From: Massalongia carnosa
Taxonomy: Eukaryota
Length of the DNA stretch: 64,000 nt
Direction of reading: 5' to 3'
Assembly (NCBI GenBank): GCA_965645245.1
Contig: OZ287084.1
Span: 310,001 to 374,000, forward strand
Part shown: positions 1 through 64,000 of the stretch, piece after piece
Position numbering within the stretch: the first letter of the stretch is position 1
How the letters are laid out: every line of letters begins with the position of its first letter
Notes under the pieces: model-generated
Told to the model about the DNA's origin: nothing
The model's database searches: none
The model's input: the letters and a program-made list of their open reading frames with translations, nothing else
Made by a program: the position numbers and the translations under genes

Positions 1-729
1 TTCGCATATTACACTACTATCTGCAACACGCATATTTTTTTGGATTTCCATTTTCTGCATATTTCACACAGCCTGAGACGATCCTCTTCCGAGGATTGTT
101 CTTCTTCAACAACCAGCATCAAGGACCGAGATCCCTACCTATCCATCCATATACAGAAAACGAAGGACATAAAGCCTACAATCGGCCCATCTAAATAATC
201 CCCTAGTTAGCATACAAGCCATAGGATTTCCCCCTTCTCGCAAGTTTGACGATCTAGCCGCCACAGCTCCATCTTCGCCTCGCCTCGGTGTTATATAAAC
301 CCCCCTCTTTCATTACGTTTGACCCCTATTACAGAGTAGTTATCCCTTGCTCGCTCACTTCAGTGGAAGTAGGCTACTCTGCACATGCCTCGCCCCGAGG
401 AGATCACGCAGTTGGGGAATTCTCCAGCAAGTCCAGTTTCACTAAGTATGTACCGAGTAATATCAACCCACCGGTAAAACCGACTACTTATCATTGTATA
501 TAGTCAGTTATGGGATTCCCCTGGTGCATTTAAGGAATCGCAGTTTCGAAACCTCCAGAGTCCCTGAATTGAGGGTTCGTTACATGTAAACCAAATCGCT
601 CAAAAACTGAAATTTAACACTTAACATAGTCCTCTAAATAAAAACGGCTAACAAGTACGCTTGAATGCCTTAACATAAATTTTCCCTAATTACAGCCTTC
701 ATTAGAGGTTATATACTGCGTCATGTTTA

Positions 730-2061
730 TCATCCAGCTGATTCCCTGTTCGGATCTTTTCCGGGCACAGGTGGTTTTCTCATGAATCTTGACATTCCCG
801 ACCCCCTGAGTGTGTTCGACGTCATCCTTGACGAGTTATCCGGACTAGACAGTTCGGCCGCTCTTGGCCGGCCCTCATCCGCTTCAGCAACATAGTATGG
901 CGCCCCTAGCTCATGAGAGGCTGGTTTATAGTCCTGCTGATGCGCTGGTGGACCGTGGCGTGCATGGTATTCCGCTTCCCATCTGGCGCGGGCCGCTTCC
1001 TCTGAATGCACACGGTTTCGTTTTGAGCGGCGCCGCCAGAGGATGATGGAAGCGACGGCTACTATGGCTGCGACGCCACCGACGCCAATGCCCACACCAA
1101 CCCCTAGTCGGACGTTTTTATCATGTGTGGCCTGGGCTGCATTTGCCGCAATAACGGATGCCGCAGCGGCTGCAGAGACAGAGGAGACCGAAGCTGCGGA
1201 TGCGGCTGATGCGGCTGGTGACGAAGGAGGCGGGTATAGAGGATTCGCTGTTACCGTGATTACTCCTGCCGTTACTGTGGGCGAGCTCGACGTCGAAACT
1301 GGGGGGAAGAGGTCAAAGTCTAGCTTTAACAGTTCGCCAGGACTTGGCTTTTGATTGCAAGCAATATTCAAAGCATTCACATCTAATTCAAACTCAATCA
1401 GTACCCAGCAGAGAAGGCTGTTTCACAAGGTCATACATACAGTTTACCAACGCTTTCGAGTTCGGTACCTTCTCCAAACACTTCGCACACTCATCCGCGA
1501 CTTTCGAAAAGGCCCCATTTCCATCCACGCAGTACTGATATTGAATGGTGGCATTTGTTTGCAGCAACCGATCTGTTAAGGCCGATTGCGCGATATTATT
1601 GGGACCGCTACAAATATCGCCACATTGAGCGCTCGCAGCGGTGACGTTGTTGTTCGGATATGCAAACACACACCAATCGAAGGTAAATTTCATATTAACT
1701 ATACGCCCGCATCAGCAATTGCCCGATTTCTCCACTCAGAGTCAGTTGATCCAAACGCACACAAAACCCAGTAGACCTCATTTTCGTTTGATTTCGAGTC
1801 TATCGCGGTACTTTGGAGTTCACAGGTCATGCAGTCCTTGAATTTGCGACCTCGGACAGTCGAATTTGGACCGTCAAACTCATAATCGCTACAAACAGCG
1901 TCCTTTGTTTGCGTGGAGGAGTTTAACTTATCCCCAGGGTCACTAGTGTTGTCAATATTATCATCGCACAGCGAGCTGCATTCTGAATTAGGAGTAACCT
2001 CGATTTCTAGAGACAGGCGAAACCACGTCGTGAGAAGAACTGCAAAGCACCAGAACCGCAT
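730..2061 (-). CDS. Secreted/membrane-anchored Cys-rich surface protein (Mid2/WSC-like architecture), 3 exons (2061-1761, 1698-1441, 1382-730)
   Basis: Signal peptide MRFWCFAVLLTTWF; Cys-rich ectodomain across three ORF pieces joined by GTGCGT..TAG and GTATGT..TAG introns; Ser/Ala-rich stalk; TM helix LGVGVGIGVGGVAAIVAVASIILW followed by basic RRRSKR; short cytosolic tail. Confidence 0.85.
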
Positions 2062-3153
2062 CGTGTTTCTGGCAATGGTAATACACCAGAGTTATACCCG
2101 CTCGAACGATTCACAGCTTGATACAGAGTAAGAGGACGACCATGCTCGTCGACTTAAGATCACTCTCGACTTTGCACTTGACTGTGGCCGTGCATGAAAT
2201 GATAGGGGAAACTCAGCCGTTCGAAACACAAGCTGCCTGCGCCGCAAGCCACGAGCGACTAGTATCCAATCTACATTAAGAACGCACCCGGCACGGATGG
2301 CCGATCATGGTTGAGTTTCGGGGAAGGGGTGGGATTTATATTTATCGACGAATCAGTTGAGTGTTCTCTCCGTGGGAACGATCAAGAATGAAGATTCCAC
2401 GATACAGAGTAGACGTTAAAGATTAGCAGTTGAGGATTATTTAGGCCAAGGGCGCATTGTGAGACTGCACTTGATTCGAATATCGCCATGCAAACGATCC
2501 GACCAACAGCATCCCAGCATTTTCATATAGATATCATCTTGGTGAGGTATCTTAGTACTTCGTAGAGCCTCCGAAATCCGATCCAACGCCATAGCACGTG
2601 ACACGGCACGGGATGAGAGGCTGTCATCATCAGGTCATCATCACGTGATGTGGAAGTGGTCGCGACAGCTACAGGAGATCTGCGCTGATGAGGCCATTAT
2701 CCGAGTTTGTAGAGCACTCTTCAAAGTTCGGACAGGCCAGGGACTCGTTCATCACAGCTCAGAAGGAAGGATATGCATCAAGGCCTTAAAGATATGCAAA
2801 AGCAGCCTGTTCGTGATCATCGCCACTATAAGAAGGTCTACCGGAATACGCCTTACCAATGATGACTCGAATGACTCGAATGACTCTGCTTGACCCTGCC
2901 CCCCCGCAAAGAAACTCGACTTGACGGCCTGCATCTCTTTCGTTCACTCACTCTTCACCTCTTCAGCCTCATCCTCCAGATATGGATATTGATAGGAAGA
3001 TGACCCCGCCATTCCCATTTTGCGCATCCTTATTCATCCTTTCTATCAGGCTGGCTCTTCCCCAACCTCCATCATGTTGAATAATCTGCGTCCTTTTCTA
3101 CTGTCCCATACATCATACGCTGCTGCCTCAAACACTGACAGCCCATCCTCGAT

Positions 3154-4960
3154 ATGGCTGAGATAGGGTATGTGCCTTCCGTTACGAACAATGAAGATGC
3201 GCTGGGTCTGCTAACTATTTCCTGTTATAGAGTTATAGCTTCCGTGATCGGTGTCGCGGGGGCCGGCTTCAGGCTCTCACTCGTTCTAAATGCTGTTGGT
3301 GTGGAAATTGCCACTGCGGATCTTGAGATCCATAAAATCGCAAAGGAAATCTCCCTATTCTCGCTGATGTTAAAGCAAGTCGGACTCACCATGGAGGCGA
3401 CTGAGTCGATCGCCTCCTTAGGTGCGCTAGATACTGCAAAGGAAATCACTTCACAGAGCCAGACAGTATTCAACGAAGTAAAAGACATGGTCGAAATGTC
3501 GCAGAAGAGGGACTCCAACGGGCATCTTCGTTCCATCACAATAGCGCAAAGGGTGAGGTGGTGCTTTAAGAAACAAAGGGTGCAATATCTACTTGGCCAG
3601 CTGGAGTCGCTTAAGCTGAGCTTGTCCATAATGCTTCAAGTACTCCAGCTAGGCAAGGTTGTTGCTGCATCACGGTACATCAGCCATTACCTTCGATGGT
3701 TCATAGCTAATCCGTCGATGTAGAAGGGATCCATCCAAAGCCCTTTCGAACGAGCGAGATTTACAAGAAAGAGCGGAAATTCAAAATATGGTCGTGGTCC
3801 GACACTCGTCACTGGTCGACCTTCGAAGACTCTATCAACTGGCTGAAGAGGAGGTCGTGCAGGCTGTGGAAAGCCCACCGGTAAGCTATGAAACCAGGCC
3901 GCATACAAATGGCGACCCACGCCTCTCGATCCAAGCTTCGCAGCATGAGATGGAGGACACTTCGCAAACCATGGTGAAATATCACGAGCTGCCTTTGAGC
4001 CAGCTAGACTCATCCATGAACAAGACAATGTACAAGCCGAACAGGATCATGCACGCTCCGGATGTCAACGTGGTTGACCACCTCCTTGATGAATGGACCC
4101 GGGTCCGAGAGATTGATCCACGGTTCCGACATAAGAGTCACAAGTACAGATCACGCTATGAGACCGATGACGAAGATGATTCAGCCCCTGAGTTTGAGCG
4201 ATCCGCAGATATTGGGGGACATTATATCGAAGGGCCGCCAAACAGTGCGCGAAATGTGAAGAATGTGCGTTTCCGTGCTCGCGTGGAGAGTGATTCCGAG
4301 GACTCGGACAAGAGGAAACCAAATCGACGGGCCCCCAGAAAACACATTTTGAGGTCTGAGGAAGACTCGTCTTCTCTATCATCATCTTCGTCCGACCTAG
4401 CTCCATTGCCGAACTCCCGCCGGAGCAGCGGGAGCAGCATCGCAGGCCGAGGATCTACAGGTCCAGAACCAAGCTCCAATAGCCGTCGGTACACACCATC
4501 CCCAGCTCAGAGCGGCGCCGCAGAGGCCCAGTCCGGGAGGCCAAACTCACGAGGAGGACCTCCGTCTCCTCTACAACCGCGGCCTATGCCGTTTCCACAG
4601 CAGTCGTGGCAAGGACAGTTCGCTGGCCCGGCGTTTAGGCCAATCCAGCCTCAGAATAAGTCTCCAGGATTGCAACGGCCGGCGCCTGCCGTTCCGTACG
4701 GGTTTTCTCCTCCAGCGGGATATGGCCCGCCCAATCCCCAAAGGCTCCCGAGCTATCCTCCTCCGCCCCATGAGGCAACAACGTCAAACCCTTCACACCA
4801 CAATTCTCAGCGGTCACGCCATCGCCCAAAGGAGAAGAAGCGCGAGAGTAAAGGTAGCAGCTTCAGGGAGCATGCGAAGAAAGACGTGACAAGGGGCTTG
4901 CTTGGAGCCGGCGCGGTGGCAGGGCTGATGGATATATTGGACGGCCTGAGTGCTATTTGA
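3154..4960 (+). CDS. Fungal N-terminal (HeLo-like/STAND-associated) domain protein with disordered Pro/Ser-rich C-terminus; introns ~3168-3230 and ~3675-3723
   Basis: Spliced N-terminus MAEIGVIASVIGVAGAGFRLSLVL...IAKEISLFSLMLKQV...RVRWCFKKQRVQYLLGQLESLKLSLSIMLQVL resembles the helical fungal N-terminal domain family; both introns have a CTAAC/CTAAT branch and TAG acceptor. Confidence 0.8.
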
Positions 4961-7392
4961 GTTCATTTCGAGACGGGTTTGAGAACCTCCCGATGCCTGA
5001 TGATGATATGACCTCAAGTTTTTGAGAGAGGGTTAGGATCTTTAACATTGGTGAAAGACTTCCTTCCAAAAATTGTGTTTCAGTATTACGGTTTATTGTG
5101 GGGGTTTTTTTCGTTCTAAAATCGATCTAATCTGTTCACGATTTCTTCACGACCAAAAACACTCTCCCGGTCATGACCTTTCCTACTTCGGGCCTTGTAT
5201 GTAGTTGAGTATGAAATGCCAATAAATGTCCTCAACTCGAGCCTACTGCGGAACTTTGAGAGCACGCTTTTTTTCCTTCTCGGTTAGTGCACATCTCAAT
5301 TATTATAGTTTATATATTCTATGCTTGCATTGATGCTTTTCACTGAGAGAAGGTGTTTTGGGAGGGGGGAGCTTTCGATTACGGAAACTATTGAATGAAA
5401 TGCGAGCTTCGTTGCGCAAGCAACTTCATCCAAGATCTCTCGCATTCTTTCCCCCCTCCCCCGTCCGAGGAAAAAGCTCGAGTAACTAACCATAAGTTTC
5501 GCCCCCCTCCCCCTCCCCTTCCCCCCAAAGATGTCTTTCTTGGACCCTTCTGCCTCTTTCCCCCCCTTCCTCTTTCTGTCGAAACTTAGCTAAGCCCCAA
5601 TTTTAAGACTCATTGCGCCCATACTCCCCTTTTTTCCCGCGCGTGACTTTTTCTGGCTTTTTTACGTTGATTATAGGTTGTCTAAAAGGGGGAATAATAG
5701 GATGCGGGCTTCGCGGGAAAGGGCCTTGTTGGATGCCTGGTATATTTCGTGGTGTAAACCAGCCCTTTGGAGGGGTTGTTGCTTTTGTGTGATATTAGAA
5801 TACTCTAGCCCGCCATTTGCTTCTAGTTATTCCACCACCTCTTTCAGCGGTGGAGAGTTCGCTCGTTAGCTTCAGATATTTAAAATAGTCATATCGTCAA
5901 AGGGATGAGCGACTAGCTCTCGATTACCATCCGAGGGCTCCTGGGTATACTTAGTCCCCATTGAGATCAGCGCTGTGATGTGGCAAATCTAGCCTCCAGT
6001 AGGACACTCATCATAACTCGTATACCAGTGCTGGCCCCAGAATTTTCCGGGGGTTGGGAGTGTTCTGATATTGGCCACGATGGCGGATATCATTGGCAGA
6101 GATTAGTCGAACTCAGGCGGGATTAAGATCACGGGCTTCCTCGGAGCCAGCACTTTTAGGAAATTGTCATGATTTACGAGGGCCCTATCGTGATACCGGC
6201 GGTAATAATGTCGAAGCCCTTCCAAAACCCTGACGCAGTTTTCTTGCGTTATGTGATATTGAGTGGATCCATCGTTTGCTGCCTCGAGAAAGTCGCTGCC
6301 TGGTCTAGGGGGGCGATTAACGAGAGGCGTTGACAAGGCAAGAGGTCAGAAAGATCAAGGGGTAAAAGTGGTTAAATGCGTGGCAAGCCCTATGGAAGAA
6401 CTGGCTGAGAACATTTATACCGGTGCTCAACTGTTTTCCGTGAAGTCTGCGGTCTTTATACGCATGAACAGGCACAATGTATACCGCTGAAAGGATCAAG
6501 CATCAAACTCTAAACATTCGGACTATTTCATTCAGCTGTTGATATATTAAATGCAACGTTTCTCTGACTTTTGATTTCCATCTTCAAGCAAGAACTTGAA
6601 ATGCCATAGCTAATGACTTCGTCCTTACAACACCATTACGAAAGTGCGAGGGCCTTGCATGAGGCTTGAGACTTGATCGTAGTTTTGGTAGATAGTAAAA
6701 GGACAGCGGGGAGTTTTTATACCGTCCACGTCGCTCAGTTCTGCCTCAAACGAGGCGGATCGAGTGATGCGATGACAGATAGTCGGTTTGAACTGGCACC
6801 AAAAGGGGAAAGTAGTTTTGAGTCATTTCCTATTCATAGATCATACTTTTTCAAAAGATTAACTCCAAAGCCTTTGCAAGCTCTCAAATCGCTATGGTCA
6901 TATATTAAACTTTATATTACCTGTAAAGGTGCGCATTATCAGCGCCTACTCCATTCTCGCAAATTTCTCCCCACAGATACCATGGACCACTAGTTAAACA
7001 GAATGGAGCAGGCAGTCGATAAAAGTGCCCTAGTGTTTGAGGCGGAAGATATATGAATCGTAGCCGCAGTATCGGGAGAGTGGAGTGTGGTGTGATTGGA
7101 AAGAGAGGTGTTCCCAAAGGAAAGTGGTGCTAATAAACGTTAATACTGGAACCCGGGATGTAGCATGGGCTGAGTCGAGCCATAAGGTTGAGTGATTACG
7201 CAGAGATTTTTTGATAGTATATAAAATGTAATAATTTGAGGCTTCAGGTTGGTGAGTTGCTCGAAAGGTAGAAGGAATCTGAAAAGCGATACAAGAAGAA
7301 CTCAAGTTATAGTGGAAGTATAGGAAGAAGGGACATAAAAAAAATAAGTAAGGCTGAGAGAAGAATTCGAGCTGTTCTCTCATTAGGGAACA

Positions 7393-7679
7393 TGTTTGGC
7401 AGACACAAAGCCTGGGGAAAAGTCTACATAGTCCGGTCGAATCCTACCTGTAATCTATTCATAATATTGAGCTTGATTTATTGATCTAAGCTCTTGGTGA
7501 TTGGAGAATGATTTACGTTTTAGATAGACACTTGGAATTGACGTGATGATTGCTTGCATTGAAAGGATTCCTCCAATTCTCTCCGTTGCTCAGTTTCTTG
7601 GAATGTTGGGATTCGGTTAATAGATTACCGTATTCCGAGCTACATATCGCTTACTGCTTGGCCACAAAATTGTCCGACA
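7393..7679 (-). repeat. Putative 3' LTR of the copia element
   Basis: Starts TGTCGGACA directly after the PPT; tentative end ...GCCAAACA at 7393; the end is uncertain. Confidence 0.6.
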
Positions 7680-8989
7680 CATCCCCTTGATGAAGATTTT
7701 CTTCCTCAGTGGAATCTTCATCATTTCCTTTCTCATATCCTAGGCCTAATAGCCTGATGAATTGCTTTTGACGTTGGGGGGTAATGACTTTGTTAGTCCA
7801 TCAGCTAGAATGTTATTTGTTGAAACCCATTCTATACCGATTTTTCCCCTAGATATTTCCTGGCGGAGCCAATGCTTGTGAATATCCACATGCCTAAGCT
7901 TGGTAATAAGGCGGTTAGTGGTTAGGGCTCGAATGGTTTGACGGTTATCGCATTGAATACCAGTTGGATGATCGAGATGGAAATTTATTGATTGAAAAAA
8001 GCGAGTCCACTATATCAATTCTTTCCCTGCGGCTGATATGGCTAGCAATTCGGCCTCGGTTGAGCTAGTTGTGACTGTGCACTGCTTAGAGGCCTTCCAA
8101 TCGATCATTCCATTGAATAGTTTGAATGCATAGCCTTGAGAGCTATATCTAGTGCTTGAATCATCTGCGAAGGATGCATCGCTACTGGCCAAGAATATCT
8201 CTCGTGAATAAGTAGCCTGTGTGTTGAACAAAATTGCTAGATGCTTAGTATGGGCTAGATATTTAAGGGTACGGTTGACGCAATCCATATGATGTTTGGA
8301 TGGGTTGGTAAGAAGTTCCGATAATTTGGAAGCTGCTTGGGCCACATCGGGCCTAGTGATGACTGCGGCAAAATTCAATGATCCTACCCGCTGTTGATAG
8401 GAGTGAATTTCTTGAGCTGTTGCCATGGAATTATTTTTGGTTAATTCTTCTAGTGGTAGTGGTGATTGTGTTGAACGCTTGGTGAGGTCCAAGTTGATGT
8501 TGAACTTGGCTATTAGCTTGTCAATGTATGAATCTTGGTATAGCCATAGCTGACGAATATTCCTATCCCTGATGATGTGAATTCCTAGAAACCATTCCAA
8601 TTGACCCAAGTATCGCATTTCGTACTTCTGAAATAGTAGAGCTTGAAACTGATCCACTTGATTGATGTAGCGGCGATCATATAATATGACGATATCATCC
8701 ACGAAGAAGAATAGCAAGATATGAGTATCTTGACTAATGAAAACGCAGTCCACCCCCGGGACGAGTTCAAGATTCATCTCGATTAGGACTTTTGATAGAT
8801 TTTGGTACCATAGGGCCGGTGATTGCTTGAGACCGTATAGTGCTCGCAATAGGAGTAGTAGAATATTGACTTTTTCTGATCTAGGCCACCCCTCGGGCAA
8901 TTGACAATAGGTAGGTTCACCAATAGGACTATTTGCAAATGCATTGACTGCGTCGTACTGGCGTGTTTCAAGGTCAAATGCGGCTAGTA

Positions 8990-9450
8990 GTAATTCGGCT
9001 AAGGCGAAAGGTAATGCCGGGACCGAGTGGAGGCAGGCCGCGAAACAGCCGACGAAGGCTGAAGGCCGTGGATAGCCGAAGGACCGTGGAGGCAGGCTGC
9101 GAACAGCCAACGAAGGCCGAAGGACAAAGGAGGATGATGTCCAAAATAGTTGGACAAGCAAGGGAGAGAAAGGGCATAAATAAATAGGTGGCCTTTTGGC
9201 ACTCTTCTCCTCATCATCACCATTGATTCGGAGTTCGCACCAAAAGGTCTTTTGCCCACCCACCCACTCCCTAAATCAGCCGCATAGGTAGATGGAGTTT
9301 TTCCCCTCACTGCTGTCAAAACAAAGCCATTATAGGAGGGGCCCTCAGCAAAACTGAGCGCCAGCAGGGCAGCAGCGTGGGGAGAGTTACACAAACATAG
9401 ATAGAAATTATGTATATGTTCAGCTGACACGATGGAGCCCGCGAATTACA
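8990..9450 (+). mobile_element. Solo-LTR-like insertion within the copia RT
   Basis: Inverted termini GTAATTCG...CGAATTACA; two internal ~60-bp direct repeats (9020-9125); removing it rejoins RT as RALMA-I-LAAFDLETRQYDAVNAF. Confidence 0.75.
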
Positions 9451-12400
9451 TAGCCATTAGCGCTCTAAGAATCCGTGCGGCCAAGGTGGCTGCAAAGATA
9501 TCTTGCTCGGTACGTTGAAGATCACCCCTAGCACATAGTCTTGATTTGTATTTGACTAAATACCCCTTTTGATCGAGTTTGTACCTGAACACCCACATGG
9601 TTGGAATAGGTGTTTTCCCTGCTATTGTTGCTGCATTGATGTTGACCTCGGTCCAGGTGTTCTTTGCAACAAGCGCCTGAATTTCCATCTGCATGGCTAA
9701 TTTGAAGCCCTCTGCATGCGGATACTTTAGCATTTGACGATAGTTTTCAGGTTCAATAGGTAAGCTATCTCTATGAAAGCGAGTGCTTTGAGTCGGGGTA
9801 TGGTCTTTTTTAGGCTCTTGATTGGAGATGTAGTAGGAACTTGCCATGATATTGGCCGAGAATGCAGCGTGATATGATTCAACTCGCCATTCTTGGCTTA
9901 TGTTAAGGCGGTTGAATAGGCTTCATAGCGTCTACTGCGATTGCGACTTCTTCCCATCCCCTCAGGTAAGATATTATCTGTATCGATACTTGAATTGATA
10001 TCCCTTGATGCTTTTCTAGACTTGTTACTCTTTGCGGTGATTGATTCTGATGGATTTGGACCATGAATTAATGGGTTTGGGCTTGATGAGCTGGTAATGG
10101 AGGGGCTCGGTGTTAATAGGTAAGTGTCGTCTGATGAAATTTCGGCAGCATTTCCGTATCCAGAATTTTTGTCCAGAATTATTTCCTACATATTTTTCTT
10201 CCATGCCTTGTATGTTTTCCCTCATGCCGATTCCCCTTTCCTCCTCTTCATCATCCGATCCTATTTCGGTGATAAGGGTGATGGGATCATGAAGCTCATA
10301 GGTAATTTCAAGCATAGGTTCGTTGACAGCTTGTAGTAGGTCAATATCGTGTGCATCATAGTAGGTGTTCTCATTAAACATCACATCCCTCGTACGAATT
10401 ACTTTTCTTTTGACTTGGTATCCATACTCGAAAGATATTTCTGGCTTCATACCCTAATAGATGACCGATATGTGCTCGTTCTTGAAGCTTTTGCTTCTTT
10501 GGTAGCTGCTTGTTTAGTGTGTATGCTTTGCATCCATAGTGGTGGAGATGGCTGAGATCGGGCAGGTTTCCTATGACTAGCTCGTAAGGTGTTTTCCATT
10601 GGTGCTTCTTCATTGGTGTGCGATTAGCTATATATCCTGCGGTGCGCACGATCTCCGGCCATAGGAAAATTGGTAGTCCCGCGTCAATTCTCATTGCCCT
10701 TGCTTTCATGGCTAAAATCCCCCCTTTTCTCTCAGAGTGGCCGTTTTGCTCCGGTGTGTCGGGTGTTGATGATTCATAGGTGATGCCCTTTTCAACAAGC
10801 AAGTCGTTCAAATTATTGCCCAATGACCGTTCTCCATCTGACCGAATAAACACTACCTTAGCCTTGAAGCGAGTCTCAATAAGAGTGGTTGCCTCCTTGC
10901 ATATTTTCGATGCATCCCCTTTACGTGGGTGGGTAAATACCATATTGAAATCGGTCGCATGGCATGCAAAGTGTGAAACGCATTCATCTTTATTCATCGC
11001 GGTGTTGAGCTGCATTAAATCATAATTGATGCGATAAAAGGGCTAATTTGATATTTCTGCATTTCTGATGAACGAGAAACAATGCGATGTGCTTTGGATA
11101 ATGCGCAAGGTTCGCACTCGTTGGTTTTAGGGACTTTTCCTTCTGATTCTTCTGATATTTTGACTCCCCTAGTAGATGACTCGAGATGTTGAATAGATTC
11201 ATCCGAGGCATGGGCTAGCATCTGATGCCATTCGTATGCTGTTGCGGTTTTATTGATAGCTATCTTTGATTTCTGTTGCTCTGGGAAAGCTAATGCTTGA
11301 TCTGATGATGTGCTGTCCTCTAGCAAATAATGGCCGTTATAGCGCTTTACATAAGCAACCGTTTTCCCTTCCCGATGGAGGTGATTCTTCCAATTATCAA
11401 AGTAAAGGCCTTTCACATAGAGCAAGTCCTGAGAAACTAGGTCGGTCATGAAGTTAGATAAATAGGCTACATTTAGAAGTGTGATGCTTTGAGGTCCGGT
11501 AGGAGTTGATACGGTGATTTTGACCGTACTATAGCTTTCTATTGCTAGGCGTTGGGTGCCCGCAGTTAGATACTCTCCCATTGATTTCTTTTCCTGTGTG
11601 TAGCGCAATTTCATGGTGTTGTTGCACACATGGATATTAGACCCGTTATCCAATATCCATGAGCTCTTGATTGTGTAGCTATCTGCCGAGAATGCTGACG
11701 ATGTTTTAGTAGATGTAAAAGCGCCTAACTCCTTCTCAGTAGTGTTGGTGTTGGTGTTGGTGGTTTTAGTGGCTTTTGATTGTTGTATTTCCTTTGATCG
11801 CTGAAAGGATTTTTCCACCTTAGCTTTCAATTGCTGGTCTTTCATTGCTTCATCAATCTGTGTTTGAATTTTGGGTCTGGAAGTCCAATTTGAGGGCCGC
11901 TTCTCTGGTACTAGATAGTGGCAGTCATTGTACCAATGAACGGACCCACAAAGACATTTGGGAGGCGTTTTTTGCCCATTAAATGTCGCTCCCTGTCCTT
12001 CCTTCTTTTTCTCGGTTGCAAAAGCTGAATGCGTGTTGTTATTCTTATTTTTTTGCGTTTGATGCAGGCGAACATATTTGCGAAAGCTCTCAATTAGCGG
12101 GTGGAAATCTTTCTCTTCCTTGTTGTCCAAAGTAATCAGATGGGCGTTGGCAAATGAAGGTTCGGTGGGAAGAACGGCCATTATAAAATCACGAATAGGC
12201 CGTGTTCCCATCATTTCACCAACTCCATATGCCTTGCCATCGGTGCAGACTGTTTGCCATTCTTCTAACCATGTTTCTATATCCTGCTTGCCTGATCCCT
12301 TGCATAACCTGTGATATTTGTTCTCGATCTCTATGCAGCGTGCTGAGTCGCTCGGTGCTAAGCGGATTTTCAGTGCTCGAAGCTGCTTCCATGGATGAGG

Positions 12401-12878
12401 CTCTTCTTTCTGAATGTAGGTGGCATTTTGGACTGTGATGGTATCTTGAATGAAGGTAATAAGGTCGGCAAATGCCTTTTGCTCCTTTTCGTACTTGGCC
12501 AGCTGGATTTTGTAGATGTGGGTTTGTGCCTTGTATACTTCGTAGGCTCCTGGGGTCAAAAGTTGCGGCGTCTGTTGATAAGATGAACACCAGTTTCGTT
12601 GGCGATTGAATGCTTATTGGCTTGGTAATGATTTCTGGATTCACTAGGTCTTAAATTCCGCTGTTTGTGGCCCGTGATCGGACGAAGAAAAACCAGGTGT
12701 CCCAATCGGCTGGCTTGCCTAGGACTATCTTTCGCGTGGTACTCATGTTGATTTTTGATTTGATGACTTGATGGTTATTTGATGCAAAATGATGTAAACT
12801 TACAAGGTAAGGTGCAAGTTGCAAAATGCAGGTTGGTTCTTTCTTCTAAAACGATAGATGTGCTTCCGGGCTCATAAC

Positions 12879-13016
12879 TATCAGATAGATGATGATGGGC
12901 GAAGACCTTGCTTGCTACTACAGAAAAGGGAGATGACTATATACAGAGTGACAGGGCTGAGGGCCAAGCTCGCTTAGTAATGACCACTTTGACACATAAT
13001 ATCTCTGATCTCGACA
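12879..13016 (-). repeat. Putative 5' LTR of the copia element
   Basis: TGTCGAGA...TCTGATA (ACA>ATA) directly before the PBS-like GTTATGAGCCC; contains a TATATA box. Confidence 0.55.
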
Positions 13017-13349
13017 TTCTGGAAAGGGGGAAGGTCTAGAATATTTGCTTGTGCTTCGTTTGATATTGGGTACAAAACAGTATGACGCGTGAAGGCAAAG
13101 GAGTCGCCGAACAGACATAATAACCCTAACCCTAGATAAATCAGGCTAGCGGGAGCGGGAGTCGAACTTAGGGCTATTGCTTACAGGTCGTATGAAACTT
13201 CAGCCTTACGTCATAAGTTACATGCATCGGTATTATTAGATACCGCCTACACAAGTATGCGAAACAGAAAGCCTAGAAAGCCGAGAAAGATGTGATCAAT
13301 CCCGAAGGACCTAAGGGTCACCCCCAATTCATTCCCGTGGCTCCCATCA

Positions 13350-14525
13350 ATGCCACCAACCCCCCTTCTTCTGCTAGACGGTGGCCTAGGCACCACCCTT
13401 GAATCCCCTCCCTTCAACATTACTTTCTCGCCTCTCACTCCTCTCTGGTCGGCCCACCTTCTCATCGCCTCACCCCAAACCCTTCTCGCGGCGCACCGCG
13501 CCTTCGTAGCCAACGGCGCCGATGTTCTCTTAACCGCCACTTATCAAGCTAGCCCCGAGGGGTTTGCAGCTACGCGGAGAGTCCTGCAAACGAAAAACGT
13601 GGCAGATGATAAAGCTTCGGGGCCTGTCGCTATGGGGGAGGAGATACTAGGGGGAGAGGGGTATGGTTTGGAAGAAGCTGCCACCATAATGCGTAGCGCC
13701 GTTCAAATTGCCGTGGAGGCTTTGACGGGCGTTACCCCGCAGGCCAAAAGCGGTAGAAAAGGACGTGTGGCGCTCAGTCTCGGTGCATACGGCGCGACGA
13801 TGCGCCCCAGCACTGAGTACTCTGGCGCCTATTTTCCGCCCCACATGGCGACAGCCGAGGGACTACGCGGTTGGCATGCAACCAGGTTAGAGCTGTTCAA
13901 ACACGATCCGATGATATGGAAGGAGATTGATTTGGTAGCCTTCGAGACATTACCGGTAATTGAAGAGGTGCAGGCAGTAAGAAAGATTATGAGGGGGGCA
14001 GAAAGGGCAAAGAATTGGTGGGTTAGTTGTGTGTTTAGAGGTGGTGAGAGAGGAAACGTGCTCCCGGACGGGACTTCTGTAGGGAGGGTAGTGGAAGCGA
14101 TGTTGGGGGATGATGAGGGTGTAGGGGAACCCCCGTGGGGAATTGGGGTGAATTGCACAGAAGCTGGAAAACTAGGTGAGTTGGTTTTGGAGCTTGAAAC
14201 AGAAGCCGAGCGGGTCCTTAGTGAAGGCCGGAGTAAAGACAAAGTGGAATGGCCTTGGTTGGTAATTTATCCGGATGGGGCACGAGGTCTGGCGTACAAC
14301 ACGAGCACGCAAGCATGGGAAGCAGCCGACAGCAGCCACTCACCAATTCCAAAAGAGGAGAAAGAGTGGGATGAGGAGATGGCTCAAGTGGTGGAGCAGA
14401 CGATGCATAGGGCCCGGTGGAAGGGAATACTGGTGGGCGGGTGCTGCAAGACTTCTCCTGCGGATATTGGGAAACTACGCAGGAGACTCGATAGCCTCGG
14501 AAAGCCGATGATTGAGCACCCTTGA
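13350..14525 (+). CDS. Homocysteine S-methyltransferase (SAM4/MHT1/MmuM family), intronless
   Basis: LLLDGGLGTTLE, LWSAHLL, GADVLLTATYQAS, SLGAYGA, EYSGAY, AFETLP, GVNC and GGCC zinc-binding motifs. Confidence 0.93.
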   Translation: MPPTPLLLLDGGLGTTLESPPFNITFSPLTPLWSAHLLIASPQTLLAAHRAFVANGADVLLTATYQASPEGFAATRRVLQTKNVADDKASGPVAMGEEILGGEGYGLEEAATIMRSAVQIAVEALTGVTPQAKSGRKGRVALSLGAYGATMRPSTEYSGAYFPPHMATAEGLRGWHATRLELFKHDPMIWKEIDLVAFETLPVIEEVQAVRKIMRGAERAKNWWVSCVFRGGERGNVLPDGTSVGRVVEAMLGDDEGVGEPPWGIGVNCTEAGKLGELVLELETEAERVLSEGRSKDKVEWPWLVIYPDGARGLAYNTSTQAWEAADSSHSPIPKEEKEWDEEMAQVVEQTMHRARWKGILVGGCCKTSPADIGKLRRRLDSLGKPMIEHP

Positions 14526-15073
14526 AGGGAGCCGCTGAGACATGCTCGTTGAGTGAAACGGAACGATGACGGTCGTTCCAAGCACATCACCAAAGACGCA
14601 CACTGTAAATTTCAATCTCCATTCGACAAGTTTAGAGCCCCTTGACACGCGATCTTTCGATTTATCTCCTTAATGGTTTGGATGAAGGGAGACGTTGAAG
14701 ACGGCAACATGATACTGCCGACTCCACATAGTAATGGACAAAATCCACCCCTTTGCATGTTATCAATGAAAGAGCTACCCCTCGACAAAATCCGAACCGA
14801 ATATACATTGTCTTCTCAGATCAGGCTTTCGCTCCTATCCTAGGAAACCCCCCTTTAACACACTTTTGCCGTATAAGAGTCAGTTAGGCGAGGTTCAGGC
14901 CTTTGGGTCATGCCTAACACACACATAGTCTCGTCCATTCGCGTCCCCTGTTCAGCGGCTTTCGCTCGATATCTGGATTTGTGAAAGATCTGAATTTTGA
15001 CAAGACTTGATTCGCTAGCTCTGGATGAAATTGCTCTTGTGCGTATTGTGGCTGTCTGGCCTCGAAGGCCGTC

Positions 15074-16443
15074 CTAGTGATCTGCTACTAGGATTGGAGG
15101 ACTTGAAGCTAGAGGGGGTTCTTGCAAAGGAGAACAACGGCAACGATGGGAAAGACATCCTGGATGTTTATTCGAGCCATCTGAAGTGAATGCCAATGGA
15201 ATCAAATATCTAATTTCGTTCTCGGAAAACACGAACCCTAGGAATTTTTTCGATATTTGTTCTATTTTACTTCGCTCGAGCAGTGGAAAGCTGACCCAGA
15301 TAAAAAGCAGTTCCAAAGGGCGTGACAAAGTTCAAAGCCTTTTGATTTGGATCAATCAATCAGCTGCTGTACGTCGTCCCAAATTCAGTAGTAACAAAAT
15401 TCCTTCCTTCAGCATGAACAGCCAGTCAGTCAACCCCCAAAACCCCTCCCCGCGTCCTGCGACTTCTCTCTCAGGATACTGTATAAGCAAAGCAGAAACA
15501 AGAAGAGGGTTACAAGACCGTCGACGTAACTAAATCATCAAGATAGATAGATACGCTGGCGCAAAGCATGAGTTATATATGCCCGATGCAGGTCTCGCCG
15601 AACCGCGTAGCTGTTCGTGCTCTTCGGGAATCCTAATGGGCGCAAGGTTCTTATGGGAAGAGCCCCTCCCCTCCAGGGAAGGGTGGATAACTGAAGGGGG
15701 AGCATCGGTTCGATGTGGTCATTCTCAAGATTTGCTACGTTTGGATTCTGTTGGTTACTAATACCCCCGAACATACTCTGCTGCATATTCTTTACATGGT
15801 ATACGAAGAGTAAGCTGATAGCATTCCTCGTCATAACTTTTCCTACAGTCATCCGCTTGCTTTTCGCAAACCCCTCTGACTTAAATGATTTAAATGCTCT
15901 CTTGTTTGCCACCGGCAGCTGACACTAAGGATAATGCCTACTTTAGGGTGCTGAAAGGCAGATCGTCGACTATAAAACCCGCGTCTTTCGCGTTGTATAC
16001 TTCTCATAATCTCAGCATAAGTATACTCTTTCTGCGATTTCGCCGTTTCAGCCCAAATCCCGTCCTCGTCAATATGCATCTGTCTTCGTTAATCCCTCTC
16101 GCATCGCTCCTGGCAACAGCAAACTCATGCACTTTCTGTCCTCACCCGAGTACTTTCACCGGCAGCCGCAAGGGGCCCCTTTTTCGACTAGAATGCTCCT
16201 TCGTGCATGAATGTACGCGTTATGATAAGCAGAGCTTGAAAAAGGCCTTTGAGAGTCAAGATGTCAGGTGCTGCCAGCATGACATGAATATTGAGCTCTG
16301 GTAGAAGACGGCTAAAGGAGGCCGTTTTGGATTCTATCGTTTACATGAGCCCTGGATTCACGGATCAGGTTTGTGTTCCCCTTTATCATTCATGATGTCA
16401 GCTGGTCCGCTCATAGTCGGCTTAGGAACCGGACGTCTATCCA
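15074..16443 (-). pseudogene. Possible decayed fungal hypothetical (F-box-like N-terminus) gene
   Basis: Fragments FSRLLPELNIHVMLAAPDILTLKGL and KKFLGFVFSENEIR resemble the start and the WGxVFWD-type end of a common fungal family; many stops and frameshifts. Confidence 0.25.
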
Positions 16444-17104
16444 TGATGACTTAGCCTACGGTTCGTTCTCTTTGTTGATGACCAGTTAGATGAGATACCA
16501 ATGAATAAGATAGCAACGAAAGGATAACATAAGAATTAGGCTCAATCACGAAAACTGGGTGTTGGACGATCCTGTAGCGTTGAATCGGTGAATCCACAGC
16601 CAACACTTTGCGTTTGGAAATATATATTTAAATGGTTTTTGGGGCAGATGGATCTAGATAAAAAACTGCGTGCAATAATTAACATTTGCCAGGAGGTTCA
16701 TTCGTCAAATAGCACATGCTGGCTACATCAACGGTTAACCAAACCCCATAAGTCTCCCGGTGCATATTGCTTGGGCTCACGTCAGGGTTGGCGAAAACAC
16801 AAGAAAACGATGTTGGCCTATAAGAACGGTATTTAGAATATCTACTTGACCCACTTAGGAGTTTTCCTGGTTAAATGGCGATAAAAAAACCTAGTGAGCG
16901 TGGTTGTACCACGCTGATCAATTCAATCTGTATGTATGATACTGCCCTGAGGACATATAGAACTCGCCGATGTCTCTGTTTGTCTTTGCGACGAATCATA
17001 CGGGAATACGTCGCGTGGACTGACACGCTGGTGTTTGGTCTTTCAATCGATCATCTCAGAATGACAGTGTCAACAAAGGGTACTACACGTTCGAGCATCT
17101 TAAT

Positions 17105-19185
17105 CTATGTGACCCGCCCTACAACCGGGTTGTCCACTCCAATGCCGATTTGAAAGGGTCGTATGGCTATCTCATCGTGAGTATTGGAATACTTTAACAT
17201 ACCCGGATGACCTACATCCGCCTCCTCATCCCTGATCTCTTGCACCACACTTGGGAGAGCATCCCGCATCACAGTTTGCGGCGCTAACATTTTATAGAGC
17301 TGGCCAATCCGCACCATCTGATTCATGATCCATCTTTTCTGGCCCCTGCGCAAGCCAATCGCATTCAAAGAGGTTTTCAACGGCTCTAGCAAATACCAGC
17401 CACCAAATGCCGCCGCCGCTCGACGTTGCTCACCTGACAGTTTTGTGGCGCCAAGGTAGGGATACTCTACATGCGGGTTATCCCCGGGTCCTCCACAGGT
17501 TTTCGTACCCAAATGAAACGGCACGCTGGCGCATATATCATCGACGAGCTCCTGCGTAGTTTCTAACGCGGCTTTGGCATGTTGGCCGAGATCATCATCA
17601 GGCGCTGAGCGGAGTCGAAAGACGCAATGTAGCACAATGGAGAGGATCATCAGCCGTTTGGAGCGGTACGAATTCCAGATGTTGGCCATATTCAAGTCTG
17701 TGTAGAAATCGGACTTGCCCCCATAGGTGAAGAGATCGCAAGGTGTGTTTGGAGAGAGGCGTAACCCTGATGCTGGGTGCCATATCCAGCTCTCGGGCAC
17801 CGACCGAGCCCATTCTTCCAACTGGCCATCAACATCAACGGCAAGGTACAAGGTTTGCGTGATCTGATCCTCCGAAGCAGGGTTTTTAAAGTTTGCAAGA
17901 ACCATCTTGGCTAGGGCGCGAAAATCCGCTGCTTTAGCTAAGATTACTGTTAGCCGGTTTGCTGTGTTCTGCGGTAGACGTGTGGCAAGATCATTTAGAT
18001 CTATGGCGTCTTTGGCATACGGTCTAGCAAAGAAAATTGCCGTATTTACCTGAGCGGCGTTCATCAGCCCTTGGTTGCGCATTTCAGCGCGATGGACCTA
18101 CCACTTGGGTGTGAACAGCGAGCAGCAGTCTCGTCGCTAAAGCCGACTCATAGTTCTTCTCGGCGCGATGTTTGATCAACGCCAAAGCGCCCGCATCATG
18201 GGCACCCGAGCAATGGCTTGCTTCGACAGTTGTAGTGATGCGCTATGAACATATATCAGCCAGATCTAGTAATGCTTGTCCGCCATGGAGAAGGCGTTCA
18301 TCGGCTGAAGAAATAGAAAGCGGATCCATTTAGTGTTCACAACGCAAAAGAGTTTTGACAAATTGGAGAGGAACCCGCAGAAAAGGTTATGTGAAGCCGG
18401 CTGACATCAAAGCAAGAGACGGGTATGGAAATCATTAACCTCATAAAAACCCAAGAGTAAGACCGCCAACAACGTCTCATCTTTGATCGATTCAATAGGA
18501 TCCTGAACGAGAAGGCTCGTCATGCGTAAGGCCTTTCCAAACATGATTTTTCCCAACTGCCAGTCGCCACGGTGCTTTGGATCAGCCCCAGATATTACAA
18601 GAGCCACCGAGGACGTGGCTAAGGATAGGAGAGAATCATGGCGAGCTGTATTATACAACGGAAGTAGCACCTCCAAAAAGCCACATTGCGAATCTGGGTG
18701 AGTTGGTATGAGGACAAAGTTGGAGAAAAAAGAGCAAATGGCCCCCTGCTCTGGGCAATCGCTAAACACCCGAGGGATCGAATACCTGCCTTGATGGGCA
18801 GATAACCGGGCCGTCGCCGCGGGGCCTTTGGATGGAGGGACAACATTCTTTGATCCGGCACCTCCAGTCACTTGGGTCCGTTGCTGCTTTTGCGCTCTTC
18901 TCTCCGCCTTGTGCCGAACGGACTGAGTTTGATCGCGAAGAACAAGATCGAAGTACTTGACATATCCCGGACACGTTCTCTTGGTGTTGACGCACTGCGA
19001 GCATGCCGGTTTTGCTTCATCACACTTTGATATGCAAAGGCATCATGTTAGATGGTGATTATCCCGGCGGAGATAGCGAGTGCGAGTGATGGCGATGTGG
19101 AAGGGAGTTCTAGAGCCTCACTCACTTTGATTTTGCGTTTCCTGCAATTCTGGCAGCCGGTGCTTGGCTTTCCTTCGTAAACCAT
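17105..19185 (-). CDS. Zn(II)2Cys6 transcription factor with fungal-specific TF C-terminal domain, 4 exons
   Basis: MVYEGKPSTGCQNCRKRKIK|CDEAKPACSQCVNTKRTCPGY (intron 19125-19025); DETLLAVLLLGFYE|...AHDAGALALIKHR; WNSYRSKR; DDICASVPFHLG. Confidence 0.92.
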
Positions 19186-19244
19186 TCGAATGCTACGCCA
19201 GATATGGTAAAGGCTAAGGATGCTTCACTTGCAGAACCGGTACT

Positions 19245-19305
19245 CCGCTGTACTCTGTATCGAGTACTCTGTATCGAGTACTCTGTACCGAGTACTTTGT
19301 ACGCC
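19245..19305. repeat. Tandem 14-bp repeat (ACTCTGTA[TC]CGAGT)x~4 in the divergent promoter/5'UTR
   Basis: actctgtatcgagt-actctgtatcgagt-actctgtaccgagt-actttgtacg; a further copy near 19340. Confidence 0.8.
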
Positions 19306-19905
19306 CGTACGGATGGGGGGATTGGCGTTGGAGGGAATCCTCTGTACCGAGTAGATATGCTCGATTGGGGCCTAGCTGACGATGAGATCTACATACAGAT
19401 CTACATGATCATCAAAGAGTCGTACTTCAGTAAGTCGGTGTAAAGTCACATGACATGTGTTCTAAATTAAGAGTACAGATGACGTATTTCATTCAAACGG
19501 CAAGAGGTCTTACCTAAAGGGGATGACCTTGCGATGGTGTGGCTGGAGAATAGTTCCATTGCAACGGATCAATAGTCCTTCCGCGCTTTTCCCGTCTAAC
19601 ATCCCCTGTTACCCCCCCCTGTCCCTCCCACGGGATTCGCTGTTCATTCAGCCGCCCCCTAAACTCAAAGGGGATAGCCTTGCGAGACCGACCTTTCTAC
19701 ATGGCTGAGTATGTGTTGACGAGAGAGTGCAATGCTTGGCTCTAAATCCTCGGAATGTCCTGAGGGCATATATAAGCCATGGCAACCTGCTCTGATCACT
19801 TTATTCCAACATCCCCATCCTTACTCGACAACGCGAATCCGTCCTCATCTGCTTTCTGCTCCTATTTAGTGAACAGCTTGCACTTCCTCTCGCTGCTCTC
19901 ACATC

Positions 19906-21008
19906 ATGTCACCCCAACACTGTACCGATATAACCGCCCAGTGCACGGTGGAAAAAACCATCTATGCCTATTACCCATCTCTGCCTGCTAATGCTCTCTT
20001 CTGCGGCGCGTTTGGACTGTTGCTGGCGGTGCAGCTGTTCCAGGGGTTGAAGTGGAAGTCATGGACGTTCATGATTGCGCTGGCCTTGGGATGTCTGGGA
20101 GAGGCTGTCGGTATGACTGCTTTCCGACGAACTCGGACCCACTCGGCACCAGCTAACGATGTGAAGGATATGCCGGAAGAATCCTGATGCACGGCAACCC
20201 CTACTCACAAGTCGGCTTCAACATGCAGATCTGTTGCTTGATCATTGCTCCAGTTGGTTTCCCTAATTTTCCCACCCATTCTCCTCTCTTCGTTGCTAAT
20301 CGCTCCCCTTCAAGGCGTTTTTTTCTGCGGGTCTTTACCTCACCCTCAAACACATCGTCCTAACTCTTGGACCCCAATACTCTCGTCTCCGCGCCAAATA
20401 TTACACCTGGCTCTTCATCAGCTGTGACCTGCTCTCACTGATCCTCCAGGGCGCGGGCGGCGGCATCGCGGCAACGGCCAAAGACGACGACACCAAGATG
20501 CAAAAGCTTGGCAACAACTTGATGATGGCCGGTATTGTCTTCCAGGTCATCACCCTCCTCGTCTTTGGCGTCCTCGCCGCCAGTTACGCCTGGACGGTTT
20601 TCCGGAATCGCACCCATTTTAGCCAGTCCACTATTGTTCTGCTGTCGAACTCCCGCTTCCAGCTCTTCCTTACCTCCCTCGCCGTTACGTTTACGGCCAT
20701 CTTTACTCGATGCGTTTATCGTATTGCGGAAATGGCGGGTGGGTGGCGGAACCCGATCATGCAGAACGAAAGGGAGTTCATCGTGCTGGATGGAGTGTAG
20801 GTTTTTTTCATCCTCAAACCATATAACATCGCAAAGGAAACCTGACTGATTTGACCCGCGTTTTAGAATGTGCCTCGTTGCCACGCTATGCCTGACAATC
20901 TTCCACCCGGGCTTTTGCTTTCCCCAAATGCAGATGAAGAACAAGAACTCCACAGGCGAGCAGTTCACAGAGTCTAAGCAATTTTCTGACGTTGAATCTA
21001 CTAGCTGA
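19906..21008 (+). CDS. RTA1/RSB1-family 7-TM lipid-translocating protein, 4 exons
   Basis: YYPSLPANALF; GCLGEAVG|YAGRIL; QICCLIIAP|AFFSAGLYLTL; FISCDLLSLILQGAGGG; AGIVFQV; RCVYRIAEMAGGW; EFIVLDG|MCLVA...FHPG; TATA box at ~19769. Confidence 0.93.
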
Positions 21009-23090
21009 GGTTCTTCACGAGTCTCCTTGTGGCATGTTTTTTCCCAATCGATGTGTACAACGGGTAGCGTCTAGGTGTATCGGTGGCTTGATCTAGTTTA
21101 TTCCCTAGCGACGGAGTTCTTGCATGCCGGTTTCATGAGGGAAAGACGCTCTAGACTTGTTTTCCTTAGACAAAAAGGGAATGGTGACTTCCGGCGTTGA
21201 CTGTAGCAGTTTTCTTACCTTAGAAAGTACGCTGTATGAAACGGATGTTCATATACCTCTAATATAAGCTCTCCGCCTCCTGACCCCTCCACTTCCATCC
21301 CCAAGTGAAACCCCATTCCAGACATCTTGCACCACAGAAAATCAGCTTTGCTTGATATTAGAGGACTCGTGATTCCTTCATACACTCACAGTTCATGCTG
21401 TACTGTATAAGGATGCGCATGCACGTATAGGGCATAGCTTACTTACATACATACCTCTCGTCTCTACCAGGAAAACCCCCTTTTTCCCGAATTCCTTAAT
21501 TGACAAGGTTACATAAACCCAACCAAAAAAGATCAAGTTTCAGCACCGCCAAGGGAGATCCAGGGTTTGCCTATGAGTAGAAGTCTGTACGTAAGTACGT
21601 AAGCATATAGTACGTAGGACTGTAGCGAGCCATCCAACCCATCTATTCGGCGGGTTTTCAGAGCAATACCAATCCTCCTTCCGGGCCCCTTTCTGTTTTT
21701 CTTCTATTCTTTCTTCTTTCTTCTTTCTTGGCAAGGGCTGGTTTCTGGTTCCTGGTTTCTGATTCAGTTTCAGCGTAGGTAACTATGTCTGTAATCAGTA
21801 AACCCACTGTGTATACCTAACTAGAAGCGACTAGAAAATAGACGAGTGGATGAATGAATGATGTTTTGATCCGGCTGAGGCTGAAACTGGAATTGGGCTG
21901 TTGGGAAGAGGTGCACGTGAATTTTTTGTTGAAAGGGGGGATCATGGTTTTGGAAAATGGACCGGCTGTTTAACGTTGAAGGTAAGACATACCTACTTAT
22001 AGAACAAGTATACGGAGTATAGGTTTCCTTGGAAGTTAGCACGACAGGCTGAATTTAATTTCGAGGTTGCGGATCTTTTGGACAGAAGTTACTCTACCCT
22101 ATCACGTCACATCCGGAACGGTAGAGCTACCTGTTGTATACTTGACAAACCACTTAGTTATGTGCGATGAGAGTGACCAGACTTCTTGTTGACCATTTCT
22201 TTCTTATTTCCGAACAGATCCGCACGGGACTGGGCATCTGTTTTTGTTCCAAGTTTCTCACGTTATAACTAGAGTGTAGTAATTCTACCATGTATGTGTA
22301 TACGTATCACCAACATGGGCGTTGTCTTGCTGGAGGGCCACGCTTCCTCCATTCTCCCAGACACGGGATTATCCACGACGGAGCGCAGAACATGAAAAAT
22401 TTGAACAGTTGGTTGTTTCAGCGGAAAATATGCGTAATCGAAAGATGCTCTGACGGGGTTTGTAATGAAATTCTAGACTGTGTGTAGGTAGTTATAGCAG
22501 CTAGAATTCCTCCGCATGGTATCGATCCCCACGAGTTTGGGAAGAACCATCTTAAGTGTCGTGGGATGGTTGCTGCGGTCTTTGGGGAAGGGGGTCTTGT
22601 CACTGGTCTTGCTTTTATGGTTGACCGATGCTAGATGGGGGGTTTGCAACAGCGGAGGAAGGAAACGGGCGTGTAAAACCCGGTTGAAAAGCGCTAAACC
22701 GTTTCTCCATGATAAATCGCAAAAAAACGCCATTTCCACAATGGAGGGACTTCCGAGAAAGGTGGTATGTGCCATAGACTGCTGGAAACGGGACATATAT
22801 GGAAACTGTAGTTGATATTTGTACGAGCTTTGTATAGGCACAGCGCAAAGAACCGGCACAAGAAAGACATTATGAGAAGTAGAAGCTCGACAATCAAAAC
22901 CGAATGGAAGGCTGCAATCACAATCTTCAAGGAAGACACGGAGGGACCTCATACTGTAGCCCCCACGGTCTGTTCTCATGCCCATCCCAGCGGGTGTTCC
23001 TCGTATGCTGAGCGGTCTCCTTACCCTCAATAAGACAGGTATTTTCATTCCACCGCCAAATTAAACTCCAGTAAAAGTCCTAACGTCCAA

Positions 23091-25367
23091 TCATATAAAT
23101 GCGCCCCCTCGGCTAGCCCGTCCTTCCCATTCTTTGGGTTCCCTTTGTAGTTGGGTTTCGTCCCCACCGGTTCCTTGTTTGGCGGATGGGGCCGAATCCT
23201 CCAGCGTCGAATCTCTCGCACCGTGGTCTCTGCGTTGCCTCTGCGTTTCAAATACCTCTATCTCCTTCTCCTCTGGGATAAGTCGAGGAGCGGAGGAAGA
23301 TTTGCCGTCTATTTGCCGACCTTCAAGCTGCCAGTCTTCCTCATCCGAAGTGTAATCTGGCAATGGCAGCATAGCAGCCGAATCTCCTTTGACGAGCCCA
23401 AGCCGCTCCTCCTCTGTAGCGGATTTGTTTATGCTAGATCGGTTGTGGTCCTTGCTGCCCTGCCGTGAACCGAGCCCAATTCGCGATGATGGTCGAGCAG
23501 AGTGGCTACTGTCAATTGAGGCGTCATTCTTATGGCGATTAAACACGTTTTGAAAAGAGTACTGGCGCTTAGTAGTATGTGGCGGCGGGTTTGGTGCGAG
23601 GCTACCTTTGGGCCTGGCGTTCTCATGCTCCACGGTTTCCGCCCAGCTGATCGGTTTTCCATACTGGTCCACTTGCGAGAGCTGACTGCTATCCGTAGCT
23701 TCATCTTCCCCCGCGCGATGTAGGCCTTGCGGTAAACCAAAAACATGTGACCCTTCGGGAGCTCCACCGGAGATTGCTGCAAGTCGAGTCCTAGCCGGAT
23801 TATTATCCCCCATGTACCCAGGAGGTGGAATTTCCATCATCGCCACACGATTTGTCGGACTTGTTCCGGGTTCGGAAACTGTGCCAGGAGTCTTGCTCTG
23901 GCCTCGGAAAAGCGTGGTCTGGGCCCGCCTTCGAATGCTATTCATAAGCCCACCCGGAAACCCTCCATGTACGTCGGTGTCGTTCGGGCCTGGCCAAGCA
24001 TCTTCTCCTTCATCATCTGGGAAGTGCGCCATTCCCAGAGGTGGATGCAGGGTTTTCCTTGTTTGTAGATTCTGGCCAGGCCCACTTATTGTGGTTTTCC
24101 TTCGTCTGAGGCCATCCCATTCTACCTGTTCATTCTCGCCGATAGGCTCCATCTGATCTTTGAGCTTCTCCTCATGGACTCTTTTCGCTTCTGCTGCTTC
24201 AGCCTTTTGTCTAGAGTTGGAAAGCCGGCGTATAATGGCGGCTGCACCACGGATAGCATCAGCTTTCGGCTCTGATTCCGGCTCTTCCTGTTCAGCAACG
24301 GTGCGAACTTGATCAAGGTCACCCTTGAATAGAGCCGCGTCCGGCACGTCCTTCGCAGATTTCGAAAGCTGTAAAAGGATCACACCAGAGCAAATCTGCA
24401 GAAATCCCATCACTACCGTTATTGTTGAGGTCGGAGTCCCCTTGAAGCCCCGGAAGAGTATAGCCGATGTGACAATCGTGGAGCTTGTAAAGAATACGTA
24501 ATAGGTTGGAGTGACCAGTGCAGCGTTAAAAAGATTCAATGCCTTCTAGAACCAAAGTTAGCGAGATCATAGAAGGTGAACGTTTTTCCTTACGTTGAGG
24601 AAGATAATCTCTGTCACAAGGGTGGCGACTACAAACACCAACAATACGTACAAGAACCATTGATTAAATTGTGCCTTCCCTCCGGCTTGAGCCACCACAG
24701 CTGCACCCAACCCCTGGGTTGCCACCACGCTCAACCCTCCAATCAAGCTGCAAATGCTCAGATATACCAACATACTCTTCTTGCCGTAACGTGGACCAGC
24801 CCACAAAGCAACAAAAGTACATCCAGCAACCACAAGCCCTGCATAGGTCAGAAATCCGGGTGCGATGACAAAATGCTTCATATCTTGTATCGTAGCCGCA
24901 GAGCTTTGGGAGGGCGCATTCATCACGATAACCACCGATCCGATGATGCACATAAAACAGCCCACTTTCCCAACAAAACTCAGTCGTTCCTTAAGAAAGA
25001 TGGCAGAGAGAATCGTAGTAATGACGACAGATAATGCCCCTAGCGGGGTCACCAATATCGCATCCACAAAGGCATATGCCACGAAATTACAAATTTCTCC
25101 AATAATCATTAACGTCATTCCAGTCCACCAAAACGTATTCTTCAAGTACCCATAACCCTCACCAGCCTCCTCGTTGTATTTCACGTTGGCTCTTAACAGT
25201 CCTATCTTTTTAAGGACAAAAGACGTTCCAATAAAAGCACCCGAAGCAATGGCTAATGAGATCCCGATGGCCTTGTAGACAGGAGGGCGGTCTGGTTTCG
25301 CTGGATTAGGGTCCGCTCGAGCATAGAGCTCACTAGCAGTCGAGAGCAATGCTGTCGTAGATTCCAT
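23091..25367 (-). CDS. NIPA-family magnesium transporter (DUF803) with long disordered C-terminus; intron ~24593-24546
   Basis: FIGTSFVLKKIGL, WWTGMTLMIIGEICNFVAYAF, LVTPLGALSV, FLKERL, EIIFLN|KALNLFNAALVTPTYYVFFT. Confidence 0.95.
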
Positions 25368-26526
25368 GATAAAGTATTGCTTTCAGCACCACCAGGAAAA
25401 GACAGCGGCGCTTTGTGCGCGGTGTCCTACACCATTCGCCACTCACACCAGGCGACGGTTAATATACCAGATGATCACCAGGTAGTAAGGAGAAGATGCG
25501 GGAATTTTGCGAGCTATCTGGGTCTTTGCGCCACTGTCGTGAGCGTTGTACTAGTCTTGGTCCTGAGGGAGTCAGCCTGGCTACTTGTGGCGCACTAGTC
25601 GGACGTGAATGACCTTGGATCTACCCAAAGTCCTAAGAAGGGAGTTTTAGGTCTTTGGTTCTCGCGAGGAAGTTTGCAAATACTCAAACCTTCAGACAAT
25701 GGAAAGTTGGGGGCAAGACGTGATTAAGCATAAGCCCACGGGTCGTCGTGAGAAGGGTGCCACTGAAGTTTGCCCTGTCTCTTCTAATAATATGGGAGGG
25801 GAAAAGATAGGTAGATAGTCGCGGAAGATGGGTCTGAGGCTTGTTAGTAACGATGCACGAAGGTAGAGGTGTACGTGCCTGGTTTTCCAGATTGCTGTAT
25901 TACGTACTCCTTACTCCGTACTCTGTACTTCGTATTTCAAAGTACTTTGTACTCATTTCCTTGGCGCCGTGGTGTTCCCCTGTCCGCTGGTCGCGGAACT
26001 CTCAAACAGGATATGACGTGTGCTCTCTCGGCGCGTCATTTCTATTCCCCGAGCAACCAATCAATTCAGATGCTGCCGGAGAAACCCCCCATTTCTGTCA
26101 CGTAGATCATACATTGTCGTCGTCACATTGTGGCTGTGAAATGAGGCTTTGAAAACCATGCGCACATCGTTCTTAGATCCACTACGGAGTAGTAAACCGT
26201 ACTACCTACGAAAAGACCCGTCAGGTCCTAACACCAAAGGCTGACTTGGTACTATCCTTATACTATATACGTAGCACTCGATTCTCAAGAAGTGATAGGC
26301 ACAGGTAGACCGTGAATAACCGGTGTGCATACTCCGATAACCACCTAGCTGCAAATGTCCTGCCAAACGAAATTCCGCACCTCCTAGTCCAACTCTTGCG
26401 ACATCTTCATTCGTCATCTCATAATCCATTGTTCATATTTCACAACACCAGCCCATGCATCGCATCCAACGAAAAGCGAAAAGCGAGACGTATTCTAATG
26501 CACGGAAAGCTACGTATAACCTGATA

Positions 26527-28440
26527 TCATCTGCGTATATACTCTGGTTTCCTCGCTAGGTTAACGACAGGCGGAGGCCCGTCGTTATCTGGATATGGTA
26601 AGTTTAAATAGTGATCTCTCCTTCGAGGAATCTCCGGCGGTCGTGAGGCTTGCGTGTCAGCAAAAGGGATCGGAGTCTTCGGAGGCAATGGAGGCGCGTA
26701 CCCCTCGATGCTTTTTCGTGGAGAAGGGAGACGCGAGCCGTCAGAACTTTCAGGCCGCTCGCTCCTGCGGCACTCGTTGCTGCTCCGATATGGCAACTCA
26801 TCGGAATGCCTTGGTGATGACTGGTCTGCATATCGGGAAACCTGAGCTGGAGTGATGGTGAACTTTTCCTGGGAGCTGTACTGTTGTTGATAAGTGTACG
26901 GATGAATTGCAGGATATTGCGGACCAGGTATGCTGAGTGGTCTTGGGTACAGAGATTCAATTTCCACGCCAGGGAGCTCGACTGCGTGGGAATCGGGTGG
27001 TGGAACGAAAGAAGGCGGATCCTGTTCGCATATTGGCGTAGGTGGTCTTGTCGAGTATGCTTGAGGTCTTCGTTGTTTTTCAGCGTTAGACATCGCCTGC
27101 ACCGCTCGATTCATGGTTTCCTTCGCCCCTTGGCGAGCCAGGTAGATGTTGGTATTGGTGCTGATTTCAGTCAACCGACTCCATTCGTTCATTGCGTAGT
27201 CACCAACACCTTCGTCGACATTCAGCCTAAAGTAATTCACTGCGCTCAGATATTGTTCCCCGAGACCTTCCTTTAACATTCTTTTGTGAGTGGTTTCACA
27301 TCCCTCGATTTTAGCAATCAAACGTTTCTTAGCTTCGACGAACTCGCTCATACCGCCGGCCAACCCTTCCCACCATTGCGTATTTGTTGCTGTTTTCTCC
27401 CGCATTCCCGTTCCTATGCTAAGAAATACAGCAACATTACGTCCTGGCCACTCACGTTTCACAGCTTCTTCAAGGACCTGGGGAGCTGGATTATAATGCC
27501 CACTCCCTTCATCTAAGAAAATAGATTTCCCGATTTGAATCGGTTTAAATGCAATACCTGTAGCACTAGTCGCCCGACCAGCTTGCCAGATTGTACAGTC
27601 GGGCTCAATAGAAGGTTCAGCAGGTGACTCGTACGATCTTAAGAAGACGGCATTTCCAGCCGTATCCCCTTTCAGAACAGCAGTTACGGCTCTAGTCAAG
27701 AATTAATAGGCAGGCTGTAGCGTGCTAAAATACTTTACTTACGTTTTTGTGCGATTCGGCCGTGAATCATAGAGAAGGGCATCAGATTTCCGCGGAGGTC
27801 GCACCCGAGTTGATGACATGGTACTCAATCGTTTTCCGACGTTGGCGTCTAGCGAAGATGTAGGTCTCCCGGTGCGATTGCTATACATGCTATCACGTCT
27901 AGTAGGGCTTGTTGGTGTATCTATCTCGGTATTCACACTATTCCTATTCGGTCCACTCCCCTTCTCATATTCTCGTACACAGTCCTTTATTGCGTCTTCC
28001 AGTTTCGAAGCCTTGAAAAGTGTATGTCTGTATGGTATCCCGGCTATAGTTTTGTCCGTCTCGAAAACTCTCCTCGTCATTTCAGCGTAGACATCCATAC
28101 AGTCTTTGATATCCATCCTCAATCGACCCAGCATGATCGCAATCAGCCCCCCAGTTCCGGTACCGGCAATGAGATCGAAATAGTCGCATGGTTTCGGCAG
28201 ATTGCGTCCATTGGGTGCTTCTCCTCCTGCACATTCTGACCCGACTTTGTACATGAAATTAGCAAGTATGATGAGTATCGAATAGCCTCGAACGCCTCCA
28301 CCGTCTAAAGAGATGCAATCAGCAAAGCATACATAGCAGCGGGATCCGGGTTCGAGAGGTAGTGATTACCGACCGAGAGAGAGTATGCGCAATGGGGTCC
28401 CTTTGGTTGTGTCGCGGCGGCGCAACTCAGACGATGCCAT
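26527..28440 (-). CDS. Patatin-like phospholipase-fold protein with Pro-rich C-terminus, 3 exons
   Basis: MASSELRRRDTTKGTPLRILSL|DGGGVRGYS; PCDYFDLIAGTGTGGLIAIMLGRL; CTIWQAGRATSA; FLDEG; FLSIGTG; YFRLNVD. Confidence 0.92.
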
Positions 28441-28725
28441 TTCGACGGCTAAGACTGGGAGAACACCCAGCGCTGGGGTTGCGGTTGAGGATAGAAGGAT
28501 GCGGCTATGAGATTTTGAGGAACCTTAGAGAGAGATGTTGTCTGACGGAGAGAAGGCGATTTAGTAATGTAGTTCCACGTTTGTCAGCTAGGACGCTAAT
28601 CCGAAGGAGCTCAGCGAAATAGGCTAACCCGGAGGGGCTTAGACGGCTTCTAGATCCCACGCACGTCTGAGGTACTGAGGCGCAGTCGTGATCATAAGGT
28701 CAGCCTTGAGCTTCGCAAGCCTTGT

Positions 28726-29152
28726 CAGTAAGCGCGGAGATCAAAAAAAAAACTACACCAAAACTTAACCGGGCTCAACTCTCCACCAAAACACAAGCAA
28801 TTTACATACGATTTTGATGGGGTAATCATCATTATTATGAATTCTAAACATATCGAGACTCCTACCAAAGCTAAAATTCAGGGAGCCGTTGAATTTTGCG
28901 AAAAGCAAGGCATTTATTATCACAAAGAGGATGGTTTTCGCACATTTGGTGTGGAACGTACGAGGGGCTATGCATACCTGCGCGAAGGAGCCTCACATCA
29001 TGTCGTTATCATAATAATTCCGATGTTTCTGAAGCTCGTGGGCGTCACAAAATTATTACGCCTAAATTGATTAGAGAAATGGAACGGCTATTGAAAGAAG
29101 AAGATATGAAGGCGCGCGTTCTTACATGAAAGCAATTGGGCTGCGAAGTAGC
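28726..29152 (+). mobile_element. Tc1/mariner-like DNA transposon 5' relic
   Basis: Putative TIR start CAGTAAGCGC; frameshifted transposase N-terminus TPTKAKIQGAVEFCEKQGI...EARGRHKIITPKLIREMERLL...ARVLT*KQLG; truncated. Confidence 0.6.
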
Positions 29153-31000
29153 GAGTAGATTCGGGACAGACCCCATCTGGCAGACCCCTCGTAAAGTTCT
29201 ACTGCTTATTAGGACTAAGCTTAAGCCTTATCCTCACAATTAACAGTCCATCCACTAATGCAACGTCCCCCGCAAGCTTTATATACCTACCTAATTGATT
29301 ATAATCCAGTCACTTGCAACATTACTTATTGCTGTAGTCAATTAGCCTCTGCTTATTTGATGAGGGGTAATCATCCCATATACTCAACGTTTATCATCTT
29401 TTCGATTACATTCTTTCTCTCAGTCATGGCCTCCGCCTTCATGGGCCAAGGCAATGTTAAATGGAGAGGCCGCCGTCAGATTACCGCCTTCCGCGCCCCC
29501 GTGGTACGAGGCCAGTCCAGAATATCTCAAGGAGCTGAGAGAAGCGCAAACGGCCCAACGGGCACATCATACGCGGCTCATGGAGCATCATATGAAAATA
29601 TGGAAGTCAACATAGGCGACTTATCAAAATCGCAATCCACTCCCCACCGAGGCTCAACAAGCTTTGCTTGACAAAAAGAGATTAAAAATTCCCAGCGTTT
29701 TGGCAAAAGCGGAGAGTTCACTAGCAACGCAAATTCGCACGGAGAAATCGGGCTAGCCAACTTTCTTTTCAACCGAAGGGTACCCAATGTAAACTCACCG
29801 GCGTGCATATGTGGATGGCCAAGGCAGACGGCCAAACACGTCATCATGTACTCAGCTGATAGACGGAAGAAATGAATTATTTAATCAAGTGAAAACTAAA
29901 AATTATCGCACGATAATTGAAAATTCCGCAAAATTGAAAAAGCTGACAGCATGGTTAATGCGGGCAGATATACTAAAACAGTTTTCAATTGCAGCGACCA
30001 TGCTGTACGGATAGTTCCCGTCGACACAGCATTTGAAATGTTTGACTTCTTCCCCTTTTCTTTCGTTCTTTTCCTTTTTCTTTCAAGGACCTCACAGATA
30101 CACGTTATTAGGTACACTGAGGGGTCATGGGGATCCCGCAGGCGATAATTCTGGTTACTAGGTTTTTATTCCTTAAAAGGTTTTCCTATGTACAATAGTC
30201 ATATAGAACCACGCCCGCATGGGCCGGCCTTCGGCCGGTGACATATCGGTGTAAGAATTTATCATCATCATCATCATCATGGCCTCCGCCTTATTTTCCC
30301 TAGATCAGAAAATTGAAAAGATCAAGGTCCTTCTCCCTTCAGCTCATTGTCTTCTCTCTCAAGAGAGAGAAGGTTTCGCTAGCTGAAAGAAGGGAAAGGC
30401 TCGCCTTCAGCACTATGCTCTTACTCAGGGGTTCGCGATAGTCATAAAATCTTTTCAGAAAACACGAAGAGTCATGTTATTAGAATGCACACGTCATTAT
30501 CGAAAAGAGACAAACATCAGAAAATGGACTGAGACAGACCGCCAACGAAAGAGTACGAAAGTTTCGTTCAATAACTGAAAATATAGAGTCCGCCTGAGAA
30601 AAAAAAAAGATGAGATCTGAAGCTTACTCTAGCACTCATCAACCCCGTACACAATCACTTCATGGCTAATGACTCTTTTAGTTTCAAAGAACATCATAAT
30701 AGGAACCCCGATCGAGCAGAAATCCTAAATCATGCGAAAGGTCTTCGCGATTCATGTATTAAATATACTCAAGCCTCAAGAACTTCATCTTTCGCAGAAT
30801 GATTATTATAATCTAGTTCGATCTGAAGGAAGTCATACATCAATGCTTGAAAGAAGGAGGGTTTCGCATGCGCCTGTTTGAAGAAATATATAGTTGAAAA
30901 CAACATACGGCAGCGACGTGTTGTGAAGTTATTTTTCTTCTGCAATAAACAGCAAATCAGATTAGTCGCAATGAGTTGTATATAATAGTAATTGTTGAAC
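29153..31000 (+). mobile_element. Mutator-like (MULE) transposon relic, interrupted at its start codon by a LINE; 3' end undefined
   Basis: From ATG 30279: RLQHYALTQGFAIV...ECTRHY...RKWTETDRQRKSTKV...*KY...VHNHFMANDSF (FAR1/WRKY-like C..C/H-N-H domain), then KKEGF...RRVVKLFFFCNKQQIRL; stops at W/C positions; putative TIR start GAGTAGATTCGGGACAGACC at 29153. Confidence 0.65.
29440..30276 (+). mobile_element. 5'-truncated non-LTR retrotransposon (Tad1-like LINE) with 16-bp TSD
   Basis: TSD TCATGGCCTCCGCCTT at 29424-29439 and 30277-30292; (ATC)n tail 30261-30280; ORF2 C-terminus KAESSLATQIRT-KIGLANFLFNRRVP...CICGWPRQTAKHVI (zinc knuckle). Confidence 0.9.
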
Positions 31001-34000
31001 AAAAAATCAACTAGGCATACGGCAGCGGGATGCAGGAGAAGAGGGTTTAGAGCTATCAAGGATAGGCAAAGAGAAGTGCTTGGCAAGCGTGATACAGGTA
31101 CTCCGTAATACTCCAAATTTAGCTATCTGCTGAACTGAATTCTGAACGACTGAATAGCTAAATTACATGAGGAATCACCGCTTCTTTATACTACTTGAAG
31201 GCCTTCATCTCGATCTATATCAAATGCATGAACCTGCTTCCTTTGAACATTTTCAGCCGGGCAAATACATCTTATTGCTGATCGGAGACATCGAGACACT
31301 CAGTGATCATGAACAGCTGAATTGTCTTCGAAATGTAGCATTTTTGCTGCATACCTTTGCCTCCTCGTAGTTGCCGAAGTCGTGCCGATATCTGAAGCTT
31401 TTCGCATATAGCATATGATTGCCTAATCTGGAAATTAGTAAGCAGGAGGCAAAAGAACCTCGGTCGCAAATATTCGGGTATCTCGGCAAATTCCAATAGA
31501 GCGACCCTTTTATTCAAGGAATGCAGTGCTATCGCCGGATAACCTGATATTCGACCATCATAAAACTCACGAATCATATGGTCCTTATGGCTGGCAACGT
31601 CTTCTAGAGTACCTTTTTCATGTGGTTCACGTCTTTGGGAGTATTTACATATTGTAACCCTAGAAAGGAAAGAGACTGAGCTAGAAGTTTTATAAACTTT
31701 ACGCCCATGGTACACGCAATAACCGAGAAGTTCGAAGGCTTTTTGTATGGTTACTAACCAGCTCGCGTACTAGTCACGCTCTATTTGCTTTAGCAATGAC
31801 CAATCCGAGGAAGTGAGATTTCCAATCATCATCAGTTATCCAGCTAACTGCCTGCTTGCTGGACGCAAGGACCCTTTCGAAGCTCAAAGTGAACAAAAAC
31901 TTTCTGAAGACGTCCGTCGTTCTTGAACTTACAGGAAACCTTCCTCGGTCTATACGGAGACACTTCCCCTCCCATAAGATTTGTTTATTGATCTTACTAT
32001 ATGACGGGCCTAATCCATACAGCAGATTCCCTACAGCGCTGGTTTCAACGCGAGAAAAGAAATGGCTACCGCAAAACGATAAGCATGGGGAGTGGATAGC
32101 GAGTGCTGTGGTTCTTTTGCTAGTAAGCTAACTGTGTTTCTTCTGAGACCCACTAGATCGTTGCTTCGCTCTTCCTTAACGAAGGAGAAATCCACTTAAA
32201 CCCGTGTCAATAAATGAAACATACGGCAAAGGGTTAGCTGGAAGCTAGGCCGTCCTATTTTATCCTCCACTATCACTCACTGAACAGATCCCATTATCAG
32301 ACCTGCGTCATCGACACGGAGCCGCCTCCTTCAAAACGCGCTTGCTGGCTTCATGCAAAACACTTACCGCACTCGTTGACATCATCTTGATCCTAACTAA
32401 CGAATACCAGCGCTCGAAAAGACAGAAGACAATCATCGGCCCTTTCCTATAATTACTTCAGTGTTGGCTCGTAAAATTGCTATCCGGGTGTATCGTTCTG
32501 TCCACTTGAATCCACGATGAGTTACAGACAAACGATTGAGCATGTTGTTGTAGCGATCGGAGCCAAACTCATGTTTAACAGGATTGTTTTGCACTGTCGC
32601 CGCCGAAATGTCTGCTACCGCCTGCATATAACAACATGACATCATATATAAGGCAGGCTGTTTCGGTGTACAGAGTATGGTAGATTTAGGATTTGTGCAT
32701 CAACCCCCACGGACCAATGCGACTATGTGCAATGGCATAACACTTCGTGTGCCCGGAGACGATCGCCGGTTGCACCAGCACAATGAATCAAACCTTCTCA
32801 GCAATCTTCGAGTAAACCAGGTCATTATCAGCCCTCAAACACCAATCTCCGTCATCATGAAAGTCTATCATACGGTAACTGCTCGTAGAGCCGAGCAACG
32901 CCCATGAGCAGTAGGCGCAATAGCGGGCTAGAAGCGTAGGTTTAATGCTTCTGATGTCGTGGAAGTGCTTCTAACAAAACGATGATGCAAACTAGGCGGC
33001 GGAACAGACGCGGACGATATTAGCCATCGCTAAGTACAGGATAAGTAGGCTTGGGATGGATAAAGCAACTAGTTAAACAGGAACGTGTTCAAGGGAATTG
33101 GGGGAAATACCATACGCTTCAGCTTTCAATGCACGATATACCTAGGAATAATGAGGTGCGTCTCACGAAGGTAGCTCTTCAACGTATGGTGCACGGTTGC
33201 AATCGTCTTGGTAGCACGGCTCGCCAGGAGGTTTTGGCGTTAAACCAACAGCGTTCATGACCTTGCGCCAGCCCCACTCTGGTGGAGAGAATACTTTGGG
33301 GCTCCATCATTGCATGAACTGTACTTATTGAAGGTAAAACCAAGCTCCAAGGGTACAATTACCAGATGTCCAGCAACACAGTTTGCTTCCATGCGTTCAG
33401 ATGTTAGTATTGGAGCTCATATGTAGCTGCAATGTTGACCCCAAGGCTTAGGTCATGTGGAAAGAATGGCAGTGCATATACCCAACTAGCAGACTTCTAA
33501 AGCCATTGCAAATTTACATCATCGTGTGCAAAGTGTATAACTATTGCTTTCGAACAGCTGTTCGAAGGGGTTACATCCAAGATATACAGATCGGAACAGA
33601 GCGGGGACAAGGTACCCAAAAAAGCAGTAGTCTTGGACTGGAATAAGACTTCGTTTTCTTGTTACTGATCGATTGTGTAGATAGCTGGCCGCATCCTCCT
33701 CTTGTTCGGGCCGGATAATTGCCGTGGCTGCATGAGGACAACCGTCAACCTACCGTCAAGAAAGTCGGAGTGCATATATCAACGAGAACCTAAAAACAAA
33801 GGGTCAAAAGTATCCCCTTAAGGAAGGACTCTCAGTCTTCCGGCTTGGGGGCGGCCACAGTGTTTATTATTCTTGTGCGGAATCGTCCCGGCGTAGGGCG
33901 CTTTGCTGTAGATAGGAACGGAAGGTGATCTACAGAGTAATATACTATCTAATATAGGGATGGATGACGTATGTACAGCTGGAACATAGTTATCCCGGTC

Positions 34001-34415
34001 ATGCCGAGAGAGGGTCCCGTGATCCCTGCAAAGCCAAGGGGAGCCGAGTTTAACGAGTGGACGGGGAACTAGAGCCGGAAATGCCGCTTCGAATATAGTG
34101 ACAATAGTGCCACATAGTGGCACATGGTGGCACAGTCTACGAACAGCAGGTTCGAGTACTATGTACCTATCTAATCGGCTTGAGACTGCTCTAAGTCTAG
34201 AACTCGGACTCATTTGATCATTCTCATTGCTTGAACGCTGCCTTGATTCGACTTCTTCCATCGCCTCTTTCACTACTCTGTAGTTGTTTCTTTCTCTTGC
34301 TCGTTGGAGCATCATTAACTCGACGTGAATCAATCCTTACCTTACCTCTACAAACCTCCCCTTCCCCCCTTCCCCCCCCACAATCCTACACCACATATGC
34401 CAGGTACTGCACGCA

Positions 34416-36674
34416 ATGGCTTCGTCGAGCAGAAATGCATTCCCTCGCCAAGAGACGTCTCATTCCCATCTCACACCTCTCTCCAATAATTACAGCCAAC
34501 CGCTTTCGAAGCCTTCGAAGAACAATGCGGCAACGGCGCAAATGACGGTACCAAATCCATCGCTTATGTCTCCCAACGGCTTGTATGCCAATGATGCCTC
34601 ATTGCACCAAATGGATCCGGAACGACAAATGTCCTCGTCGGCTTTGGCTCTCGAATATGGGATGAACGGGGGCCATGACAATCATGATGTGGAAGAAAAT
34701 CCCCGGAAACGCGCCACCAACGAGTCACAGGACTATCCCAGGAGAAGAGCCACAATTGCGGTGAATATCCCCATCTTGCCACTTCCTCTCCCTGGATGTA
34801 TGATTTCTAACACGCTTTAGTGTGAGGTCTGCCGAGGAAGGAAGTCGCGATGCGATGGCGCGAAACCGAGATGTAAATTATGTGCGGAGCTCAAGGTCGA
34901 ATGCATTTATCGGGAGCCAGGAATCAAGCTGGACGCAGGCCATAAACTGATCTTGGAACATTTGGATCGATTGGACGGATTCCTTCAATCGAGTTTAGGC
35001 GCTCTAATGAGGGAATCAGGTCTACGGGTTGACCCGTTTCTGGCCCCCAATGGCTCCATAATGAGTAGAGATAGCATAGAATTGAAGAATGGTAGCCATA
35101 CGGTGGATGGATATGGGCTTGCGCAGAGCGGGGGATGCGAATCACGCCCGGATCCGATGGCTCCACCTAAACCACAAACCACCCCAACGTTGCATTTACT
35201 GGAGTGGCCCAAGATCCGAGAACTGGTATCGCGATCGTACGACCCAAATATTTTGATGCAAGTGGAGATGAAACGGAAGCCATTGCAAGTGGGCGATTCT
35301 CTAAGCTTGGATCTCTCCAACAACGAGGCGTCCATCCAAGCCTTCTTCGAGGACGCCAATATCTGGTACGCATGCGTGAACCCATCCACCTGGACGGCGA
35401 CGTACCAAACTGCGCTATCGTACGGTTTCCGAGAAAGCCCCGAAAGCTGCTTGGTGCTCCTTGTTCTCGCCCTCGGCAACACCAGCAGTGCAATGGACGC
35501 GTCACAAACGTCTCGGGATGAGGAACCGCTCGGGATGCAATACTTCTCTGCAGCTTGGGGCCTCCTCCCTAGCTTAATGACGAGCCACGACATCCTAGCA
35601 TCACAATGCATCGTGCTCGCCTCGGCTTACCTATTCTACCTGATGCGTCCCTTTGAGGCCTGGACTCTCCTCAGCAGCACCAGCATGAAACTCCAATTCC
35701 TTCTCACCCCGTACGGCGACAACGCACCCCAGTTCAAAGAACTCACCAATCGCGTTCTATGGAACGCCATACTCTTCGAACGCGACTTGCTGACCGAGTT
35801 CGACCTCCCGCGCTCCGGCCTTCTCGCATATGAACCCTCGGTCGAAACCCCCTCGGCCTTTCCTCCCTCCTCTGTTCAGGACGACGACTCGCCCATCGCT
35901 CCTGACGAGCCATGGTACCTCCTCGCCAGCATCTCCCTGCACAAACTCCAGGCGCGTATTGACGAAGCCATCTACAGCAAAAACTCCCCAACCACAACCG
36001 CTTCCCTCGAACCCATTGTTACCGACCTCGAAACCCGGCTCTCCTTTTGGCACGATTCCCTCCCCTTTTCTCACCGCTTTTCCCCGCCGCAGCCATCATC
36101 TATCCACAACGCCAACCACCATGCAGCGGCGGAAACGTCTCTCCGACTCCGCTACCACTCTACCCGGGCTGCCATCTTCCGCCCCTTTCTCCTCGCCGTC
36201 CTCGACTCCCCTTCGCCTTCGCCAGCCTCCGCTCTTCCGCCTATTATTCGCTCTGCCTGCAGCAAATGCCTAGAAAGCTGCATGAACCAGCTCGAGCACA
36301 TCGGTGGCCTCGCCCACGACCATTATCCCCATCATCACCATCCGCCGGGAGGGGTAAGTAGCAGGCGTGCTTGCTCGCCAAACCTCTGGCAGGAGGCGCT
36401 CCTGGCGGTAAATCAGACGCTGCTGGTTATGGGTGCAAGCATGGTTTCTGGCCTGGCCGAGCTGCTGCCGCCGAAGGGGGAGCTGGACGAGGTGATCAGG
36501 AGGGTCGTTGGGGTCGTAGAGGGGCTTGGGGCGATGGCGCCGAGCTTGGCTATCGCTGGGGGTATTTTGAGAGAGGCAGAGGGAAGAAGGAGGGAGGGGT
36601 GGTGGAGGGATGGGGGGGTCGGTGTTGGTGTTGGCGTTGGTGTTGGTGGCGTGGGGGCAAACGGCGGGTTCTGA
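34416..36674 (+). CDS. Zn(II)2Cys6 transcription factor with fungal TF middle-homology region; intron 34761-34820
   Basis: YPRRRATIA|CEVCRGRKSRCDGAKPRCKLCAELKVECIYREPGIKLDAG; later SCLVLLVLALG, RVLWNAILFERDL, LRLRYH. Confidence 0.93.
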
Positions 36675-37562
36675 GGAATGGCGTACTCAGACAACCGGGA
36701 ACTACAGTTGGAAGTTCCGAATGACATAATCTATGGTAGGTGGCTCGAGGAGGGCAGTACGATAATATCCCGCGGGAAGTTCTGATGCCCGTTTCAGTTT
36801 CCATCCAACTCGATTCTTTCTGATCTTTGCGATCGAGATCCTACTGGCACAGGATCGCAGCTGGTGGAGGGCTATGCAATCTTCCACGAAGGCTCGGCTC
36901 GATCTACCTAGTTTACTGAGTCTGTCTAATATTCGTGCTAGGCACAGGGGGCCAGCAGATAGGTAGCTCTTTTATCTTATTTATACCCCCCGGAACACGT
37001 ATACATCCGAGAACCAGAATCTGTTTCTCTCTTTCTCTCTGCGCAACTCCTACAGGACCGTGATATCCAAGACTGTGATATCTACCATTGACCCAAACGG
37101 ATAGACTGTTACTTCTGGCTAAACATATCATTGAGACTTCTAGCACAGCTCCAACGTTTTCCGAGTTTTGTTTTTTTTCCTTCTCCCTCTCACTCTTACC
37201 CACCCGGCGTGTTTTGGCTCTTAACTAAAGCACATACATACATATACATCTAAAGTATCCCCCCGTTCATGAGGGCGAATCCTCCTCTTCTTCCGAGGAG
37301 AATTTCCACGTATCCGATCTACCTATCCATAACTGATCATTGAAATTTTACTATTAGACAAATCGGACGGATAGATGAGTATTCTTTCGCTTTCCTTTGT
37401 ATTTCCCTTATACCTTCCTTCGTTGCGTGGTTGGGTGGGATAGTATTAGTAGATCCTTTGAAGACTTGGATACTCTTTTTGATAGTAAACCGAAGTGTCA
37501 AGCGAGGATGGGGATGGGGGTTTGATTCGATGAGGGTAGGAGATGGGGGGGTTTGTTCGCGT

Positions 37563-37563
37563 T

Positions 37564-37600
<37 letters not shown>

Positions 37601-37612
37601 CGTCGTCGTCGT
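37563..37612. repeat. (GTT)n-(GTC)n microsatellite
   Basis: Direct reading. Confidence 0.95.
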
Positions 37613-38576
37613 TTTTGTTAACGGGGAAAATGGTTGGGATGAGTATCAGATGATGTCTTTAACTTGAGCTCATTTCATCCAATCTTCTATTTTGAAAAGA
37701 TAAAAAACCGAAAGCGATTCAACATAGATTCTCAGGGTTATACGAAACGAAAGGGAAGAAGAGCCCACCAAGCAAGGCACAGGGAGCCGAAATGGAAATG
37801 GAAACGGAAACGGGATAATCAACCAACTAAGCCAGGGACTCAAGGGGGGGAGACTTCAAGGGGGCTTGAATGTCGGTGAAAATCTTTTACTTTGATACAA
37901 TTCCTTATTTTTCTTCCCTTCTCTTCGTATTTCTTGATTTTGGGATTTGGGAAAGGCTTATTCGTACCGAGAGAGCTAAAAAAAAAATCAAAAGAAAAAG
38001 AAAATTTAGATAAGAGGTCTGGGATAGGCGGGATTCGTGATATTATAAGGGGGTGGAGGAGTGGTGGGAATAAGTCGGAATACATAGGTACTCTGAAGAT
38101 CCCCTATGTAGAGAAAACGAAAAAACCAGCCCCCTTTTCCAGCGAAGTTTCTCCGCCCCTGATCTCATAGATAGAACCCTCAATTTCACCCCCCCTCCAA
38201 TTAAAATTTTTTTTGGGAAAACCCCCCCTCCCCCCAATCGAATTGCTTCTTCCTATACAATTACAATAACAACAAACAAACACACAATTTACCACTTCTC
38301 CTCACAATCGTCAATCTATCCATCCATCACCTTCCGCCTATTCTCCATCCTCCCCCTCGGGGCCCTCTACCGCTCAACACATTCCAAACCGGCAGATTCC
38401 CCTTCAAGGCAGAACGTGCCAAGTTCATGTGAGTTCCGTGGCTTGTTGACATTTGATTTACGCATCAATCATCGTGTTTTTTTTCTTTCTTTCTTTCTTT
38501 TTTGCGGAATCGCGAGAATGATAGCAAGCAGAGCAATGCAAGTAAAGCGCGTCGACGGATGGGCAATCTGCTTGCA

Positions 38577-38577
<1 letters not shown>

Positions 38578-38608
<31 letters not shown>
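38578..38608. repeat. (CA)n microsatellite
   Basis: Direct reading. Confidence 0.95.
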
Positions 38609-39437
38609 CCCTCCGCCTGCAAGTCGCGATAGAGAGGTAAAGCATTTAGAAAAACCGAGGAGTTACATACTATTACAAAACGCAAGGGCGAGTCTTTGAA
38701 AAAAACTTTCTATTGGGAAATACGGGGGAATTCTCGACGGATTCCCCCCGCCCCCCTCCCCGGCGGGAGCTTCTCGCAGGAGAATGAATGACGAACAAGA
38801 CTCTTCACTCCTCACTAAAATCTGCCCCTCGTGGATGGGCCGTTTCCGCAGCGCCCACTTAGCCTGAGCGCCGGTCGTTCCCAGCAACAGTGAAAAAGGT
38901 GAGGGAGGTGCAGCGTTAGGCGTGTTAGCTTATCGAATGCCTTCCTAAATCGTATGGTCTGCAACAATCACTGTTACGTGGAGAAAAGCAGGGGAAGGAC
39001 GAAAATAGGAGGCTGTGCGGTCCAAGACGCCTTGGCATCTCGTGAGAACGTGCAAGGTATTCAAGGTTAACGAAAATGCGTACAGAGTGCTGGGTACTCA
39101 TACCTTTGGAGGAGATGGGGGGAAGGGGGGAAGCAATTTGCGACCTTTACCCATCAGGCTGTAAAAGTACTATGGTCGAAAGAAGGGCTATGCTTCTCCC
39201 TAGGGATCAGATAGTGTCCTCTTTCCCACATTTCCAATTGGCAACACCTTCATGATCATATCTTCGTTGTATCAATGTGGCCAGCCGCTATGTACTAGAA
39301 CCAATCGTCCACCAAACCAGCTGAAGACAGCAAAGGATATCATTCGGCAGATGCCACTCCTATCCCGCCGCGCTCTATGCAACGAGGAATCCCGCCTAAC
39401 GGATTGCATCATTTGCGCCACTCTATGTTTCAGGTTG

Positions 39438-40550
39438 TCAGTGCTTTCGGCCTTGGCTAAAACATCGCTCTCCTCTTGCCTTGCCTAACCAACCTTTATT
39501 AGTAATAAGCCTCCGTTTCCACTTCATCCTTCCTATGCTTGGTTCAACCTCCTGCTCCGTGATATCGATACGTTCTCCTTTGCTCTCCTTTTCGTCCTCT
39601 GGGAGAGCCAGCCTATATCGCCGCACACTCCCGGCATCACTACTATTGCCGTCAAAGAAGCTCAAGTGGCCATTACGATAAAACCAACGCGGTGCCACTC
39701 GTCGCCATAGCCCACGAAAACCTTGGCATGATCTATCAATCCTTTGATATTCAAGGCGCCGGGTTGATGGGAAAGTCCAGTCGATCACAGTGGCTGGTAC
39801 ATGATTTTCGTATATAATCGGATTGGGATCTGGCTCGTCTACAAGGTCGTTCCGGCAGCCTTGCGCATCCACGATCCCTCTCGAGCACGTACTTAGAAGG
39901 GCCGGGAGATTGGGGGACGCCAACGGTCGCCGAGCATTTTGGCTTATCTGCAAGTGGCTAGGTCTAAAAGACTGAAAAAACTCTTCACTTCGGGTATGTA
40001 TTGCCAGAGGACCCTCTCGTTGAGATGGAGCGCAACCCATCTTTATACTTCTGTGGCTAACAGAGGGTCGCCTATCAGAGGAGAAGCTTGGTTGGGTGGT
40101 GGCAATTGATGAACGCCTAGATGATAGAGTTGAGCCATGGGTTAAGCCTTGAGATGCTGAACTATGGCGACTTGGGTTTCGTCGCGGTTTTTTACGCGGT
40201 GTGGGTTTGGAGACAGTGGTCGTATTTGACTTTAGAAGACTGTTCCCCAAAAGGACATTTGATGCTGACCAATGCCACATAAAAATCGAGGTAGGGCTGG
40301 GTTTTTGTCGAGGAGAAGACTGTGATAGCTGACTGGTCGGACGCGGCGTGGCATAGCCCCCCATCGTGATGGCTCTTGCTTCACTCGGGGTTGATGATAA
40401 CTCTCCAAAGCCACTATCTACTCTGTCCATTTGCACCGAGTAAGGGGGAGCGACCAGCGTCCTTCCTGATTTCCGATAACTGTCATTTCCCACTAAGTCT
40501 TGATCAGATACCAAGCTTGGTTTCACCATGCAGTCTCCTGGCTGGTCCAT
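39438..40550 (-). CDS. Conserved fungal hypothetical protein (Ser/Pro-rich with conserved C-terminal block)
   Basis: 370-aa ORF; block PATVIDWTFPSTRRLEYQRIDRSCQGFRGLWRRVAPRW...DAGSVRRYRL resembles a recurrent Pezizomycotina hypothetical family. Confidence 0.75.
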   Translation of the reverse strand: MDQPGDCMVKPSLVSDQDLVGNDSYRKSGRTLVAPPYSVQMDRVDSGFGELSSTPSEARAITMGGYATPRPTSQLSQSSPRQKPSPTSIFMWHWSASNVLLGNSLLKSNTTTVSKPTPRKKPRRNPSRHSSASQGLTHGSTLSSRRSSIATTQPSFSSDRRPSVSHRSIKMGCAPSQREGPLAIHTRSEEFFQSFRPSHLQISQNARRPLASPNLPALLSTCSRGIVDAQGCRNDLVDEPDPNPIIYENHVPATVIDWTFPSTRRLEYQRIDRSCQGFRGLWRRVAPRWFYRNGHLSFFDGNSSDAGSVRRYRLALPEDEKESKGERIDITEQEVEPSIGRMKWKRRLITNKGWLGKARGERCFSQGRKH

Positions 40551-41051
40551 TCTGCGTGGTAACCTTGTTTGCGATGGTGGGGTATGAGAACCAAGGGCGC
40601 TGTGGGAGTCAGATGGAAGCGGAGCATTTTGACATGTTGGGTTGCTAAATACTACATCGTCAGCTGTTGATTCAACCGACGAGAGCTCAGCGAGAAGTAC
40701 TTGTATAATAATAGCATGAAATCCTGCAGTCCGAGGAGTTCTAAGAAAGCCTCACAATCGCGCGTAAATCTGCATAAGGAGAATTCTTCATGAGGGCATG
40801 AGGTGGAATTTGTTGCTTTGCCCCAGGTCGTGTATTCAACCAAACAAGAAAGTCGACCGAAGCTGGGTGTGTCTAAATGATTTCCTCACGAAGCTTGGAG
40901 TTGTGTTGGGAGAGTGACTTTGCTATTCACAGGTGGTTCCATGCACCCGGGAGCATAGTGAAGCAAGCGTCGAGAAGCAAGCCTACCGGGCACACCGCTT
41001 CGTAACGCTAAATGGGGGATGTAGGTGCCCGCTTTGCGATGAGTTCTTTCC

Positions 41052-41098
41052 TCTTTTCCTCCTTTCCTCCTTTCCTCCTTTCCTCCTTTCCTCCTTTC
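41052..41098. repeat. (TTTCCTCC)n tandem repeat
   Basis: Direct reading. Confidence 0.9.
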
Positions 41099-42199
41099 TG
41101 CAAGACCTGTCTCTCAACCATCTCTCAACCATGTAAGAAGGGCAATATGGATCATTTATTGGGGTTGGACGATTGGACTGCGGGGCTGTACAGAGGAGTC
41201 CACGAGTCCTACCTGGTCAGAGAACACTACACACGTGAATGCTCGAATCAATGAATAACGAGGACCACTCCCCTTGGGCGGGTGTAGCAGAAGGTTTCAC
41301 CGTCATGGTTACCTCTGAGACATCTTTTCGACTCGTGGTCACGGATTCATGGCACCGTCGGTACCTGCCGCCACGAGAGGGACAAGTGCAAGCATGTGTC
41401 ATGAATGATAGGTTGTGATAGGTCTGGCATGATGTTGACGGGCGTTGGGGCTTGCGCGATGTGATTGACCTTGCATGGGGAAATGTATCACAACGCCGCG
41501 CGCGAGCGCTCTAGGTGTGGTCATGAGGCAACATGGATACACTGGCACGTGACTAGTTACTTCCGTACTCTACAATCCACTCGGTTTGAGAGTACGTAGA
41601 GGATTATGCCACACTTTGGTGCTTACCGATTCCGATTGTGCGTTACGGTAGGGAGCTGGAACAGCAACGAGGGAAAATGATGGAAACTGTAAGTCAACAA
41701 AAGCGTACTCTTTAAACTATCTCCACAAAGGTCCACGCCTAGACGAGACGTTGAATCCAAACTCCCATCCGTCACCTAATGCCATGCCTCCTTTTGTATC
41801 GGGCAGTACAGGTTAATCCTTGCTAGAGGCGGCCATGACAGTGAGAACAGGCGTCCATGGTTGGTTGGTGCAGCTTGGATTGGTATGGAGCAAGGAACGT
41901 TGGTTACGCGATTGCTTCCGCATCAAATCTTTCTAGCTCTGTGGGAATAGGGGACGACAACGACGCTATGCGAGTGGGAGTGATTATGAGTTCCATCAAG
42001 ACGCATAGATGAGCCCATCATGTCAAAATGCACTCAGAGGGTCCTTTAACTTGTACCCAAACCCATCACGCGAATGCTGCAGAAATCCATCGTACAGAAG
42101 CAACGTGGCTAATAACGGTTGAAAGCTTCGATTGTGATATCACGCCCTACCACATGCACGCAACGAAATCTGAAAATGTAACCCATCCGTAGCCGTCTC

Positions 42200-42980
42200 C
42201 TAGAATACCAATGCCGCGCCCTTTGTCTTCTTGTCGCCACTAGAAATCACCAATTAGCCGTCTCCAGCCCCCGTTCAATCGATACAGAACGGTCAACATA
42301 CCCCAGCTCAAAATGCTTACAACGCTTAAGTGCCAGTTGTGCCTTCGTTTTGCAAACCGTGCATTCCAACCTTAGCACTACCTTTTTCGTTGTCTTTGCT
42401 TTTTTGTGGAAAACAGGCTTTGTCTGCCCACCATATCCGGATTGTTTGCGGTCATATCGACGTTTTCCTTGGGCGACCGAGGAGGCCTAAGAGACAGAAA
42501 CTCTCATTAATTGCTGCTGGCTACGAAAGCTTAGGAGGCGGTTGAGCAAACCTTGCCAGCTTTGTATTGGGTGACTTTGTGTTGAGTGTGCTTTTTGCAG
42601 TCCTTGCCTTTGCAGTAGGTGCGGCGGGTTTTAGGAACGTTGACCTTCAGCCGAAACTTATCAGCAACGACCCCATCCACTAATAGATTAAGATGGAACA
42701 TCTAGAATAGCATATCGAAGAGGCTCCTGCAAAACCCATAAACCTGCCCATATCATCAAGAACTTCTCGAGGAGAAATTGCTTCGCCAACGTCATGTGAA
42801 GAAGTCATTGTATCGGTGATAGTTCTGAGCTATTGATCGTTCGTGAGGCGCGTTATAGCTGCCCTCTGCTTCTCAGTGCTTTTGCATCGCAAACCATGGG
42901 ACCAAGAATAGACAGACTTAAACGCGCGAATCGGCTTTACACACCCGTTCCTAGATAAAATGTAGACTTCGACTTACCAT
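42200..42980 (-). CDS. RPL42: 60S ribosomal protein eL42 (L44/L36a); exons 42980-42978, 42644-42552, 42486-42302, 42239-42200
   Basis: [106 protein letters not shown]; canonical splice sites; not in the ORF track. Confidence 0.98.
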
Positions 42981-43790
42981 CTTGTAGTTGGTTTATTGTT
43001 GGAACTGTTGCACAGCTTATGGATGGCGATCTCATTTTCGTCATAGATGACTTTTTTGCTTGTGTGAGTTGCGATCTCGCTTAGCAAATGCCAAGATACT
43101 AACTTTAAATAGTTAGCTAGTTATGTTGTGAGGAAGGGCTAACTAAGGGTTTGAAAATGGTCTTCGGATTTCTGTTGACCATATTGGTATATGTCTACCT
43201 ACTCGACAAAAAACATCTGTTTTCTCTAGAAATGAGCTTTACTCATACGAATCTTAAGAACAGTTTCTAGATACTCTACCTAAATAAACAAATCTTGCCT
43301 TTTCGGCCAAGAAAGTGTTAAAACGGGCAACCGATGCCAGGTACCGAAACCAGCTGATAAAGCAGTTGCATCTACCTCGGCAAGAAAAGGCCTGTGGCGG
43401 TGGCAAATTTGTATGGAGTCAGAAATCTCATCGGAAGAGGGAACCGATGAGATGGAAATGGAGGCTTCTGGAATCGCTGGTGGACGGGCATAAATAGGAG
43501 CAGTTTTACCCTACGTAGTGGTAGAAAGTCAATCGTTTCTCCCAGTTTGTTTTGCATGTGCAAGAACTCGTTTGTCGAACTAGTTATATCAATTGCCCGG
43601 TGCTACCATTCCGCCTGTTGCAGTCACAGTTCCAACAGAAAGCACATTGTGTGGCTTAGATCCCACTAGGGTGATGACTGCATATTATTTGAAAGGTGGG
43701 CATAAATGACAGACTAAGGCCAACCCAACGACTAGAAATAGGAGGGCAAAGCTACTGCCTCCCTACAGTGACTTCCCCATCCCATATCAC

Positions 43791-44846
43791 TTAAATCACA
43801 AAGCCTTGCCCCAAGCGTACAGAATCTCCTCCGCCATACCAAACAGTTCCTTTTCGGCATTCGAGACCCTTTTCACTACCCACTATCCACTCCCCTTCCT
43901 GGCAAGTCGGACTGTTTGGCCTTGGCCAATAGTTAACCTCGAGCCACGTGTTGATCTCATTTAGAAGCAAGATCCACTTTTTCATGTAGGTTGGATTTAA
44001 ATGATAACCATTCTCATCTCTTGAAACACCGTCTTGAGTCACGAAACGTGCAATTGTGAGATGTGCTGAAGGGACGGTGTATCGCGATGCCACTGAAACC
44101 CCGGTAGCGCTACATAAATCGTAGAGATCACGTCGGAGATGGTGATAGGTATATATATCGGCTTGGTTTCTCGACATTCCTGGCAAAACTTCATCACAGG
44201 CAGGTAACAAGCTAAGTGCAATGGCTTGATTATCGTAGCTAAGCTGTGGCATCACAAGCCGTGCGCGGTGTTTGATGGTGTAGTCCGTAATCTGAGAGAT
44301 CTTTGGCGCCATACGACGTACGAGCATTTCAATCTCAGCGCTAGTTTGAGAATGAGTAACCTCCAGCACAGTCATATGAAGACAGTTGAGCGGCATAAAC
44401 CATAGATCTAAAAAGAGATAAATTTAGTAGCATCAAAACTGGGGTATTTGGTGCCTCACTAGGACTCATTTTGAGAAGCCTATCTTGCAATACCCCAATA
44501 AGCTTGCAGATGTTTTGAGGAGGTCGGGCCCAGAATACCAGACAATTCCTTGGATCGACATAACCTGGATACTGCTTGGGATCAACAAGTTTTTGGAGAA
44601 TTGGGTCTATCCGCCAACCAGGAAAGCCGGGATCCAAGATGCTAGCAATTTGCTGTTCATTCCGCGACTGACGATGTGCTTGATAAAAATGCTGAATGAG
44701 CATCTAGCAGGCAATTAGAAAAGCTAGAGCCTTGTCAAAGGACTTACCGGATCACCCTTGCATGACTCAATCAGTGTATCGTAAGGGTTTGCAGGAGTAG
44801 CTACAGAAAGGTCAGGAATAGCAGCCATCTCTGCCATTCTCTTCAT
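43791..44846 (-). CDS. 2H-phosphoesterase (RNA ligase/cyclic nucleotide phosphodiesterase-like) family protein, 3 exons; start could be 44846, 44837 or 44828
   Basis: NPYDTLIESCKGDP|...DPRNCLVFWARPP; two HxT motifs LHMTVLE and AHLTIARF; C-terminal GTVWYGGG. Confidence 0.85.
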
Positions 44847-47259
44847 CTGGCTCTAATTATCTTTAGGACTTATATACATGTTGTGATAAAGAATTCAAGT
44901 TTTATGCATTTGTTTCAGCTGCATCATGTCGCAGCTTTACTCTGTTCACATAATCCAAAATGTAGCATACATATTCAGGCAAGGGTACATTGACGAATGA
45001 AGTCCCCGCGGGGCCGTGCCAAAGAGTTCCCGCTCAAGCTCCTATGTCGGAGCAAAAGATGTTGACTGAATGCTACATACATGTAGAGTACCTTGTCGTT
45101 ATAACCTTTCTCGTAGTGGTTGTAAAAAGCACTAAGACGGAGAACGGAGTTGTTTGCTCCGAGAGCCTCTATCGGAAACGGAGGAGCAAACTCCGTGTAA
45201 GGCGAAGCGAGCGGCATTTTCTTTTCTCCTTTTCCGTAGTGTAAACTTCTTTTCAACCTCATCCCACCCTCTATCAAGTGAACACCATTCAAACAAAAGG
45301 CCATGGACAAGAAGATTGCTGTCGCCGACAAGGATACTGACCCCGGACTTTCTAAGAAAAAACTTTTTTGGAGGCTGCGCTTAATAAACGTGCACGTATT
45401 GAGCATGATTCCATTTCCAGCAAGCAATCGTGCTTTCTGACTCTAGGCAAGTGAGGCAAATGACGATGCTGGTTTTGTACATGCCAAAAGAAACTGAGAA
45501 GGGGTCACTGCCTGTAATTCTGGTCTAAACATAACTGGCATAAGTCTCCGGAGAGCATTCGGCAAAGCCAGGATGTTCCTCGAATTTTTTCAACCAGCTG
45601 ATAGCAGCTAAAGCCTATAAAGTTGCTTACCCCAGTAGCTTTAAGCATGGAAATATAGCTGTTAGTCAGAGGCTATCGTGAAGACCGATTAGATTTTTAC
45701 AGCACCTTCTCTTAGTGCTGATGGTATCTTGGCCCGAAAAAGACTCCTCTACATCGTTCTTTGTAGATTTTCAAGAAGCTTCGGCCTGCTTTCCCCACTA
45801 ACTATCGTTGCTATGGTATTTGAAATCCCGGCAATATCTAGGTATGTGCATCTCAGACTTTATCCCCCCTGCTTTTTGCAGCACGAAGAAGGTTAGAGTG
45901 TTATTATTTATTTTATTTCGTCCTTTGAAATAGCTGAAGCTGGATCGAAGGCCAAAATCCCGAACCATGGAGATCATATGTGCAGGCATCGCTGAAGTTA
46001 GACCTAACGTGAAGGTCCTCCAAGAAGAGTCCGGCATAGCCTTTTCGTTTCTGTCCATTTGCTTCCTTTTTTCACTTAATTTATTCATAAACATGTCTTT
46101 ACTTGAGTTTGCGAGTCTGTTTTCTGTTGGTATGCTGGACTGCAAATTTTTTCTCCCTTTTCAATGATGGGGCGTTTTTCCACTTATGAAGAGTTAAGGG
46201 GAAACATCAAATAGCTGCTGTATGATATGGAAATACTGCTGTACCTAGCTGCAGTCTGGGCGCTGCTAGTATAGCTCTGCATCTATTGTTACTTTCGTGC
46301 AGTCTTCGTCTTTTGTTAGTCATGCTCAATGGTGATGGGGGACAAACAACTCTTGCTCAGGTGTGTGCGTATCAATTGATTCGCAGAGGAAGCTAATGCG
46401 TGCGTTTTTTTCCACCATCGTTATGGGTTGCGCCCTAATGGTCCTCTTTATGACACACAACTTTGAAATACAAAACCCTTTTCAAATCCTCTCCCAACCC
46501 CACTTCTTCCAACCTTTGTTACCTTCAGCTATTTTGCACAACCAGCTCTCTTACTGAGTTCTTTTTATCACCAAGCTTGCATACAGTAGCTCTATCTTGC
46601 TCTTCTCCCTAATCATCTTCTGGGGTTTAAGATACTCTAGTGAGAGGGTGTTTTGCAATTCATCAGCAACCAGCTTCATACCATCACTTTGTGGAACATT
46701 CACCTTGCTTTACCACCTGTCTTCCTCCCTACAAGCGACTCGACATAAAGTGGCAGACAGCTTCTGTTCACTAGAATCATCTTCTATTGTACTGAATACT
46801 GCTATGAGAGTATTCTGCAAACCATCAAAAAGCACCTTCACACAATCACTTCGCTATCGACTTCTCACTTCATTCCCTTCCACTGATCAAGTTTGCATTC
46901 AGTGCCTTACATCCTTTCATCATCAACTTGCTACACTCGATACTCCTGGGAAGTATTTTGCAAACTATTAACAGCTAATTTGGTACGATCACTTACCTAG
47001 CAAATCAGCCTTCTTGCCTACTTTAGTCGGCTTGACTGCACACCAAGCTTGCGCTGAGAGAGAATCAGCTTGTAATCATCCTGCTCTTCCTCTTTTGTAC
47101 TAGATTCTCCTTTAGAGCGATCGGAAAGCTATTAAATATTCGATTTCGTACGACCACTTCACTGAAATAATACTTGCCTCTATCGTTTCGTCGGATTACT
47201 CAGACAGGCTTTCGGCGTATCTTTACCATCGCTTCCCCTCTGACAGATTCTCTGGAAAG

Positions 47260-50200
47260 ATGCCCTCTAAAGCCAAGCCAGTCTCGGTAGCTGTGTCAGG
47301 CGGGGATTCACAGCCTTCTAATCGTTCATCATTAGCACCCAGTACTTTCGATCTTCCGCTACGTATCACCAGGGCCAGGGCGAGACAACTAGCAATCAAT
47401 CCTTCGGAATCATCGACATCTAAGCTTGGAGCCTCCACGGGTTCGCGTGCAGCTGAACAATTATCCTCAAAGATTTCATCCTCTACTGACGGCTCTATCA
47501 GCAATACAAAATTATTTCAACCGAATCGCCTAAAGCGTTTACGTTCACCCTCACCAGCAAAGGTTCTACCGTCTAATGATAGCTCTATTGCCAGCACAGA
47601 GTCATCTCAAGCCAATCCTTCAAAGCGTTTGCGTACAGCAGAAACCTCATCAATAAAGGGCTCTCTTTTTAATGATAATAGTATTGCCAATACAGAATCA
47701 TCTCAGCCTATTAAAGCAAAGCGCCTACGCACAACTAAAGCGCCAACAAGGATTCCACCGCCTGCTTTCGATGTCACTCCCCTTAGAGAGCCATCTGAAT
47801 CTAACAAACCAAAGCTTTTGGTTATATTTAAAGTCTCATCGACAAAACTTCTCCCTTGGAACAATAGCTCTATCGCAAATACAGAGTCATCTCAACTGGA
47901 CAAGCCAGAGCCTTCCCGCCTAATTAAACCGTCATCAAGAGTTTCAGAGCCTGAGGCCGATCCTATCCCCAATGCAGAGTCATCCGAGTTTAACAAACCA
48001 AAACGTCCACGTATAATCAAACCGTCATCAAGGATTCCACCACCTGCTTCCGACTTTCTCTCCAACACCGGGTTAGCTGAAACTAATAAACCGAAGCGCG
48101 CACGCGCTGCTATATCCTCGGCATCAAAGCCTCCACCCAAACGTCCGCGTATAACTGCACCACCATCATCAAAACCTCCACCGAAACGTCCACGTAAAAC
48201 TACACCATTATCAACAAAGCCTCCGCCACCTAATGTTTGCTCTATCGTTAATGGAGATAACAACAGTGAGAATGAAGAAGGTGCAGATGGCGATGATGAG
48301 GAAGAGAATGGTGCAGTAGGTAACATATCCATGAAAAGACAACTTTCGCGAACAGATCCGCCCTTGAGCGATCTCACAGAGATATTCGAGGATATTGTTA
48401 AAAAGGCATTATCTTTGGGCCTTGACCAAGTGCTCAAGAGAAATGTAACAATCAAAGTTGCGACAATGTGCTCCGGGACCGAGAGTCCTCTCCTTGCTCT
48501 TATCGCATTTCGTCGTGGTAAGCATACCCTTGAATTGAGACTTTCTCAATATTAATATCGAGTAGCATTGAAAAAACTCGCCAACATTGATTTTAACTTC
48601 GATCATCTATTCAGCGCGGAGATTGAGCCTTACAAACAGTCCTATATTGAGAGAAATTTTGGTTCCAAAATAATTTTCAGAGACATCAGAGAACTTACAC
48701 ACGGCGATAGAGCGTATGCAAATCCTACACTCTGCAATCTTTGTTGTAGCTAATAGTACTAGGTTCAATGCTTATGGACAGCTTGTGGATATTCCAGGTG
48801 GCGTCGATTTTCTGATCGCTGGCTTTTCGTGCGTCGACTTTTCTAGGCTGAATTCTCGTGGCAAAAATCTAAGTGACCCTGGTGAGTCTGGAGATACCTT
48901 TCGCGCCATTGTTCATTACATGGTTAAATATCGCCCTGCGATCGTAATATTAGAGAATGTGCAGGGCGCGCCATGGGATATCATAAAGGCAATCATTGAG
49001 AACGACCGAACTTATCTCAAAAATTATTTCAATAAGCTCCACGTTGATCCGTCATGGGCATACGTATGGGATGAAGACGATAACGCCTACGCAGCCAACT
49101 TTCTTAGAGTCGATACCAAAGACTACTATATCCCTCAAACTCGCTCCCGCGGTTACATGGTTTGTATTGATAGCAAAAAAGATTCTGATGTGAGCCAAAA
49201 GGTCGAGGAGTGGGGCTCGCTCATGGCTAAATTGCGACGACGGGCGAGCAGCTCTGTCGAAGCATTTTTACTTCATGAGGAAGATCCTAGACTGCACCGA
49301 GCAAGAGATCAATTAGCCAGGCGTGGCCGCGAGATGCGCCAAACCGAATGGGTACTTTGCGAAGGACGAAACCAGGGATATCGGGACGAAAAGCAACTAG
49401 GCCCAGAGCGACCACTGACACGCTGGGTCAATGGGGGCTCCTCAAAGGCACCCGATTATTGGTGGTTGGAGTGGTCTGGGGTTCAAGTTGAGCGAGTTTG
49501 GGAGACTATGGAGATATGCTTCTTGAGAAACGCACTTGGTGGATTTGATCCCCTATACAAACCGTAAGTACATGTCTAAACATGAAATCTAAATGCCGAC
49601 TAACCTGTCATAGCCGAGTTTGGGATTTGTCTCAAAACATTGACCGCTTTGTTGATGGTGCCCCGCCTGGGATCGCCTCATGTTTGACCCCAGCAGGTAT
49701 ATCATTTCTAACCATTCGAGGTGGTCCTCTTCTCGGTTTAGAAGCACTTTCGTTACAAGGACTGCCAATAGACGAGCTGTTGTTGTCGAGAGAGACTGAA
49801 AAGGAACTTTTAGGCCTTGCTGGCAACGCAATGACTTCCACAGTTGTAGGAGCCTCTATTCTAGCTGCATTAATTGTGGGACGTACAGCATTACAGCTGG
49901 AGAATAGAGAGTTTTCTCACATCTCGAGAGAAGAGGTTTCTAAGGTAAAAGAGATGACAGAAGAAGCGCTTGGCTCCAGCAAAGCTTTACAACTAATGGC
50001 CGAGGAGAATGCATCAATAAAAGTGCTTCATGCAACAGCGTTGGCAAGTGCATGCCTTTGCCATTGCGAAGGACAGACAACAACAACCCGAAACCAGGTT
50101 TACAGGTGCCTAGATTGCCACCATACAGCATGCGAGAAATGTAAAGGAGTGCCTGAGCACTCCTATGGCACTGCGGACGAGTTGCCAATTCAATCTCGTG

Positions 50201-53200
50201 TTCATCCTTCTAATTTTGTTAAGCAGATTAAGGCAAATCTACCCATGAGATTGGTCCTTGTAGGTCTAAATATCGCAACATTCAAGCTTGCTAGGACAAA
50301 AGTACAGAAAAAGCTAAATGAGAATGGTTGGAGCCTTTATATCCCAGCTATCACACCAGCTCTAGAAGAGGAACTGCGCTTTCATAGAGCAACGCGAGGT
50401 ATCAAATGGATTGTAACCTATGATGCAACACATTCTATCTTGCAACTTGTATTTTCCACAGATCAGATATGTTGGCAGTTATATGCGAAGCCAGAACGAA
50501 CACTACCTGTTAATAGTCCACTTCGGGTCCTATTAAGGCAGCCGATTGCGCGCATGCAGGTCCAAGGTAATGAGTTACTCTCCGGCAACTGGAAAGTCAG
50601 CATCCCCATCGACTGGAAAGTTGAATTGGATATACGTGGTGCGGGTGAGCAAGTTAAATGCTGGGAAGCAAGCCTGGGTATATTTGATCCAAAAGTAGCT
50701 GACAAAAAAGTGTGGTCTACCTTACACATAAGCAAGAAACTTGGTCCAGCTCGGGGGTCAGCAGACGATAAGTCAATTGATAAAATTGCTGGCGAGTACC
50801 AGTTTCTGCCTAAGTGTGGTACGGCATCTGGAAGCTTGCACAAGCGTGTTAATTCGAAATCGAGTAGAGCGCTTGAGGTGTTCCTTTTCCTTGACCCAGG
50901 ACGGACCAGCCTTCCGCATGAAGATGGATTCGTGTTCTCCCGAGACAACCATCGACTGAAATATGAGGAAGTTCGGGATACAATCGCCTCAATGAACTTA
51001 GCTTGGCGACCCACAGATGTTTTCCCACAGCCCCCGGATGTCGATTCACAGCTCACAGACGTGCCGTTTTGCCAATTTGCTATGGAAGAGGTTGAGTGCG
51101 ATGCTAGGCTACAGCCTTTTAATCAAGACGTACCTTTTTACAAAGTACCTCTGGGGGATATTAGTGAGCTTGTGTCTCAAGTCTTTTGGAACTCGACCAG
51201 GGCTAGCCATACTTCCAGTTGTAACTCAGCCATCTTTACCGTATTATCCTGTGAGGTACCCTTGAAGACTCTTGAAAACACCGATTGGACACAAGGCGCA
51301 TGGTTCGAAGTGGACAAAAAGAATCTTCGGCGAACGTTTGCCGGATTTAACTGGCTTCTTGAAAGGGCGCGAAACCTCCAGAATTTTTCAAGCGAATGGC
51401 GACCACTAGAAATGCCTGTCAATATCGAACGATGTCAGACTTGTGCCCCCAAGCGACCCGCAGTCAGATGGACATTTTCAACTGGTAGAGCACCCAAGGC
51501 TATACCTTTCGACGACCCAAAGCAGGCAGGAACTTTCGAGCGCGCCATAAAGGCCAGGACAGCTCCATTCGTGACACATACCAGGATCGATGATCAACAG
51601 CGCGGTTGCATCAAAGTTGGTCTAAATGTAGTTTCTTTGGCTCATCGAGCAATGAATAAGCTTCCATCTACTGAGTATCTTCGTTTATCTTGGCGTTTTG
51701 ACGCTCAATATGAGTGGCCGGCAAAGATTGAATTCGATACCTTTACATTAAAGAACAACAACGACGAGGAGGAGTTGGTCCATAAGTTTGTGGCAAAGAT
51801 TCGCCATCCAGATGGTAGTTTCGAAACTCCCACGACAACAAAACTCCGCCCAGAGCAGGCGAGGTCACTAAGGTGGATGGTGAACCAAGAGTCCGGCAAG
51901 ATCGCCCCCTTCATCGAGCAGGAGATTGAGGAGACTACCTTGGCCGAGCTTGGTTGGCGAGCGGAGGCTCGCGCCGAAACACCCACCAAGGCTCGTGGAG
52001 GCGTGCTTTCAGATGATGTTGGGTTCGGGAAAACGCTGACCATCTTGGCTCTAATCGACATTCGCATGGACGATGCGAAATATGTAAAAGACCGCCAGTC
52101 ACATGAGGATACTGCATCCGAACTCATTTCGCTCCATGCAACGCTCATTATAGTTCCAAAGACGCTTTTGCGGCAATGGAGCCGGCAGATTGAGAAGTTC
52201 TTGGGATCCAAATATAAAGTTCTAGAAATCTGGGATATGCTATCGTGGAACACCGTTACACTCAAGCAGTTCAAGAGTGCAGATATCATACTTGTCGCTT
52301 GGCCGGTATTTAGTAGCCCAATCATGGCATCCAAAATTGCCCTCTTTGCAGCATTGCCCGAGGGACCAGCAATAAGCCATGGGAGAGCTTTCAAAACTTG
52401 GTTAAACCAGGCCATCCAACGTATTCAACAAAACACAAAAATATTTCTGAACTCGACAGATTTGGAAAGCTTTTACAATAATCTCGATAAGTCGATTGCC
52501 GACATGGAAGCTGATGACGAGCTGTATCGCTCAGTGCCCACAAAGCGCTTCAGAGGAGCAGCGTATACTGAACAGACTAAGAAAGCGTCTAAAGCGTCAA
52601 CCAGTAAGGCAGCAGCGAAGACCACTAAACCCCAAGCAAAGCGCGCCTCTACTGTGTTCAAACTGACGAAAAACGGCTCCCACGATCAGATGAAGGGCCC
52701 TCCTTTACAAATGTTTCGTTACAATAGAATTGTCATAGATGAGTATACATACGTAAAGGAGCAAGACATGACTATTGTTCAGTCGTTGAAGGCCAATTAT
52801 CGCTGGGTGCTATCTGGAACTCCAAGGTTAGGTGATTTCACGGATTTGCAACTCCTAGCGAGCTTTCTGAAGGTGAATCTTGGTGTCGACAGTGACGCTG
52901 CAACACTTCAGTCACGTCAACAAAGGAAATTTCGGCAAGAGAGAACGAGTGAGTCACCATCTTTTCACTTTCTTTTCACATTTTTCACACTCTTCCCCTC
53001 TCTTCACCCTCTTCGCCCACTTCACCTTCTTCAACCTCCTCACCCTCTCCCTCCTTCCTTCTTCCTCTTTCTTTCCTCCACCTTCCTTTTTCTTTATACT
53101 ATATATACTTTTTTTTTTTATATATATACTAATTTTAATAGCTGGCGAGGAGTTTGACTCCTTCGGCCAGTCGTTCTCGCCCGCCTGGCACCAAGAGCGC

Positions 53201-55084
53201 CACGGGCATGCCCAGGTCTTTCTCGACCACTTCGCGAGGAAGGTAAGCATACTACATTCACTTTTGCTTCAGAGGCATGGCTAACAATGCGATAGAACGT
53301 CGCCCAAGTTGGCGAGATTCCAATAGTTGAGTCCGTATATCCCATCACGCTATCGACGATGGAGCGGATCAGCTACTTGGAACTCGCGCAACAGGTAGGC
53401 TCGCAAGATGTGCGCCAAGTCCGGGGTGGCAAATCAAGAAGCGACGGTGATCGGGTGCGCCGTATCAATGAAGTGCTTCGGTCAAGCTCCTCTTCGGAGG
53501 AGGCACTCATTAAATGCGGCGCATTCTTCACGGTCAAGTCGCTAGCCACCTCGGAGGATCCGACTCTAACTCCCCTCGAATATCTCATTCGAGAGCGGGA
53601 GGTACAAGAGCAGGACTTGGTGAAGGAAATCACCACACATCTGCGGCATGCCGAGTGGCTCTACCGCCAATGTGGGAACCCGGAGTCTGAGTACTCGAGA
53701 TGGCAGTCGCACGTCAACGAAGGTTGCGTGCTCGACCCCGACACAAGGGGTCGGCTACTTGGACTGATCTCGAGGGCTCAGGAGGGTTACCACGAGAGCC
53801 ACGAGGGCGAGTTCTACCGAGAACCGCGAAGTGTCGCCCAAGCCCGAGAAGACAAGGCAAGAATGCGGGCTTGGGAAAAGGACCAGAAGGAGGCCAAGAA
53901 GGGGAAGAAGGGGAAGAAAGTACCAGCCAAGAAGACCAAGCGGTCGGAGAAGGCCAAGGCTGGGACTGACGAGGACGACGCATCTGATGGGACCTCCGAG
54001 AGCATAAGCTCAAAGGAGTCCCAGAATGATGTCGACGCCCTCGAGCAGCCTCTGCCGCCTTTCTTCGACCCAAGGCCAGACAGAATCCCTTGCGCAAATA
54101 GAGAAGAAAAGCTGAAGGCGCTCCGTAGGCTGACGGGTCATCTCAGACGCCTAGGGAGCGACCTAAGCTTGCGCAAGGGATCTCTCCGGTTCTTGGAGAG
54201 TATCAAGGCCACCATAGATTGGCAGGCTGGTACGGATGGACCGTTGAGGTGTGCGGGCTGCAACACCACCAACGATCCTAATCTCACCTTCATCCTCGGC
54301 CTCTGTGGGCATATCGCCTGCTCAGATTGTCTGCGCAGGCGCCTCCGGGGGGAAACATGCGTCGCGGCCGGGTGCGACTCCGCGGCCGAAGGCCACCACA
54401 CACACTGTGTGGCGGAGTTTGCCGACCAAGGGCAGCCGGATGTTAAATTCGGCTCCAAAACCGACGCGGTCCTTCAATGGATCATGAATACCCCAGAGGA
54501 GGACCAAGTCCTCCTCTTCGTCCAGTTCGAGGACCTCATGGACCAGATCACCACCGCTTTGCATGCTCTTGGCATAAAGTTCCATGCCATCCGGAACAAC
54601 AAGAGCATGGAAGCGGCGGAGAACCTGGATCAGTTCCAGGAGGAGACAAGAGCTGGACGGCGGAGGAAAGTCATCCTCCTCAACCCCTCCAACGAGTCGG
54701 CCGCAGGGGCGTAAGTCATGCCCACTTTTCCAGTATCTCAAGATTTCTTTGCTAACCCTTTGGACTTCTAGCAACTTGACCAACGCCAACCACGTAATGT
54801 TCGTGGCTCCGCTCCTCACCTCGTCGCTTGCCGACTGGGTCGCCGCAATAACTCAGTGCATTGGGCGGGCGCGACGATACGGTCAGAAAAAGATCGTATT
54901 TGTCTACCACTTCCTCGTCCTCGACACGATCGATGTCGATATTTTCCAAGACAGGACGGGGAAGCGCCTAGTGGAGACAAGCGCCGGCGAATGGGAGATG
55001 CTTGCCGCGGATCAACTCTCGGACGATCAGAAGAGAGTGGACCGCGGCACTGGCTTTACGAAGCAGCATCCATCCGCCGGTTAA
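47260..55084 (+). CDS. DNMT5: DNMT5-type C5-cytosine DNA methyltransferase fused to SNF2 ATPase and RING finger; introns 48518-48565, 48714-48762, 49564-49613, 52949-53141, 53243-53295, 54711-54771
   Basis: MTase motifs VATMCSGTESP (I), IAGFSCVDFS (IV, SC), ILENV (VI), PQTRSRGY (VIII), AGNAM (X); SNF2 motifs LRPEQARSLRWM, GGVLSDDVGFGKT, RIVIDEY, WVLSGTP; RING CAGC...CGHIACSDC...CVAAGC; helicase-C AAGANLTNANHV, QCIGRARRYGQ; frames join across all six introns. Confidence 0.93.
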
Positions 55085-55663
55085 GACTTGTTAGTGAGGA
55101 GGGAGCTTGGGCAGCGATGGTGGTTGGCGGCGAATGAGGAGGTCGCAGGCATTCTAACCGTGTGCATCGGGGACATTTGAGAGGTAGGCATTCTTGAGCC
55201 GGGGCTCGCTTTTTTTTATAAAAAAAAAAGTGGAATAAATTGACTAACGAAGGAAATTTTTCTAGCTTGGACTGTGGCGGAACGTTTTCCAGAGTTTACT
55301 CTAGAGGCGGATTTTTAAGAAAGAAAAATCAGAGGAGTTTTTTCAGATCAGACATCAGGAGATTTCCATTTGAACCTCGGAAGGGTTTTTCAGATCGAGC
55401 ATCGAGAAGGCATTTGCAGCCATCTAAGACGGATTTTAAAGCCTACTATAAGAAGAGTAGTATCTTTATGATATCAAAGGACTTCTTGGCATGAACATTG
55501 GGGAAGTACATTCCAAACTAGTTACCAAGAAGCATTTTCCACACATCAAAGATAGACCTCCGAGACAGCACTCTCCAGAGTGAACACAAGGAAAAATTTT
55601 CAGATATTGGAAGGGGATTTCCAAGATTGCCATCCGACGCACATTTCTTAGATTGAACACCAC

Positions 55664-55976
55664 GGCGGAAGTTTCGGCACTGAACACCACAAGACACTTC
55701 TCTATATAGACATCGGAAGCGCGATCAGGGTCAGCGTTTTCTTTCTAACTTTCGTGACGAGGTTTCCACCACCTGATACCCCAGATCGCGCCAAAATTAT
55801 ACGTTCTTCCTTCGGCAGAAATTTCGGGACTGAAAACCACAAGATACTTATCTACATAGATATCAGAAGCGTGATCAAGGCAGCATTTTCTTTCTTACTT
55901 TCGCGGCGAGGTTTCCACGTTCATGGCTACATTAATACCCCAGATCTCGCCACAATTTATGTTCTTCCTTCGGCAA
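55664..55976. repeat. Diverged tandem duplication, ~150-160-bp unit x2
   Basis: ACCACAAGA.ACTT.TCTA.ATAGA.ATC.GAAGCG.GATCA.GG...CGAGGTTTCCAC...ATACCCCAGATC.CGCCA.AATT...GTTCTTCCTTCGGCA occurs twice. Confidence 0.85.
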
Positions 55977-56279
55977 TTTTGTCTAGGCTCTTCTCTCCAT
56001 ACACACCGGCTCGTATTTCGCATATTACATTGCAAAGGAGGAAGACTCGTTTCTTCGGTTGACGGCGTCAATTATCGGGTCTTGTTATAGTTTGATCGGA
56101 AAATTTATACTGGATCTATGTGGAAAGCCAAGCGCCAGTTCAGTTCAATTCAGAGCTGGTTTTGTGACTAAAGTTCGCTAAGGAGGATTTTAATCAACCT
56201 CAAGCTAATGCCGATTTCACCTTCACTCTCCACCGATAAAAAAAATCTCACTTTTTACGACTTCACCCCTCCTTCTTTC

Positions 56280-56860
56280 TCTTCTTCTAATCCAATTTCC
56301 AACCCCCCAGCTTTCCGAAATACTCGCCATCATCCAGCCAGCTCATTCGAGATATATCCCTCATTCTATTCTTCCCAGACAACGTTAGAGATGGAATTAT
56401 CAGAAATCCAAGTTTGGGCGTGAGTGCAAGGGTTAATATGTATGTATGAATGAATTCTATCAATGGCGAAAATGTTGACGAATCCGCAAAAGCAAAGAAT
56501 CCGGGAAAATGCAACGTCGACTAAATTGCAAGGCAAACAAACGCGAAATCCTTTCGAACCCCCCCCTCTCTCTCTCTATTCCTTCTAATCCATTTCGCAA
56601 CCTCTCAGCATTTCGAGACAATCACTATCATTCGATCGGCTTCCTCAAGAGAACTCTCTCGCTTCATTCTTTCCAACGACGTCAGCGCTAGAGACGGGAT
56701 TATTCGGGAATATGAGTTTGGGCATAAGTGCAAGGATCGATCGGGTATGTTTGTATGAAACCTCATCGACAGCGAGCGAAATTGCTAGCTAACCCGCAAA
56801 AGCAAAGAACCCGGGAAAAAGCACCATGAGCCAACTTTGTAAGGCAAACAAACGCGAAAA
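56280..56860. repeat. Diverged tandem duplication, ~295-bp unit x2
   Basis: CTTCTAATCCA..., AGTTTGGGC.T.AGTGCAAGG, CCGCAAAAGCAAAGAA.CCGGGAAAA and AAGGCAAACAAACGCGAAA occur in both copies. Confidence 0.85.
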
Positions 56861-57408
56861 TAAGATTCCTGATGAGAAAGAGCGGGGGGGGGGGGCCAAG
56901 GGGATGAGAAAACAACCACCGCGTGGCACGAGCGATCGGAAAGGGAGGAGCAATGAGAGGGAATGAGTAGTGAGGAGCGTTTACGTGGACGTGGAGGAGT
57001 AGATATGAATGATTTTCTTTGGAGTTTGGTAGTGTAGGAGAAAGGCAACTAAGAAATGGGCGAGTAGCAAGAGACCTAGTAGAAAAGTCTGGTCTGGTCT
57101 GGCGCGATGTGATACAATTGGCTGTATATAATATCCCAAGTTCCCAAGCTATGGAAAGATAGAGAGAATGGCTGGCTATTTAGATGCATATCCTCGTCGT
57201 CATCTTACAACCTTTTCAAACACTTTCCTGCTAGCCGTAACAGCCAGACCAAGTGCCCCAACTTCCTTTTACCACTCCCGAGTTTAGTCTACCAATCTGC
57301 TACACGTCGCTGCGTTTTCCGGTCTTGGACCTATTAGCTATGCATCGAAATAGGTAAATACATCAAGGGCCGAACATCCTTTCCGGTGCTCCCCAACCCC
57401 TACTTGTT

Positions 57409-58006
57409 TGCCTTGCCTTGCCTTGTCTTGCCTTGTCTTGCCTACCTGCATACTGCCCACACCTTCCCGCCCCACTGCGTATAGCCCTTCCCTTCCAAGT
57501 TTTCCTTTCTTCTCCTTCTTTTCTCTCCTAACTGGGGAAACCCCCCCACCCTCGAAATCTCTTCGTGACGGGGAGGTGGTTGTGGTGGTGCGGCAATGGC
57601 ATGCCGGATGGAGGATTTATGGGGGTGGTGATGTACAGGCCCTGCGTGTCTGGGGAAGGAAGTTTCGTTTGGTTTTGTTGGGGATTGTTTTTGAGGGGGG
57701 GAGGGCTTTTTTGGTTTTGGTAGGGTGGATTAGAGTGGAGCAGATGGGGGAGAGAAGCGCTTTATATTAAATCCGTTGAGGGGTTTCCGAAGATTCTTTC
57801 GGGGCCCCGAAGGAGGCGAGGGAAGGTATGGGTGTATGGATGGATGGGAGGATGGATGGGAGGACAGGGAATGGGATGGACGGACGGATGAACAAATAGC
57901 GGCTCGTGAACGGATGAGTGAGCGGCAAGTAGATAGGTAGGTGGCTGGTTGACTGACTGACTGACTGACTGACTGCCTGGCTGAGCGACTGAGCGAGCGA
58001 GCGAGT
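57409..58006. repeat. Simple-repeat-rich tract: (TTGCC/TTGTC)n, (GGAT)n, (GACT)n, (GAGC)n
   Basis: Direct reading at 57409-57441, 57835-57890 and 57950-58006. Confidence 0.85.
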
Positions 58007-59558
58007 AAGTAAAAAACTGCTTCTTCTGTGTATATAGATCCGGTAGTTTACATATAAACCCAAGTGGTCGATCGGATAGCGGAACGAGCGCGTGAAGCGG
58101 GATTCTGGCCGGCGGGCGCGAGGGAGAAAGAAAGAGGAGCATGATGATGGTGGTGCTGGTGACGGCGTGCTGTATGTAGCAGTAGTAATAATAGTAAGTG
58201 AAGATATGTGGTGGTGGTAACGGAGTGGGACTTTTCGGGAGAGGGTTTGGGGGGGGGATGATTTTGCAGTGGGGAATGGCTGGCTACCTAGGAGGAACTG
58301 AGAAGGATATTTGATGGAGGATAGAGGGTCAGTACGTAGACTGAGGATATAGAAATCTTGATATGATGCCGATAGCTTTTATATATGAACCGTAAAGAGC
58401 AGGTATAATACATAAACCAAAGTCCTGAGCAAACCCACCTTGTATCTGATCATCATGAAACCCGCCATGCATTGAAGGGCAGGAAACCCCTAATATCTGT
58501 AGGTTGCAAGGTAGCCTAGGTCCTTATGGAGGCAAGTAAGCCGGCTAGCAACTAATCCTTATTTGTAAGAATTCGAAAATAGATATAAACGGCAGGCAAA
58601 ACTTATAGCATGAGTATCAGTTAAACTATGCCCATCCAGAGTGACTTCCAACCAACGTTTTATGTCAGTCATTTCGCTTTTTGCGTTACTTTTTCGTAGC
58701 TCCTGTCTCGGGATAAGCCAGGTAGAGCTACGGAAACAGATAGATACTTGACATAAAAGGTATAGGGGTCGGCATTAGGTCTTCTATCTGGTAAGGATAG
58801 TAGACATTCTTCTTTCCCAGTTTAGGGTTCGCACCTGGATATCCATTTGCGTGCTAAAAATTTGTAGATTCAATGGTTTCCGTTTGCCAAAGTAAACCAC
58901 AATGAGCTAGTAAAAAGTGAACCAAGGAGAAGAAAAAGGGGGTTAGAAGAGATCCGTATTACAAGCCCTAGTTCTGCAATGTAACAAGCAAATTTGAATG
59001 GAAATTCCATGAAAGAAGTGTTCCCTGAAGAGAGCCTTAATCACTTCCAAGCTTTGAAGGGTTGAAATAAGTTCATCACAAAACAAGATCCAACGCATAT
59101 ATGGTTCGGCAACTATTGCCGAAAACCTAATAATGAATATACATCATCAACAAACTAGCAGACGCAGGTCAGAGTAATACCGCGATCAAGGGCACCGTAG
59201 GATGTAGTACAAATATGTCCAGCGCGTTATAGATATGCTGCTGCTTCGTAGGGCGACGCTAGCCATTTCACGATCACTGATATACTCGCTGTTCATTGAT
59301 CCTGCATCATGAAGTAAACAGCCCTCGCCTTTATCAAAATCAACCACTAGAACGTTACTTCGAAATCCAAAGTAGACTGGTGCTGTGGGTATACATCAGT
59401 TCTGACAGTTGTACCCGTTATATAGACTGAAAGAGATTGTTCTAAGCTCGAGACAAACTTTCACTTAGCTTTTTTGGTGGTACCTGATTCCTGGTTTTTT
59501 GTTTCAAGACTTTATGCCTAAGCGTTTAAGATAGGAAGAATTCAAAGTCCTTGAAAGC

Positions 59559-62233
59559 ATGGATCAAAGCAGCGACACAAGTCCACTCTCTAGTGCTCCA
59601 ACGTCTTCTCCTGATTTAGGAAAGTCGCCATCTGATATGATGAACACGCAAAACAGATCCTCTAGAGTGACCCGGTCTCAGGCTGGTAGCAATCAAACAC
59701 AAAACAGCCCTTCCGGAAAAACCAAATCGCAAGCTGATGGGGATCAAGCACAAGATACCCTTTCTAAAAGGACCAAAGCTCAACCTAAGGGCAAACAGGC
59801 ACAGAAAAATGAAAGGTCTGTAAAACTGAAAACCCGTACAGGGTCGCAACGCTAACTTTTGAGAATCATTATAGCGATGATAAAAGATCAACTATTGTTG
59901 GAGGTGCGAGTAAATCGCCCCCAAAAAAGGTTGGTAGCAATCACTCTAGAACTGTATATGGAAACTCAAACTTATTGGATGTTTAAGACAGCAAAAAACC
60001 CTGCAAAAGGAGGTCGCCGTTCTGCTGTAGGACCGAAATCTGATGTGAACACCAGAAATTCTAATGCTCAAGCTGCGACATTGGATCACTCGCAGATTAC
60101 ACTAGCCACGAAACTGAAGCCTAAATCCAGGAACGTGAAATCAAACATGACGGACGGGCTTCAGTCATTGAACACAGAACTCATTGCAGGAAGCTCGCTC
60201 AAAATCAACGGTCCGGACGTTGGCCAGGTGTCCAACACTAAGCGGTCTTCAAGGAAATTAGAACTCACCAATCCAGAGTCACCGGTCCAAGCTCGAGCTA
60301 AGAGCACGCAAATATCAGTCTCTTTAGCTCACAACACTGACTCGGTTCAAGACGAAAGCAACGGTACTGGTAAGACGTTTAGACGCAGACCCACGAGAGC
60401 AGCCAGAGCTAGTAAATCTAACCCTCCAGAAAATCTTATTGTTTCTAATTTGAAAGACAATTTCAACCGGAGTGATACTCATAATCTCAACATGAGCAAA
60501 GTAGTAGCTGATAGCTTCACACCGGTTGAACCAAAAAACTCCTCACCTACAAACCAGACCACTCGGCGCCGAAAATTGAAGAGAGAGGGTGAAGCTGCTT
60601 GGAAGATATGGAGAGCACGGAAAGGTAGGTGCAAGACTTTTCCATAGTTGCATTATCTGGTTTCTGGTTTTGCTAATGTCTGACCGTGATTGAGTAGAGC
60701 GGATATTGGAGTTTTTCAAACAGCCCGTAAATACCGACAGCTCCATGGTCGTTCCTGATGGATTCAATTTATGTGAGGAAGAAGGGGTGTATGTATTCTC
60801 CCCAACGGCGGCAGCACTAAGCAACTTTGAAACATTTCTTGAAAAAGCCGAAGAGGTAGCTGGGCGGAGGAGAGGCGTGGTTAAAGTTATCCTACCAAGA
60901 GAATGGTAAGTCATAATTTCCATTCTACAGGCACTGTAATCAACGAGAGGTGTGTTCTAATGAATCACCCAGGACATTGGTGTATCCACCTCCACATCTT
61001 GTCGTAGCATCGACCTCGACAACAACAACAACAACAACGCTAGATAATAGCCCTTCGACCTGGATTCGGCCGTATAACACGAAGCTCAATCTCCATGTGC
61101 CGCTTTCGCATAATCTGCCAATGTACAAAGTCAGCATGCTCGGTGCGATCAACACTCCTGTAGCTGAATGGCAGCAAGAACTAGAAAGAGATCGAGAGTC
61201 AGTGATTAGAGGATGGGCTTTAGATCAACCTTTTCCCGATGATGTGTACAATGCCGTCATGTATTCACTTCCGGAAAAGCAAATGATCGCCCGGAGTCAA
61301 GCATTAAGCGAGGGAGAATATTATGCTGAAGATATTGAAGGTTAGTGATTGGAGCGATTTCAAAGTTCTGGGGTCGCCGCTAATATGATTGCTACATTAG
61401 CAACTGATATCCTTCGAAGGGCCATGCAATGTGGAGGACCGGATCTGCGACGTGTTCAACCAACCAATTTCCAAGGGCGATATCGGGCAGACGATAAGAC
61501 GCACTCATTCTTTCAAGTCTCTGGGGCTCAAGGGTCGCCATTTGGTCTTCGAACATCAAATGGAGCAGCGTATATCCTCAATTATCTATACCGCGGTGCT
61601 CCCAAAAAGTGGACGATTTTTGAACCAAGCGAAACTCCAAAGTTGGAAGAATTCATTTATGAAGACGTGGAGCTTGCAGGAGGGCGGTTAGAGAAACTGC
61701 GGTCGGGCCACAAACCGCCCACGCACCCTCCACGATGTGATCAGTTCTTGGCGCACGAGCAGTTTTATCTGCCGCAGGAGACGTTATTGGCCAAACATCT
61801 GAAGTACTCAGAAACGATCCAGTATCAAGGGGAGATCATCATCATCTTCCCTCTTGCATATTACCAAGGGTATAGCACCGGACCTAGTCTGGCCGAGAGC
61901 AGGAGATACGTCAATCGTCGCTCTAAAGATATGGGATATAGCGACATATGGCAATGGTGCAGTGAGCGGTGCACGGGGACCGAAGCCAAATACGCCGAGG
62001 ATCATCCAATGTCCGAAGAACCTGGAGATGAGGAAACGGCCTCAAATAATCCTCAAACGGGGCGTATTTCCGTGTCTTCACTTCTTAATGAGGCGGGCCA
62101 CGAAAGCACCTCTTCAGCAGCGCCAATACCCGGCCAGAGTTCTGTCCACACCAAGATGAGTGTTGCCAGCCTCCTTATACACGCAGAGGCTGTGACGGAG
62201 ACAAGGAATCAGAGCGGCGACGGGGACGCCTAG
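59559..62233 (+). CDS. KDM4/JMJD2-like JmjN+JmjC domain protein, predicted catalytically inactive; multi-exon (5' exon boundaries uncertain)
   Basis: JmjN GVYVFSPTAAALSNFETFLEKAE...GVVKVILPREW; JmjC YYAEDIE|, LNYLYRGAPKKW, CDQFLAH, QYQGEIIIIFPLAYYQGYSTGPSLAES; introns near 60626-60696, 60906-60972 and 61321+ (GTTAGT..CTAAT..TAG, ending 61400). Confidence 0.88.
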
Positions 62234-62912
62234 ATGAGATTCGACTGAGCTCGGGGCAATCTGTATTTACCCTAATATGTATCGTGCTCCGGTGCCGTTC
62301 TGGAAGTACTGGTGCATTAAGATGCATGGAGATGAGAAAGGCCGGATCTTGTGCGACTCTTTGTCTTAGTTCATCAGTCGGATTCCATTCGTTCTTTACT
62401 CACTGTGGGTGGGTAGTAGTTATGTACCGTTGTTCGCTCGACGCCTGAACTTTCCCTTGCCCGCATATGTTGTTTTAGTTCTCTTAAAGTGCGTTCAGTT
62501 AAGAAAGCTAGATTATGCCATATTTCCATTCAGTAAAGCATTACTCTGTACACTTAGATACAGTGTGAGAAAAAACCCAGACTTGTGGACGCCAGAATGT
62601 ACCTACCTCTCCTGCTAGAACCCCAACCATTCAAACCACTCCCATTCTAAGGCAGCGGATAGGCAGCACAGATTTAGCTGTCAAAGAGAATCCCTTAACC
62701 TTTGACTGAGCATATCTTCTCTTATTGAAGGTTCGACTCGCTAACAGAGTACACAATACACAATACATCATAAGCTACGCGGTATGATACAGACAAGCGC
62801 CATGGAACTTTCTTGTTCTCTTAGCGAGCAAACGTCATCGCAATTGACTCACAAACGAAATAGGTAGATAGGGGATGTAGTTAGGATATATTTTTCTGGT
62901 ATCAATACTCAT

Positions 62913-64000
62913 CTACGCCTCTTCCTCTTCACTCCTCACGCTGGCAGTCACAAGTGCAGCTGGAGGGCTGCATTCCGTATTGCTCAAGCGTCTTTCTTCG
63001 AAAAGTCCACAGGGCTTTTCGGAATATCTCTTACCATATAGCCGCCTACGTGAAGAATACAACGAACATAGAGGGGACTCTGTGCCGGGAGGCGATTCAA
63101 AGACAGCGGTTTCACAACACGCCGCCTTGTTGCTGGTTGCGGGAAGATGGTTGTAGAAAACATGTTGACGGCTAGTGTAAGGGGTTGCTGACTTTACCCC
63201 GTCCCTGCCGGCGATCAAGTAAATCTCTACCAATACGGGGCTGATCGATCTCATAAACATTTCGCAAAAGTACGCAAGTTTTTCTATCCTATCGATCATT
63301 TCTTGCAACATAATATCATTTTACGAGTAATCCAGCCCTTGGATATTGCCTCAGAAGTCCCTCCAGCAGATGCTCCAGGAAAACCCCCCCATTTCTGAAA
63401 ATCCATCCTCCCGTAGCCCGCCAACCCCTAAAGGATACGTCGTGCACTCAAAGATGGGTATCAGATATGACGGAGATGTGGAGAGTTGCTTTCACCAGCA
63501 ACTGTAGTGCAAGAAAATGTGGATCTCCATCGAGGAGTCGGACAAATCCCCCTCGTCGTCCATCCTCATCACTTCCTCAATCTCGTCGTCCGTCGTCGCT
63601 TCCTCGATTTCATCGTCTGTCATCGCGTCCTCGGTTTCGCCGTCAGTCGCTTCCTCGATCTCGTCGTCCGCCACAGACGCCTCGTCCACCAGAATGTCAA
63701 TCGTTATATCATCACTCTTCACAATTTCTTTCACCGTATCCTTCTCCACTTGGTCCATCTCAACAACCGCCCACGTCCTCTCTCCACTTACCTCAACCTC
63801 ATGCGAGGGGTTGCCTTCCAAAGTCCCCTTCCAAACACCAATTCTCTCCAATCCTCCAACTCTCCTCTTCAACTCCTGCAGATCCTCCTCCGAGATCCAG
63901 CATCCCCCTAAACATATCTCCTTGCAAGATTTCCACCGGATAGCTGGTGCACTAAACCACTTTCCTTTCCCCTCCTTTGCCGCCACCTCATCTAACAACA
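62913..64000 (-). pseudogene. Partial/possibly decayed gene running off the window end, with acidic 8-9-aa tandem repeats
   Basis: ORF 63492-63998 carries (T/A)DDEIEEA-type repeats encoded by 24-27-bp tandem units (63570-63675); the same frame continues to 62913 through in-frame stops; product unknown. Confidence 0.3.

Follow-up and report, generated by a model that had tools for sequence, protein, structure and literature searches.

A DNMT5 gene and, downstream of it in the same orientation, a lineage-specific, KDM4-related JmjN/JmjC gene constitute a conserved gene pair, and we conclude that the adjacency of the two genes is not due to chance. The pair was analyzed in a 64,000-nucleotide stretch of Massalongia carnosa DNA, here called the window (Table 1). 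In our view there is about an even chance that it represents a tandem pair inherited vertically in lichen-forming and allied ascomycetes, with both proteins acting in the same heterochromatin/5mC pathway.

Table 1. Features of the DNMT5 and JmjC genes and of their spacer in the window.
Feature	Position	Strand	Remarks
DNMT5 gene	47260..55084	+	intact; ATG at 47260; about 2500 aa predicted, several short introns
DNMT5 N-terminal low-complexity Ser/Pro/Lys-rich region, without chromodomain	47260..48330	+	no Pfam family
DNMT5 C5-methyltransferase core	48334..49564	+	Pfam DNA_methylase E 3.8e-11; alignments to 7R76
DNMT5 SNF2-related ATPase domain, best Pfam stretch	51856..52209	+	SNF2-rel_dom E 9.9e-23; inside ORF 49549-53157
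DNMT5 RING finger, weak match	54250..54366	+	zf-RING_5 E 1.8e-4, 21.8 bits, below cut-off 27.9
DNMT5 helicase C-terminal lobe and stop codon, two exons	54502..55084	+	reading frames; tblastn to 8 loci
4.5-kb spacer, no detectable gene	55085..59558	.	no Pfam, Rfam or tRNA match
JmjN/JmjC pseudo-demethylase gene, 785 aa	59559..62233	+	exons 59559-59815, 59875-59929, 59988-60624, 60698-60905, 60973-61340, 61401-62233 (with stop)
N-terminal Ser/Lys/Thr-rich region, presumably disordered	59559..60624	+	composition; no Pfam
JmjN-like segment	60793..60891	+	Pfam JmjN E 0.003, 17.8 bits, below cut-off 26 (weak)
JmjC domain, Pfam stretch	61523..61900	+	Pfam JmjC E 9.3e-13, 49.1 bits, cut-off 24
KDM4-type structural zinc site, kept	61736..61972	+	Cys 61736-61738, His 61754-61756, Cys 61958-61960, Cys 61970-61972

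In the window DNMT5 a SNF2-type ATPase is fused C-terminal to the methyltransferase, as supported by Pfam, a Walker A motif (GFGKT), the reading frames of the helicase C-terminal lobe and alignment to PDB 7R76. The latter entry is the C. neoformans DNMT5, deposited under the title 'DNA repair protein Rad8'. It was matched by a 1202-aa ORF (49549-53157) with E 3.6e-167 over 1119 residues and by the methyltransferase ORF with E 2.5e-53. Motif I (ATMCSGTESP, about 48460-48489), motif IV (AGFSCVDFS, catalytic Cys codon 48830-48832) and motif VI (ENV, as ILENV in the alignments to 7R76 and 4 loci) were identified. The methyltransferase motifs are kept in 5 out of 5 aligned loci, and the catalytic motifs are intact beside live and dead JmjC partners alike. 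The gene is colinear with the Lobaria immixta DNMT5 in 6 segments covering residues 111-2229 of 2241. An earlier note on this DNA had described an intact DNMT5 with methyltransferase, SNF2 and RING domains. The first two were borne out; the RING region aligns to the Lobaria protein, and its Pfam match is weak.

The same note had seen no recognisable chromodomain at the DNMT5 N-terminus, and neither a Pfam Chromo match nor a PDB alignment was found in the first ~400 aa, the part ahead of the methyltransferase lead-in. This region contains a 45-nt tandem repeat (48122-48224) and is poorly conserved among the 18 DNMT5 N-termini compared. The part of 10.1101/149385 available to us lists an N-terminal chromodomain as a feature of the DNMT5 family. 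Among the 120 listed DNMT5 homologues, however, PF00385 occurred in only 2, both from chytrids, and in no ascomycete protein, with or without a JmjC neighbour. Thus, the chromodomain is not a general DNMT5 feature, and its absence is not peculiar to the window gene.

As previously noted for the window, the roughly 4.5 kb between the two genes hold no convincing gene: 6 ORFs searched in the spacer matched no Pfam family, and neither an Rfam match nor a tRNA was found in it. The spacer contains two local tandem duplications (55663-55975 and 56266-56859, by self-blastn) as well as short simple repeats near 57400-58000, and showed no similarity to the other loci compared. In 4 other lineages the gap measures only about 0.6-1.3 kb. 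A comparison of two strains revealed six 1-nt indels in the spacer and only one 3-nt indel in each coding region. Of 57 differences, 18 fell into 59061-62900, a density similar to that of the spacer, which weighs against the reading preferred below.

The JmjC gene was modeled with six exons and five GT-AG introns of 58-73 nt, and its frame closes. Splice sites were predicted by reading the sequence; the start codon and the first two introns are without homology support. The protein aligned without interruption to a Xylona heveae homologue (residues 297-695, E 7e-66). Alignment of 12 full-length relatives revealed a conserved helix-like W..W..K motif at the end of the N-terminal region, just ahead of JmjN. 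The JmjN exon of the window is 43-63% identical to that of 20 loci, and the orthologous exon in locus L014 exceeds the Pfam cut-off of 26 with 27.2 bits. Pfam found no PHD, Tudor, ARID, zinc-finger or zf-4CXXC_R1 domain in the window protein.

The description of the gene as a same-strand JmjN/JmjC gene whose product lacks its metal ligands was confirmed, with the JmjN match being weak. In the alignment to KDM4C the three iron ligands H, E and H are replaced by R (61550-61552), S (61556-61558) and Y (61862-61864), and therefore the window protein cannot be classified as an active demethylase. The residues of the zinc site, which we take to correspond to the KDM4A ligands C234/H240/C306/C308, are kept. 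Two tyrosines of the methyl-lysine pocket, presumably Y175 and Y177 in KDM4A numbering (motif PYLYF), are replaced by F and Q, with Q at the Y177 equivalent. The lysine that binds 2-oxoglutarate and the tryptophan are retained.

In the phylogenetic tree the DNMT5-linked JmjC family forms a clade of 61 rows (SH-aLRT 85) comprising the window protein and proteins from Sarea, Xylona, Pycnora, Candelariales and Acarosporales. Nested in it is a dead clade of 49 rows including the window (SH-aLRT 98), none of which has all three iron ligands. The early-branching members, in contrast, kept the iron ligands H, E and H, the K and W residues and the two pocket tyrosines in 12 out of 12 cases, which shows that the partner of DNMT5 started out as a complete Fe/2-oxoglutarate lysine demethylase. 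Because these early-branching partners retain every catalytic residue, the linkage to DNMT5 is older than the loss of catalysis.

What became of the JmjC protein after this loss can be judged from the pattern of conservation. In 47 dead relatives the zinc site is almost invariant (C 47, H 46, C 46, C 46), and dN/dS amounts to 0.10 for L019 versus L020 (dS 0.86) and to 0.26 for L012 versus L005. Since the zinc site is kept and the gene evolves under purifying selection, these comparisons show that the protein of the window clade is a pseudoenzyme and not the product of a pseudogene. It is highly improbable that the gene is decaying or is an inconsequential recent arrival carried in by a TE, although such an origin would fit the loss of catalytic residues, the fast evolution (median root-to-tip distance 2.05 in dead versus 0.69 in live members) and the 4.5-kb spacer with local duplications upstream. 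The frame is open over six exons with canonical introns, 1 of 282 amino acids differs between the two strains, and the sole indel between them in the JmjC gene, of 3 nt, preserves the frame. The recent or TE-borne gene considered in the earlier note is also contradicted by orthologues in dozens of 50%-identity clusters and by the lack of repeat or TE similarity. That note had proposed that the dead JmjC could act as a methyl-lysine reader that targets or limits DNMT5. Spelled out, the domain would bind H3K9me3/H3K36me3 in its former active site, bring DNMT5 in or keep it away and substitute for the chromodomain. The conserved fold and zinc site and the lysine and tryptophan still present in the window protein are compatible with such a reader, as is the use of H3K9me by Cryptococcus DNMT5 via its chromodomain and Swi6, according to the accessible part of 10.1101/149385. 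We nevertheless consider a methyl-lysine reader improbable. The Y175 and Y177 equivalents are lost in 47 out of 47 dead relatives and present in 12 out of 12 live members, the E190 equivalent is kept in 5 of the 47 versus all 12, and the S288/T289/N290 positions vary in the dead relatives but are invariant in the live members. Cofactor positions have drifted as well. Moreover, the Pfam chromodomain is missing from the listed ascomycete DNMT5s irrespective of a JmjC neighbour, and a dead reader cannot explain the pair in its ancestral state, since linkage predates inactivation and the early partners are catalytically intact.

The linkage itself was followed in metagenomes and in named genomes. 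The metagenome scan yielded 30 loci. The JmjC family accounts for 23 of them, and 12 of these 23 extend for 9 kb or more upstream from the JmjC match. In 8 of the 12 (L001, L004, L010, L011, L012, L014, L015 and L017, representing 5 distinct sequences) the next gene upstream is DNMT5, in the same orientation. Among the listed matches, five named genomes contained both genes, and in all five the pair lies on contigs of equal length and carries consecutive locus tags or tags one apart: Sarea (M1819_000950/_000951), Candelina mexicana (M1836_000292/_000291), Pycnora (M1827_004575/_004574), Pleopsidium (M1830_004631/_004632) and, one apart, Candelaria (M1812_000003/_000001). The conserved gene module suspected in the earlier note is thus found as adjacent genes in related lineages, with 5 further metagenome lineages and 5 named genomes in support. 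The DNMT5 and JmjC trees show broadly the same grouping of lineages.

This conservation might also be passive, resulting from slow rearrangement since a common ancestor. The two genes would then have no function in common, and the JmjC pseudoenzyme would serve an unrelated process. We regard this as a serious possibility with a probability somewhat below even. Some extended synteny surrounds the pair, so slow rearrangement could explain part of the linkage: the window and L019 have four further upstream ORFs in common in the same order, and five dead-clade lineages (L012, L005, L014, L017 and L020) have several downstream genes in common. Two sister lineages (L019; L020-L022) carry a dead JmjC gene without DNMT5 within 8-10 kb upstream, and it is still strongly constrained, with the dN/dS of 0.10 mentioned above. 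Hence, JmjC function needs no neighbouring DNMT5. Conversely, most listed fungi have DNMT5 without this JmjC family; in a search limited by its word index, no family member was found in nine relatives that do have DNMT5, Peltula and Chaenotheca among them, or in any listed Eurotiomycetes, Pezizomycetes or basidiomycetes. A segment comparison also revealed no DNMT5 region conserved specifically in JmjC-linked species. Purely passive retention is, however, argued against by adjacency and orientation being kept in 9 distinct lineages of several fungal classes whose proteins are 29-65% identical. In these comparisons the gene downstream of the pair was exchanged at least twice: L001/L010 have a P450 gene there, whereas L012/L014/L017 have F6, a DEAH helicase and GCN1. 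The window contains neither set. Furthermore, the JmjC family is small and lineage-specific, and each of the five testable named members adjoins DNMT5.

Since many lichen-type fungi that are only distantly related carry the two genes side by side, their products may work together, and a shared function is plausible. In the preferred reading, that of a vertically inherited pair acting in one pathway, DNMT5 is the ATP-dependent maintenance cytosine methyltransferase, and the JmjC partner would set or limit the position of the methylation it maintains. The ancestral partner would remove H3K9/K36 methylation. One large lecanoromycete clade including the window lost the iron ligands and the substrate pocket and kept the zinc site that defines the fold, and there the protein may act as a non-catalytic scaffold or competitor by analogy with Epe1 or JARID2, without methyl-lysine reading in the former active site. 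The tandem linkage may serve co-regulation. More speculatively, the pair may be an ancient, selectively kept two-gene epigenetic cassette. Its JmjC partner would bind or regulate DNMT5, couple histone-lysine methylation to 5mC maintenance and replace the chromodomain/HP1 route of Cryptococcus, turning into an allosteric or targeting pseudoenzyme subunit after catalysis was lost in most Lecanoromycetes. This extended version appears rather doubtful to us.

No maintenance DNA methyltransferase is known to be more specific than DNMT5. A JmjC gene adjoining it across several fungal classes provides a concrete, testable candidate partner in ascomycetes whose DNMT5 is without a chromodomain. In addition, the family represents a natural experiment in pseudoenzyme evolution, with active members and a large constrained dead clade in the same genomic context and two lineages that dropped DNMT5 from the locus and kept the dead JmjC gene. 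Our literature search turned up neither a study of DNMT5 in lichen fungi nor a description of the DNMT5-JmjC gene pair.

Among the known systems, DNMT5 of Cryptococcus neoformans (PDB 7R76/7R77/7R78/7T02) agrees with the window gene in its domain order, methyltransferase, RING and SNF2 ATPase, the RING match of the window gene being weak. Motifs I, IV and VI and Walker A are present in both, whereas the window gene has a low-complexity region of ~400 aa in place of the chromodomain. The partners reported in the part of 10.1101/149385 at hand are Swi6 and Uhrf1, with no JmjC protein among them. The best solved relatives of the JmjC protein are the KDM4/JMJD2 proteins (human KDM4A-D, yeast Rph1), with KDM4A-D as top PDB matches (window exon E 1.7e-9, a live family member E 2.8e-22, family profile E 5.5e-29). 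JmjN (with a weak match in the window), JmjC and the Cys-His-Cys-Cys zinc site are common to KDM4 and the window family; the iron ligands are H/E/H in KDM4 and R/S/Y in the window member. In the tree the window family forms a lineage-specific clade of its own, apart from the canonical PHD-bearing KDM4-type protein of fungi (Chlorociboria match only E 9e-19). JARID2, a dead JmjN/JmjC cofactor of PRC2, is a scaffold beside a chromatin writer. Its chains were matched by the family profile at E 8e-10, much weaker than KDM4, and its ARID and zinc-finger domains were not found by Pfam in the window protein.

S. pombe Epe1 presumably has no JmjN, is not of the KDM4 type and has no known link to a DNA methyltransferase; to our knowledge S. 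pombe has no 5mC. Its likeness to the window JmjC protein is meant as a functional analogy and not as a claim of homology. As far as the available part of PMC7192584 goes, Epe1 is a JmjC protein that affects heterochromatin, with a non-enzymatic anti-silencing function and no demonstrable demethylase activity. According to the sections of PMC10538959 that we could draw on, loss of the JmjC proteins DMM-1 of Neurospora or IBM1 of Arabidopsis alters DNA-methylation borders. Both contain a diverged zf-4CXXC_R1 domain, are without JmjN and work with DIM-2/CMT3-type systems; no methyltransferase gene is described there as their neighbour. The zf-4CXXC_R1 domain was not found in the window protein, and limiting DNA methylation is the role that, by analogy with DMM-1 and IBM1, the ancestral active JmjC partner of DNMT5 may have had.

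All parts of the observation in the earlier note were confirmed: the window carries an intact DNMT5 gene, followed on the same strand by a spacer of about 4.5 kb with no detectable gene and then a gene for a JmjC protein without its metal ligands. A 1202-aa DNMT5 frame (49549-53157) matched C. neoformans DNMT5 7R76, a structure deposited under the name 'DNA repair protein Rad8', with E 3.6e-167, and the methyltransferase frame matched it with E 2.5e-53. The protein carries motifs I, IV (Ser-Cys) and VI, a Walker A motif and the SNF2 domain, and its RING gave a weak Pfam match. It is called intact because it is colinear with the DNMT5 of Lobaria immixta over residues 111-2229 of 2241, which is the nearest named DNMT5 among the matches listed (46-48% identity). 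The reported lack of a chromodomain also held, as none was found by Pfam and PDB matches in the first ~400, low-complexity residues. This absence is not peculiar to the window. Pfam PF00385 occurred in only 2 of the 120 DNMT5 homologues listed, both from chytrids, and the N-termini are unconserved in a comparison among homologues. The window is fungal, with genes for transcription factors of the Zn2Cys6 class and an element of Copia type, and stems from a lichen-forming ascomycete. Of the words sampled from it, four sequencing runs contain 83-100% and a fifth 60%, one of the five being labelled a lichen metagenome; no RNA run was among the nine listed.

Features of the window and locus tags of the gene pair in annotated species
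Feature	Position or locus tags	Strand	Remarks
Copia-type retroelement	8010-12613	-	RVT_2, Pol beta-barrel and gag-pre-integrase frames
Homocysteine S-methyltransferase	13296-14525	+	ordinary neighbour
NIPA magnesium transporter	23091-25382	-	ordinary neighbour
Zn2Cys6 transcription factor	34821-36674	+	ordinary neighbour
DNMT5 gene	47260 (ATG) to 55084 (stop)	+	reading frames and homology
Spacer between DNMT5 and JmjC genes	55085-59558		4.5 kb
Spacer tandem duplication	55663-55975		unit ~150 nt, 80% identical
Spacer tandem duplication	56266-56859		unit ~300 nt, 70% identical
JmjC gene exon 1	59559-59815	+	splice sites read from sequence
JmjC gene exon 2	59875-59929	+	splice sites read from sequence
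JmjC gene exon 3	59988-60624	+	splice sites read from sequence
JmjC gene exon 4	60698-60905	+	splice sites read from sequence
JmjC gene exon 5	60973-61340	+	splice sites read from sequence
JmjC gene exon 6	61401-62233	+	splice sites read from sequence
Sarea resinae pair	DNMT5 M1819_000950; JmjC M1819_000951		locus tags
Candelina mexicana pair	DNMT5 M1836_000292; JmjC M1836_000291		locus tags
Pycnora praestabilis pair	DNMT5 M1827_004575; JmjC M1827_004574		locus tags
Pleopsidium flavum pair	DNMT5 M1830_004631; JmjC M1830_004632		locus tags
Candelaria pacifica pair	DNMT5 M1812_000003; JmjC M1812_000001		locus tags

The JmjC gene model has five introns, all GT-AG and 58-73 nt long, and its frame closes to give a 785-aa protein. 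Its alignment with full-length relatives (Xylona heveae, E 7e-66) runs uninterrupted from residue 297 to 695 and crosses three exon junctions; introns 1 and 2 and the start codon were read from the sequence alone. The JmjC domain scored 49.1 bits in Pfam, above threshold. The JmjN segment reached 17.8 bits against a cut-off of 26, which the orthologue in metagenome locus L014 exceeds, and shares 43-63% of its residues with the JmjN exons of 20 related loci. In an alignment with KDM4C, the iron-ligand positions His, Glu and His are occupied by R, S and Y.

No Pfam family in any of six frames, no Rfam family and no tRNA were found in the spacer, nor any similarity to the other metagenome loci. 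Its tandem duplications resembled nothing else in the window or loci. A second strain (run X4) showed 57 differences from the window in total, of which 40 were itemized; there were six 1-nt indels in the spacer, and the sole indels in the two coding regions were one of 3 nt each. These lie in a 45-nt repeat encoding part of the DNMT5 N-terminus (48122-48224) and in a run of threonine (ACA) codons of the JmjC gene (61000-61040). The JmjC proteins of the two strains differ by one residue in 282. Neither the genes nor the spacer showed a clear signal in RIP and CpG indices, and nor did the Copia element, whose CpG observed/expected ratio of ~0.74 is slightly under the window average.

An exhaustive search with the last JmjC exon yielded 701 proteins (E <=0.001), and the ligands were surveyed in 149 of the best 150. 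P0005, the one left out, comes from a whitefly; its 1604 aa contain 15 near-identical JmjC pieces, and it may be an artefact of assembly or annotation. The full H/E/K/H set was present in 73 of the 149 but in only five of the best-scoring 58 (P0008, P0011, P0012, P0019, P0032), the others lacking at least one ligand or being fragments. In P0073 (1390 aa) a protein kinase domain is joined to the JmjC domain. The named close relatives of the window protein are all from lichen fungi. Named dead members come from Xylographa pallens, Lecanora helva, Letrouitia and Schaereria dolodes, and intact ones from Xylona heveae, Pycnora praestabilis, Candelina mexicana, Candelina submexicana, Candelaria pacifica, Sarea resinae, Pleopsidium flavum and Acarospora. 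When the Xylona protein was used in a word-indexed search, 16 further members besides the query came up at E <=1e-80; the scores then dropped to E 9e-19, for a KDM4-type protein of the canonical form, which has PHD domains. This marks the family as small, with a sharp boundary. The protein atlas matched with generic JmjC clusters only. The solved structures nearest to the family profile are KDM4A-D (E 5.5e-29), whereas KDM5 (E 1e-15) and JARID2 (E 8e-10) matched more weakly.

In a quick IQ-TREE run on 79 rows, from which 12 fragmentary rows without the first two ligand columns had been dropped, the JmjC family came out as a 61-row clade (SH-aLRT 85), with the intact proteins as its early-branching grade. 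The dead ones make up a single clade of 49 rows (SH-aLRT 98), none with all three ligands; the window protein lies inside the latter, closest to the homologues P0002-P0004. No substitution is common to all 49, as Schaereria has retained the first His and the Glu survives in a few members, which suggests that catalytic constraint was probably relaxed once, at the base of the clade, and that different residues were hit later. Relative to live members, the dead ones evolve at about three times the rate (median root-to-tip 2.05 vs 0.69). They keep the KDM4-type zinc ligands in 47, 46, 46 and 46 of 47 rows, with 22 columns at least 90% conserved. The dN/dS of the JmjC exon was 0.10 between L019 and L020 (225 codons, dS 0.86) and 0.26 between L012 and L005; these values rest on closer pairs, synonymous sites being saturated in deeper ones (the window vs any locus; L014 vs L017). 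Judged by these comparisons, the dead members are not decaying.

The conservation of the neighbourhood, proposed as a synteny check in the earlier note, was found in nine distinct lineages, with close relatives merged (JmjC 29-65% and DNMT5 31-64% identical). A metagenome scan with the family alignment gave 30 loci, 23 in the family and seven with ordinary JmjC genes of other organisms. All 30 were searched with the window DNMT5 frames, and shared ORFs were mapped. Linkage was counted in the 12 family loci whose sequence extends 9 kb or more upstream of the JmjC match, the remaining eleven ending too early. DNMT5 lay directly upstream on the same strand in 8 of the 12 (L001, L010/L011, L004/L012, L014/L015, L017; five distinct sequences) and was missing upstream in four (L019; L020/L021/L022; two distinct sister lineages). 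The intergenic gap is ~0.6-1.3 kb in L001, L010, L014 and L017, and ~4.5 kb in the window and L012. Among the matches listed, all five annotated species with both genes have them under neighbouring tags, on contigs equally long within each pair. Xylona, Acarospora, Candelina submexicana, Xylographa, Schaereria, Lecanora helva and Letrouitia stand outside this count, having no DNMT5 among the 120 listed. In Candelaria pacifica one annotated gene separates M1812_000001 and M1812_000003. None of the 120 listed DNMT5s has a JmjC domain, hence no fused form was seen. The descriptive result as such is considered secure.

In L019, the four upstream ORFs of the window are followed 2 kb on by the JmjC gene, and DNMT5 is cleanly absent in between, which looks like a locus-level loss. 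L019 6372-8349 corresponds to window 44703-59559. In L020 (1-7000), as in L021 and L022, the dead JmjC gene is immediately preceded by a 7-kb block of 21-29% GC without an ORF of at least 130 aa; this block, at the place taken by DNMT5 in other lineages, may be an AT-rich insertion or a region degraded in a RIP-like way. A search of L019-L022 for DNMT5 remnants found none, although the threshold was relaxed to E 1 and closer queries were used. Since the low dN/dS between L019 and L020 was obtained from loci without an adjoining DNMT5, the dead protein is kept without DNMT5 beside it. Conversely, an index-limited search found no JmjC family member for a DNMT5 tree clade of nine taxa (Peltula, Watsoniomyces, Thelocarpon, Caeruleum, Trizodia, Piccolia, Sarcosagium, Chaenotheca and Sclerophora), nor for the listed Eurotiomycetes, Pezizomycetes and basidiomycetes with DNMT5. 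By that search, DNMT5 does not generally depend on this partner.

Whether the two genes are functionally coupled is, in our estimate, evenly balanced. That they adjoin merely through a stable local gene order is a possible but less favored reading. The four ORFs common in order to the window and L019, together with a downstream block common to five dead-clade lineages (L012, L005, L014, L017, L020: an unnamed gene, then DEAH helicase and GCN1), indicate that gene order is fairly stable within the subclass. However, the pair genes are the sole ORFs which the window shares with L001, L010, L012, L014 and L017. The downstream neighbour in L001/L010 is a P450 gene, and the last 1.8 kb of the window contain neither this nor the DEAH helicase/GCN1 set; the downstream context was therefore replaced, and outlived by the pair, at least twice. 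The comparison covers the gene order around these loci only, which is its main weakness.

The catalytic motifs of DNMT5 are kept beside live and dead partners alike, and no 40-column stretch was conserved specifically in the JmjC-linked DNMT5s (n=5) as compared with unlinked ones (n=9). In the DNMT5 tree, sequences from lineages whose JmjC partner is dead group in a single clade (support 99) and sit on long branches (0.6-1.2); DNMT5s beside live partners have shorter ones. The long branches could reflect joint relaxation or merely a fast lineage.

Catalytic and pocket positions were mapped onto KDM4A by alignment and are given in KDM4A numbering. Every residue that could be mapped is kept in all 12 early-branching members: the three iron ligands, the Lys and Trp for 2-oxoglutarate and both tyrosines of the PYxY pocket motif. 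The ancestral module thus combined DNMT5 with a presumably active KDM4-type demethylase. The earlier note had proposed the dead JmjC domain as a methyl-lysine reader; that it still reads through its former pocket we now consider very unlikely. Neither pocket tyrosine is present in any of 47 dead-clade rows (the window has F and Q), the Glu ligand remains in 5 and the Lys in 13, and the positions matching S288/T289/N290 vary. This loss of the pocket argues against methyl-lysine reading at that site and points towards a role as scaffold, decoy or regulator.

Taken singly, the components belong to known kinds, whether DNMT5, KDM4-type demethylases or JmjC proteins that are catalytically dead. In the openly accessible papers searched, neither DNMT5 in lichen fungi nor this lineage-specific JmjC family, its large constrained pseudoenzyme clade or its conserved pairing with DNMT5 was found. 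The role of the dead protein may be similar in kind to that of the JmjC protein Epe1 (PMC7192584). A putative link of the JmjC partner to 5mC is drawn from the conserved adjacency, from Cryptococcus, where DNMT5 is driven by H3K9 methylation (10.1101/149385), and from IBM1 and DMM-1, JmjC proteins which shape DNA-methylation borders (PMC10538959).

Follow-up and report, generated by a model that had tools for sequence, protein, structure and literature searches.

Analysis of the window, the 64,000-nt stretch of fungal DNA under study (G000:C18:310001-374000, from a 52-Mb genome in 25 contigs), revealed a KDM4-type JmjN-JmjC gene in which all three iron ligands are replaced. Besides Rph1/KdmA, Pezizomycotina have a second, separate KDM4-like JmjN-JmjC gene; the gene in the window is its orthologue and lies in a clade of orthologues that have lost the iron triad (triad-less, as opposed to intact). 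The protein is probably a long-kept non-catalytic JmjC scaffold that sits on chromatin or interacts with chromatin proteins, and its clade represents an old family of JmjC pseudoenzymes from lichen-forming fungi, apparently undescribed so far.

The gene is described by a six-exon GT-AG model on the plus strand (59559-62233; all features below are on this strand), which gives a single open frame of 785 amino acids. The original prediction of an open frame holds for the spliced gene, but there are five introns, and the span it described is part of exon 6 only. Exons 1 to 3 are predicted, and the start and N terminus rest on the GT-AG model: exon 1 (59559..59815) begins with the start ATG and encodes an S/T/K-rich low-complexity N terminus, exon 2 occupies 59875..59929, and exon 3 (59988..60624) is low-complexity and contains a basic, NLS-like RRRKLKR motif (60564-60584); a WxxW..KxRI helix conserved in the subfamily starts in this exon. 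The exon 3 acceptor has no clear branch site. From about residue 305 onward, the model is collinear with annotated orthologues across exon junctions. Alignment to these orthologues places a subfamily-specific helix ahead of JmjN at residues 307 to 323 (60594..60717, spanning intron 3); it is common to intact and triad-less orthologues and corresponds to helix 271-300 in the structural model of the orthologue P0163. Exon 4 (60698..60905), placed by tblastn to orthologous loci, carries JmjN (60784-60897, residues 346 to 383; PF02375, E 0.003). Exon 5 (60973..61340) is a linker ending in YYAED, whose Y503 (61322-61324) was equated with KDM4A Y132 by alignment to intact orthologues. A phase-1 intron (61341..61400), common to intact and triad-less orthologues, separates it from exon 6 (61401..62233), which encodes the JmjC beta-barrel core, a C-terminal Zn motif, and an acidic tail to the stop codon.

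The JmjC domain (61523-61900) matched PF02373 with 49.1 bits over a cut-off of 24 (E 9e-13). A phmmer search against the PDB returned 39 matches (E<=0.001), headed by KDM4. In the alignment to human KDM4C (PDB 4xdo), an ungapped stretch paired FAWHTED with FGLRTSN and FPYGYHAG with FPLAYYQG. Alignment to KDM4 and to orthologues showed, as originally predicted, that none of the three iron ligands is kept: the first His (KDM4A H188) is replaced by R559 (61550..61552), the Glu (E190) by S561 (61556..61558), and the distal His (H276) by Y663 (61862..61864). No alternative HxD/E...H was seen in the KDM4C alignment. Residue roles follow those given for KDM4A in the available part of PMC6010108 (Fe, H188/E190/H276; 2-oxoglutarate, Y132/N198/K206; Zn, C234/H240/C306/C308; methyl-lysine pocket, Y177/E190/S288/N290). 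All three 2-oxoglutarate C5-carboxylate contacts are retained (Y503 together with N569 and K577, equivalent to N198 and K206, at 61580..61606). The four ligands of the structural Zn site are also kept by alignment, C621 and H627 (C234 and H240; 61736..61756) forming its first half and C695-xxx-C699 (61958..61972), where the spacing is CxxxC, being taken as the second (C306 and C308). The residue equivalent to K241, beside H627, is E628. The methyl-lysine pocket keeps one position of four (Q547 for Y177, S561 for E190, S675 for S288, and R677 for N290). JmjN, also claimed to be retained, is present and aligns well within the subfamily, but its score of 17.8 bits is weak and falls short of the cut-off (26); two intact orthologues scored 18.8 and 18.1 bits. 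Judged by these residues, the predicted protein is not an active KDM4, as the iron triad and pocket are missing, although the JmjC domain, 2-oxoglutarate contacts, and Zn site are present. With no metal ligand, the Fe(II)/2-oxoglutarate hydroxylation cycle cannot run according to established JmjC chemistry, and the protein is presumably inactive.

The substitutions were also found in contigs from two other studies. A run labeled lichen metagenome has the gene on a single contig with 14 changes in 3 kb. One contig of run X4 spans the whole gene with the triad codons unchanged, and contigs of run X5, from the other of the two studies, cover all three triad codons with no differences. Assembly error was thus ruled out by the X4 and X5 contigs, which read the same three codons. 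Runs X6 and X8 were checked for the gene and gave nothing useful.

Structure prediction agreed with the claim that the fold is preserved. The AlphaFold2 model of exon 6 (200 amino acids, 27-row alignment) had a mean pLDDT of 78.5 and a pTM of 0.73, with barrel blocks at 85 to 97 and a disordered loop at 108-115. All Foldseek matches listed for this model were KDM4 structures (best E 7.5e-11, probability 1.0). The full-length triad-less orthologue P0163, whose cluster includes Mycoblastus sanguinarius, gave confident JmjN and JmjC blocks with disordered ends; its mean pLDDT was 51.9, and KDM4 was once more the match. The ESM Atlas returned generic JmjC/KDM4 clusters only. No reader, DNA-binding, or other extra domain was found in a Pfam scan of six full-length members, and no C2H2-like motif was found by pattern search in ten. 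The window protein thus combines substituted metal ligands (alignment) with a retained fold (predicted structure), as non-catalytic JmjC proteins do.

The same genome has at least eight JmjC matches (10 candidates scored), among which an Rph1 (contig C2, HLED...YHSG) and a KDM5 (contig C1, HNED...YHAG) are both intact. A search with the exon 6 protein recovered only the window locus and Rph1 (3 candidates), so the gene appears to be single-copy. It lies outside the Rph1/KdmA orthogroup, the genome's own Rph1 being a separate gene that groups elsewhere in the tree. A recent duplication of Rph1 was ruled out by the tree, the genome search, and synteny.

To place the gene among its relatives, a phmmer search over 1.84 billion representatives was used, which gave 805 proteins at E<=0.001; the family rows come from the best 150 of these, with 20 rows dropped (the window's own entry, one repetitive artifact, and 18 partial rows). 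In a quick tree of 134 rows, the query fell in a 47-row group without HxE...H, within a 52-row group whose five basal rows are intact. A careful tree of 67 rows was then built on an alignment stripped of the three triad columns. It comprised 44 of the 47 triad-less rows, six triad-less and two intact locus rows, five intact rows, and 10 outgroups; P0126, P0060, and P0096 were excluded for being long or fragmentary. Its 50 triad-less rows formed one clade (95/92) and lay on a single side of one branch in 93% of bootstrap trees; the enclosing clade (100/95) has 57 rows, of which the basal seven are intact. The triad-less grouping could be produced by long-branch attraction of fast-evolving rows. 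Word-index protein searches, of low sensitivity here, yielded 0 of 718 candidates, 1 of 1583, and 1 of 6383 (irrelevant KDM5-like).

Thirty proteins were looked up, and 12 clusters carry names. All five named triad-less members are Lecanoromycetes (Xylographa pallens, Letrouitia sp., Lecanora helva, Toensbergia leucococca, and Mycoblastus sanguinarius), representing both Ostropomycetidae and Lecanoromycetidae. All four named intact members of the same clade (Xylona heveae, Pycnora praestabilis, Candelina mexicana, and Sarea resinae) belong to other classes, namely Xylonomycetes, Candelariomycetes, and Sareomycetes, the monophyly of which is disputed according to the available part of PMC12238968. 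Intact but more distant proteins come from Peziza, Rhizina, and Glutinoglossum. Because names cover only 5 of the 47 triad-less rows, we infer rather than observe that the loss is Lecanoromycetes-wide, and the same holds for the class to which the window's own genome belongs. The Xylona, Sarea, Pycnora, and Candelina proteins share the clade (100/95) and the architecture of the window protein (40% identity over exon 6 for Xylona). However, they keep H-x-E...H, Y177, D191, and K206, whereas the window protein has lost the triad, Y177, and D191. By their retained triad they are putative enzymes; compared with KDM4A, S288 is A and N290 is G in intact orthologues.

Genomic position supported the same orthology. 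The upstream neighbor of the window gene is a DNMT5-type gene (47116..55084) with C5 DNA methylase, SNF2, and RING-like regions (Pfam PF00145 and PF00176; RING-like; synteny), and on the 3′ side are an unnamed gene, a DEAH helicase, and GCN1. A metagenome scan gave 30 loci from 181 pattern matches, seven of them canonical KDM4-like; the other 23 belong to the subfamily and represent nine lineages, seven triad-less and two intact. Among lineages with enough flank, a DNMT5-type gene was upstream in both intact ones, which belong to the Xylona/Sarea group, and in three of five triad-less ones. It is missing from L022/L023, where the genes that come next upstream in the window lie directly beside the JmjC gene. 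The downstream block was found in five of five assessable triad-less lineages and in neither intact lineage. A phase-1 intron of 51 to 63 nt precedes the JmjC exon in seven of 10 loci, including the window and two intact loci. The shared upstream neighbor and intron mean that the triad was lost in place, in the orthologue, and not in a new duplicate.

The pattern of ligand loss varied within the clade. Among the 47 triad-less rows from the best 150 of 805 matches, no row has the full triad; 22 keep no ligand, 20 keep one, and five keep two. In the same rows, position 188 is Q in 28, R in 13, A in 3, and H in 1; position 190 is G in 17, T in 7, and E, N, S, and A in 5 each; and position 276 is H in 23, Y in 16, C in 3, and F in 2. 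The five two-ligand rows, which retain D/E and the distal His, belong to a basal branch of six rows; this suggests that the first His was lost first. The Zn ligands are nearly invariant in these best-150 rows (C in 46/46, H in 45/47, C in 45/46, and C in 44/45), whereas Y177 is H/Q/N/D and N290 is A/M/L/P/V. The Asn and Lys to which the original prediction had pointed are retained in the window, but they are not clade invariants (again within the best 150 of 805, N198 is kept in 29/47 rows, and K206 is K in 13 and R in 27 of 47) and so are weaker evidence than the conserved Zn site, which was absent from that prediction. The Y132 equivalent is missing in several orthologues.

Selection was assessed by NG86 on the JmjC exon. 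Triad-less pairs gave low dN/dS ratios (L019/L022, dS 0.77, dN 0.079, ratio 0.10; L026/L028, dS 1.14, dN 0.235, ratio 0.21), and the intact pair L017/L034 gave 0.10 (dS 1.13, dN 0.111). The window was saturated against every available orthologue (pS 0.76-0.82), which means that dN/dS on its own branch is not measurable. A tblastx neighbor control put conserved-gene segments in the L026/L032 pair at 0.07 to 0.39, which serves only as an approximate guide. The control did not pick up the JmjC exon in two pairs, and some of its segments were in the wrong frame. Site rates were estimated from the 47 triad-less rows (best 150 of 805; 184 columns, tree length 30). The Zn ligands were at percentiles 1 to 3, within the slowest 3%, compared to 30, 51, and 35 for the iron positions, 36 for N198, 32 for K206, 49 for pocket Y177, 41 for S288, and 57 for N290. 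With the Zn site slow and the iron and pocket sites faster, what selection preserves is the structure, and neither the chemistry of the active site nor that of the methyl-lysine pocket. Polymorphism within lineages in the JmjC exon amounted to three synonymous and two replacement changes in L027-L033, with identical counts in L015/L016 and none in L019-L021 or L022/L023. The window and X4, a second haplotype, differ by 12 coding changes and by a single 3-base deletion that keeps the frame, with no frameshift or stop: seven replacement and no synonymous changes in residues 1 to 312, three synonymous and no replacement changes in residues 346 to 699, and two further replacements at residues 318 and 704. 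The contrast between core and N terminus was significant (Fisher p 0.008), on 10 changes and a core boundary set by domain edges; for a wider core, residues 313 to 705, three of five changes were synonymous (p 0.08). Purifying selection after ligand loss is therefore seen among triad-less orthologues, and on the window's own branch it is indicated by polymorphism and Zn retention only. A lone pseudogene was ruled out by the triad-less clade and the low dN/dS between triad-less orthologues. The original reading, in which the protein is non-catalytic and under selection instead of decaying, is supported by the clade-wide triad loss, the conserved Zn ligands, and the ratios of 0.10 to 0.21.

A scaffold is favored by the conserved barrel core, Zn site, JmjN, and extra helix, and by the lack of a reader or DNA-binding domain in the full-length members scanned. 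The iron site would have been lost early in, or before, the Lecanoromycetes radiation, with the triad kept in Xylona, Sarea, Pycnora, and Candelina; the first His would have gone first, then the Glu and the distal His, the latter repeatedly. Purifying selection would maintain a folded, Zn-stabilized JmjN-JmjC unit on a long low-complexity N terminus with an NLS-like motif, a nuclear scaffold working through surfaces other than the former methyl-lysine pocket, and demethylase activity would be supplied by Rph1 and KDM5. The evidence for a nuclear or chromatin role is the protein's ancestry and the NLS-like motif. It is unlikely that the protein is instead a methyl-lysine reader or shield, whose dead pocket would bind H3K9me3 or H3K36me3 and protect the mark or compete with Rph1. 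The KDM4 fold and the Zn site beside the peptide groove are retained, S288 and D135 equivalents are present, and Epe1, with its His-to-Tyr change, binds an H3K9me3 peptide with demethylation undetectable (PMC7192584, available part). However, Y177, E190, S288, and N290 are unconserved in the clade (rate percentiles 41-57), and by alignment the positive R559 and R677 would lie where the methylammonium would sit. Of the "reader or scaffold" originally proposed, the scaffold fits better; reading through the old methyl-lysine pocket is not favored by pocket sites that appear, from sequence, to vary freely.

We also give little weight to a metal-free sensor, in which the cavity would bind 2-oxoglutarate or a related dicarboxylate, Arg or Gln at the first-His position would replace the iron charge, and binding would control partners. 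The window protein keeps all three C5-carboxylate contacts, and, in the best 150 of 805, position 206 is basic in 40/47 rows and position 188 is Q/R in 41/47. However, the contact sites and position 188 evolve at the 30th to 36th percentile, far faster than the Zn ligands, and several orthologues lack the Y132 equivalent. A single base substitution converts a His codon into one for Q or for R, so position 188 may simply reflect history, which counts against a sensor. Relaxed selection and drift towards loss in the window's lineage, within a family otherwise selected, is improbable. This lineage is evolving fast: its terminal branch is 0.75, compared to 0.31-0.40 in three sister rows, the family-typical GN motif and the W of ASDRW are gone, and the saturated own-branch dN/dS leaves room for relaxation. 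Against this, the four Zn ligands, the splice sites, and the 785-codon frame are intact after ∼0.75 substitutions per site, and the core polymorphisms are synonymous. Of the 45 slowest residues of the family, the window protein retains 32, near the bottom of the family range (30-42), and sister rows are equally low (30-35), which points to a shift of the sub-clade and not to relaxed selection. Finally, residual or new catalysis with another metal or cofactor arrangement, for example, with Tyr663 as a ligand, is very improbable. In the best 150 of 805, the distal position is H/Y in 39/47 rows, and five basal rows have D/E and the distal His, but 22/47 rows, including the window, have no canonical ligand, and the replacements vary from lineage to lineage; moreover, Gis1 and Epe1, with merely His-to-Tyr changes, have no detectable activity in the available parts of PMC4085034 and PMC7192584.

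The scaffold reading has parallels among known proteins. KDM4/JMJD2 enzymes (human KDM4A-D, yeast Rph1, and Aspergillus KdmA), which are the best PDB sequence and fold matches of the window protein, share its JmjC domain, its JmjN (of weak Pfam score in the window protein), Cys-His-Cys-Cys Zn site, and 2-oxoglutarate-contact positions; unlike them, it has no iron triad, its pocket is altered, no PHD, Tudor, or C2H2 domain was found, and it has the extra pre-JmjN helix. Saccharomyces cerevisiae Gis1, an Rph1 paralogue regarded as inactive in the available part of PMC4085034, is likewise a KDM4-type JmjN-JmjC protein with a ligand substituted (distal His to Tyr), but its DNA-binding zinc fingers and its retained first His (H204) set it apart. 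Schizosaccharomyces pombe Epe1 also has a JmjC ligand substituted (His to Tyr); the accessible sections describe no detectable demethylation and a non-enzymatic anti-silencing role through HP1 and H3K9me binding (PMC7192584) and a KDM2/Epe1 grouping (PMC9676040). Epe1 is KDM2-related and still needs H297, whereas the window protein is KDM4-related and its ligands are all gone. Another non-catalytic JmjC protein is JARID2, which is KDM5-related and has ARID and zinc-finger domains; the likeness drawn here is one of kind. In animals, it has no demethylase activity and is a scaffold targeting PRC2, as far as the available part of PMC4687429 goes. By inference, the window protein may act like JARID2, Gis1, and Epe1. 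Searches on JmjC proteins in lichens, fungal JmjC phylogeny, and pseudoenzymes, mostly in non-subscription papers, found no description of the family. In its available part, a survey of 109 fungal proteomes including Cladonia grayi recognizes six JmjC groups and names no second KDM4-like family (PMC9676040), and its supplementary Fig. S3 could place these proteins inside the KDM4 group; PMC2474616, in the part available, concerns JmjC-SET proteins.

To our knowledge, non-catalytic JmjC proteins are otherwise scattered single cases; here, an entire orthologue family lost the iron site stepwise and kept the gene. Because intact orthologues lie at the same genomic position, the role of a JmjC domain after catalysis is directly testable. 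Crown ages of ∼243 Mya for Ostropomycetidae and ∼236 Mya for Lecanoromycetidae are given in the available part of PMC3683012; if the first loss was single, the family has been maintained since before both crowns. The family is also a candidate for a change in chromatin confined to the largest class of lichen-forming fungi, and annotation by Pfam would miscount its genes as demethylases. A more speculative and rather doubtful idea is that inactivation was an early innovation of this class, in which the metal-free module would sense 2-oxoglutarate-like metabolites or dock the DNMT5/H3K9me machinery, DNMT5 being its ancestral neighbor, and so tie the carbon state of the fungus to chromatin in the symbiosis. 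The intact orthologues of other classes would then form a natural before-and-after pair. An obligate coupling to DNMT5 was not supported, two of the five assessable triad-less lineages having no DNMT5 upstream. The DNMT5-type neighbor is best taken as an orthology marker, and any functional link would be conjectural. Its combination of PF00145 and PF00176 is the architecture described for DNMT5 in the available part of PMC9676040.

Triad-less JmjC proteins were also found in the tree beyond the main clade of orthologues of the window gene. The rows concerned, P0079, P0118, P0100, P0105, and P0141, carry ESY, QSF, RAH, RAY, and QDR, respectively, at the triad positions, pointing to independent loss of the triad in other KDM4-like groups. 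Among rows P0061 to P0148, the tree also contains several more intact KDM4-like groups that are separate from Rph1, with named members from Peziza, Rhizina, and Glutinoglossum. Judged by these sequences, the fungal KDM4-like families may be more numerous than the six groups usually listed.

The reverse case, in which the triad is kept and the frame is apparently broken, was found in the window's own genome. A further KDM4-like JmjC, detected by tblastn on the minus strand of contig C4 at approximately 1041985 to 1042637 (L009:3985-4637; also in L004), retains H-x-E...H, whereas the window gene does not. Directly past the distal His, the tblastn match switches between frames −3 and −2, an additional stop lies upstream, and protease-like fragments, presumably Ulp1-like, lie downstream. 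It has the appearance of a copy that is broken or mobile, or else of a fault in the assembly.

In the window gene itself, the two haplotypes differ in the low-complexity N-terminal region (59559 to 60600) by seven replacement and no synonymous differences, a ratio that at such a sample size is compatible with neutrality.

Of the gene's neighbors, the DNMT5-type gene (C5 methylase, SNF2, and RING-like; 47116 to 55084, plus strand) has the deepest conservation, and it is absent at that position in the triad-less orthologue lineages L019 to L021 and L022/L023. Immediately 3′ of the triad-less orthologues, and conserved in five lineages, is an unnamed minus-strand gene at 63495 to 64000, extending into locus L011, with a tail of acidic repeats (DDEIEEA); a Pfam search of this gene gave nothing beyond a chance match.

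In the interval that separates the DNMT5-type gene from the JmjC gene, inspection by eye showed two diverged direct copies of an ∼300-bp segment (56240 to 56830); microsatellites come after them, at about 57400 and 57950. Also by eye, a Copia/Ty1-like retrotransposon pol was recognized on the minus strand at 8010 to 12613, its gag, integrase, RT, and RNase H-like pieces broken across several frames.
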